Shown: piece by piece, positions 1 through 32,000 of the stretch
Layout: each line of letters opens with the position of its first letter
Position numbering within the stretch: the first letter of the stretch is position 1
Source of the DNA: Alkalilimnicola ehrlichii MLHE-1
Lineage (GTDB): Bacteria > Pseudomonadota > Gammaproteobacteria > Nitrococcales > Halorhodospiraceae
Direction: 5' to 3'
Assembly (NCBI RefSeq): GCF_000014785.1
Contig: NC_008340.1
Span: forward strand, 2,550,001 to 2,582,000
DNA: 32,000 nucleotides
Notes under the pieces: generated by a model
Told to the model about the DNA's origin: nothing
Databases searched by the model: none
The model's input: the letters and a program-made list of their open reading frames with translations, nothing else
Position numbers and translations under genes: made by a program

Positions 1-1458
1 CACGGCGCGGAACAGGGCGCGGCCCTTGTTCAGCGTCTCCTTCCACTCCAGCCGCGGCACCGAGTCGGCCACCACCCCAGCGCCCGCCTGCACGTACACC
101 CGGCCGTCCTTGATCACCGCGGTGCGGATGGCGATGGCGGTATCCAGGTTGCCGGACCAGGACAGGTACCCCACCGCCCCCGAGTACACCCCCCGCTTGA
201 CCGGCTCCACCTCGGCGATGATCTCCATGGCCCGTATCTTCGGCGCCCCGCTCACCGTACCCGCCGGGAAGGTAGCGCGCAGCACCTCCATGGGCCCCTG
301 CCCGGGGCGCAGCCGCCCGGTGACGTTGGAGACGATATGCATGACGTGGGAGTAGCGCTCCACCACCATCCGCTCGGTGACCCGCACGCTGCCGGTGTCC
401 GCCACCCGGCCCACGTCGTTGCGCCCCAGGTCGATGAGCATCAGGTGCTCAGCCAGCTCCTTGGGGTCACTGACCAGATCGGCCTCCAGGGCCAGGTCCT
501 CGGCCTCGTCGTGGCCACGGCGTCGGGTACCGGCGATGGGCCGCACCGTCACCTGGTCGTCCTCCAGCCGCACCAGGATCTCCGGCGACGAGCCGGCCAC
601 GTGGAAATCGCCCAGGTCCAGGTAATACATATAGGGGGAGGGATTGGTGCAGCGCAGCGCCCGGTAGAGGTCCAGCGGCTCCGCCCGGTAGGGCACCGAC
701 ATGCGCTGGGAGGGCACCACCTGCATGCAGTCGCCGGCCAGGATGTACTCGCGGATACGCTCCACCACCGCCTCAAACTCCGGCTGGGTGAAGTTCGAGC
801 GAAAGTCCGACTCCAGCACCCGCCGTGGAGGACGGCGCCGCTGGTAGACCGAGTCGGCGCGGCGCAGCCGCTCGGCCAGCTCCTCCAGGCGCGCCTGCCC
901 GCGTGTCAGCGCCCCCTCGGCGGCCGGGTCCACCTGCACCACCAGGTAGAGGCGGCCGGCCAGGTTGTCGAAGACCAGCACCTCCTCGCTGACCATCAAC
1001 AGGATGTCGGGCACCTCCAGCTCGTCGCGGTTGGCCCGGCCGGCCAGGCGCGGCTCGATATACCCCACGGTCTCGTAGCCGAAGTAGCCCACCAGCCCGC
1101 CGAGAAAGCGGGGCATCTGCGGAAAGCCGGGCGGATCGGCCGCCTTGAAGCGGGCCTGGTAGGCCTCGATCCAGGCCAGCGGATCGTCCACCGGGATGCG
1201 TTCCACCACCCGGTCATCCTCGCTGACCTCCACCTCCTGGCCCCATACCCGCAGCACCGTGCGGCAAGGCAGGCCGATGATGGAATAACGGCCCCACTTC
1301 TCACCGCCCTGGACCGACTCGAACAAATAGGAATAGGGCCCCTGGGCCAGCTTCAGGTAGGTGGACAGCGGGGTGTCCAGATCGGCGAGGATCTCCCGCA
1401 CCAGCGGGACGCGGTTGTAGCCGGCCTCGGCCAGTTCACGCAGTTGTTCCGGTTGCAT
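1..1458 (-). CDS. trpE: anthranilate synthase component I; the C-terminal end runs off the left edge of the window
   Basis: Absent from the ORF track because there is no in-window stop. My reverse-strand translation from ATG 1458..1456 reads [37 protein letters not shown] ... [33 protein letters not shown] ... [33 protein letters not shown]. This is the chorismate-binding TrpE/PabB signature. GGAGA lies 7 nt upstream of the ATG. Confidence 0.9.
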
Positions 1459-1572
1459 GTTGACTCTCCAGGTAATGCAAGACGTGACTCCCTCCGTGCG
1501 CGCCGGGGCCTCACCATCGACGGCGGGCCCGGCGCTGCCGGGGCACATCCACCCTGGAGAGCAGCGCCCCCA

Positions 1573-2262
1573 TCAGGCCGCCCGACTGCGCAGCATGGCG
1601 GGGATTTCCGCCAGGCTCTTGACCATGGCATCGGGGAAGGCGTCCTCGATGGCATTGCCGGCGTTATAACCGTAGGGCACGCAGATCACCTTCATGCCGG
1701 TGTTGCGGGCCGCGCCCACGTCCACCGCCGAGTCGCCCACCATCAACGCCTGTGCGGGCTCCACCCCCAGCCGCTCCAGGGCCAGACGCAGCGGGGCCGG
1801 ATCGGGCTTTTTCACCGGGGCGCACTCGCCGCCCACCACCGTCGCCATATAGCGGCGGATGCCCAGGGTCTCCAACAGCGGCTCGGCAAACCGGCGCGGC
1901 TTGTTGGTCACCACCGCCTGGGCGATACCCAGCTCGGCCACCCCGGCGATGCCCTCGGCCACGCCGGGGTAGAGGCGACTGCGCTCGGCCACCCGCTCAC
2001 CGTAGTACTCGAAGAACTGCTCCAGTGCCGGATCCGTGTGCTCATCACCGGGATCGCCCTCATGCTCGCCGGTCAGGGCCCGCATAATCAGGCGCCGGGC
2101 CCCGTTGCCCACCCAGCGGCGAATCTCGTTCTCTTCCCGGGGCTGCTGGCCCAGGTCGGCCAGCACGCGGTTAACCGCCACCGCCAGGTCCGGTGCGCTA
2201 TCGACCAGGGTGCCGTCCAGATCGTAGAGCACCGCGCGAATCCTGCTCAGGTCAGCCTTCAT
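1573..2262 (-). CDS. gph: phosphoglycolate phosphatase (HAD superfamily)
   Basis: 229-aa ORF with an ATG start. HAD motif I is present (VLYDLDGTLVDS), as is the C-terminal MVGDSAVDV motif. It lies directly upstream of trpE on the same strand, a common proteobacterial arrangement. Confidence 0.85.
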   Translation of the reverse strand: MKADLSRIRAVLYDLDGTLVDSAPDLAVAVNRVLADLGQQPREENEIRRWVGNGARRLIMRALTGEHEGDPGDEHTDPALEQFFEYYGERVAERSRLYPGVAEGIAGVAELGIAQAVVTNKPRRFAEPLLETLGIRRYMATVVGGECAPVKKPDPAPLRLALERLGVEPAQALMVGDSAVDVGAARNTGMKVICVPYGYNAGNAIEDAFPDAMVKSLAEIPAMLRSRAA

Positions 2263-2370
2263 AATAAGAACGCTCTCAAAACTGCCGTTGAATGATAAAT
2301 AGAGGCGTACTTTAACCCAAGCCCGGCCCTCGGTGCATGCCGGACTGCCGCGCCCGGGTATAGGCCGCCA

Positions 2371-3171
2371 TCAGGTGTGGTGCCGGCGCAGCAGTTCCCA
2401 GGCCTCGCGTAACTCCCGGGTGCGGTTGGCGGCATGGCGCACCTCCGTCTCGCTGCCGCCGCGCGCCTGCACCCGGTCCGGATGGTGCCGGCTGAGGGCC
2501 CGGCGATAGGCCCGCCGCACTGCGGCCTGATCGGCATCGGCGCCGACCCCGAGCAGGGCCCGGGCGCGGGCGACACCGTCGGGGGCCCCCGCGGCCCCGG
2601 CCCGGCCGGGCCGGTGGCGACCGCCGGCCAGGCGCTGATCCAGATCCCGCCGCGACAGCCCCAACCCCCGCCAGACGCGGACCAGCAGCCGGTACTGGGC
2701 CCCCTCCGGCGGCCCGTCCGCCGAGGCCACCCGGACCAACGCCGCGAGCACCCGGGCCCGCCACTCCGGCCGCGCCCGCAGCCCCCGGCGTAGGGCGCGC
2801 AACATCGGCCGCAGCGGCAGACCGGCGTCCCGGCCGCGGCGGAAGACGGTGATCGCCCGACGCCGGCGCAGGCCGGTGAAGCGCAACTCCGCCAGCACCG
2901 CCTCGGTCACCGCCACCTCGGCCTCGCTCACCCGACCGTCGACCTTCGCCAGCCGCCCCATCAATGCCAACAGCACACCGGCGCAGCGACGCTCCGGCCC
3001 GTCCAGGTCGCAGCCGGACCAGACCCAGCCGAAATAGCGGTGATGGCGCACCACCCCATCGGCCACCCAGCCCAACACGAACCCGGCCACGGCGCCCACA
3101 GCGCCGGCCAGCAGCCCGCCCAGCAGCAGCCCGGTGATCCGGGCCAGGTAGCCCTGCCAGTAACGCTTCAC
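2371..3171 (-). CDS. djlA: DnaJ-like co-chaperone DjlA: N-terminal TM helix, TerB-like domain, C-terminal J domain
   Basis: The track ORF 2371..3252 is TTG-extended. I place the start at GTG 3171 (GAGG 5 nt upstream) because VKRYWQGYLARITGLLLGG resembles the E. coli DjlA N-terminus as I remember it. The middle segment LMGRLAKVDGRVSEAEV is TerB-like. The C-terminal J domain carries HPD (AYRRALSRHHPDRV). Confidence 0.75.
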   Translation of the reverse strand: MKRYWQGYLARITGLLLGGLLAGAVGAVAGFVLGWVADGVVRHHRYFGWVWSGCDLDGPERRCAGVLLALMGRLAKVDGRVSEAEVAVTEAVLAELRFTGLRRRRAITVFRRGRDAGLPLRPMLRALRRGLRARPEWRARVLAALVRVASADGPPEGAQYRLLVRVWRGLGLSRRDLDQRLAGGRHRPGRAGAAGAPDGVARARALLGVGADADQAAVRRAYRRALSRHHPDRVQARGGSETEVRHAANRTRELREAWELLRRHHT

Positions 3172-3241
3172 CCTCGCCTCAATGCGCTGCCACAAAGCGG
3201 CTAAGGATAAACCACCCGGCCGCCGGCGGGCACCCGGCTTG

Positions 3242-3285
3242 CAATTGCACAAGTGATGTACAATAGTTATACAATCTTTTCACAG
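3242..3285 (+). promoter_or_regulatory. candidate sigma70 promoter overlapped by four 11-bp direct repeats (CarH/LitR-type operator candidate)
   Basis: This is the only AT-rich patch in the djlA/oxidoreductase divergent region. The promoter candidate is TTGCAC (3245-3250), 17 nt, TATACA (3268-3273). ACA occurs at 3249, 3260, 3271 and 3282, exactly 11 bp apart. The 11-mers are caattgcACAa, gtgatgtACAa, tagttatACAa and tcttttcACAg. GGAGGG lies 8 nt before the ATG at 3300. Confidence 0.45.
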
Positions 3286-3299
3286 CGGAGGGCGGCAAC

Positions 3300-4655
3300 A
3301 TGGCTGAGGGGCATATCGCCGTGGTCGGCGGCGGTGTTTCGGGACTGACTGCAGCCTGGCTCCTCAGCCGGCGCTATCGGGTCACGCTGTTCGAGCGCAA
3401 CGGCTACGTCGGCGGGCACACCCATACCGTGGAGGCCATGCTCCCCGAGGGCGCCGTCCCGGTGGATACCGGCTTTATTGTCTACAACGAGCCGAATTAC
3501 CCGGGGCTCACGGCACTCTTTCGCCACCTGGGGGTCCCCACCCGGCCCAGCGACATGTCCTTCGCGCTGTCGGTACTGGACGAGGACATCGAATGGTCGG
3601 GCGACAACCTGGGCACCCTGTTCGCCCGGCGCCGCCACCTGCTCAGCCCCCGCTTCCTGCGCATGGTCGTGGATATCCTGCGCTTCAACCGCCACGCCCG
3701 CGGCTACCTGCGCCGCGGCGTCCCGGAGCGGCTGACCCTCGGCGACTACCTGCGCGAGCGCGGCCTGGGGCGCGGTTTCACCGACCACTACCTGCTGCCC
3801 ATGGCGGCCGCCATCTGGTCCTGCCCCCAGGCCAGCCTGCACGAGTTCCCGCTGGCGCGCTTTCTGCGCTTTTTTGACCAGCACGGACTGATCCGACTCG
3901 GCAACCGACCGCAATGGCGCACCGTCCAGGGCGGCGGCCGCGAGTATGTCCAACGCATGCTGCCCGCCCTCCACGCCTACCATATCAACACCCCCGTGCG
4001 GCGGGTGCAGCGGACAACCGACGGCGTCACGCTCTTCGGTGATGGCGGGTGTCTCGGCCACTTCGACCAGGTGGTCCTGGGCGGGCACGCCGACGAGAGC
4101 CTGGCCATGCTGGCCCAGCCCAGTGACGACGAGGCCGCACTGCTCGGCCGTTTCCGTTACCAGAGCAACGAGGCCGTGCTGCACACCGATCCAGCCCTGA
4201 TGCCCCGCCGCCGCGCGATCTGGGCCAGCTGGAACCACCTGACGCGGCGGGACGAGGCGGGCCGGCAACCGGTCTCGGTCACCTATTGGATGAACCGCCT
4301 GCAAGGGCTCACCACCCATCGTGATCTGTTCGTCACCCTCAACCCCGCCATCCCGGTCCGGGAGGAGCAGGTGCTGCGGCGGATGCATTACAGTCACCCG
4401 GTGTTCGACCGTGATACCCACCGCGCACAACAGGGGCTGCCCCGTCTCCAGGGCCGGCGGCACACTTGGTTCTGCGGCAGCTATTTCGGCTATGGTTTCC
4501 ATGAGGACGGAGTGCAGTCCGCCGTCCGGGTGGCCTGGGGGCTGGGCGTCGCCGCGCCCTGGGCGACGACCACGACCGCCGACACCGCAACCGATATCGG
4601 CCCCGAGGGCACGCCCGACTGGGCCGTCGCCTGCGCGGGGGAGGAGCGGCGATGA
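3300..4655 (+). CDS. NAD(P)/FAD-dependent oxidoreductase (amine-oxidase / desaturase-like flavoprotein)
   Basis: 451 aa. The N-terminal dinucleotide-binding fingerprint is IAVVGGGVSGLTAAWLL...VTLFE. This family is commonly paired with Cfa-like methyltransferases. Its stop overlaps the next start (ATGA at 4652-4655). Confidence 0.8.
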   Translation: MAEGHIAVVGGGVSGLTAAWLLSRRYRVTLFERNGYVGGHTHTVEAMLPEGAVPVDTGFIVYNEPNYPGLTALFRHLGVPTRPSDMSFALSVLDEDIEWSGDNLGTLFARRRHLLSPRFLRMVVDILRFNRHARGYLRRGVPERLTLGDYLRERGLGRGFTDHYLLPMAAAIWSCPQASLHEFPLARFLRFFDQHGLIRLGNRPQWRTVQGGGREYVQRMLPALHAYHINTPVRRVQRTTDGVTLFGDGGCLGHFDQVVLGGHADESLAMLAQPSDDEAALLGRFRYQSNEAVLHTDPALMPRRRAIWASWNHLTRRDEAGRQPVSVTYWMNRLQGLTTHRDLFVTLNPAIPVREEQVLRRMHYSHPVFDRDTHRAQQGLPRLQGRRHTWFCGSYFGYGFHEDGVQSAVRVAWGLGVAAPWATTTTADTATDIGPEGTPDWAVACAGEERR

Positions 4656-5905
4656 CGGAACTTGGCCGCGGCGCCCGGCTGAGCGCACCGCTGCCCCGCA
4701 GCGTGCGGCCCATGGGCCGCTGGCTGCGGCGGCTGGCGGCGGGCACCCTGCACCTGCGCCTGCCCGGGGGCGAATCCATCACCGTCACCGCGCCGGCGCC
4801 CGGCCCGGAGGCCACCTGGGTGCTGCACCGGCCGCTGCGACTCATCCGCTGCCTGCTGCACCGCGGCGACCTGGGCCTGGCGGAGAGCTACATAGCCGGT
4901 GACTGGGACAGCCCGCAGACCGCCCGCCTGCTGGAGCTGCTCAACGCCAACCACAGCGCCTACAACTACCGGCTGCGTGGCCGCTGGCTAACCCGCCTGA
5001 CCCTGTGGCTGTTTCATCGCGCCCGGGCCAACACCCGGCGCGGCGCGCGGCGTAACATCATGGCCCACTACGACTTGGGCAATGCCTTTTACCGGCTCTG
5101 GCTGGACCCCGGCATGACCTACTCCGGCGCCTGGTACGCGGCCCCGGCCATGGACCTGGCACAGGCCCAGGACGCCAAATACACCGCCATCCTGCAGACG
5201 CTGGCGGCCCGGCCGGGGGAGCACGTGCTGGAGATCGGCTGCGGCTGGGGCGGGTTCGCGGAGGCGGCCGCCCGGGCCGGCCTGCGCGTCACCGGCGTCA
5301 CCCTCTCACCCAACCAACTGGCGTGGGCCCGGGAGCGCATCCGAAAGGCCGGGCTGGAGGACCGCGTGGTGCTGCGTCTGCAGGACTACCGGGCCCTGAG
5401 CGGGCAGTACGACCACGTGGTCTCGATCGAGATGTTCGAGGCCGTGGGCGAGGCCCACTGGCAGACCTGGTTCGAAACGGTGCACCGCTGCCTACGGCCG
5501 GGGGGGCGGGCGCTGGCGCAGATCATCACCATCCGCGAGGACGCCTTCGAGAGCTACCGCGCCCACCCGGATTTCATCCAGCGCTACATCTTCCCCGGCG
5601 GCATGCTGCCCAGCCGCAGCCACCTGCGAAGCCACGCCCGGGCGGCGGGGCTGGAAGTGGCCACCATGGCCGCGAGTGGCACCCACTACGCGCGCACCCT
5701 GGCCGACTGGGACGCCCGCTTCCAGGCGGCGACACCCGCCCTGGAGGCATTGGGCTTCGACCTCCGTTTCCGCCGTATGTGGCACTATTATCTGGCATAC
5801 TGCGAGGCAGGCTTCCGGTCCGGGCACATTGACCTGCAGCGACTGGTCATGCAGGTCTCTCCCTCCCCACCGCAACCGCGTTTGATCGCCGAGACACCAT
5901 GCTGA
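4652..5905 (+). CDS. cyclopropane-fatty-acyl-phospholipid synthase family SAM-dependent methyltransferase
   Basis: 417 aa. It has the SAM-binding motif VLEIGCGWGG, an N-terminal GDLGLAESYIAGDWD segment, and the C-terminal WHYYLAYCEAGF typical of the Cfa / mycolic-acid methyltransferase family. GGAGGAG precedes the ATG. Confidence 0.85.
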   Translation: MTELGRGARLSAPLPRSVRPMGRWLRRLAAGTLHLRLPGGESITVTAPAPGPEATWVLHRPLRLIRCLLHRGDLGLAESYIAGDWDSPQTARLLELLNANHSAYNYRLRGRWLTRLTLWLFHRARANTRRGARRNIMAHYDLGNAFYRLWLDPGMTYSGAWYAAPAMDLAQAQDAKYTAILQTLAARPGEHVLEIGCGWGGFAEAAARAGLRVTGVTLSPNQLAWARERIRKAGLEDRVVLRLQDYRALSGQYDHVVSIEMFEAVGEAHWQTWFETVHRCLRPGGRALAQIITIREDAFESYRAHPDFIQRYIFPGGMLPSRSHLRSHARAAGLEVATMAASGTHYARTLADWDARFQAATPALEALGFDLRFRRMWHYYLAYCEAGFRSGHIDLQRLVMQVSPSPPQPRLIAETPC

Positions 5906-6807
5906 CGGTAGACGGTCTATACCCCATCCGCACCGCCACGGCCCTCACCGGGGTCAACCCCGTGACCCTGCGCGCCTGGGAGCGCCGGTACGGGCTGATC
6001 CGGCCCCAGCGCACCCCCAAGGGCCACCGGCTCTACACCGAGGCGGACATTGCCCGCATCAAACGCATCCTGGAACTGCTGGAGCAAGGCATCCCCATCA
6101 GCCGCACCCGCGAGGTGCTGGACCGTGAGGCCGGGCTGAACGCCCCGGCAGGGGCGACAGCCGCCCCCTCCGGCGAGACCCCCTGGACGCAGTACCGGGA
6201 TCAACTCCGCCAGGGCATCACCGCACTCGACGCCCTGAGCCTGGACCGCGCCTACAACGAGGCCCTGTCCCTCTACCCGTTGGAGCTGGTGGGCCGGGAG
6301 TTGCTGCTGCCCCTGCTGGACGACTATCGGGCGGGGGCGGCCGCCGGGGGTGAGCGCCAGCTTCAGGCCCACTTTCTCGAGGCCTACCTGCGCCACCGGC
6401 TCGGCGCCCGCTTCCACCACCAGCTCGCGCGGGCCCGCGGCCCGCGGGTGCTCAGTGCCTGCCTCCCCGGCGAGATTTGCGAGATCCCCACACTGTTCTT
6501 TGCCCTGTGCGCGGTCGAACACGGCTACCGGGTGGTCTACACCGGCCGGCCGCTACCGCTGGAGGTGGTCACCGGGGCGGCCCGGCGCGAGGACCTGGCC
6601 GCGACCCTCCTGTACGGCGACTGTCGCGCCGACCGGGGCAGCCTGCAGGCGGTGCTGAGCCGACTGCCCGACACCCCCGCCCACCGCCTCTTCCTCTCCG
6701 GCCCCGGTGCCGCGGAGGCGGCGGTAGCCCCGATCCAGGCCCTGCCCGCGGACATCAGCCGGGCGCTCCAGACCCTGGACCGGGCTCTGCTCACCCCCAC
6801 CGACTGA
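5899..6807 (+). CDS. MerR-family transcriptional regulator with a CarH/LitR-like C-terminal B12-binding-like domain (degenerate motif)
   Basis: 302 aa. The N-terminal MerR HTH is YPIRTATALTGVNPVTLRAWERRYGLIRPQRTPKGHRLYTEADIARI. The C-terminal segment RVLSACLPGEICEIPTLFFALCAVEHGYRVVYTGRPLPLE follows the beta-loop-helix pattern of the cobalamin-binding D/ExHxxG module, but with C in place of H and P in place of G. The start overlaps the Cfa-like stop by 7 nt. Confidence 0.7.
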   Translation: MLTVDGLYPIRTATALTGVNPVTLRAWERRYGLIRPQRTPKGHRLYTEADIARIKRILELLEQGIPISRTREVLDREAGLNAPAGATAAPSGETPWTQYRDQLRQGITALDALSLDRAYNEALSLYPLELVGRELLLPLLDDYRAGAAAGGERQLQAHFLEAYLRHRLGARFHHQLARARGPRVLSACLPGEICEIPTLFFALCAVEHGYRVVYTGRPLPLEVVTGAARREDLAATLLYGDCRADRGSLQAVLSRLPDTPAHRLFLSGPGAAEAAVAPIQALPADISRALQTLDRALLTPTD

Positions 6808-6824
6808 GCGGGGCAACAACACCC

Positions 6825-8264
6825 ATGGGCGATGCCACCCTGGTCTGGCTGCGACGCGACCTGCGCCTGACCGACAACCCGGCCCTCGACCAGGCCGCCC
6901 GGCGGGGCGGGCCGGTGATCGCGGTCTATCTCCACGCGCCGGAGGAGACCCCGCAGTACCCGCCCGGAGCCGCCAGCCACTGGTACCTGCACCACAGCCT
7001 CAAGGCCCTGGGCCCGGCCCTGGCCCAGGCGGGCATCCCACTGGTGCTGCGCCGCGGCCCGGCCCTGGCGACCCTGCGGGCGCTGATCCGCGCCACGGGC
7101 GCCGGCGCAGTCTACTGGAACCGGCTTTACGAGCCCGATGCCGTGGCCCGCGATCGGACGGTGAAACAGGCGCTGCGCACGGAGGGCCTCGACTGCCGCA
7201 GCTTCCCGACCGCCCTGCTGCACGAACCCTGGGCCGTGCGTAATCAGGCCGACCGGCCCTACCGGGCCTTCACCCCCTTCTGGCGCGCCTGCCGCCGCCA
7301 GCCGCCGCCGGCGGCACCCCTGCCCGCCCCCGACCTGCGCGACCGTCCGGTGCCGGCGGTGGAGGGCCTCGACCTGGCGGCGCTGGGGCTGCTGCCCCGC
7401 ACCCCCTGGGACACCGGGCTGCGCAACACCTGGCAGGCCGGCGAGTCGGCCGCGCTGGCCCGGCTGGAGGCCTTCGCCGCCGACCGGCTGGCGCGCTATG
7501 CCCAGGACCGGGACCGACCCGCCGAGCCCGGCACCTCCGGCCTGTCACCGGCGCTGCACTTCGGCGAGCTCTCGCCGCGCCAGGTCTGGTGGCAGGTAAT
7601 GGCGGCACGCGAGGCCGGGGTGCCCGAGGATGCCTGCGAGACCTTCCTCTCCGAGCTGGGCTGGCGCGAGTTCGCCCACCACCTGCTCTGGTCCCACCCG
7701 GATCTGGGGGACGCCCCGGTGGATGACCGCTTCGGCGCTTTCCCTTGGCGCCCCGACCCCGGCGATGGATGGCTGCACGCCTGGCAGGCCGGCCGCACCG
7801 GCATTCCGCTGGTGGACGCCGGCATGCACGAACTCTGGCAAACGGGCTGGATGCACAACCGGGTGCGCATGGTGACCGGCTCGTTCCTGGTCAAGCACCT
7901 GCGACTGCCCTGGCAGCGGGGCGAGCGCTGGTTCCGGGACACCCTGGTGGACTGGGATGCGGCCAGCAACGCCATGGGCTGGCAGTGGGTGGCCGGCTGC
8001 GGGGCCGACGCCGCGCCCTACTTCCGGATCTTCAACCCGGTGCGCCAGGGTGAGCGCTTCGACCCCCAGGGGCGCTACGTGCGCCGCTGGCTGCCGGCCC
8101 TGGCCAACCTCCCCGACAAATACATTCACGCCCCCTGGACGGCGCCCGAGGCGGTGCTGCGCCGGGCCGGGGTCACCCTGGGGTCCGACTACCCGTGCCC
8201 GCTGATCGACCTGCGGCTGGGCCGGGAACAGGCCCTGTCCGCCTTCCAGGCCATCAAGGGCTGA
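6825..8264 (+). CDS. phrB: deoxyribodipyrimidine photo-lyase (class I CPD photolyase / cryptochrome family)
   Basis: I use the internal ATG at 6825 of track ORF 6477..8264. The N-terminus [24 protein letters not shown] is photolyase-like. FAD-domain motifs are [25 protein letters not shown] and [20 protein letters not shown]. The upstream 116 codons of the ORF overlap the regulator gene and are P/G/R-rich. Confidence 0.9.
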
Positions 8265-8282
8265 GCCGCGGACGGTGCGGCG

Positions 8283-8320
8283 GATGGGCGCCGGACGCGG
8301 CACCGGGCGCCCATCTGTTG
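8283..8320 (+). terminator. stem-loop downstream of phrB (possible operon terminator; weak T tract)
   Basis: GATGGGCGCC (8283-8292) pairs perfectly with GGCGCCCATC (8306-8315) across a 13-nt loop, followed by tgttgt. There is no strong U run, so intrinsic termination is uncertain. Confidence 0.35.
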
Positions 8321-8362
8321 TACCATCCGGCCCAAACCACCGGAATGCGGGAGCACCCCCTC

Positions 8363-9256
8363 ATGGCCGAAACGCCAGAGGCCCTCTACGAGGCCAATCT
8401 CAAGTCCCTGGAGTGTCTGCACCAGGGCAAGGTACGGGACATCTACGCGGTGGACGACCGGCGCATGCTGATCGTCACCACCGACCGCCTGTCCGCCTTT
8501 GACGTCATCCTGCCCGACCCCATCCCGGGCAAGGGCCAGGTGCTGACGTCGGTCTCCAACTTCTGGTTCGAGCACACCCGTCACATCATCGCCAACCACC
8601 TGCTCGACGACCGCCCGGAAGAGGTCATCCCCGATCCGGCCGAACAGGCGCGGGTGGCCGGCCGCGCGGTGGTGGTCCGGCGGGTCCGGCCGCTGCCTGT
8701 GGAGGCCATCGCCCGCGGCTACATCATCGGCTCCGGCTGGAAGGACTATCAGGCCACCGGTCAGGTCTGCGGCATCCCGCTGCCGCCGGGGCTACGCCAG
8801 GCCGACGCGCTGCCCGAGCCGATCTTCACCCCCTCCACCAAGGCCGCGGTGGGCGGGCACGACGAAAACGTACGCTTCGACGCGGTGGTGAAGGCCATCG
8901 GTGCGCCGCTGGCCGAGCGCATCCGCGAGGTGACCCTGCGGCTCTACAGCGAGGCGGCGGCTTACGCCCGCGAGCGCGGCATCATCATCGCCGATACCAA
9001 GTTCGAGTTCGGGGTGGATGAGGACGACAACCTGCTGCTGATCGACGAGGCCCTGACGCCGGACTCTTCCCGCTTCTGGCCGGCGGACCAGTACCGCCCG
9101 GGCAGCTCACCGCCCAGCTTCGACAAGCAGTTCGTGCGCGATTACCTGGAAACTTTGGACTGGGACAAGACCCCACCGGGGCCGCGTCTGCCGGAGGAGA
9201 TTCTGCGCCGCACCGCCGAGAAATACCGCGAAGCCCAGCGCCGGCTGCTGGGCTGA
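8363..9256 (+). CDS. purC: phosphoribosylaminoimidazole-succinocarboxamide (SAICAR) synthase, long form
   Basis: I use the internal ATG at 8363 of track ORF 8195..9256 (alternative ATG at 8345). The sequence is [48 protein letters not shown]...[10 protein letters not shown]...[19 protein letters not shown] lies 9 nt upstream. Confidence 0.9.
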
Positions 9257-9281
9257 AGCCCCCCAACCCTCAGGAGGTTCC

Positions 9282-9458
9282 GTGGGACAGAAAGCCTTCG
9301 CCATCCTGCTGCCCGGCTTGCTCATCCTCTTCGGCCTGGGGCTGCTCTACAGCGCCTGGGCCGACCCCAACGCCGGGGTCATCTACGGCATCCCCGCCGG
9401 CCTGCTGTTCGCCGGCTTCGGCGTCTACCTCATGATCCAGCTCTGGCGCTCGGGCTAG
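9282..9458 (+). CDS. small two-helix membrane protein (58 aa), hypothetical
   Basis: This ORF is below the track length cut-off. The start is GTG at 9282, preceded by AGGAGG (9272-9277). My translation is MGQKAFAILLPGLLILFGLGLLYSAWADPNAGVIYGIPAGLLFAGFGVYLMIQLWRSG, with stop TAG at 9456-9458. It has two hydrophobic helices and GC-rich third positions like the neighbouring genes. Confidence 0.5.
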   Translation: MGQKAFAILLPGLLILFGLGLLYSAWADPNAGVIYGIPAGLLFAGFGVYLMIQLWRSG

Positions 9459-9475
9459 ACACCCCCAGGCCGACT

Positions 9476-9730
9476 CCCCGCCATCACAAGGCACCGGAGC
9501 CCCAAGCCCGTCATCGCGACGAGCGCCCCCTCCCCCGTCATCGCGAGGGCCGAAGGCTTTCCCCCCGTCATCGCGAGGGCCGAAGGCCCGTGGCGATCCA
9601 GGGCGGTAGACTGCCACGTCGGCTTCGCCTCCTCGCAGTGACAGTGGGGGCGGGTCCCCGCTCGCAGTGACAGTGGGGGTGGGTCCCCGCTCGCAGTGAC
9701 GGTGGGGGTGGCGCTTTCCGCCGTGACGGT
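9476..9730. repeat. REP/REPIN-like palindromic element cluster A: one full element flanked by extra half-sites on both sides
   Basis: The full element is gtcatcgcgagggccgaaggcccgtggcgatccagggcggtagactgccacgtcggcttcgcctcctcgcagtgac (about 9567-9642). Extra left heads sit near 9479, 9509 and 9536. Extra right heads end at 9671, 9700 and 9727. Confidence 0.85.
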
Positions 9731-9750
9731 GGGGCTGGGGCGGCCGCTGC

Positions 9751-10599
9751 TCAGGGGCCGACCATGCGGTTGCGCAGCGCGCCCAGCCCCTCGATCTCGC
9801 ACTCCACGACATCCCCCGGCTGCAGGTACTCCGGCGGCGTGCGGGCGAATCCGACGCCGGCCGGGGTGCCGGTGGCGATCATGTCTCCGGGCTGCAGGGT
9901 CATGACGCTGGAGAGCGTCGCGATGGTCTCGGCGATGGAGAACACCATCTGCCGGGTGTCACCGTCCTGCTTGAGATCGCCGTTGACGCGGCAGGTCAGA
10001 CGCAGTGCCTGCGGGTCCGGCACCGCATCGGCGGTGGTGATCCAGGGGCCCATGGGGCAACTGCCATCCATGGACTTGCCCAGGAAAAACTGCTTGTGCC
10101 GGAACTGCAGGTCACGGGCCGACAGGTCGTTGACCACCGTATAGCCGAAGACATGCTCCAGCGCCCGCGCCTGCGGGATATGCCGCCCGCCGCGGCCGAT
10201 CACCACCCCGAGTTCCACCTCCCAGTCCAGCTGTTCGGTGACCCGCGGGTCCACCCGCACATCGGCGTAGGGCCCGGTCACCGAGGTGGTGGCCTTGGTG
10301 AACACCACCGGCGCCTCCGGCAGCTTCCAGTCCCGGCCCTTTGCGGCCATGGACTCCTGCGCGTGGTCGGCGTAATTGAGCCCCAGACACATGACATTGC
10401 GCCGGGGCACCGGGAGGGGGGCCAGGAAGGTGACCCGGTCGGCGGGAATCGGCGCGGCATCGGCCTCACGGGGGGCCTCGCCGGATTCCAGCAGGGCCTG
10501 CACGCTGTCGTGACCGGCCAGCGGCGTGACCTGACGCCCATCCTCGCTGACGGCGACCGCGAGGGAACGCCCTTCGTGTTGCACGGTGGCGATACGCAT
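9751..10599 (-). CDS. fumarylacetoacetate hydrolase (FAH) family protein
   Basis: 282 aa with an ATG start and GGAGGA upstream. VMCLGLNYADHAQES and the C-terminal ...GDMIATGTPAGVG...LQPGDVVECEIEGLG are typical of FAH/FAHD-type hydrolases and decarboxylases. Confidence 0.85.
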   Translation of the reverse strand: MRIATVQHEGRSLAVAVSEDGRQVTPLAGHDSVQALLESGEAPREADAAPIPADRVTFLAPLPVPRRNVMCLGLNYADHAQESMAAKGRDWKLPEAPVVFTKATTSVTGPYADVRVDPRVTEQLDWEVELGVVIGRGGRHIPQARALEHVFGYTVVNDLSARDLQFRHKQFFLGKSMDGSCPMGPWITTADAVPDPQALRLTCRVNGDLKQDGDTRQMVFSIAETIATLSSVMTLQPGDMIATGTPAGVGFARTPPEYLQPGDVVECEIEGLGALRNRMVGP

Positions 10600-10633
10600 G
10601 ATGTCCTCCCGGGTTCGATGGTGCTCGGGGCGT

Positions 10634-11647
10634 TCAGCCGGCCGCCCGCATCATGGCCACGGCCGTGTCCAGCATGCGGTTGGCGAACCCCCACTCATTG
10701 TCGTACCAGGCGCAGATCTTCACCAGCCGTCCCTTCACCTTGGTGAGGGTGGCATCGAACACCGCCGAGGCCGGGTGGTGGTTGAAGTCGATGGAGACCA
10801 GCGGGTCGTCGTTCACCGCCAGGACCCCGGCCATGGGCCCGGCCGCGGCGGCGCGGATGATCTCGTGCACCTCCTCCACCGAGGTCGCCCGCCCGGCGTC
10901 GAAGGTCAGATCCACCAGCGAGACATTCAGCGTGGGCACGCGCATGGCGTAGCCATCCAGCCGCCCGGCCATCTCCGGCAGCACCAGCCCCAGTGCCCGG
11001 GTGGCCCCGGTCTTGGTGGGGACCTGGCTCAGGGTGGCCGAACGGGCCCGGCGCAAATCGGCATGGGGTGAATCGGTGAGCACTTGGTCGTTGGTGTAGG
11101 CGTGGATGGTGGTCAGCAGCCCCTGCTCGATGCCCAGCGCCCGGTGCAGCGGCTGCACGATGGGCGCCAGGCAGTTGGTGGTGCAGGAGGCGTTGGAGAC
11201 CACCGTGTGTTCGGCCCGCAGGATATCGTGATTGACCCCGTAACAGACGGTGGCGTCCACCTCCGGCCCGCCCGGCGCGGAGATCAGCACCTTGCGGGCA
11301 CCGGCCCGCAGGTGGCGCTCTGCCTGCTCGCGGCTGGCAAAGCGGCCGGTGCACTCCATGACCAGGTCCACCCCCAGCGCCTCCCAGGGCAGGCGATCCG
11401 GGTCACGTTCCGAGGTGTAGCGGATGCGGTCGCCGTTGACCACCAGCTCGCCCTCCCCGGTCTGCACATCGCCCGGGAACCGCCCGTGCGTGGTGTCGTG
11501 GCGGGTCAGATGGGCGGCCGTGCGCAGTTCGCACAGGTCGTTGACCGCCACGATACGCAGCTCATCGCTGCGCCCCGACTCATAGAGCGCCCGCAGAACG
11601 CCCCGCCCAATCCGGCCGTAGCCGTTGATCGCCACCTTGATGGCCAT
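10634..11647 (-). CDS. gap: type I glyceraldehyde-3-phosphate dehydrogenase
   Basis: 337 aa. It has [15 protein letters not shown] and the active-site [12 protein letters not shown]. It starts at ATG with GAGGGA upstream and lies downstream of tkt on the same strand. Confidence 0.93.
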
Positions 11648-11711
11648 AGTATCCCTCGTTCAACCCGAATGATTGCCCGCCGACCACCGCCGCAGGCCCC
11701 TTGGCGCCCCC

Positions 11712-11822
11712 TCCCCCCGTCATCGCGAGGGCCGAAGGCCCGTGGCGATCCAGAGGGGTAGACTGCCACGTCGGCTTCGCCTCCTCGCAGTGACGGGGCG
11801 GGCCCTCGCTCGCCGTAACCGT
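11712..11822. repeat. REP/REPIN-like element cluster B: one full 76-bp element plus a degenerate half-site
   Basis: Positions 11719-11794 read gtcatcgcgagggccgaaggcccgtggcgatccagaggggtagactgccacgtcggcttcgcctcctcgcagtgac. The degenerate ccctcgctcgccgtaacc follows. It lies between the tkt stop and the gap start. Confidence 0.85.
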
Positions 11823-11839
11823 TGGAGACTGGGCTGCGC

Positions 11840-13840
11840 TCAGATCACCGTGGTGCTGGCCTTGACCACCGCGTCGACGTTGATGCCGAAATGCTCGTAG
11901 AGTGCCGGCCCCGGTGCCGACTCGCCGAAGGTGTCGATGCCGATCACCCGGCCGCGGTCGCCCAGCAGCGCCTGCCAGGGCATCGGGTGGGCCGCCTCCA
12001 TGGCGATCACCGGCACCCCCGCCGGCAGCACCGCCTCGCGGTAGTCGGCCGGCTGCGACTGGAACACCTCCAGACAGGGCATGGACACCACCCGCACCCG
12101 CCGGCCCCGGTCGGCCAGCCGCTCGGCCGCCTCCACCATGATCGCCACCTCACTGCCGGTGGCCATCAGGATCAGCTCCGCCTCACCCTGCTTGGGCTCG
12201 GCCAGCACATAACCGCCGCGCCGAATCAACGCCACCTGCTCGTCGGTGCGCTGCTGCGCCACCAACCCCTGGCGCGAGAGCGCCAGCAGACTCGGCCCGT
12301 CACGGCGCTCCAGCGCCGCCTGCCACGCCGCCTGGGTCTCAATGGCATCGCACGGGCGCCAGACATCCAGCCCCGGGATCATGCGCAGACTCCCCAGATG
12401 CTCCACCGGCTGGTGGGTCGGGCCATCCTCGCCCAGACCGATAGAGTCGTGGGTGTGGACAAAGATCTGCTGTATGCCCATCAGCGCCGCCATGCGGATG
12501 GCGTTGCGCGCGTAATCGGAGAACACCAGAAAGGTGCCGGTGTAGGGGATGAACCCGCCGTGCAGCGCCAGCCCGTTGGCAATGGCGCTCATGCCGAACT
12601 CACGCACCCCGTAGTGGAGGTAATTGCCATCGGCGTCGGCCTTCGCCCCGCCGATCACCGCGCAGTCTTCCCACTTGGTGTTGTTGGAGCCGGACAGGTC
12701 CGCCGAGCCGCCGAGCAGCTCCGGCAGGTACGGCCCCAGCCGGTTGAGCGCCTGCTCCGAGGCCTTGCGCGTGGCCACCTTGGCCGACTCGTCCACCGCC
12801 TCGGCCAGCGCCTCCTCGGCGTGCTGGGCAAACCGCTCGGGCAGCGCGCCCTTCATCCGCCGCTCAAACTCCGCCGCCATCTCCGGGTGCGCCTTGCGGT
12901 AAGCGGCCAGCCGCTCGTGCCAGGCCGCCTCCAACTGCTTGCCGCGCGCCCGCGCATCCCACCCGCTGTAGATCTCGCGCGGGATCTCAAACGGCCCGTG
13001 CTCCCACTTCAGGAACTCGCGCGTGGCCTGGATCTCCTCATCGCCCAGCGGCGCACCGTGCACCCCGTGGGTGCCGCAGACGTTGGGCGCGCCAAAGCCG
13101 ATCACCGTCTTGCAGCAGATCAGGCTCGGCCGGTCGGTCACCGCACGCGCCTCATCAATGGCGCGCTTGATCGCCTCCGAATCGTGCCCGTCCACCTCGC
13201 GCACCACATGCCAGCCGTAAGCCTCAAACCGGCCCGGCGTATCGTCGGTGAACCAGCCCTCCACCTTGCCGTCAATGGAGATGCCGTTGTCGTCGTAAAA
13301 ACCGATCAGCTTGCCCAGCTTCCATGTGCCGGCCAGCGAGCAGGCCTCGTGACTCACCCCCTCCATCAGACAGCCATCGCCCAGGAAGCAGTAGGTCCAG
13401 TGATCCACCAGCTCGTGGCCCGGGCGGTTGAACTGCGCGGCCAGGGTGCGCTCGGCCAGCGCCAGCCCCACCGCGTTGGCCAGCCCCTGGCCCAGCGGCC
13501 CGGTGGTGGTCTCCACCCCCGCGGTGTAGCCGTACTCCGGGTGACCGGGGGTCCTGGAGTGCAGTTGGCGGAAGGCCTTCAGATCGTCAATGCCCAGCTC
13601 ATAGCCCGACAGGTGCAGCAGGCTGTAAAGCAGCATCGAGCCGTGACCGTTGGAGAGCACAAACCGGTCCCGGTCCCACCAGTGGGGGTTGGCCGGGTTG
13701 TGGCGCAGATAGTCGTTCCACAGCACTTCGGCAATATCCGCCATGCCCATGGGCGCGCCCGGGTGACCGGAATGGGCGCGCTGCACCGCGTCCATGGACA
13801 GGGCTCGGATGGCATTGGCCAGATCTCGGCGTGTGGGCAT
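11840..13840 (-). CDS. tkt: transketolase
   Basis: 666 aa: [41 protein letters not shown]..., followed by the ThDP-binding [13 protein letters not shown]. The match to the Tkt family runs the full length. Confidence 0.95.
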
Positions 13841-14034
13841 TACGGTTCCCCCGGGGTTGCATATAGATCAAGGGCGCTTATTGTCCTGTAGAGCCGGGTC
13901 GCCGGCAAGTTGGCGGGCCTCGCACTCACCGGGTGAGACCGCTACAATCGGCAGTTCGTCGAAAACGGCACCGCAAACACCCGTCGCGGCCACGCAACCG
14001 GGCGCGAGACAACCACAACACAGAGGAGCTTGGG

Positions 14035-15192
14035 GTGAGCGAATACCTGTTCACGTCAGAGTCGGTTTCCGAGGGCCATCCGGACAAGATGGCGGACCAG
14101 ATCTCCGACGCCGTGCTCGATGCCATCCTCGCCGAAGACCCCAGGGGCCGGATCGCCTGCGAGACGATGATCAAGACCGGAATCATCATCCTGGGCGGCG
14201 AGGTGACCACCTCGGCCAACATCGACTACGAGGCCGTGGCCCGGGAGACGGTCAAGCGCATCGGCTACAAACACCACGAGATGGGCTTCGATGGCGAGAC
14301 CTGCGGGGTCATCAACATCCTCGGCAAGCAGTCGGTGGACATCGCCCAGGGGGTCGACCGCGACCATCCGGAGGAACAGGGTGCCGGCGACCAGGGGCTG
14401 ATGTTCGGCTACGCCAGCAACGAGACCGATGTGCTGATGCCCGCCCCGATCACCTACGCCCACCGGCTGGTACAGCGCCAAGCGGAGGTGCGCTGTAACG
14501 GCCAGCTGCCCTGGCTGCGTCCGGATGCCAAGAGCCAGGTCACCCTGCGCTACGTGGACGGCCGCCCGGTGGCGGTGGACACGGTGGTGCTCTCCACCCA
14601 GCACGCCCCCGACCTCACCCAAGCCCAGGTGCACGAGGCGGTGATCGAGGAGATCATCAAGCCGGTATTGCCCGAGCAGTGGATCACCGGCGAGACCCGC
14701 TACCTGGTGAACCCCACCGGTCGCTTCGTGATCGGTGGCCCGGTGGGCGACTGCGGCCTGACCGGACGCAAGATCATTGTCGACACCTACGGCGGCATGG
14801 CCCGCCACGGCGGCGGCTGCTTCTCGGGCAAGGACCCGTCCAAGGTGGACCGCTCCGCCGCCTACGCCTGCCGCTACGTGGCCAAGAACATCGTCGCCGC
14901 AGGGCTCGCCGAGCGCTGTGAGATCCAGGTCTCCTACGCCATCGGCGTGGCCGAACCCACCTCCATCAGCGTGGAGACCTTCGGCACCGGCCGCGTGGAC
15001 AGCGAGAAGCTGACCCGCATCGTGCGCGAGCACTTCGACCTGCGCCCCTACGGCATCCTGAAGATGCTCGACCTGATCCGCCCGATCTACACCGCCACGG
15101 CCGCCTACGGCCACTTTGGCCGCGAGGACGAGGGCTTCCCCTGGGAGCGCATCGACCGCGCCGAGGAGATCCGCGACGCGGCCGGCCTGTAG
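14035..15192 (+). CDS. metK: S-adenosylmethionine synthetase
   Basis: I use the internal GTG at 14035 of track ORF 13933..15192, with AGGAG 7 nt upstream. The sequence is (M)[31 protein letters not shown]...[12 protein letters not shown]...[19 protein letters not shown]. Confidence 0.93.
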
Positions 15193-15213
15193 CGGGCAGA
15201 GCACCCGGCGCCG

Positions 15214-15290
15214 CCCCGAGGAGCGCTGCAACAGGGCCGCCGGCCCTGCCAGGCTCGGGGATGGCGCCCCATCGTTCCAACGGCGCTCAG
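15214..15290 (+). promoter_or_regulatory. SAH (S-adenosylhomocysteine) riboswitch in the ahcY leader
   Basis: CCCCGAGGAGCGCUGCAACAGGGCCGCCGGCCCUGCCAGGCUCGGGG...CCAACGGCGCUCAG. P1 pairs 15214-15220 with 15254-15260. The P2 hairpin pairs 15232-15238 with 15242-15248. The pseudoknot pairs GAGCGC 15221-15226 with GCGCUC 15283-15288. The GAGGAGCGCUGC / AGGCUCGG / AACGGCGCUC blocks match the SAH riboswitch consensus as I recall it, and the element sits in the usual position upstream of ahcY. Confidence 0.75.
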
Positions 15291-15309
15291 CGAAATCGGA
15301 GTCTGCACC

Positions 15310-16722
15310 ATGAATGCTGTCGTGGATACCAACGCCAACGACTACATCGTGCGCGACATCGGCCTCGCTGACTGGGGCCGTAAGGAAATCGCCATCGCCG
15401 AGACAGAGATGCCCGGCCTGATGGCGGTGCGCGAGGAATACCGCAACGAGCAGCCGCTCAAGGGCGCCCGCATCGCCGGGAGCCTGCACATGACCATCCA
15501 GACCGCCGTGCTCATTGAGGCGCTGATCGAGCTGGGGGCCGAGGTGCGCTGGGCGTCCTGCAACATCTACTCCACCCAGGATCACGCCGCCGCGGCCATC
15601 GCCGCCCAGGGCATCCCGGTGTTCGCCTACAAGGGCGAGACCCTGGATGAGTACTGGGACTACTGCCACCGGATCTTCGAGTTCGAGGGCGAGCCGGCCA
15701 ACATGATCCTCGACGACGGCGGCGATGCCACCCTGCTGCTCAACCTGGGCGCCAAAGCCGAGCAGGACGCCTCTGTGCTGGACAACCCGGGCAGCGACGA
15801 GGAAAAGGCCCTGTTCGTCGCCATCCGCAACCGCCTGGAGAGCCAGCCTGGTTGGTACAGCGAGCGGCTGGCCGCCATCCAGGGGGTCACCGAGGAGACC
15901 ACCACCGGCGTCAACCGCCTGGTGCGCATGGCCAACGAGGGCACCCTGCCCTTCCCCGCCATCAACGTGAACGACTCGGTCACCAAGTCCAAGTTCGACA
16001 ACCTCTACGGCTGCCGCGAATCGCTGCTGGACGGCATCAAGCGGGCCACCGACGTGATGATCGCCGGCAAGATCTGCGTGGTGGCGGGCTACGGCGACGT
16101 GGGCAAGGGCTGCGCCCAGAGCCTCCGCGGCCAGGGCGCCACCGTCTGGATCACCGAGATCGACCCCATCTGTGCCCTGCAGGCGGCCATGGAGGGCTAC
16201 CGGGTGGTCACCATGGACGAGGCCGCTGACAAGGCGGACATCTTCGTCACCGCCACCGGCAACTACCACGTGATCACCGGCGAACACCTGAGGGCGATGA
16301 AGCACAACGCCATCGTCTGCAACATCGGCCACTTCGACAACGAGATTGACGTGGCCAGCCTGCGCGACTGCGAGTGGGACAACATCAAGCCGCAGGTGGA
16401 CCACATCACCCTGCCCAGCGGCAACAAGATCATCCTGCTGGCCGAGGGCCGGCTGGTGAACCTGGGCTGCGCCACCGGGCACCCGAGCTTCGTGATGTCC
16501 AACTCCTTCACCAACCAGGTGTTGGCCCAAATCGAGCTGTTCGCCCACGGGGAGAAGTACGACAAGCAGGTCTACGTGCTGCCCAAGCACCTGGACGAGA
16601 AGGTCGCGCAGCTCCACCTGCAGAAGATCGGCGCACAACTGACAGCGCTGACCCCGGAACAGGCGGAATACATCGGCGTGCCGGTGGAGGGGCCTTACAA
16701 GCCGGAACACTACCGGTACTGA
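15310..16722 (+). CDS. ahcY: adenosylhomocysteinase
   Basis: 470 aa: [34 protein letters not shown]...[38 protein letters not shown]...HFDNEID. The match to AhcY runs the full length. Confidence 0.95.
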
Positions 16723-16731
16723 CGGGGGACC

Positions 16732-17525
16732 GTCACTGCGAGGAGGCGAAGCCGACGTGGCAGTCTACCGCCCTGGATCGCCACGGGCCTGCGGCCCTCG
16801 CGATGACGGGGGTGGCGCCCCACCGTCACTGCGAGGAGGCGAAGCCGACGCGGCAGTCTACCGCCCTGGATCGCCACGGGCCTGCGGCCCTCGCGATGAC
16901 GGGGGTGGCGCCCCCACCGTCACTGCGAGGAGGCGAAGCCGACGCGGCAGTCCACCGCCCTGGATCGCCACGGGCCTGCGGCCCTCGCGATGACGGGGGT
17001 GGCGCCCCACCGTCACTGCGAGGAGGCGAAGCCGACGCGGCAGTCTACCGCCCTGGATCGCCACGGGCCTGCGGCCCTCGCGATGACGGGGGTGGCGCCC
17101 CCACCGTCACTGCGAGGAGGCGAAGCCGACGCGGCAGTCCACCGCCCTGGATCGCCACGGGCCTGCGGCCCTCGCGATGACGGGGGTGGCGCCCCACCGT
17201 CACTGCGAGGAGGCGAAGCCGACGCGGCAGTCCACCGCCCTGGATCGCCACGGGCCTGCGGCCCTCGCGATGACGGGGGTGGCGCCCCACCGTCACTGCG
17301 AGGAGGCGAAGCCGACGCGGCAGTCTACCGCCCTGGATCGCCACGGGCCTGCGGCCCTCGCGATGACGGGGGTGGCGCCCCCACCGTCACTGCGAGGAGG
17401 CGAAGCCGACGCGGCAGTCTACCGCCCTGGATCGCCACGGGCCTGCGGCCCTCGCGATGACGGGAGGAAGCCTTCGCCTTCGGGATGACGAAGGAAAACA
17501 TTCGGCCCTCGGGATGACGGTGGCG
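16732..17525. repeat. tandem array of 8 near-identical 93/94-bp units (77-bp palindromic element plus 16/17-bp linker), followed by degenerate half-sites
   Basis: Unit starts (gtcactgcgagg) are at 16732, 16825, 16919, 17012, 17106, 17199, 17292 and 17386. The last unit ends about 17462. The degenerate tail (cttcgggatgacg, cctcgggatgacgg) runs to about 17525. The track ORFs across it change frame only after the three 94-bp units, exactly as expected from 93/94-bp units. Confidence 0.92.
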
Positions 17526-17553
17526 GCGCCCCCGTTTGAAAACAGCCCTCAGC

Positions 17554-18423
17554 ATGGAACAATCTCAGACGATGGAATCCCAGAAACAACACCCCCCGGT
17601 CTACAGCTGCGAGTTCTTCCCCCCGCGCACCGAGCAGGGGGTGGAGAAGCTACGTACCACCCGTGAGCGCCTCGCGCGCCTGAACCCGGCCTACTTCTCG
17701 GTGACCTTCGGCGCCGGCGGCTCCACCCGCGACCGCACCTACGAGACGGTCACCGAGATCCAGCGCAGCGGCCTGGAGGCCGCGCCGCACATCTCCTGCA
17801 TCGGCTCCACCCGGGAGAGCATCCGCGAGCTGCTGCACGGCTATCGGGAACAGGGCATCCGCCGCATCGTCGCCCTGCGCGGCGACATGCCCTCCGGCAC
17901 CCGCGACGTAGGCGAGTTCCGCTACGCCAACGAACTGGTGGCCTTCATCCGCGCGGAGACCGGCGACCACTTCCACATCGAGGTGGCCTGCTACCCGGAG
18001 TTCCACCCGCAGGCCCGCGACGCCGAGGCCGACATGGACAACTTCGCCCGCAAGGTCGAGGCCGGGGCCGACGCCGCCATCACCCAGTACTTCTTCAACG
18101 CCGACGCCTACTTTCACTTCGTCGGCCAAGCGGAGAAACGGGGCGTGACCCTCCCCATCGTCCCGGGCATCATGCCCATCATCAACTTCACCCAGCTGGC
18201 CCGCTTCTCCGACGCCTGCGGCGCCGAGATCCCGCGCTGGCTGCGCAAGCGGCTGGAGGCCTATGGCGACGACAAGGCCGCCATCCAGGCCCTGGGCCAT
18301 GAGGTGGTGCGGGATCTCTGCCAGCGGCTACTGGACGGCGGCGCCCCGGGGCTGCATTTTTACAGCATGAACCAGGCGCGCCCGGTGGAGCGCCTGTGGG
18401 CCGACCTGCAGCTCCCCCGCTGA
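17554..18423 (+). CDS. metF: 5,10-methylenetetrahydrofolate reductase
   Basis: The track ORF 17536..18423 starts at TTG. I use the first ATG at 17554 (alternative 17572), and no strong SD is visible. The sequence is YSCEFFPPRTEQGVEKL...FSVTFGAGGSTRDRTYE...EAAPHISCIG...IVALRGD...ITQYFFNAD...HFYSMNQA. Confidence 0.88.
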   Translation: MEQSQTMESQKQHPPVYSCEFFPPRTEQGVEKLRTTRERLARLNPAYFSVTFGAGGSTRDRTYETVTEIQRSGLEAAPHISCIGSTRESIRELLHGYREQGIRRIVALRGDMPSGTRDVGEFRYANELVAFIRAETGDHFHIEVACYPEFHPQARDAEADMDNFARKVEAGADAAITQYFFNADAYFHFVGQAEKRGVTLPIVPGIMPIINFTQLARFSDACGAEIPRWLRKRLEAYGDDKAAIQALGHEVVRDLCQRLLDGGAPGLHFYSMNQARPVERLWADLQLPR

Positions 18424-18473
18424 GCGGATGGAGCCGTCCGCCCACGGCCAAACCGGGCATTGGGGGGCGCGCA

Positions 18474-18959
18474 ATGACCGGAAAGGCAGCCAAACGTCTC
18501 TGGGTCGGCTGGCGGGAGTGGATCGCCCTGCCCGCCCTGGGCATCGACCGCATCAAGGCCAAGGTGGACACCGGCGCGGCCACCTCCGCGCTGCACGCCA
18601 TCCACCTGCACCGCTTCCGTGAGGGCGGGCGGGATCGGGTGGTGTTCCAGGTGCACCCGATCCAGCGGGACGCCCACACCACCCGGGACTGCGTGGCCGA
18701 CCTGCTGGACGAGCGGGTGGTCACCAGCTCCACCGGCCACCGGGAGCGGCGCCTGGTGATCCGCACCCCCTTGCAAATCGGCGATCAGCGCTGGAATATC
18801 GAACTGACGCTGACCAACCGGGACAGCATGGGCTTTCGCATGCTCATCGGCCGCCGCGCCATGCGCGGCCACCTGTTGGTGGACCCCAGCCGCTCCTATC
18901 TGGGCGGTATCGAGCAGCACACCCCGGGCCCCCGACGCAGCCCCACATCCCGCAAATGA
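18474..18959 (+). CDS. RimK-associated retropepsin-like / 'ATP-dependent zinc protease' family protein (RimB-like, DUF785)
   Basis: I use the internal ATG at 18474 of track ORF 18396..18959. The sequence is [42 protein letters not shown]...[12 protein letters not shown]. The DTGA motif is present. The stop overlaps the rimK ORF start (ATGA at 18956-18959). Confidence 0.7.
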
Positions 18960-19891
18960 GTGAGCCCGCAGGCATGCCCGAAGCGATGAACATCCTGATC
19001 CTGTCGCGCAACAGCCGGCTCTACTCCACCCGGCGTCTGGTCGAGGCGGGGCGCGAGCGCGGTCACCAGGTCCGGGTGGTGGACCCACTGCGCTGTTACA
19101 TGAACATCAGCCCCCACAAGCCCGAGATCCATTACAAGGGCGAGACGCTGGAGAACTTCGACGGCGTGATCCCCCGGATTGGGGCCTCCATCACCTTCTA
19201 CGGCACGGCCGTGTTGCGCCAGTTCGAGATAATGGGCACCTTCCCGCTCAACGAGTCGGTGGCCATCAGCCGCTCCCGCGACAAACTGCGCTCCACGCAA
19301 CTGCTGGCGCGCAAGGGGATCGGCCTGCCGATGACCACTTTCGGCTACTCGCCTGACGACACCGAGGACCTGATCAACCTGGTGGGCGGCCCGCCCATGG
19401 TCATCAAGCTGCTGGAGGGCACCCAGGGCAAGGGGGTGGTGCTGGCCGAGACCCAGCAGGCGGCGGAGAGCCTGATCGATGCCTTCCGTGGGCTAAATGT
19501 GCACTTCCTGGCCCAGGAGTACATCAAGGAGGCCGGGGGCTCGGACATCCGCTGCTTCGTGGTGGGCGAGCGGGTGGTGGCCTCCATGCGCCGACAGGCC
19601 AAGGAAGGGGAGTTCCGCTCGAACATCCACCGCGGCGGCCAGGCGAGCACGGTGCGTATCACCCCCGAGGAGCGCAGCATGGCGGTGCGTGCCGCCCGCA
19701 TCATGGGCTTGAACGTGGCCGGTGTGGACCTCATCCGCTCCGCCCATGGCTCGCTGGTGCTGGAGGTGAACTCATCGCCCGGGCTGGAGGGCATCGAGAA
19801 GGCCACCGGCAAGGACATCGCCGGCACCATCTACGCTTTCCTGGAGAAGAACGCCCGCCAGGGCAAGACCCGGACCCGGGGCCGCGGCTAG
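18956..19891 (+). CDS. rimK: ribosomal protein S6 L-glutamate ligase (ATP-grasp)
   Basis: 311-aa ORF. From the ATG at 18986 it reads [41 protein letters not shown], co-linear with E. coli RimK as I recall it. The true start is therefore either 18956 (coupled ATGA) or 18986. Confidence 0.9.
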
Positions 19892-19935
19892 CGTTACGGC
19901 GGGACCGGACGAACGCCCGGCCCCGCGTGCCCCTA

Positions 19936-20988
19936 TTACCGGGCGGGGATGATCGGATCGTCCTCGTCCGGTCCCTCGCCGCTGACCAGACGCGCCTGGG
20001 CCAGGTTCTCCCCCACCAGGGTCTCGATCTCCAGCACGCCCTTCACCGCCCCGGGCACCCAGGCCACCGGGCGACCGCTGGGTGAGCGGATCACCCGGCT
20101 GCCGTCACGCACCTGCAGGCTCATGCCCTCGCTCAGACCGGCGGCCTGGCCGGCGCCGAGGAAATAGACGCCCTCCTCCTCGGCAAAGCTGCGGGTGAAC
20201 CAGGGGGCGTTGCCCATGCGGTCCATCATGCCCAGGAGTACCCGGTCGGCGTAGGCCTCCAGCGCCGGGCGGGCCACCTGACCGTCCACGGCCGGCAGTT
20301 CCACCGCGCTACCGGCGTACTCGGCGTCCAGGCCGACATCGAAGGTGGTGGTGCGCAGGCGTACCGCATCCTCGCCCCGTGGCTCGACCTCGATCAGCGC
20401 GAGCATCCGCAGTCCGGGATACCGGGACAGCCCGGCCAGGCAGTCACTAACCTCCCCCGCCGTGCAGCCGTAGTCAGCAATCTGGGAGCGCACCAGCTCG
20501 CTGCCGGAGAAGAGCAGTGGGTAGTCCCGGGAGACCCCGGCCAGCGCATTGCCCAGGCGGGTCTCCAGGCCGCCGTCCGGCGTCTGGATGATGACCCCCA
20601 CGTGGGGCAGCAGCGCCCCTTCCGGCCGCTGTGCCGGCCGGTGCACCCCGCGCTCGGTGCCCTCCGCGGCCAGCGCCTGTTGCTGCAGCGACCGCTCCAG
20701 CTGCTGGATCCGCTGCTCCAGGGCCTGCTCGCGCTCACTGTCATCGGGCCCACCGCGGCCGAACAGCCGGTCCAGCAGCGGACGCTCATCGCGCTCGGCC
20801 TCGTCCTGCTCCTCACACTGCTCCGGCCAGAAGACGCAGGTCAAAACGCCCTTGCGCTCGAACTCGTGATCCCAGGGGGTGCGCTGTTCACGCTCGGGCG
20901 GTTGCACCCCACCCGTACCGCAGCCCGCCAACAGGGCAAGGGAAAGCAATAAAACAACGAGAGACAACAGCTTGCGCGAGACGGACAT
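19936..20988 (-). CDS. hypothetical lipoprotein (350 aa)
   Basis: I use the internal ATG at 20988 of track ORF 19936..21192. The lipoprotein signal MSVSRKLLSLVVLLLSLALLAGC has an LAGC lipobox. An acidic, coiled-coil-like segment follows (EREQALEQRIQQLERSLQQQALAAEG), then a globular C-terminal part. I recognise no family. The upstream 68 codons of the ORF run into the repeat cluster. Confidence 0.6.
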   Translation of the reverse strand: MSVSRKLLSLVVLLLSLALLAGCGTGGVQPPEREQRTPWDHEFERKGVLTCVFWPEQCEEQDEAERDERPLLDRLFGRGGPDDSEREQALEQRIQQLERSLQQQALAAEGTERGVHRPAQRPEGALLPHVGVIIQTPDGGLETRLGNALAGVSRDYPLLFSGSELVRSQIADYGCTAGEVSDCLAGLSRYPGLRMLALIEVEPRGEDAVRLRTTTFDVGLDAEYAGSAVELPAVDGQVARPALEAYADRVLLGMMDRMGNAPWFTRSFAEEEGVYFLGAGQAAGLSEGMSLQVRDGSRVIRSPSGRPVAWVPGAVKGVLEIETLVGENLAQARLVSGEGPDEDDPIIPAR

Positions 20989-21104
20989 GTTCACCTGGCC
21001 GGGTTGTGGGGAGTGATGATGACAGCCGACAAGGTTAAGCCGGTGCCGGCGTCTCGGCAAGCCTGTTGGAGCACTTGATCGAGCGGGAAGGGCCCGCCGC
21101 CCCC

Positions 21105-21512
21105 ACTCCCACTGCGAGCCCTCGCCCCCATCACCCGTCACTGCGGGCCCCCGAAGGGGACGCGGCAGTCCAGGCCGCGTGTGGATTGCCACGTCGCTTC
21201 GCTCCTCGCAATGACGGGGTGGTGACCCCCACCGTCATCGCGAGCCCCGACCTATCACCCGTCACTGCGAGCCCCAACCCATCACCCGTCACTGCGAGCC
21301 CCAACCCATCACCCGTCACTGCGAGGAGCGAAGCGACGTGGCAGTCTACCCCTCTGGATGGCCACGGGCCTTCGGCCCTCGCGATGACGGGGAGGAGGTG
21401 GACGGCCTCGCGGTAACGGGGGTACGCCGTTCTTCCTTGATTCGGGCCCGCGCAGCCGGGGGGGTGAGGCTCGCGATGACGGTGCGAAAAGCTTCCGGGC
21501 TCGTGAGGACGG
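21105..21512. repeat. REP/REPIN-like element cluster D: two full elements, a 27-bp-period head array, and degenerate half-sites
   Basis: A variant full element spans 21137-21215 (gtcactgcgggcccccgaaggggacgcggcagtcc...ctcgcaatgac). Heads sit at 21234, 21261, 21288 and 21315, a 27-bp period. A full element spans 21315-21388. Half-sites lie near 21408, 21469 and 21498. Confidence 0.85.
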
Positions 21513-21536
21513 AAAATGCCGTTATGCAGCCAACCG

Positions 21537-22187
21537 TCAGAACGGCTCGGGGATGCCGATGGCCTCGTCCCAGCGGTTGACGATGCCGCAGAACAGGTCC
21601 GCCGTCTTCTCCGCATCGTAGATCGCCGAGTGGGCCGCCTTGCCGTCCCACTCCTCGCCCGAGGCCACCAGGGCCTTGGCCAGCACGGTCTGACCGTAGG
21701 CCAGCCCGGCCAGGGTCGCGGTGTCGAAACTGGTGAAGGGGTGGAAGGGATTGCGCTTGATGCCGCAACGCTGCACCGCCGCGTTCAGGAACCCCAGGTC
21801 AAAAAAGCTGTTGTGGCCGATGAGCACGGCCCGGTTGCACCCGGTCTGACGCACCTCCTGGCGGATCGGCCGGAAGACCTTCTTCAGCGCCTCGTCCTCC
21901 GGCAGGGCCATGCGCAGCGGGTGGTCCGGATCGATCCCGTTCAGTTCCAGGGCCTTGGGGTCGATATTGGCGCCCTCGAAGGGCTTCACATGGCAAGTGT
22001 GGGTCGCGGCCGGGTAGAGCCGCCCGTTCTCGTCCATGCGCAGCACCACGGCCGCGATCTGCAGCAGCGCATCCGTCGCCGCATTGAGCCCGCCGGTCTC
22101 CACATCCACCACCACGGGCAGGAAGCCACGGAACCGCTTGCTGATGCGCTGGCTGAAGTTGGTGCCTACCGGGTTGGGTTCACTCAT
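21537..22187 (-). CDS. rnt: ribonuclease T (DEDDh 3'-5' exonuclease)
   Basis: I use the internal ATG at 22187 of track ORF 21537..22505. The sequence is [47 protein letters not shown]...[16 protein letters not shown]...[14 protein letters not shown]. The upstream part of the ORF is repeat-derived. Confidence 0.9.
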
Positions 22188-22267
22188 CTCGCTCTCGGAC
22201 CGGGGGTGAACCGGCCATCTTAAGCACCCAGGGGAAGGGCTGCAAGCGGCGGGGAGGCACCACCTCC

Positions 22268-22735
22268 CGTCATGGCAAGGGCCGAAGGCTTTCCCCCCGT
22301 CATCGCGAGGGCCGAAGGCCCGTGGCGATCCCGAGGGGTAGACTGCCACGTCGGCTTCGCCTCCTCGCAGTGACGGTGGGGGCAACCTTCCGCTTCCGGC
22401 ACAGTCCAGTTCTTCAAGAGGAGCGCAGCGACGTGGTGATCCACACCCCGCCTGGACTGCCTGCCACGCCCCTGCGGGGGCTCGCAGTGACGGTGGAGGC
22501 GGCACCCACCCCCGTCATCGCCAGGAGCGAAGCGACACGGCGATCCACACCCCGCCATGGACTGCCACGCCCCTACGGGGCTCGCAGTGACGGTGGGGCG
22601 GCACCACTCCCCGTCATCGCGAGGAGCGCAGCGACGTGGCGATCCAGACGCCGCATGGACTGCCACGCCCCCTTCGGGGGCTCGCAGTGACGGGTGATGG
22701 GGGCGGGGGCTCGCGGTGACGGGTGATGGGCGGGG
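22268..22735. repeat. REP/REPIN-like element cluster E: one canonical element plus three elements of a second subtype, and half-sites
   Basis: The canonical element spans 22299-22374. Subtype-2 elements span 22418-22491 (left head missing), 22514-22591 and 22613-22691 (gtcatcgcgaggagcgcagcgacgtggcgatccagacgccgcatggactgccacgcccccttcgggggctcgcagtgac). A half-site ctcgcggtgac lies near 22713. Confidence 0.85.
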
Positions 22736-22750
22736 GCGCACGCCCGGTTT

Positions 22751-24349
22751 TCAGGCCGGGCTCAGGGCCGCCGCCAGCAGGCGTTGGGTGTAGGGGTGCT
22801 CGGGGCGCTCGAAGACCCGGTCGGCGTCGCCCGACTCGACCACCTGGCCGTCCTTCATGACGATGATGTGGTGCGCGAGCGCCCGCACCACCTTCAGGTC
22901 GTGGCTGATGAAGAGATAGGCCAGCCGGTGGCGCGCCTGTAACTCGCGCAGCAACGCCACCATGCGCGCCTGCACCGAGCGATCCAACGCCGAGGTGGGC
23001 TCGTCGAGCACGATCAGCTTGGGCTTGAGCACCAGCGCCCGGGCCAGCGCCACCCGCTGGCGCTGGCCGCCGGAGAGCTCGTGGGGGTAGCGGTTCATCA
23101 CCGCCTCCGGCAGCCCCACCTCCGCCAGGGCCTGCCCGATCAGCCGGTGGCGCTCCGCCTCTCCCATGCCCGGGGCATGCACCTCCAGGCCCTCGGCGAC
23201 GATCTGCGCTACCGACAGCCGCGGGCTGAGGCTACCGTAGGGGTCCTGGAAGACCATCTGCATGCCCTTGCGCAGGGGCCGCAGCGCCTTGGGCTTCAGC
23301 CGCGAGATGTCGCGGCCGTCGAACACCACCCGCCCCTGCGCCGCCAGCAGCCGCAACACCGCCTGGGCCAGGGTGGTCTTGCCGGAGCCGCTCTCCCCCA
23401 CCACACCGATGGTCTGCCCCGGGGCCAGGGCCAGATCCACGCCGTCTACCGCCTTCACATAGCTCTGCACCCGGCGCAGGAAGCCCCCGCGCACCGGGAA
23501 GTGCACCTTGACCGCGTCGGCGGTCAGCACCGGCCCCTGCCCCCCGGGCACCGGCACCGGCCGGCCGGCGGGCTCGGCCTCGATCAGCTCACGGGTGTAG
23601 GGGTGGCCGGGGCTGTGGAAGAGCGTCTCGGCGGGGGCGGCCTCCAGCAGCTCACCATCGCGCATGACCGCGATGCGGTCGGCCATGTGGCGCACCACGT
23701 TCAGGTCGTGACTGATCAGCAGCACCGCCATGTTGAAGCGCCGCTGCAGGTCGCGGATGAGCTGCAGGATCTCCGCCTGCACGGTCACGTCCAGCGCCGT
23801 GGTCGGCTCGTCGGCGATCAGCAGCCTCGGGTTGTTGGCCAGGGCCATGGCGATCATCACCCGCTGGCGCTGGCCGCCGGAGAGTTCGTGGGGGAAGCTG
23901 CGGATCTGGCGCACCGGGTCGGGCAGCTGCACCAGATCCAACAGCTCCAGGATGCGCCGCCGGGCCCGGGCACCGGTCAATCCCTGGTGGATGCGCAGGG
24001 TCTCGCCGATCTGGCGGTCGACCCGGTGCAATGGGTTCAGGGAGGTGAGCGGCTCCTGAAAGATCACCCCGATGGGCCCGCCGCGCAGGTGACGGAGCAC
24101 CGCATCGGGGGCGCCGAGGATCTCCTCACCCTCGAAACGGATGCTGCCCCCCGGGTGCCACGCGCGCGGATAGGGCAATAACCCCAGCACCGAGAGCGCC
24201 GAGACCGACTTGCCGGAGCCGCTCTCGCCCACCAGGGCCAGGGTCTCACCGGCGTCCACCCGCCAGCTCACACCGCGCACGGCGCGGATCTCCCGGCCTT
24301 CCGAGCGGAAACTCACTTGCAGGTCCCGGACCTCCAGCAACGCACTCAT
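22751..24349 (-). CDS. yejF: ABC transporter ATP-binding protein with duplicated ATPase domains (YejF-like, peptide/microcin C-type importer)
   Basis: 532 aa. There are two Walker A sites (GESGSGKS and GESGSGKT) and two LSGGQRQR signatures. Its ATG overlaps the yejE stop. Confidence 0.88.
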   Translation of the reverse strand: MSALLEVRDLQVSFRSEGREIRAVRGVSWRVDAGETLALVGESGSGKSVSALSVLGLLPYPRAWHPGGSIRFEGEEILGAPDAVLRHLRGGPIGVIFQEPLTSLNPLHRVDRQIGETLRIHQGLTGARARRRILELLDLVQLPDPVRQIRSFPHELSGGQRQRVMIAMALANNPRLLIADEPTTALDVTVQAEILQLIRDLQRRFNMAVLLISHDLNVVRHMADRIAVMRDGELLEAAPAETLFHSPGHPYTRELIEAEPAGRPVPVPGGQGPVLTADAVKVHFPVRGGFLRRVQSYVKAVDGVDLALAPGQTIGVVGESGSGKTTLAQAVLRLLAAQGRVVFDGRDISRLKPKALRPLRKGMQMVFQDPYGSLSPRLSVAQIVAEGLEVHAPGMGEAERHRLIGQALAEVGLPEAVMNRYPHELSGGQRQRVALARALVLKPKLIVLDEPTSALDRSVQARMVALLRELQARHRLAYLFISHDLKVVRALAHHIIVMKDGQVVESGDADRVFERPEHPYTQRLLAAALSPA

Positions 24350-25419
24350 CCGCGCACCCCCGCCGCATTCACCTGGCCCAGGGTCTTGCGCGGGTCAAAG
24401 GCATCGCGCACCGCCTCGCCGATAAAGATGAGCAGCGTCAGCATCACCGAGAGCACGACGAACACCGTGATGCCCAGCCAGGGGGCGTGCAGGTTGGCCT
24501 TCGCCTGGGCCAACAGCTCACCCAGCGAGGGCGCACCGGGCGGCAGCCCGAAGCCGAGGAAATCCAGGGCGGTGAGCGTGGTGATCGCCCCGGAGAGGAT
24601 GAAGGGCACGAAGGTCAACGTCGCCACCATGGCGTTGGGCAGCGCATGGCGCAGGATGATGGTGCGGTCGGGCACCCCCAGCGCCTTGGCCGCCTTCACG
24701 TACTCGAAGTTGCGCACCTTCAGGAACTCGGCACGCACCACCGCCACCAACGTGGTCCAGGAGAAGAGCAGCATGATAAACAACAACCACCAGAAGCTGG
24801 GCTGTACCAGGCTGGCCATGATGATCAGCAGATAGAGCACCGGCAGGCCGTTCCAGATCTCGATAAAGCGCTGGGCCAGCAGGTCCAGCCAGCCGCCGAA
24901 GTAGCCCTGCACCGCCCCGGCCAGCACCCCGATGACGGAACTGGCCACGGTGAGCGCCAGCCCGAATAACACCGAGATGCGAAAGCCGTAGATCAGCCGG
25001 GCGGTCACGTCCCGCGCCTGGTCGTCGGTACCCAGCCAGTTCTCCGCCGACGGGGGCGCCGGCGCGGCGTGCTCCAGGTCGTAATTGATGGTGTCGTAGC
25101 TGTAGCGGATAACCGGCCAGAGCATCCAGCCCTTCTCCTCGATCAGCTCCGCCACAAACTCGTCCCGGTAGTCGGCGGCGGTGGCGAAATCGCCGCCGAA
25201 CTCGGTCTCCGGGTAGTCCCGGAACACCGGGAAGTAATAGGCTCCGTCGTACTGCACCACCAGCGGCCGGTCGTTGGCGATGAACTCCGCGCCCAAGGTC
25301 AGGCCGAACAGCGCCAGGAAGAGCCACAGCGACCACCAACCGCGGCGATTGGCCTTGAACTGCTGCCAGCGCCGCCGGTTGAGCGGGCTGAGTCGGAAGC
25401 TCGGACGCCAGCCCGCCAT
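24346..25419 (-). CDS. yejE: ABC transporter permease (YejE-like)
   Basis: 357 aa, polytopic, of the BPD-transport (OppC/DppC-like) type. It has 4-nt overlaps with both neighbouring genes. Confidence 0.85.
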   Translation of the reverse strand: MAGWRPSFRLSPLNRRRWQQFKANRRGWWSLWLFLALFGLTLGAEFIANDRPLVVQYDGAYYFPVFRDYPETEFGGDFATAADYRDEFVAELIEEKGWMLWPVIRYSYDTINYDLEHAAPAPPSAENWLGTDDQARDVTARLIYGFRISVLFGLALTVASSVIGVLAGAVQGYFGGWLDLLAQRFIEIWNGLPVLYLLIIMASLVQPSFWWLLFIMLLFSWTTLVAVVRAEFLKVRNFEYVKAAKALGVPDRTIILRHALPNAMVATLTFVPFILSGAITTLTALDFLGFGLPPGAPSLGELLAQAKANLHAPWLGITVFVVLSVMLTLLIFIGEAVRDAFDPRKTLGQVNAAGVRG

Positions 25420-26510
25420 CAGCCCGCCCTCCGCTCGAAGTCGATCCGCGGGTCGATGGCCACGTACATCAGGTCGCCGATGAGGTTCAGCACCAGCCCG
25501 AGCAGGGTGAAGATGAACAGGGTGCCGAAGACCACCGGGTAGTCCCGGTTCACCACCGCCTCGAAGCCCAGCAGCCCCAACCCGTCCAGGGAGAAGATCA
25601 CCTCAATCAGCAACGCCCCGGTAAAGAGGATGCCGATAAAGGCGGCCGGGAAGCCGGCAATAACGATGAGCATGGCGTTGCGGAAGACGTGGCCATAGAG
25701 CACGCCGCGCTCGGTGCAGCCCTTGGCACGGGCGGTCATCACGTACTGCTTGTTCACCTCCTCCAGGAAGCTGTTCTTGGTGAGCATGGTCAGCCCGGCG
25801 AAACCGCTGATCACCATGGCCAGCACCGGCAGGGTGATGTGGTGCAGGTAGTCGAGGATGCGCATGGGCCAGCTCAAATCGTGCCAGTTGTCGGAGACCA
25901 GCCCCCGCAGCGGGAAGAGATCCAGCCAGGAGCCGCCGGCGAAGAGCACGATGAGCAGGATGGCAAACAGGAAGTTGGGGATGGCGTAGCCGACAAAGAC
26001 CACCGCCGAGGTGGTGAGATCGAAGCGGCTGCCGTCGCGCACCGCCTTGCGGATGCCCAGGGGGATGGAGATGAGGTAGACCAGCACGGTGGTCCACAGG
26101 CCCAGGGAGATGGAGACCGGCAGCCGATCGCGGATCAGCTCGATGACGGTCCGGTCGGCGTAGAACGACTCGCCGAAGTCGAACCGCAGGTAGTTCCAGG
26201 TCATCTGCAGGAAGCGCTCGTGGGCGGGCCGGTCGAAGCCGAACTGCGCCTCCAACTCGGCGATGAACTCCGGGTGGAGGCCGCGGGCGCCACGGGAGAC
26301 CTCGTCGGCCATCCCGGTGGCGTCGCCCGCCTCGCGGGCATCCACCCCGGTAAAGCGACCGGTGGCATCCGCCATGCTGCCCTGCACCTGGGCGGCGATC
26401 CGCTCGATGGGCCCGCCGGGGGCGAACTGCACGATGGCGAAGTTGATGACCATGATCCCAAGCAGGGTCGGGATCATGAGCAGCAGGCGCCGGGCGACAT
26501 ACCCCCACAT
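25419..26510 (-). CDS. yejB: ABC transporter permease (YejB-like)
   Basis: 363 aa. The OppB/DppB-like N-terminus is [34 protein letters not shown]. It starts at ATG. Confidence 0.85.
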
Positions 26511-26534
26511 GGGTCAGGTGGTGGTCCCCATCAC

Positions 26535-26750
26535 TCAGGCCACGTCCACGTATTCGACGTGACTGCTGGGCTGGGGAATAGGCGCCCCGTCCTCACGCAG
26601 ACCGGCCAGATGCCACTCAATCGCTTCACGGATCAGTGCCTCTGCCTCGGGAATGCTATCGCCGGTCGCTACACAGCCTGGCAGATCGGGCACATAGGCC
26701 GAATAGTTCTGCCCCGCCTTTTCGATGACAATCGCGTACTTCACGGCCAC
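26535..26750 (-). CDS. hicB: HicB-family antitoxin, short form (toxin-binding domain only)
   Basis: 71 aa: (M)AVKYAIVIEKAGQNYSAYVPDLPGCVATGDSIPEAEALIREAIEWHLAGLREDGAPIPQPS, the UPF0150/HicB N-domain signature. The start is GTG at 26750, directly after the hicA TAG. GTG at 26744 may be better placed because it lies 9 nt after GGAGG. Confidence 0.8.
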   Translation of the reverse strand: MAVKYAIVIEKAGQNYSAYVPDLPGCVATGDSIPEAEALIREAIEWHLAGLREDGAPIPQPSSHVEYVDVA

Positions 26751-26936
26751 CTACCTCCAACCTGCCTGCTTAAAGATGCTGTTGACCGTTCCCGGTGCCA
26801 ACTCATCACCGGGCTTTCCGGCAACCGTCACCCGCCCGGGTTTCGACGGATGCTTGAATTGCCGATGACTCCCTCGGGTCGCGTGGAGATACCACCCATC
26901 TTCCCGTAGCCACAGCAGAATGTCCCGAACTTTCAT
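26751..26936 (-). CDS. hicA: HicA-family mRNA interferase toxin
   Basis: 61 aa: MKVRDILLWLREDGWYLHATRGSHRQFKHPSKPGRVTVAGKPGDELAPGTVNSIFKQAGW, the canonical YcfA/HicA pattern including GSH..F.HP. It starts at ATG with GGGAGGG upstream. Confidence 0.85.
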   Translation of the reverse strand: MKVRDILLWLREDGWYLHATRGSHRQFKHPSKPGRVTVAGKPGDELAPGTVNSIFKQAGWR

Positions 26937-27008
26937 GGGCCCTCCCTGGCTTCATGATTCTCTGCCACCGTGTTTCACCGGCCTGCGATTTGCAGCGCCA
27001 AGTATCAA

Positions 27009-28811
27009 TCAAAGCTCGGCGGCGCGCTCTTCGTCGTACCACCAGGTGTCAAAGCCCAGGGCGTATTTCGGGCTGGTCTCCGGGCGGTCGAACTTGTCCC
27101 AGTAGGCCAACCGGAAGGCCGGCAGGTGCCAGTGGGGCACCACATAGTGGCCGTGCAGCAGCACCCGGTCCAGGGCGCGGGTGGCGGCCACCAGGGTGTC
27201 GCGATCGGGGGCGTGGATGATGCGCTCGATCAGCGCGTCCACCACCTCGTCGCAAATGCCGGCGTAGTTGCGGCTGCCCGGGGTCTCGGCGGCGGCGCAG
27301 CTCCAGTAGTTGCGCTGCTCATTGCCGGGCGACAGGGACTGGCCGATCAACTGCACGGTGATGTCGAAGTCGAACTCATCCATGCGGCTCTGGTACTGGG
27401 AAGTGTCCACGGTACGCACACTCACCTCCATGCCCAACCGCTCCAGGTTGCGCCGCCAGGGCAGGGCTACCCGCTCGAAGCTGGCGTTATCCAGCAGCAC
27501 CTCGAAGCGCATGCGCTCACCGGTCTCGCCGTGCACCAGCCGGCCGTCCTCGACCACCCAGCCGGCCTCCCGCAGCAGGGCCGCCGCTTGCCGCAGGTTG
27601 CGGCGCAGGCCGCGATCCCCTTCGGTGCTCGGCGGCTCGAAGGCGGACTCGAACAGCGCCTCCGGCAACTGATCGCGGTAGGGCTCGAGGATCTCCAGCT
27701 CCTCGGCCGAGGGCGGCCCGTCGGACGCCAGTTCCGAATTGGAGAAGTAGGACCGGGTACGGGTGTAGCCATCGTGGAACAGGTTGCGGTTGGTCCACTC
27801 GAAATCGAAGGCCAGCGACAACGCCTCACGCACCCGCGGATCGCTGAAGCGGTCACGCCGGGTGTTAATGAAGAAGCCCTGCATCCCGGTGGGGATCTCG
27901 TGGGCGATCTCCTCGCGCTGCACCCGGCCCTCGCGCACCGCGGCGAAATCGTAGGCATTGGCCCAGTTGCGGGCGATGTTCTCGGGACGGAAGTCATACT
28001 CCCCGGCCCGGAAGGCCTCCAGCGCCACATCGGCGTCGCGGTAGTAGTCGTAACGGATGCGGTCGAAGTTGTGGCGCCCGCGGTTCACCGGCAGGTCGGC
28101 GGCCCAGTAGTCCTCCACCCGCTCGTAGACGATATGCCGGCCCTGGCGCACCTCGGCCACCCGGTAGGGGCCGCTGCCCAGGGGCTTGTCCAGGGTGGTG
28201 CGATCGAATTCGCGGTCCGCCCACCAGTGCTCCGGCAGCACCGGCATCTGCCCGACGATCAGCGGCAGCTCGGCGTTCTCATTGCCAGCGAAGTGGAAGG
28301 TCACCTGGCGCTCGCCGGTCCGCTCGACCCGCTCCACGTCGCGGTAGTAGCTGCGCAGCGAGGGGTGACCGTGCTCGCGCAGGGTCTCGAAGGTCCAGAT
28401 GACGTCGTCCACGGTGATGGGCTCGCCGTCGTGGAAGCGCGCCTCGGGCCGCAGGTCAAAGCGCACCCAGTAGCCCTCCGGGTCCACCTCAATGGTCTCG
28501 GCAATCAGCCCGTACTCGGTAAAGGGCTCGTCGGCACTGTTCTCGGTCAGGCTGTCGAAGACCTGGCTCAGCCCCTGGGCCGGCACCCCGCGGAGGATAT
28601 AGGGGTGCAGGCTGTCGAAGGTGCCCAGGGCGGACAGGCGCACCGCCCCGCCCTTGGGGGCGTCGGGGTTGACGTAGTCGAAGTGCTCGAAGTCGGGACC
28701 GTACTTGGGCTCGCCGTGCAGCGCGATGGCGTGACCACCGGCCAAGGCGGCCGCGGGCAGGCCGATCAGGCCCAGGGCCATGACGAAGGTCCGGACGATA
28801 CGCTGGGGCAC
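27009..28811 (-). CDS. yejA: ABC transporter periplasmic substrate-binding protein, family 5 (YejA-like)
   Basis: The track ORF 27009..28871 is TTG-extended. I place the start at GTG 28811 (AAGGAGA 6 nt upstream). This gives the signal peptide MPQRIVRTFVMALGLIGLPAAALAGGHA and a 600-aa product. The SBP_bac_5-like body includes YYRDADVALEAFRAGEYD. Confidence 0.85.
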   Translation of the reverse strand: MPQRIVRTFVMALGLIGLPAAALAGGHAIALHGEPKYGPDFEHFDYVNPDAPKGGAVRLSALGTFDSLHPYILRGVPAQGLSQVFDSLTENSADEPFTEYGLIAETIEVDPEGYWVRFDLRPEARFHDGEPITVDDVIWTFETLREHGHPSLRSYYRDVERVERTGERQVTFHFAGNENAELPLIVGQMPVLPEHWWADREFDRTTLDKPLGSGPYRVAEVRQGRHIVYERVEDYWAADLPVNRGRHNFDRIRYDYYRDADVALEAFRAGEYDFRPENIARNWANAYDFAAVREGRVQREEIAHEIPTGMQGFFINTRRDRFSDPRVREALSLAFDFEWTNRNLFHDGYTRTRSYFSNSELASDGPPSAEELEILEPYRDQLPEALFESAFEPPSTEGDRGLRRNLRQAAALLREAGWVVEDGRLVHGETGERMRFEVLLDNASFERVALPWRRNLERLGMEVSVRTVDTSQYQSRMDEFDFDITVQLIGQSLSPGNEQRNYWSCAAAETPGSRNYAGICDEVVDALIERIIHAPDRDTLVAATRALDRVLLHGHYVVPHWHLPAFRLAYWDKFDRPETSPKYALGFDTWWYDEERAAEL

Positions 28812-28932
28812 AGGCCGTCTCCTTGCTGCTGTCTGCATGCCACGCCGGGGGGCGTCAGGAATCACCGGCAATGGTATAACAGACCACCCGACCTGTTGAC
28901 GGTTCCTTGGGCACCGCCCGGCGGGGCCGCCC

Positions 28933-29430
28933 TCATTCCTCCGCCGTGGTAAACCGGTACGTCGCGTGGCAGGCCACGCAGGTATTTTGGGTGCGCACCA
29001 GCTGGCGCTGGATCAGCACCGGCTCCGCCTCCTCGCGGGCCAGGTCCGCGATCCGCTTAAAGCCGTCGTGCAGGTGGTGCATCATCGCCTGATAGCCCTG
29101 CGGCATATTCGCCTGCATCCGCTCATGCCGCCCCCCGCTCCCGCCGGCCTGGCCACCCGCCGACGCCCGGTAGCGGCGGGGCACCACGCGCAACGCCTTA
29201 TCGGCCACCGCCTGGTGATCGCCCTCCAGGGTGGCCCCCAGGATCTCGTTCGACATCGCCAGGTATTCGCGCATACGGCGGGCGCAGTGTTCGCGATCGG
29301 CCTCCGGGATCTTGATCTCGATACGGGATTCGGCGCTGCTGGCACCGCTCATCACGCCGCCCGCCAGCACCACCGTAAAGGTGCACGCCAACAGCACAGC
29401 CCTGGGTACGGCCACATTACCGGATAACAA
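28933..29430 (-). CDS. class II (cytochrome c'-like) c-type cytochrome, periplasmic
   Basis: A single CxxCH lies near the C-terminus, followed by YR (NTCVACHATYRFTTAEE), as in four-helix-bundle class II cytochromes c. The track ORF extends to GTG 29469. I prefer TTG 29430 (AGGAGGGG 5 nt upstream), which gives the signal peptide MLSGNVAVPRAVLLACTFTVVLAGGVMSGASSA. Confidence 0.55.
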   Translation of the reverse strand: MLSGNVAVPRAVLLACTFTVVLAGGVMSGASSAESRIEIKIPEADREHCARRMREYLAMSNEILGATLEGDHQAVADKALRVVPRRYRASAGGQAGGSGGRHERMQANMPQGYQAMMHHLHDGFKRIADLAREEAEPVLIQRQLVRTQNTCVACHATYRFTTAEE

Positions 29431-29485
29431 GGGATCCCCTCCTGCATCAACGGGCCGCCCGATCAGCACCGGGCCGCCCTATCAC

Positions 29486-31741
29486 TCAGAATTGGTACGT
29501 CGCCCCGGCGCGCAGAAAACGCCCCGGGTCGGCGTAGAGAGAGCTGTCATTATCCTCGTTGAAGAGGTTGTCCACGGCGGCATGGAGACGCACCCCCTGC
29601 CAGGCCGCAGGCCGGTAGCTTGCGCTCACGCCCACCAGGGTGTGGCTCGCCTGCCGCTCATCGTCGTCCGCCGCGGTGTGATAGGCCCCGACATAGCGGG
29701 CCCGGGTCTGCAAATGCAGCGCCTGCGTGGCCTGCCAGCGCAACGTGACCATGGCGGTGAGTTCAGGGGCGTTGGGCAGGTGCCGGTAGTGCGCCTGGCT
29801 GACCCGGCCCCACGAGGCGTCCTCGATCCAGGTGGCGGTCAGGTCGGTGCCCAGACGCGGCGACCAGTCGGTCTCCAGCGCGGCCTCCAGGCCGCGGGTC
29901 CGTGAGGTGCCGATATTGCGGAAGGTGCGGTACTCGTCCGTTTCCCGGACCCGGGCGATGCGATCCTCGATCGCCGTGTAGAAGCCGCTGAAATCGTAAC
30001 GCAGGCGGAGCGCTGCCGGGTCCCCCAGGTGGCCCCGGACCCCGAGTTCCACGTTCTCGCTCTGTTCCGGGGCAAGGGCGTGGGCCTCGTCCTTGATGCC
30101 CTCGCGGATCACATCAGCACCGAGCATCCAATCACCCCGCGGCGTCCGGGTATCGGCACTCAGGGCTCTGAGGTCCGGGTACTTGAAGCCCTGGGCGTAG
30201 TTCACCCGCAGGCTCGCCTGCGGGGCCAGCGCGTACACCACCCCGCCCTCCACCGAGGTGTTATCGCCCCCCACCGAGGCATCGTCAAAGCGCGCCCCAT
30301 AGATGATGTCCAGCCGCTCGGTGGCCTGCCATTCGTGCTGGGCAAACACCCCGGCCTGCCAGCGTGAGCTGTCCTCCTGGCCTTCCACATTATCCCTGTA
30401 CTCGAGATCCCGGTGCTCGAAGCCCGCCTGCACGGTATGCCGGACCACCGGTGTCCAGGTGCTCAGGAACTCGTTGGTCAACTCGATCAACGTCACATCA
30501 CGACCCTGGAAGTCGCTCTCCTCCCGGCTCTCAAACCCCAGGTCCCGATAGGGGATGACCGCCACCGAGCGGTCTTTCTCATACCGGCTGTAGTGGATAC
30601 GGTGATTGAGGGCCAGGCCCGCCGTCGCCTGCCAGTCGGCACTGGCGGCCACCTCCCAGCGCCGGTTGTCGTCGAGCCAGCGCACCGGGACGTTGAAGAC
30701 CGGGCGGTAGCCGTCGTCATGCGCCAGGGCGGTGTTGGTCCTGCCGGCATTGATGAAGTCACGGCGGCGCTCCTCCCACAGGTGGCTGGCGTCCAGGCGG
30801 ACGCTGAACCGGTCGCTGAACCAGTGCTCCAGCGAGCCCCCGAGGGTATGGACATCCGCCTCGTCGCGGCGGAACTCATCGATGGTGTACTCATCGGGCA
30901 GATCCAGCTGGTTCACCCAGCCCGGTGCCTCGTCGCTGGATGGCGCCACGCGGTTTCCGGCAGGGCCGACACGGACCGGCGCGGTCGCCTCCTGTTGATA
31001 ACCATCCCGATGGCTGGCCTCCCCGAAAAGGGTGAACTGGGTATCCGCACTGCCGCCGAGCAGGTTGAACCCCACGTCATAGCGCGCCGCCTCGCCGTCC
31101 CGGGCCCGGGCGCCAGCCTGCACAGCCACACTGCCTTGCAGCCCCGGCCGGGGGCGCCGGGTCACGATGTTGATCACCCCGCCCAGGGCGTCCGAGCCGT
31201 AGAGCACACTGCCCGGCCCCTTGACGATCTCGATACGCTCGATGCGGTGGGTGGGGATGCGGTTCAGTTCATAGCGCCGGCTCGGCTCGCCGAGGACCCG
31301 GCGACCGTCGATCAGGATCACGGTGTCCTCCCGGGCCGCACCGCGCACCGAGTGCCCCGTCCCATCCGCGCTCACGAAGATACCCGAGTGGCTGCGCAGG
31401 GCCTCATCGAGAAGGGTCGCCCCACTGCGCTGGAGCTGTTCCGCGGTGATGACCTCCACACTACCCGGGCTTCGCTGGCGTGCCCGTTCGCTGCGGGTCG
31501 GCGCGGTCACAACCACCGGCGCCAGGCCGTAGGCCGCCTGGCCGTCAGCACCACCCGCCCCCAAGTCAACACCAGCCTGCCCCATCCCCGCGAACCCCAA
31601 CATGGCCGCCCCAAGCAACAGCCCGAGCCGCCGCGGGCCCCTTTCCGCCGGCCCCAGTGACCACCGGGGCCGGCCATTTCGGGAGGCGTTGTCGCGGGGT
31701 TTAGCACGGCGGGACGGGATACTGCCTGGTTGGGTGGACAT
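29486..31741 (-). CDS. TonB-dependent outer-membrane receptor
   Basis: I use the internal ATG at 31741 of track ORF 29486..31822 (GAGGG upstream). The plug domain is VEVITAEQLQRSGATLLDEALRSHSGIFV...IERIEIVKGPGSVLYGSDALGGVINIVT. The C-terminal beta-barrel ends in ...RAGATYQF with a terminal Phe. The substrate is not deducible. Confidence 0.85.
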   Translation of the reverse strand: MSTQPGSIPSRRAKPRDNASRNGRPRWSLGPAERGPRRLGLLLGAAMLGFAGMGQAGVDLGAGGADGQAAYGLAPVVVTAPTRSERARQRSPGSVEVITAEQLQRSGATLLDEALRSHSGIFVSADGTGHSVRGAAREDTVILIDGRRVLGEPSRRYELNRIPTHRIERIEIVKGPGSVLYGSDALGGVINIVTRRPRPGLQGSVAVQAGARARDGEAARYDVGFNLLGGSADTQFTLFGEASHRDGYQQEATAPVRVGPAGNRVAPSSDEAPGWVNQLDLPDEYTIDEFRRDEADVHTLGGSLEHWFSDRFSVRLDASHLWEERRRDFINAGRTNTALAHDDGYRPVFNVPVRWLDDNRRWEVAASADWQATAGLALNHRIHYSRYEKDRSVAVIPYRDLGFESREESDFQGRDVTLIELTNEFLSTWTPVVRHTVQAGFEHRDLEYRDNVEGQEDSSRWQAGVFAQHEWQATERLDIIYGARFDDASVGGDNTSVEGGVVYALAPQASLRVNYAQGFKYPDLRALSADTRTPRGDWMLGADVIREGIKDEAHALAPEQSENVELGVRGHLGDPAALRLRYDFSGFYTAIEDRIARVRETDEYRTFRNIGTSRTRGLEAALETDWSPRLGTDLTATWIEDASWGRVSQAHYRHLPNAPELTAMVTLRWQATQALHLQTRARYVGAYHTAADDDERQASHTLVGVSASYRPAAWQGVRLHAAVDNLFNEDNDSSLYADPGRFLRAGATYQF

Positions 31742-31829
31742 CGGTGCCCTCATTTCCTTAGGCCAGAGCAAGGAGGCCGACGCCGCAGCAATGGCGCGCC
31801 TCCACGGGGATCCATCTATCACGAGATAT

Positions 31830-31862
31830 GCGAATGGTAACGATTCGTATTACGTTTAACAA
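31830..31862 (-). promoter_or_regulatory. candidate sigma70 promoter of the TonB-dependent receptor gene, with a weak Fur-box-like sequence
   Basis: On the minus strand: TTGTTA (31862-31857), 17 nt, TACCAT (31839-31834). This is the only AT-rich patch upstream of the receptor. On the plus strand, 31830-31848 (gcgaatggtaacgattcgt) matches 11 of 19 positions of GATAATGATAATCATTATC by my alignment. Confidence 0.3.
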
Positions 31863-32000
31863 CCGAGTAGCCCGGTGGGTGGGGCCGTACAACGGCCCAG
31901 CAGGCTACAGCGCGGCGGTGCGGATGGTAGGATTGGGGCCTTGCGGCACGGCCGACTTCGCCCGCTCGTGGGCACCACCGCTTTCAGGAGGCAATAACAA

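Follow-up and report, generated by a model that had tools for sequence, protein, structure and literature searches.

The 44-bp array of direct repeats at positions 3242-3285 is probably the operator of the LitR/CarH-family repressor (the 5899-6807 product) that is encoded in the operon downstream of it. Positions refer to the whole stretch of Alkalilimnicola ehrlichii MLHE-1 DNA that was analysed, which is 32 kb long and is referred to here as the window. The first-pass annotation had read the array as a CarH/LitR-type operator; this reading is supported by the fit of all four repeats to the operator consensus, by their overlap with the promoter, by their conservation, and by the repeat spacing found across the family.

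Positions 3242-3285 read CAATTGCACAA GTGATGTACAA TAGTTATACAA TCTTTTCACAG, which are four consecutive 11-mers arranged head-to-tail. ACA occurs at 3249-3251, 3260-3262, 3271-3273 and 3282-3284, with a period of exactly 11 bp. T is found at position 5 in all four 11-mers, and position 2 is A in the first and the third. The ACA positions, the 11-mers and the conserved T and A positions were described in the first-pass annotation and are all confirmed from the sequence. The true repeat unit is the hexamer TnnACA, which is present as TGCACA, TGTACA, TATACA and TTCACA at 3246, 3257, 3268 and 3279 (span 3246-3284).

All four repeats are on the plus strand. DR1 (caatTgcACAa, 3242-3252) carries the hexamer TGCACA (3246-3251) and includes the candidate -35 element TTGCAC (3245-3250). 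DR2 (gtgaTgtACAa, 3253-3263) and DR3 (tagtTatACAa, 3264-3274) are the core repeats; the DR2 hexamer TGTACA (3257-3262) matches the family-wide TRTACA, and the DR3 hexamer TATACA (3268-3273) overlaps the candidate -10 element (TATACA at 3268-3273 or TACAAT at 3270-3275). DR4 (tcttTtcACAg, 3275-3285; hexamer TTCACA at 3279-3284) fits nnnnTnnACAn and lies over the expected transcription start.

A CarH operator is built from 11-bp direct repeats in tandem, 5'-nnnnTnnACAn-3', which overlap the -35 or -10 element (PMC9304148). The consensus given in the first-pass annotation essentially matches this published form. An operator of this type has at least three such tandem repeats (PMC9304148); in the window, four of four repeats fit. 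Overlap with the predicted promoter is seen at both elements: DR1 overlaps TTGCAC and DR3 overlaps TATACA/TACAAT. Repeat number varies between known systems. Three are used by Thermus CarH; for the CarH of Bacillus megaterium the number is four, or three with a pseudo-repeat in addition (PMC9304148).

Four ACA motifs, or four TnnACA hexamers, at a period of 11 bp occur only once in the 32-kb window when both strands are considered. At periods from 6 to 24, no other phased set of four ACA or of at least three TnnACA is found on either strand of the window, and TGTACA itself has a single occurrence in the 32 kb (DR2). The window was shuffled 100 times with dinucleotides preserved, and the pattern of four TnnACA never appeared, even with up to two mismatches allowed. 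When the local AT-rich 64 bp were shuffled 20,000 times, four ACA, four TnnACA and three TnnACA were never produced, and the TRTACA-N5-TRTACA pair had a frequency of at most 1e-4. There are no further operator copies in the window; every relaxed match lies inside 3246-3284. An Rfam scan of the window gave no match at the array locus.

The GC content is 69% in the window and 32% in the 44-bp array core. The array had been described as the only AT-rich stretch of the region, which does not hold: a second low-GC stretch (2200-2349, approximately 51% GC) lies close by, where the HAD hydrolase and djlA genes have their 3' ends.

Other parts of the window contain repeats and regulatory elements of different kinds. 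A 93-bp tandem repeat (7.9 copies, 98% matches) is located at 16729-17464, between ahcY and metF. Related copies at 9532-9712, 11704-11827, 21134-21422 and 22247-22737 make this a dispersed, GC-rich intergenic family of approximately 90 bp. An SAH riboswitch (RF01057, 69.7 bits) at 15212-15295 (+) immediately precedes the gene for S-adenosylhomocysteine hydrolase (15310-16722), and metF (17536-18423) comes after that gene; this riboswitch arrangement is ordinary.

The array is located within a 128-bp gap that separates two divergent transcription units. The candidate sigma70-type promoter on the plus strand (3245-3275) can be read as TTGCAC-17-TATACA or as TGCACA-18-TACAAT (3246-3275). In a promoter scan of 2300-9500, TGCACA-18-TACAAT was the sole sigma70-like match (shuffle mean 0.3); no promoter-like site was found on the djlA strand in the same interval. 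The first-pass annotation had placed the promoter at TTGCAC (3245-3250), 17 nt and TATACA (3268-3273). This placement is correct, and the independent scan gives an equivalent site. If TTGCAC/TGCACA is the -35 and TATACA/TACAAT the -10 element, the -35 of this predicted promoter falls in DR1 and its -10 in DR3, with the expected start in DR4. A ribosome-binding site, GGAGG (3287-3291, +), is located 8 nt before the ATG at 3300.

The operon consists of four tightly packed genes on the plus strand (oxidoreductase-cfa-litR-phr), with purC next downstream. Gene 1 (3300-4655) encodes an FAD/NAD-binding amine-oxidase-like oxidoreductase (Pfam Amino_oxidase, 4.7e-19; NAD_binding_8). The start of gene 2 (4652-5905) overlaps the end of gene 1; it encodes a cyclopropane-fatty-acid-synthase-like, UfaM-like methyltransferase (Pfam CMAS, 1.6e-85), and its NCBIfam matches to CFA synthase models are under their cut-offs. 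Gene 3, litR (5899-6807), encodes a MerR-family regulator with a CarH fold and degenerate B12 motifs (MerR_1, 3.8e-17), and gene 4, phr (6825-8264), encodes a deoxyribodipyrimidine photolyase (Pfam DNA_photolyase, 7.6e-51; FAD_binding_7, 4.1e-87). It had been proposed that the operon immediately downstream of the array encodes a CarH/LitR-like regulator and a photolyase; both are present, but the oxidoreductase and CFA-synthase-like genes precede them.

On the other side of the gap is a divergent gene for a djlA-like co-chaperone (2371-3171, minus strand; Pfam TerB and DnaJ). Its NCBIfam DjlA score of 142.7 bits is under the cut-off of 162. The likely start is the GTG at 3171, 71 nt from DR1, as judged from the gene calls in A. 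ehrlichii CP184336.1 (L081) and a soda-lake contig (L082). A GC-rich hairpin followed by a T-run (3203-3232, minus strand) lies between the operator and the djlA start and was flagged as terminator-like by a scan. Its fold is no better than that of shuffles (z = 0.03) and it was rejected as a terminator; L082 has other hairpin-capable sequence at the equivalent position.

The array can be compared with that of a sister lineage, which is represented by soda-lake metagenome contigs (L082-L085 and L093). LitR in this lineage is 77-78% identical to that of the window (dS approximately 0.6), and the layout of djlA plus the four-gene operon is the same. The sister promoter reads TTGCAt-TTGCACA-gcgtg-TATACA-atagt-TGTACA-aacat-TTTCGC. 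DR1-DR3 are in register in all of these contigs, and DR1 is base-for-base identical in L082 and L093. In L082, the DR2 position has TATACA and the DR3 position has TGTACA; TGTACA and TATACA have been exchanged so that TRTACA is kept while the -10 consensus is not. DR4 has been lost in the sister lineage, which has TTTCGC instead, next to a 3-bp indel.

The regulator gene is thus found at the locus together with a site that is conserved in orthologous promoters, DR4 excepted. Conservation of the phased pattern in such promoters had been put forward as a test of the operator; repeats 1-3 pass this test, being in register, and the 11-bp spacing is found family-wide beside litR, whereas repeat 4 does not. 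DR4 is lineage-specific and is possibly a weak repeat or a pseudo-repeat. As it is not conserved, "four" may overstate the functional site. Conservation of DR1 could stem from its -35 role alone. In a closer lineage (P0002, LitR 85% identical), the contigs begin within the cfa gene, so the promoter is not included.

The window DNA is 99.2% identical to that of A. ehrlichii CP184336.1 (L081). When L081 5690-6000 is aligned with window 3255-5700, window 3255-5250 (1,996 bp) is found to be deleted in this strain. The deletion takes DR2-DR4, the -10 element, the ribosome-binding site, the entire oxidoreductase gene and the 5' part of cfa. The sequence corresponding to approximately 5366-5700 is also absent, leaving a 115-bp cfa remnant (95.7% identity). 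The litR-phr pair is intact and now stands behind DR1 and the -35 element only, DR1 being the sole repeat left. The L081 strain is a natural operator-deletion variant. Although DR2-DR4 and the first two genes have been lost, its litR-phr pair is unaffected; therefore, the switch is dispensable in at least one strain.

LitR (302 aa) aligns over residues 2-275 with Thermus CarH structures 3WHP and 5C8D (phmmer, E approximately 2e-17); its NCBIfam CarH score of 92.6 bits is under the cut-off of 400. The N-terminal MerR-type DNA-binding domain (Pfam MerR_1) has the RxWERRY recognition helix of CarH proteins as RAWERRY (in the sequence LRAWERRYG), a motif which is invariant in the LitR alignment. 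The AlphaFold (AF2) model has a pLDDT of 84.9. Its 49 best PDB matches in a Foldseek search are TtCarH structures only, including the DNA-bound 5C8E. The DNA-binding domain, four-helix bundle and Rossmann module of the CarH fold are all predicted in this model, which matches the TtCarH cobalamin-binding domain with a target-normalised TM of approximately 0.8 and an rmsd of approximately 3.2 A.

The motifs for B12 binding are absent from LitR. The region aligned to the Wx9EH motif of TtCarH is ...YRAGAAAGGERQLQAH, in which W is replaced by A and E by A, and H alone is kept. The classic B12-binding motif of the Rossmann module is D/ExHx2G/P-x41-SxT/V-x22-27-GG (PMC9304148). LitR has GEICEIP in the first part of this motif, with the axial His replaced by Cys (His177 to Cys); 41 residues later it has YGD in place of SxT/V, and further on LSGPG in place of GG (GG to SG). 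No match to Pfam B12-binding (PF02310) or B12-binding_2 (PF02607) was found in LitR at E<=0.001. Even with these motifs lost, the AF2 model still predicts a Rossmann-like fold. Since all B12-binding motifs are lost, LitR is therefore predicted to be B12-independent. For litR as a whole, dN/dS is 0.23; the DNA-binding domain alone has 0.06 and the remainder 0.29. This purifying selection argues for a working B12-independent LitR rather than a pseudogene.

The 14 nearest LitR homologues are also without B12 motifs. Promoters of the nearest B12-less relatives also have this hexamer, spaced at 10-13 bp, or else the 11-bp arrangement in degenerate form. In all five of L089, L091, L092, L173 and L175 (B12-less), litR adjoins the photolyase gene, and in several the gene coordinates imply a 4-bp overlap. 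In most of these Ectothiorhodospiraceae-type loci, synteny extends from litR-phr to purC, which lies downstream either immediately or after a few other genes. The overlap and adjacency of litR and phr hint at stoichiometric co-expression of regulator and photolyase.

The spacing of the hexamers was surveyed in 80 loci anchored on LitR homologues (L001-L080) from Gamma- and Betaproteobacteria. Pairs of TRTACA/TGTAYA hexamers in the same orientation are found 63 times at 11 bp in these loci, against once at 10 bp and three times at 12 bp; minor peaks are seen at 18-22 and 29-32 bp. Among the unique 11-bp pairs, 35 of 55 are located in the 300 bp that precede litR. This interval makes up 2.1% of the sequence, and the concentration is approximately 30-fold. 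Non-palindromic hexamers at 11 bp are direct in 15 cases and inverted in one. The pooled 11-mer profile, (A/T)(A/T)nT-TRTACA-(A), is largely fitted by DR2 (gtgaTGTACAa) and DR3 (tagtTATACAa). Of 80 loci anchored on homologues of gene 1, eight have an 11-bp TRTACA pair upstream.

Beside the 11-bp pairs, a third TnnACA in phase is found at offsets -11 and +22 only, and flanks six of the 63 pairs on either side. Six loci (L006, L008, L010, L015, L039 and L063) have arrays of three or four repeats. One of the six is that of Ectothiorhodospira haloalkaliphila, which has a B12-less LitR; its TACACA-N5-TATACA-N5-TGTACA ends 8 nt before the litR ATG.

Of the 80 LitR homologues, 43 have intact B12 motifs (Wx9EH and ExHxxG). 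Among these 43, the 300 bp upstream of litR contain an exact TRTACA-N5-TRTACA in 22 cases, against three of the 37 B12-less homologues; the pairing in the window is therefore a minority arrangement. Halomonas-type B12-less loci have TGTACA-N12-TGTACA instead. From these sequences, operator spacing appears to track the loss of B12 binding.

The array has features of several known systems. In Thermus thermophilus CarH (5C8E), as in the window, 11-bp nnnnTnnACAn direct repeats are arranged head-to-tail with one repeat over the -35 element (PMC9304148), and the window LitR is a full-length homologue with a predicted fold match and the RxWERRY helix. Thermus CarH is an AdoCbl-bound tetramer on three repeats, whereas the window has four repeats, three of them conserved, and its LitR has lost Wx9EH and the His motif. 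The targets also differ, being carotenoid genes in Thermus and photolyase and lipid-modification genes in the window. Bacillus megaterium CarH agrees with the window in repeat count and in placement over the -35/-10 elements (PMC9304148); unlike the window regulator, it is B12-dependent, comes from a Firmicute and has carotenoid targets.

The class II LitRs of Pseudomonas (PplR1-3 in P. putida and PmlR1/2 in P. mendocina) resemble the window LitR in being B12-independent and in their TGTACA/TRTACA hexamers, through which they repress a sigma70 promoter (PMC9758184). The window operon is homologous to their regulon. In P. putida and P. mendocina, phrB, ufaM (CFA-synthase-like), the FAD oxidoreductase gene and litR are repressed by LitR and induced by light, and a short LOV protein strips the B12-less LitR from DNA in blue light (PMC9758184). 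By its motifs, the window LitR resembles class II: the B12 motif is lost and the helical bundle is kept. Its identity to Pseudomonas LitR (L078/L079) is approximately 36-38%. No LOV/PAS gene is found among the annotated or scanned ORFs of the window.

The operator layout in the window is not that of class II. The footprinted class II operator is T(G/A)TACA-N12-TGTA(C/T)A, which is inverted and measures 18 bp centre to centre (PMC9758184, a P. mendocina study that cites the original work), whereas the hexamer spacing in the window is N5. A search of the window for the class II layout gave no match, even when two mismatches were allowed.

Some explanations of the array do not involve the operon's own LitR acting through 11-bp repeats, and these are very improbable. 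Sites for other regulators also share elements with the array: Pseudomonas class II LitR sites (TRTACA-N12-TGTAYA) likewise have TGTACA-type hexamers (PMC9758184), and GTGA (3253-3256) and TCAC (3280-3283) are both present. A class II site is contradicted by the absence of the N12 layout noted above. For the remaining candidates, spacing is again decisive. The consensus sequences are TGT-N12-ACA for PpsR/CrtJ, CTGT-N8-ACAG for LexA and TGTGA-N6-TCACA for CRP. In the array, the TGT at 3257 and the ACA at 3271 are separated by N11 and not N12; CTGT-N8-ACAG is absent; and GTGA and TCAC are 23 nt apart. It is equally hard to credit that the array is simply an AT-rich promoter or UP-like region in which the periodic ACA is fortuitous or serves DNA bending. 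The array, at the centre of a short intergenic region, is indeed AT-rich (32% GC over 44 bp) and its hexamers overlap promoter elements, but shuffles of the same local composition never recreate it. The same hexamer and spacing are found beside litR homologues in unrelated genomes of 42-68% GC, and the G/A swaps in L082 weaken the -10 match yet keep TRTACA.

Two further explanations accept LitR as the regulator and differ in how it acts or where it binds. One is a genuine AdoCbl-dependent CarH photoreceptor, which would bind the repeats in the dark as a B12-bound tetramer and disassemble in light. The operator has the canonical class I (B12) layout (PMC9304148), a layout found mainly with B12-motif-bearing LitRs in the 80 loci, and the whole fold of the cobalamin-binding domain is kept in the model. 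As every defining B12 motif is lost from the regulator, with no Pfam B12-binding or B12-binding_2 match at E<=0.001, and the 14 nearest homologues likewise have none, this explanation is improbable, and with it an AdoCbl-dependent form of the first-pass reading. A stronger contender, although still somewhat unlikely, is that the central pair DR2-DR3 (TGTACA-N5-TATACA) alone is the operator and is bound by a LitR dimer, DR1 being merely the -35 element and DR4 a chance match. A two-repeat core is plausible because pairs are the commonest arrangement family-wide, third repeats being few, and because DR4 is absent from the sister lineage; in addition, DR1 (TGCACA) and DR4 (TTCACA) deviate from the TRTACA core. 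Against this, DR1 is conserved and in phase, and four in-phase TnnACA are never produced by shuffles. In published CarH operators, one or two full repeats function together with pseudo-repeats, and footprints span all four (PMC9304148). Arrays of three or four repeats are also found at other LitR loci, including that of the B12-less LitR of E. haloalkaliphila.

If the array is the operator of the operon's own LitR, the winged-helix, MerR-type domains of a LitR oligomer would line up along one face of the DNA helix in head-to-tail order. Each domain would take one 11-bp repeat, where it would read T-n-n-A-C-A. The high-affinity core would be DR2 and DR3 (TGTACA and TATACA), and LitR would occupy DR1-DR3 and perhaps DR4. 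Because the repeats cover the -35 element, the -10 element and the start, occupancy is proposed to block RNA polymerase at the single promoter of the operon. The circuit would be negatively autoregulated, since litR lies within the operon.

De-repression of the operon would be expected in light, because the same gene set is light-induced via the Pseudomonas LitR homologues. As LitR is without the B12-contacting motifs, light is most likely sensed by a partner or by another chromophore, and not by LitR-bound AdoCbl.

A precedent for a B12-independent repressor of this fold is CarA of Myxococcus xanthus, a CarH paralogue. Like the window LitR, CarA is a CarH-fold repressor whose operator has 11-bp TnnACA repeats; it requires a separate light-dependent anti-repressor (PMC9304148). 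CarA differs from the window LitR in that its classic B12-binding motif is still present, as is the EH of Wx9EH, and in that it is found in Cystobacterineae only (PMC9304148). The window LitR has also lost the His motif, and is gammaproteobacterial. It is conceivable, though rather unlikely, that Alkalilimnicola and its B12-less Ectothiorhodospiraceae relatives have made their own CarH-to-CarA-like transition, in which the CarH fold and the canonical tandem-repeat operator are retained but the repressor oligomerises without B12 and is released in light by a partner. Candidates for such a partner are a LOV protein or the photolyase/cryptochrome-family protein encoded beside litR.

Operators of this type are already known, as are the regulator family and the regulon, and the array does not change knowledge of the mechanism class. 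A B12-less regulator on a class-I-style operator of four repeats is mildly unusual. A literature search for light regulation in Alkalilimnicola found nothing relevant, and the organism and its lineage are without a description of a LitR operator. The array would assign a concrete cis-element and a regulator to the photolyase and lipid-modification operon of a haloalkaliphilic chemolithotroph, and the survey extends the tandem-repeat operator rule of CarH/LitR to many uncultured Gamma- and Betaproteobacteria. The L081 strain (CP184336.1) is a ready natural control for operator loss. A LitR that is without B12 motifs but has a B12-type operator layout is a useful case for B12-independent oligomerisation and light sensing; if a CarA-like transition has indeed taken place in this lineage, it would be a third route, beside CarS and the short LOV protein, by which light is linked to a B12-less CarH scaffold.

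Follow-up and report, generated by a model that had tools for sequence, protein, structure and literature searches.

The closest described relatives of the repeats analysed here are the NTS/SRM (Ssn-related motif) sequences of the SsnA homologues, nucleases that cut single-stranded DNA only, beside their own flanking hairpin (Chenal et al., Nat Commun 2025, PMC11893778). Cleavage requires a GTC upstream of the stem, binding requires a C just after the stem, and the loop tolerates replacement or extension (PMC11893778). In N. meningitidis, a change of stem sequence that kept the hairpin abolished activity, and nuclease activity is lost in the SsnA mutants Y6A, Y17A and E64A (PMC11893778). Neisseria dRS3 and Rickettsia RPE-4/-6 belong to the CGTC REPs, families CGTC-1 to -4 (Di Nocera et al., BMC Genomics 2013, PMC3733652). 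Further points of comparison are the REP/REPIN/BIME repeats with their RAYT partner (Nunvar 2010; Bertels & Rainey 2011), and the MITE and IS200/IS605 PATE elements.

We analysed a stretch of 32,000 nucleotides from Alkalilimnicola ehrlichii MLHE-1 (the window), in which hairpin elements form five intergenic clusters. We consider it likely that these elements are inverted pairs of CGTC-tagged hairpins that belong to the CGTC REP / NTS / SRM class as a variant with an extended loop, and that their partner is Ssn.

Distribution of the elements

The exact head motif GTCAYYGCGAG occurs 37 times on the two strands of the window, whereas dinucleotide-preserving shuffles average 0.14 and never exceed 2; when one mismatch is allowed, 43 heads are found where 3.7 are expected. 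All 37 exact heads lie in the five clusters (about 2.0 kb summed), and the sole head outside them, exact or with one mismatch, is a one-mismatch head at 18468 that is probably a chance match. Four clusters occupy co-directional gaps (tkt/gap, ahcY/metF, yejF/rnt and rnt/350-aa gene) and one the convergent gap between a 58-aa ORF and an FAH hydrolase gene, while no head was found in the divergent regions 3172-3299 and 13841-14034. A first-pass annotation of this DNA had already counted about 37 exact heads, far above chance, had assigned all of them to these five clusters of about 2 kb, and had called the genes and described the placement in the same way; our scan agrees with it on each of these points. 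Its expectation that annotation would mis-call the repeats as proteins did not hold, as there is no CDS inside any cluster in the gene calls of two A. ehrlichii assemblies. Long spurious ORFs do run through the clusters.

The individual elements are listed in Table 1. The array between ahcY and metF has 7.9 copies with a period of 93/94 bp, and begins 9 bp past the ahcY stop. About 11 heads of the window are 'head-only' units that have no 3′ arm, and the mini-arrays have a period of 27-30 bp. The tandem nature of cluster 3 and the head-only units were absent from the earlier description. The head-only mini-arrays are left over by the explanation through Ssn that we propose below.

Table 1. Positions of elements and head-only units in the window
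Cluster	Feature	Coordinates	Strand
1	Two head-only units with TC heads; 9509-9520 unit has 1 mismatch	9509..9547	+
1	Full type-A element: TC monomer + (9566-9598), CT monomer - (9609-9643, TGTC tag)	9566..9643	-
1	Two head-only CT units within a 29-bp mini-array (9632-9711)	9661..9701	-
2	One full type-A element between tkt and gap	11718..11795	-
3	Eight 76-bp type-A elements in tandem, separated by 17-18-bp spacers	16731..17462	+
3	Example CT monomer, CGTC-ACTGC-GAGGAG-GCGAAGC-CGACGCG-GCAGT-C	16824..16858	+
3	Example TC monomer, CGTC-ATCGC-GAG-GGCCGCAGGCC-CGTG-GCGAT-C	16869..16901	-
3	Degenerate head remnants, 28-bp mini-array; 17508 head has 1 mismatch	17463..17525	-
4	79-bp element: CT monomer (1-mismatch head) and TT monomer (GTCATTGCGAG...GGCAATCC)	21136..21216	+
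4	Three head-only units, 27-bp period	21233..21298	+
4	74-bp full element; TC-monomer core has 1 mismatch (GCCAT)	21314..21389	+
4	Two head-only units; 1 mismatch in the 21407 unit	21407..21481	-
5	Degenerate head fragment (22268-22297), then full type-A element (22298-22375)	22268..22375	-
5	Truncated type-B element; CT monomer complete (22455-22492), partner headless	22414..22492	-
5	Full type-B element of 78 bp with a 1-mismatch TC head	22513..22592	-
5	Full type-B element, 79 bp	22612..22692	-
5	Head-only unit with CC head; yejF stop 30 bp away	22710..22721	-

Every cluster lies behind a stop codon, in a gap that is co-directional or convergent, and both strands can be folded into stable hairpins. 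This could suggest that the elements act mainly as RNA, namely as 3′-end hairpins that terminate transcription or shield mRNA, with the DNA nuclease link described below being secondary. The same placement bias has been published for REPs, and was taken there as evidence of transcription. We nevertheless regard this role as unlikely. None of the five clusters contains a site resembling an intrinsic terminator (there is no T tract), no Rfam match is present in the window and 18 related loci, and the full elements of the window occur in either orientation relative to transcription. An RNA element would not be expected to form arrays of 3 to 9 copies or head-only units, or to be tightly linked to a DNA-nuclease gene, and SsnA itself is inactive on RNA (Chenal et al., PMC11893778).

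Structure of monomers and dimers

Each full element is a 74-79 bp inverted pair of hairpin monomers, with the tags facing outward and the tails inward. A monomer consists of a 5′-CGTC tag, a 5-bp stem (AYYGC/GCRRT) around a nested GC-rich mini-hairpin, and then an invariant C. The first stem pair is A-T, and the stem spans 28-30 nt from end to end, including the internal loop and the nested hairpin; the tails are CCA in TC monomers and CTA or CCA in CT monomers. The tag is CGTC in 29 of the 30 complete monomers in the window and TGTC in the remaining one. In all 30, the palindrome is immediately preceded by GTC and immediately followed by C, and the core dinucleotide of the monomer's own half complements its head dinucleotide. 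The 15 full dimers are all heterodimers that combine a CT head with a TC head, except for the element at 21136-21216, which combines CT with TT. It had been noted before that the two heads of an element are never exact complements and that this 2-nt asymmetry gives the element a polarity; the asymmetry is real, and the 'polarity' comes from the make-up of each element, one CT monomer joined to one TC monomer.

These elements resemble NTS/SRM sequences in having a CGTC tag 5′ of the hairpin, a stem that opens with A...T and a C directly after the stem, as well as in having hundreds of intergenic copies that are clustered. Among the differences, the 5-bp stem with its nested GC hairpin replaces the 9-bp stem and 3-nt loop of NTS/SRM, the monomers are nearly always found in 74-79-bp inverted heterodimers (CT and TC), and there are long tandem arrays. 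The published SRM pattern, HGTCWYN(0-2)YYVSBRHN(0-5)WNVSBRGN(0-2)RNCYNB, has no match in the window and overlaps none of 281 full elements. With the CGTC REPs the elements share the unpaired CGTC (sometimes TGTC) tag, the A-T first stem position and a short CCA-like tail, and also the prevalence of inverted dimers, often heterodimers, the location between unidirectional or convergent ORFs and the absence of a transposase nearby. However, CGTC REPs have a stem of 8-9 bp and a loop of 4-5 nt, whereas the stem is bipartite here, with 5 outer bp and a large interior; clusters, called rare for CGTC repeats, are dominant here; and the host is a gammaproteobacterium, while the CGTC class is mainly alphaproteobacterial.

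Covariation and folding

We analysed covariation in a set of 268 distinct elements from many phyla, in which the head/core pairs are TT/AA (205), TC/GA (119) and CT/AG (101). Within asymmetric elements, the own-half core is Watson-Crick complementary to the head at both positions in 225 of 276 monomers; the core of the other half is so in only 6 of 276. Among 130 de-duplicated monomers, 42 cells are changed on both sides, compared with 19.6±3.2 in shuffles; none of 500 shuffles reached 42, and slid controls gave 0-11. The covariation supports head-core pairing inside each half, and not the head-head and core-core stems.

When monomers are folded as single-stranded DNA, the outer stem with the inner hairpin is the minimum-energy structure in three of four monomer types. 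For the whole element, the computed optimum is a long head-head hairpin (-22.8 kcal/mol) and not two half-hairpins. From the architecture proposed earlier, the terminal head-head stem therefore survives as the thermodynamic optimum, while covariation backs neither it nor the central GTGGC...GCCAC core-core stem.

An Ssn homologue accompanies the elements

The gene that travels with the heads encodes a 95-aa GIY-YIG Ssn homologue. This protein (P0131) is encoded by A. ehrlichii MLHE-1, and its single domain is PF01541. An ungapped alignment to the SsnA orthologue of N. gonorrhoeae gives 60% identity (BLASTP E 3e-42, tblastn E 8e-31; Chenal et al. define SsnA homologues as single-domain GIY-YIG proteins of about 94 aa with tblastn E<1e-10), and its residues Y7, Y18 and E65 align with SsnA Y6, Y17 and E64. 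The gonococcal ssn orthologue itself has NTS repeats on its flanks.

In A. ehrlichii, elements directly adjoin ssn on the 3′ side only, and the 5′ cluster, about 0.9 kb upstream, is on the far side of tauE. A half-element begins about 20 bp or less past the ssn stop in strain CP184336.1, and 3′ of it is a 500-bp cluster with 13 heads, including two type-A elements identical to those of the window. We then considered six lineages for which protein similarity was the only basis of choice: A. ehrlichii, Thioalkalivibrio, an Ottowia-like group, Solimonas, the L269 group and Cellulophaga. All six have heads 3-109 bp from ssn, where chance would give about 0.14 heads per 32-kb window on both strands. 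An ssn gene between two monomers that both point towards it is found in Thioalkalivibrio, the Ottowia-like group, L269 and L123/L229, the last of which came from the element scan and not from the choice by protein similarity. A 94-95-aa single-domain GIY-YIG gene with the motif on its flanks, in an insertion-sequence-like motif-gene-motif layout, is a further likeness to NTS/SRM.

The elements could instead be passive palindromic satellites, grown by slippage and unequal recombination, that have no protein partner and lie close to ssn by coincidence. Tandem arrays and 27-30-bp mini-arrays would be expected of such satellites, and recombination between direct copies can account for the differences between strains described below. 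The proximity of heads to ssn in each of the six protein-chosen lineages argues against coincidence, as does the tag-stem-C design, which many phyla have conserved through compensatory changes, so that we find a satellite origin very unlikely.

The association with ssn also bears on the earlier assignment of the elements to the REP/REPIN type. They do occur as inverted doublets, are extragenic, clustered, downstream of genes and dynamic, but the CGTC tag sets them apart from the RAYT-linked GTAG class. In REP/REPIN/BIME repeats, too, the monomers are hairpins that carry a short unpaired 5′ tag, the doublets are inverted and able to fold into a single long hairpin, the clusters are mosaic, and repeats flank a single-copy partner gene. 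Their tag is GTAG or GTGG, however, and their partner is an HUH tyrosine transposase; because the partner here is a hydrolytic GIY-YIG nuclease, cut-and-rejoin transposition chemistry is unavailable. That the elements are classical REPs or REPINs mobilised by a RAYT encoded elsewhere in the genome would agree with the inverted doublets, the BIME-like clusters and the extragenic position, and also with the GTAG that opens beside the stem on the opposite strand of the type-A CT monomer (GTGG in 3 array copies). Neither type B nor the TC monomers nor the pan-bacterial TT class show this GTAG reading, and the conserved tag is CGTC. A non-exhaustive phmmer search with a single query sequence found no RAYT-like ORF in the window, in line with the first-pass annotation, or in 242 related element-bearing loci (about 1.7 Mb). 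Moreover, Di Nocera et al. report no tyrosine transposase flanked by CGTC repeats (PMC3733652), and ssn genes are flanked by heads in every lineage looked at. Mobilisation by a RAYT thus appears highly improbable.

Variation between strains

The clusters vary in element content between strains whose flanking sequences share 99.2-99.9% identity, in agreement with the presence/absence polymorphism for which a comparison of strains had been suggested. Cluster 1 has one full element in one strain and three in another, and cluster 2 has one compared with three in CP184336.1. The ahcY-metF array has 8 copies in the window, and 9 and 3 in other assemblies. Because copy number differs between such near-identical strains, the family is dynamic.

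A size of about 76 bp and terminal inverted heads would fit a MITE, i.e., a derivative of a DDE transposon. As in MITEs and IS200/IS605 PATEs, short gene-less copies share both ends with a gene-bearing unit; in L253, the ssn-less elements also share a leader of about 25 nt and a trailer with the ssn-bearing unit. However, no target-site duplication is visible at the polymorphic sites, no transposase family is enriched near elements in 120 loci, and the termini are systematically non-identical, each covarying with an internal site, unlike terminal inverted repeats. The ends are hairpins, presumably recognised in single-stranded DNA, and not double-stranded terminal repeats. A MITE is therefore extremely improbable.

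Proposed role of Ssn

The reading that we favour, CGTC-tagged hairpin pairs with Ssn as their partner, draws on what was directly observed: how monomers and dimers are built, the covariation, the presence of a nuclease gene with elements next to it, its association with heads in several lineages, and polymorphism between strains. By analogy with the characterised SsnA homologues, the A. ehrlichii 95-aa homologue would bind the monomer hairpin in single-stranded DNA only, and would nick a few nt 5′ of the CGTC tag. That one enzyme acts on both CT and TC stems is an assumption, because activity was abolished by the stem-sequence change in N. meningitidis. Since a dimer presents one sense monomer per strand, either strand could be cut when exposed in replication, repair or DNA uptake. 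The 76-bp dimers may be gene-less counterparts of an SRM-ssn-SRM unit, which would carry ssn in its central loop.

As to how the elements move, we infer a route through repair, and this step stays a proposal because a hydrolytic GIY-YIG nuclease cannot rejoin DNA. Nicks made by Ssn would be repaired by recombination or copying between copies, which would probably lead to the spread, clustering and copy-number change of the family, and the placement of elements relative to genes would mirror the sites at which insertions are tolerated.

Head motifs, clusters and gene context

The head motif GTCAYYGCGAG has 37 exact matches on both strands of the window, where 0.14 are expected from dinucleotide-preserving shuffles. 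This count agrees with the roughly 37 heads reported in the first-pass annotation, which had also confined them to five clusters. When up to one mismatch is allowed, there are 43 matches (3.7 expected), and the only one outside the five clusters is at position 18468. The proteins encoded in the window are those of Alkalilimnicola ehrlichii MLHE-1. The earlier gene calls are the same as ours, and the placement described there holds as well: each of the five clusters follows a stop codon, the gaps being co-directional apart from a single convergent one, and the two divergent regions have no heads. The elements, 74-79-bp inverted pairs of CGTC-tagged hairpin monomers, make up 6% of the window and were previously unannotated.

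Features of the window (positions in nucleotides; strand where assigned)
Feature	Position	Strand
Segment missing from CP184336.1	~3255-5720	
Amine-oxidase-like gene	3300-4655	
Cyclopropane-fatty-acyl-phospholipid-synthase-like gene	4652-5905	
Cluster 1	9476-9730	
Head-only mini-array	9632-9711	
FAH-family hydrolase	9751-10599	-
gap/epd	10634-11647	-
Cluster 2	11712-11822	
tkt	11840-13840	-
SAH riboswitch	15212-15295	+
ahcY	15310-16722	+
Cluster 3 (ahcY-metF array)	16732-17525	
Head-only mini-array	17446-17520	
metF	17536-18423	+
Promoter-like site	17536-17563	
rimK	18956-19891	+
Cluster 4	21105-21512	
Head-only mini-array	21232-21325	
rnt	about 21537-22190	-
Cluster 5	22268-22735	
Head-only mini-array	22675-22737	
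yejF	22751-24349	-

In cluster 3 the elements are truly in tandem: the array has 7.9 units, and its period switches between 93 and 94 bp. Given the gene order metK-ahcY-array-metF, this 0.8-kb repeat array parts two methyl-cycle genes. An SAH riboswitch (RF01057, 69.7 bits) lies directly 5′ of ahcY, and a promoter-like site follows immediately past the array. The elements break short-read assemblies, as seen in a Logan contig (SRR32708590) that stops 35 bp past ahcY, where the array begins.

A primary role of the elements as RNA is not supported, although they may have an RNA effect on the side. A terminator scan found no site in any cluster, and at the gathering threshold Rfam detected only the SAH riboswitch in the window. 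Permissive Rfam searches of the ahcY-metF array gave only noise (miRNA and snoRNA matches, E > 0.1), and in 18 related loci no Rfam family lay across the elements.

The conserved unit is a half-element hairpin

Each half-element reads, in order, a CGTC tag, A-Y-Y-G-C, GAG, a small GC-rich hairpin (GGCGAAGCC, GGGCCGMAGGCCC, CCCCCGAAGGGGG or GCGMAGC), a few bases, G-C-R-R-T and then C. A census of the window gave 30 complete monomers, in all of which the RR of the core is complementary to the YY of that half's head and a C directly follows G-C-R-R-T; the CGTC tag is present in 29. About 11 more units in the clusters consist of a head without a 3′ arm. Among the oriented copies in the window, type A elements are 76 bp long (74 bp in one copy) and type B elements 78-79 bp, and the two types have a common frame in which the local hairpins are swapped.

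The first-pass annotation had noted that the two heads of an element differ, and read this asymmetry as a polarity. The heads do differ, and the apparent polarity arises because each element joins a CT monomer (named, like the others, for its head dinucleotide; ACTGC...GCAGT) to a TC monomer (ATCGC...GCGAT), with the exception of one element bearing a TT monomer (ATTGC...GCAAT). Pairing of head with head, or of core with core, always entails one mismatch and one wobble; between a head and its own core, pairing is perfect. When folded as ssDNA, three of the four monomer types form an outer stem plus an inner hairpin, and for the whole element a long hairpin is energetically favoured. From this folding and the own-half pairing we therefore conclude that the conserved functional unit is the half-element hairpin.

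Head-only mini-arrays occur in the window (table) and at 5389-5457 and 5636-5733 of L243, a locus from another A. ehrlichii strain (CP184336.1). Their units are 27-30 bp long (the 11-nt head plus 16-18 nt) and cannot form the hairpin, and every mini-array borders a full element on its outer side.

The elements had been interpreted as a REP/REPIN-type family, which would make them classical repeats linked to a REP-associated tyrosine transposase (RAYT). RAYT-REPs carry a GTAG or GTGG tag. The complement of the type-A CT monomer opens with GTAG (GTGG in three array copies) beside the stem, for example at 16858-16866 of the window. This likeness is probably a coincidence, because it is missing from type B elements, TC monomers and the TT class. 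The inverted hairpin pairs of the earlier interpretation stand, but the tag is not that of RAYT-REPs, and phmmer with a single E. coli RayT sequence as query found no RAYT in the window or the related loci. The elements are instead linked to ssn, a gene for a small GIY-YIG ssDNA nuclease, as described below.

Distribution and covariation

A scan for head-N50-62-head in one genome per species gave at least 120 matches. Those listed come from Alphaproteobacteria (Bradyrhizobium, sphingomonads), Gamma-, Beta- and Deltaproteobacteria, Bacteroidota, Chloroflexota, Cyanobacteria, Planctomycetota, Omnitrophota and candidate phyla. All matches listed, mostly with TT heads, have a common frame, GTCATTGCGAG - hairpin - GAAGCAATCC ... 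GGATTGCTTC - hairpin - CTCGCAATGAC. In metagenomes, a scan for CT heads combined with TC heads (CT...TC) likewise gave at least 120 matches.

Among the matches listed, 268 distinct elements have the head/core combinations TT/AA (205), TC/GA (119) and CT/AG (101), and crossed combinations are almost nil. In elements with unlike heads, the head is Watson-Crick at both positions with the core of its own half in 225 of 276 monomers, as against 6 of 276 when the core of the other half is used. A formal covariation count on 130 de-duplicated monomers, in which three of the five pairs were fixed by monomer extraction, found 42 double-sided changes versus 19.6±3.2 in shuffles; none of 500 shuffles reached 42, and slid controls gave 0-11. 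Compensatory changes are thus present between head and own-half core.

In an Omnitrophota locus (L068, 3800-4500), a related repeat class with the same frame but other stem bases flanks an ssn homologue. Its stems are GTC-ATTCT-GAG...AGAAT-CC and GG-ATCCT...AGGAT-GAC, each head being compensated in its own half.

Relation to known repeat classes

CGTC-tagged REPs were defined by Di Nocera et al. 2013 (PMC3733652) as repeats whose 8-9-bp stem begins with A-T and encloses a 4-5-nt loop, with an unpaired CGTC/TGTC tag and a CCA tail. They are mostly inverted dimers, often heterodimers, lie between unidirectional and convergent ORFs, include the Neisseria dRS3 repeat as family CGTC-1, and ‘apparently lack a dedicated transposase’ (PMC3733652). 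More recently, Chenal et al. 2025 (PMC11893778) found that SsnA, a 94-aa single-domain GIY-YIG nuclease, binds a longer form of dRS3, NTS (CGTCATTCCCGCGMAVGCGGGAATCYRG), and cuts only ssDNA, a few nucleotides 5′ of the motif. The GTC 5′ of the stem is needed for cutting and the C 3′ of it for binding, and removal or extension of the loop is tolerated. Homologues of SsnA cleave at the ‘Ssn-related motifs’ (SRM) that flank their own genes, and the NTS-ssnA-NTS arrangement is like an insertion sequence (PMC11893778).

The published SRM pattern has no matches in the window and overlaps none of 281 elements, and the stem and loop sizes of the window elements fall outside the definition of CGTC-tagged REPs (PMC3733652). 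For these reasons, we file the elements as a structural variant of the CGTC-REP/SRM kind, outside families CGTC-1 to -4. In this variant the stem is bipartite and encloses a nested hairpin, heterodimers are obligate and arrays are long. A search of the literature for the head strings found nothing but unrelated primers.

ssn genes associated with the elements

Small GIY-YIG genes are flanked by elements in five element-bearing loci (L111, L068, L229, L123 and L139). In L139, a high-GC contig, A. ehrlichii-type CT/TC elements are on both sides of the gene, and with its protein as query we retrieved P0131, annotated as ‘GIY-YIG nuclease family protein’ of A. ehrlichii MLHE-1. P0131 has 95 aa, is encoded on the 3,275,944-bp chromosome and consists of a GIY-YIG domain alone. 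Its ungapped alignment to the SsnA orthologue of N. gonorrhoeae shows 60% identity; that orthologue has 94 aa, Y6, Y17 and E64, and NTS on its flanks. In CP184336.1, a half-element begins about 20 bp past the ssn stop and is followed by a 500-bp cluster with 13 heads, including two type-A elements identical to those of the window; a second element cluster is upstream of ssn, beyond tauE. Assuming colinearity of the two strains, the gene would lie about 18 kb past the window's right end.

Neither PADLOC nor NCBIfam has a model dedicated to the Ssn nuclease, and the nearest solved structure, UPF0213 protein BH0048, has an E value of only 0.002. JetC/JetD-like (Wadjet) genes, together with a TauE gene, lie immediately 5′ of A. 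ehrlichii ssn (L243, 1-5288; CP184336.1, 2100980-2106267), and trigger factor, clpP and clpX come after it. A plasmid collection labels N. gonorrhoeae chromosomes (2.17 Mb; for example NZ_CP119140.1) as plasmids, with almost no annotation.

In six lineages selected by protein similarity alone, heads of this class are 3-109 bp from ssn in every case. The gene lies between two inverted monomers in Thioalkalivibrio, an Ottowia-like group and locus L269, which were all protein-selected, and in L123 and L229, found via the element scan; in this arrangement, ssn occupies the central loop of an element. In locus L253, a leader and a trailer are common to gene-less elements and the gene-bearing unit. 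T. nitratireducens has two identical ssn copies. These are 22 kb apart (CP003989.2, ~693.6 kb and ~715.6 kb), each inside CT/TC element arrays of about 94-bp spacing with toxin-antitoxin genes around. In Cellulophaga lytica (L268, 1-3288), a type I restriction-modification operon contains an ssn homologue between hsdS and hsdR; the stop of this homologue overlaps the start of hsdR, and it has elements immediately upstream. The gene families enriched near elements in 120 element-bearing loci are only generic, and such neighbour-gene clustering has little power because partner genes are single-copy.

Two further explanations, that the elements are MITEs of the DDE type or that they are a passive satellite, both leave the compensatory changes and the ssn link unaccounted for. 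Judged from sequence, the best explanation is that the elements are inverted pairs of Ssn-related hairpins that would be served by the genome's predicted Ssn nuclease.

Polymorphism between strains

The strain comparison suggested in the first-pass annotation revealed that element content is polymorphic in clusters 1, 2 and 3, with cluster 4 identical between strains. Element flanks of the second strain are 99.2-99.9% identical to the window, and it has three full elements versus one in cluster 1 and again three versus one in cluster 2. Array copies number eight in the window, three in the second strain and nine in a third assembly. A segment with an amine-oxidase-like gene and a cyclopropane-fatty-acyl-phospholipid-synthase-like gene (table) is missing from CP184336.1, where a fragment is kept; its junctions have no repeat heads.

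Implications

The repeat class and its enzyme are already published, and the useful additions made here are an extended subtype, its very wide distribution, gene-in-loop units and strain polymorphism. They join a descriptive class, the CGTC-tagged REPs, to a recent enzyme family, the Ssn ssDNA nucleases, in one framework that covers the window elements and like elements across many bacterial phyla. A very widespread subtype escapes the published motif definition, so counts in surveys of Ssn-linked repeats are too low. For cutting ssDNA at specific sites, new Ssn/hairpin pairs are candidate reagents, and the arrays of 3, 8 or 9 copies, together with the gene-in-loop units, offer a concrete system for testing Ssn-driven repeat spread.

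We tentatively suggest, as a possible rather than a probable origin, that the 74-79-bp dimers derive from a selfish SRM-ssn-SRM unit as MITE-like, non-autonomous forms. The dimers would multiply when a hydrolytic GIY-YIG nuclease nicks ssDNA and copying or recombination ensues. If true, this would constitute a transposase-free route of repeat proliferation, would resolve the 2013 puzzle that CGTC repeats ‘lack a dedicated transposase’, and would mean that the two stem positions with compensatory CT/AG and TC/GA combinations are read as structure, not sequence.

Follow-up and report, generated by a model that had tools for sequence, protein, structure and literature searches.

Why should 831 bp separate the ahcY stop (16722) from the first metF ATG (17554) in Alkalilimnicola ehrlichii MLHE-1, and why should a tandem array of hairpins occupy most of that distance? 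Orthologous ahcY–metF gaps mostly span about 30–160 bp (approximately 70 loci with a measurable gap), in agreement with the original prediction that both genes are typically adjacent. The array unit was found in none of about 80 relatives' loci, and the larger gaps in loci L022 and L024 are without tandem repeats; this comparison of spacers is at the family level only, because the best MetF match in the contig search was 73% identical. From an analysis of the 32-kb stretch of DNA that contains the spacer (32,000 nt, hereafter the window), and of repeats and loci related to it, we conclude that the spacer very probably contains a BIME-like cluster of a CGTC-tagged, Ssn-linked REP family, amplified locally from one founder.

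Tandem Repeats Finder (TRF) placed the array at 16729–17464, with a period of 93, 7.9 copies and 98% matches, and unit extraction separated it into units starting at 16732, 16825, 16919, 17012, 17106, 17199, 17292 and 17386. Each unit of 93 or 94 bp consists of a 77-bp core and a 16- or 17-nt G/C linker, the successive linkers measuring 16, 17, 16, 17, 16, 16 and 17 nt. The cores differ at two positions only, 27 (T in the first unit and C in the other seven) and 35 (T,T,C,T,C,C,T,T in order), and units 2+3 and 4+5 form identical pairs of 187 bp. The eight units, variable sites and linker lengths described in the original prediction are exact, and its identical pairs were reproduced by unit extraction. 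Of the range assigned to the array, 16732–17525, full units extend to 17464, whereas the following 56 bp are occupied by decayed 28-bp fragments that retain only the head of the element (Table 1), on which TRF reported a period of 28 and 2.6 copies at 17446–17520. Two other readings of the array were rejected, CRISPR because the linkers are identical instead of unique, and protein-coding sequence because the 94-bp units shift the reading frame.

Table 1. Repeats, genes and riboswitch in the window, with the evidence for each.
Feature	Coordinates	Strand	Evidence
Cluster between purC and the FAA-hydrolase gene: full copy (9566-9642), right-end fragment, three 29-bp head-only repeats (9632-9711)	9536-9711	-	TRF, 11-mer count, nhmmer
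Single 77-bp copy between gap and tkt	11718-11794	-	nhmmer E = 3e-24; RNA fold -57 kcal/mol
metK	13933-15192		
SAH riboswitch aptamer	15212-15295	+	Rfam RF01057, 69.7 bits (gathering score 37), E = 4e-11
ahcY (S-adenosylhomocysteine hydrolase)	15310-16722	+	Pfam AdoHcyase, E = 3e-147
Tandem array, 8 units	16730-17464	+	TRF, unit extraction, nhmmer E ~1e-23 per unit
Decayed head-only right-end fragments (…CTTCGGGATGACG, …CCTCGGGATGACGG), period ~28	17465-17520	+	TRF, sequence
metF (methylenetetrahydrofolate reductase)	17554-18423	+	Pfam MTHFR, E = 3e-88; PGAP start 17572
Cluster with diverged TT/AA element (21137-21216), 27-bp head-only repeats (21232-21325), full copy (21315-21389), further end fragments	21137-21480	+	TRF, 11-mer count, nhmmer, stem analysis
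Cluster with second subfamily: full copy (22298-22374), three second-subfamily units of period ~99 (22420-22691), head-only repeats (22675-22737)	22298-22737	-	TRF, 11-mer count, nhmmer, stem analysis

The 77-bp core joins a left half of CT/AG type to a right half of TC/GA type, with their heads outward. Each half is a hairpin of about 36 nt with an unpaired CGTC head, a 5-bp basal stem (AYYGC…GCRRT), an internal loop and a short G+C apical stem, the latter within an interior of 18–22 nt; a conserved C comes directly after the basal stem, followed by a CCA-like tail (C(C/T)A). Right halves end in …GCGAT-CCAG and left halves in …GCAGT-CTAC or -CCAC. The YY/RR positions of the stem covary without exception in the 33 half-elements of the window and locus L060 (CT/AG in 15, TC/GA in 13 and TT/AA in five), and the search pattern behind this count did not force pairing. 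Metagenome copies gave 126 Watson–Crick and three G·T stems out of 129, on contigs of 40–75% G+C. GTC precedes the stem and C follows it in 33/33 half-elements from the window and L060, found with search patterns in which GTC was fixed and the base behind the stem could be C or G. For the 129 metagenome copies the pattern fixed both flanking positions, and these copies are no independent test of them.

The long hairpin formed by a whole core carries mismatches because the stem of each short hairpin covaries on its own. The unit is thus a heterodimer of two inverted hairpins of about 36 nt; the 77-bp core of the original prediction stands, but not as a single imperfect palindrome under selection. 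As RNA, one unit folds with -46.4 kcal/mol (z = -3.6; fold of 16729–16812), and this single long hairpin is energetically favoured over the two covarying hairpins, which total -30.3 kcal/mol. The covariation therefore argues for selection at the level of DNA and protein, and offers no argument for a function as RNA.

The element is not confined to the ahcY–metF spacer, but belongs to a family dispersed in the genome of A. ehrlichii and in many others. Its terminal 11-mer GTCAYYGCGAG has 37 occurrences in the window where 0.14 are expected, and for CGTC half-sites of 36–38 nt the count is 29 where 0.02 are expected, all of them between ORFs and all matching HGTC plus stem. A search with nhmmer identified 12 high-identity and about four diverged copies in the window. 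Generic properties of REPs, namely extragenic imperfect palindromes of 20–40 nt in multiple copies, are found within these 32 kb, as are those of BIMEs, that is, alternating REPs in tandem and in variable number, separated by short linkers that are regular (16/17 nt); the comparison with REP elements made in the original prediction therefore holds. At single copies, the flanking C-runs and G-runs prolong the palindrome. A MITE was rejected as an explanation, as there are no direct repeats of target-site type at the single copies and no IS transposase in the window. A literature search with sequence strings (GTCATTGCGAG and related) returned unrelated primer matches only.

By its tags, the element can be classified as a member of the CGTC superfamily (Di Nocera, De Gregorio and Rocco 2013, BMC Genomics 14:522), in none of the four families described. 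The tag of these REPs is an unpaired CGTC (or TGTC/CCTC) at one end, with a tail that is mostly CCA, and families CGTC-1 to -4 have a stem of 8–9 bp, whose first two pairs are A-T, and a loop of 4–5 nt (PMC3733652). The element of A. ehrlichii shares with the superfamily the unpaired CGTC head, the CCA tail and an A-T first stem pair, as well as the dominance of dimers, often heterodimers with different stems, and a location mostly between co-directional or convergent genes. Conversely, its second stem pair is T-A or C-G, its stem has 5 bp and its interior 18–22 nt, and clusters, which were reported as rare among CGTC repeats, are common here, arrays included. There are also similarities with BIME-2/REP325 of E. 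coli, with tandem alternating REP pairs, fixed short linkers, a copy number that varies among strains, a position in the 3′ UTR between operon genes and, by analogy, an expected action as exonuclease roadblock and leaky attenuator; nevertheless, E. coli REPs are GTAG-tagged and RAYT-associated, and thus of another superfamily, whereas the hairpins of A. ehrlichii are longer and more stable. As in the REPIN-RAYT system (Bertels and Rainey 2011), an inverted REP doublet would be the replicating unit, forms populations within a genome and flanks a probably single-copy gene for an associated nuclease, although here the enzyme is a GIY-YIG nuclease and not an HUH/Y1 transposase. The spacer array is then a striking case of a known kind of element, and not a new device.

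That nuclease is a homologue of the Ssn proteins, single-domain GIY-YIG nucleases (cd10448-type) of about 95 aa whose binding to hairpin repeats requires single-stranded DNA and whose cuts fall on one strand, a few bases 5′ of the head; the cleavage and binding determinants of SsnA from N. meningitidis are three conserved nucleotides 5′ of the palindrome and a C directly 3′ (PMC11893778). The GTC before and the C after the stem in our 33 half-elements correspond to these determinants. Unbiased clustering of the neighbours of the half-element in metagenome loci returned a GIY-YIG protein as the largest recurrent family. Repeats flank the gene for this protein in 13 of 120 metagenome loci, and with tblastn added to the clustering, 14 GIY-YIG genes were counted across 0.73 Mb of loci selected by the repeat, compared with none across 1.33 Mb selected by metF. 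Reciprocally, CGTC hairpins with their heads outward flank all six of the independently chosen GIY-YIG homologues. This link was already known, having been described by Chenal et al. (2025, Nat Commun 16:2388). In A. ehrlichii, these same 77-bp elements come directly after a putative cognate Ssn gene: the gene product, P0123, has 95 aa and matches PF01541, and the gene (4001–4288 of locus L213) precedes a 520-bp repeat cluster that starts about 25 bp after the stop codon and includes two full 77-bp units (4447–4523 and 4571–4647; E ~1e-26). The same elements adjoin an ssn gene in locus L106.

The resemblance to the NTS/SRM repeats of Ssn, which include the Neisseria dRS3/NTS clusters (Chenal et al. 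2025), extends to the (C)GTC head upstream of a hairpin, the C straight after the stem with a CYRG-like tail, the grouping in intergenic mosaics, and the flanking of a gene for a single-domain GIY-YIG protein of about 95 aa, A. ehrlichii included; copies are extragenic and in the hundreds, ours being those counted within the 32-kb window. The core, however, is ATTGCGAG-type, with a 5-bp basal stem and a structured interior of 20 nt, unlike the 8-bp ATTCCCGC stem and 4-nt loop of NTS/SRM; additionally, the units of A. ehrlichii, as known here from sequence, are obligate heterodimers of two stem variants, and the host is a free-living haloalkaliphile instead of a symbiont or pathogen. The published SRM pattern, HGTCWYN(0-2)YYVSBRHN(0-5)WNVSBRGN(0-2)RNCYNB, has no matches in the window or in loci L203, L207 and L213, while it does match NTS, L206, L209 and L210, which served as positive controls. 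It is by head, tail and gene association, and not by the formal SRM pattern, that the repeats can be assigned to the CGTC-tagged REP / Ssn-related system.

The number of units at the locus is three in SGAR-12 (CP184336), eight in the window and nine in a 2025 assembly of A. ehrlichii MLHE-1T, a Nanopore + Illumina hybrid (CP183314), with flanks that are 99.5% (SGAR-12) and about 99.9% (MLHE-1T 2025) identical to those of the window. The assemblies with eight and nine units probably come from the same strain, and this difference could be an assembly error of ±1, but three versus eight or nine is a difference between real strains, which backs the earlier description of the array as a hypervariable copy-number locus. 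All units of the array have the loop CTGCGG, whereas four dispersed copies have CTTCGG, and the first unit alone retains the T27 of the dispersed type. A substitution present throughout the array and missing from the dispersed copies indicates that one founder was amplified locally to build the array; together with the 187-bp higher-order structure, this founder-specific loop agrees with the recent expansion by unequal crossover that had been proposed.

Upstream of the array, the SAH aptamer ends 14 nt before the ATG of ahcY, with a GGAG in between, and no terminator was found after it in a promoter/terminator scan. This suggests that the riboswitch probably acts on translation of ahcY, and it would probably never have controlled metF directly. 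Intrinsic terminators, as a G+C hairpin with a U-tract, had no sites in 15100–17700, against 1.4 expected; no credible promoter appeared between the array and the metF start in the promoter scan of the spacer, although metF could have an unrecognised one, and Rfam searches of the spacer at gathering and permissive thresholds produced noise only. In E. coli, REP325 terminates transcription partially and makes the upstream mRNA more stable (bioRxiv 10.64898/2026.03.23.713779).

It is barely credible that the array is a mis-assembled or over-expanded repeat. Short-read Logan contigs do break inside unit 1, and the eight- and nine-unit assemblies, probably of one strain, do differ by a unit, but three independent assemblies contain the array, two of them Nanopore hybrids with a read N50 of about 21 kb, and the unit variants follow a consistent order across assemblies. 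The collapse to one copy contemplated in the original prediction did not occur either, the array being held in the hybrid assembly with nine units and in SGAR-12 with three. We also consider it improbable that the array is a purpose-built insert, selected here to decouple metF from the riboswitch or to terminate transcription after ahcY. Its location inside a metK-ahcY-metF row that is normally compact would suit such a function, as would strong hairpins beginning 7 nt after the ahcY stop and a scan that detected no promoter for metF. Yet at least four further intergenic regions within 32 kb, unrelated to this one, contain the same element, the array is missing from the relatives' loci (about 80), there is no U-tract, and a riboswitch that looks translational leaves little to uncouple. 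Moreover, the array is 98–100% homogeneous and has three, eight or nine copies in one species, and is thus young and not conserved. A side effect of the array on expression is nonetheless likely, and is to be distinguished from selection for that effect.

A third rival is a classical REPIN/BIME mobilised by a RAYT, with an incidental association to Ssn. In its favour, each unit is a doublet of inverted REPs and the linkers are fixed, as in BIME-2 or REPINs, and the left half, read as its reverse complement, begins with GTAG (GTGG in variant units), resembling a RAYT-type tag (PMC3733652). However, the tag conserved outward on both halves is CGTC, while GTAG/GTGG is an inner tetranucleotide of one half only, with CTGG on the other. 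Di Nocera et al. (2013) reported neither a tyrosine transposase with CGTC repeats on its flanks nor any dedicated enzyme (PMC3733652); in addition, it is an ssn gene that these elements abut in A. ehrlichii and L106, and a Y1 transposase is absent from the window and from L213. Mobilisation by a RAYT is highly improbable. The ORF at 21516–22223, between two of the repeat clusters, was tried as a RAYT candidate and rejected, since it has no Pfam match and the real gene, on the opposite strand, encodes an RNase T-like exonuclease.

The history of this CGTC-tagged and Ssn-linked REP cluster starts with a founder element that already lay in the ahcY–metF spacer of the ancestor shared by SGAR-12 and MLHE-1. 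Local amplification copied it together with a linker, and in the MLHE lineage as the 187-bp double unit, to yield three, eight or nine copies; the number of units probably shifts when near-identical units slip or recombine unequally. By extrapolation from SsnA of N. meningitidis, Ssn may cleave in the linkers, and such cuts may stimulate changes in copy number because each linker has a predicted cleavage position on both strands. Co-transcribed units would form a row of RNA hairpins of about -46 kcal/mol from 7 nt after the ahcY stop codon which, on the analogy of REP/BIME elements in E. coli, would block 3′-to-5′ decay of the ahcY mRNA and attenuate read-through, so that metF would fall relative to ahcY in proportion to the number of units. 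The likely effect would be that of roadblocks favouring ahcY over metF, and we infer that the array arose as a side product of a repeat system, selfish or domesticated, and not as a device built for the operon.

A broader proposal, which we regard as rather doubtful, is that the ATTGCGAG-type bipartite hairpin marks a specificity class of Ssn in its own right, very widespread but missed by SRM searches, in which cleavage of single-stranded DNA in the linkers by Ssn drives expansion and contraction of the dimers. If true, the 3, 8 or 9 units between ahcY and metF would form a contingency locus driven by the nuclease and tuning the ratio of two methyl-cycle enzymes, and Ssn-dependent repeat dynamics would be directly testable in a culturable, free-living bacterium. 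A. ehrlichii offers a test system with one ssn gene identified and a repeat class outside the published pattern, and a natural series of 3, 8 and 9 copies at one locus, from strains held in culture collections. The array is, likewise, a natural dosage series of REP hairpins within a riboswitch-led row of methyl-cycle genes, usable for testing hairpin number against the ratio of upstream to downstream expression. Such arrays break short-read assemblies and give spurious ORFs, and censuses of SRMs based on patterns undercount the Ssn repeat system. Two further differences were seen in SGAR-12: its ahcY–metF spacer has two extra copies of the head-only fragment with respect to the window, and its gap–tkt spacer contains three elements, versus the single copy of the window.

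The array lies in a gene context of metK, SAH riboswitch, ahcY and metF, as originally predicted, and metF is followed by RimB-like and RimK genes. There are 831 bp between the ahcY stop codon (16720-16722) and the first metF ATG (17554); in about 70 related loci the two genes mostly lie 30-160 bp apart, so that ahcY and metF normally form the tight pair that had been assumed. Tandem Repeats Finder delimited the array to 16729-17464 (period 93, 7.9 copies, 98 % matches), with higher-order periods of 187 and 280. Unit extraction reproduced exactly the eight units described from the sequence, with their variable sites and linkers: the cores vary at only two positions, 27 (T solely in unit 1) and 35 (T,T,C,T,C,C,T,T across units 1-8), and the linkers between units measure, in order, 16,17,16,17,16,16,17 nt. 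Only the end of the predicted range was at fault, because its final 60 bp (17465-17520) are not units, being decayed 28-bp repeats of the unit right end. The array also gives spurious long ORFs in several frames, of up to 268 aa (e.g. 16374-17180, 16990-17460), and such repeat-derived 'proteins' are likely pollutants of protein databases.

Coordinates of genes and repeat features (window positions unless a locus is named)
Feature	Coordinates	Basis or remark
metK	13933-15192	
SAH riboswitch aptamer	15212-15295	RF01057, 69.7 bits
ahcY	15310-16722	
metF	17554-18423	
Eight 77-bp cores (starts)	16732, 16825, 16919, 17012, 17106, 17199, 17292, 17386	unit extraction
Full dispersed copies	9566-9642; 11718-11794; 21315-21389; 22298-22374	unit profile; host spacers purC/FAA hydrolase; gap/tkt; unknown ORF/RNase T-like gene; RNase T-like gene/ABC ATPase
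Head-only repeats, window	9632-9711; 21232-21325; 22675-22737; 17446-17520	
Head-only repeats, other loci	L213 4389-4446 and 4648-4733; L106; L210	
ssn gene, strain SGAR-12	L213 4001-4288	

Each unit had been read as one 77-bp palindrome, but the core is rather composed of two inverted halves of ~36 nt, each a hairpin, one being GTCACTGCGAGGAGGCGAAGCCGACGCGGCAGTC-TAC and the other the reverse complement of GTCATCGCGAGGGCCGCAGGCCCGTGGCGATC-CAG. Using a half-element pattern that did not require complementarity, the YY of AYYGC was complementary to the RR of GCRRT in 33/33 halves (18 distinct sequences), the stem pairs being CT/AG in 15, TC/GA in 13 and TT/AA in five. All full elements join one CT/AG half to one TC/GA half, which leaves the 77-nt hairpin with a C·A mismatch and a T·G wobble exactly where each half self-pairs perfectly. 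Although this long hairpin is the lowest-energy RNA fold (-46.4 kcal/mol, z = -3.6; the two half hairpins together give -30.3 kcal/mol as RNA), the halves covary, a sign that selection has acted on the half hairpin, as a recognition element, and not on RNA stability.

A metagenome scan with a 34-nt half, leaving four stem positions free, matched at least 120 stretches, whose contigs range from 40 to 75 % G+C. Among the matches listed, these positions were TT/AA in 118, CT/AG in four, TC/GA in four and TT/GA, with a G·T pair, in three, and no stem pair was broken. The exact G+C-rich 34-mer GTCATTGCGAGGAGGCGAAGCCGACGYGGCAATC occurs unchanged in contigs of 40 % to 75 % G+C (metagenome loci L083-L202), those at 40-43 % including L096, L111, L116 and L172. 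Its maintenance in genomes of 40 % G+C is not drift but the mark of a sequence read by something, and implies that the 34-mer is under strong sequence-specific constraint or often spreads horizontally.

Clustering of all ORFs situated within 400 bp of a half-element, with no prior hypothesis, gave as dominant neighbours a family of ~95-aa proteins containing only a GIY-YIG domain. By tblastn, 14 GIY-YIG genes appeared among the matches listed in 13 of 120 repeat-selected loci (0.73 Mb), and none in 80 metF-selected loci (1.33 Mb) or in the window. Conversely, six homologues out of at least 7,980, selected solely for the length of their contigs and for taxonomic variety (Nitrosomonas nitrosa, a Planctomycetaceae MAG, Desulfobulbaceae and three others), were all flanked by CGTC-headed hairpins with their heads outward. 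Small GIY-YIG proteins form the Ssn family (cd10448) of site-specific single-strand DNA nucleases, whose genes are typically repeat-flanked and which bind their NTS/SRM hairpins only as ssDNA, cutting a few nucleotides upstream of the head (Chenal 2025, PMC11893778); the association re-derived here is therefore already known. The arrangement in L209 and L211 is just hairpin, gene and inverted hairpin; in L211 and L212, ssn with one hairpin per side lies between hsdR and hsdM of a type I restriction-modification operon, as an IS-like insertion.

Within the window, the terminal 11-mer GTCAYYGCGAG occurs 37 times against 0.14 expected, and the unit profile retrieved four further full copies, 93-96 % identical, together with about four diverged members of a second subfamily. 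The dispersed copies are all intergenic, and no transposase was found in the window. CGTC-tagged REPs were defined by a CGTC head, an A-T stem start and a CCA tail, are mostly dimers, often heterodimers, and 'apparently lack a dedicated transposase' (Di Nocera 2013, PMC3733652). Rather than a local oddity, the ahcY-metF array is one cluster within a dispersed CGTC hairpin family associated with Ssn; the original prediction, which rightly took it for a REP-like array of recent expansion and variable copy number, had missed this membership. Clusters are edged by 27-29-bp tandem repeats of the 11-nt head plus ~17 nt of linker, without the hairpin ('head-only'), a stutter that also adjoins ssn genes of other genomes and may have been left by cleavage and repair at the head. 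Additionally, an ORF of 418 aa (19936-21192, minus strand; 350 aa as called in locus L217) has no Pfam match, and its upstream end adjoins a repeat element at 21137-21216.

The Ssn protein of L106, a metagenome contig with the CT/AG plus TC/GA element type, was used as query for a cognate nuclease. The third-ranked match was P0123, 'GIY-YIG nuclease family protein [Alkalilimnicola ehrlichii MLHE-1]', of 95 aa and 83 % identity. The exact AhcY protein of the window is present in CP183314, the 2025 re-sequencing of A. ehrlichii MLHE-1T with Nanopore plus Illumina (PMC12509624). In a second strain, SGAR-12, a 520-bp cluster starts about 25 bp past the ssn stop codon (locus L213) and contains two full 77-bp units (E about 1e-26), a half element and 27-29-bp head-only repeats; a second cluster is situated about 900 bp upstream of ssn, past the neighbouring TauE gene. 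Short-read contigs from three runs end at the first repeat.

GTC 5′ of the stem and C directly after it, on which cleavage and binding by N. meningitidis SsnA depend (PMC11893778), were invariant in the half-elements captured, within the limit that the search patterns fixed GTC and, for the metagenome, also C. The published degenerate SRM pattern has no site in the window, nor next to ssn in A. ehrlichii, N. nitrosa and Desulfobulbaceae (L213, L203 and L207), and does match canonical ATTCC-type sites in L206, L209 and L210. Likewise, the A. ehrlichii element fits none of the four CGTC families, with 8-9-bp stems and 4-5-nt loops (Di Nocera 2013). Ssn proteins ~70 % identical to one another adjoin both ATTGCGAG-type and ATTCC-type hairpins. 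The ATTGCGAG-type class falls outside published definitions, and by its tags and association this bipartite hairpin is a variant class of the known system. Censuses based on the SRM pattern would thus undercount the system, missing this type even where it directly flanks ssn.

The apical loop of the right half is CTGCGG in all eight window units and all nine CP183314 units, versus CTTCGG in 4/4 dispersed copies, and position 27 retains the T of the dispersed copies only in unit 1. The array therefore goes back to a single founder whose unit and linker were duplicated locally, rather than to repeated insertion. It has three units in SGAR-12, none with the C35 variant and with flanks 99.5 % identical to the window; nine in CP183314, in the order 1, 2, three (C/16 + T/17) pairs, 9; and eight in the window, in the CP183314 order minus one T/17 unit. 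The shared loop and these three counts bear out the recent expansion and variable copy number proposed originally. Outside the array, the window and CP183314 differ at six positions, all inside 825 bp of tkt (12473-13298), four synonymous and the others A>E and S>A, with none in the remaining ~5.8 kb compared. This stretch looks like a gene-conversion or paralogue tract, or else like a confusion of tkt copies during assembly. With so few differences, the window is probably MLHE-1 in another assembly or lineage. Eight versus nine may reflect a real difference or an assembly error of plus or minus one; three versus eight or nine is a difference between real strains. The gap-tkt spacer contains one element in MLHE-1 (window 11648-11839) versus three in SGAR-12 (L220 1379-1806; two of the main family, one of the second subfamily), so the family has been active since strain divergence. 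A 'cacagtccagttcttcaagagg' segment of this SGAR-12 spacer recurs at window 22385-22420, which suggests larger composite repeat modules.

Same-head arrays occurred in 7/134 other loci, with at most 6.4 copies and 84-97 % identity, and the ahcY-metF array is the longest and most uniform among those examined. The N. nitrosa loci L203, L204 and L205 carry downstream of ssn a 232-bp-period array whose length varies among the three assemblies; such copy-number variation is therefore not peculiar to A. ehrlichii. As to mechanism, the 16/17-nt linker directly precedes a head on both strands, where an SsnA-like nuclease would cut ssDNA, and repair of these breaks among near-identical units would change copy number. 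Ordinary slippage would equally do so without any nuclease.

The ahcY-metF spacer contains no U-tract terminator or credible promoter and, with G and C at 308 each, no C-rich Rho-loading tract. The first hairpin starts 7 nt past the ahcY stop codon; Liang, Rudd and Deutscher are said to have found in 2015 that REPs within ~15 nt of a stop codon lower upstream gene expression via ribosome stalling. The REP325 array of E. coli is a leaky terminator, in part dependent on Rho, and also protects the upstream mRNA (bioRxiv 10.64898/2026.03.23.713779). The net effect here would most likely be a copy-number-dependent shift of the ahcY:metF ratio. The SAH aptamer ends 14 nt before the ahcY ATG, with GGAG between and without a terminator, and probably gates ahcY translation, so 'uncoupling metF from the riboswitch', as originally proposed, is not the best description. 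The natural series of three, eight and nine units in cultured strains is usable both for Ssn biology and for tests of REP dosage.
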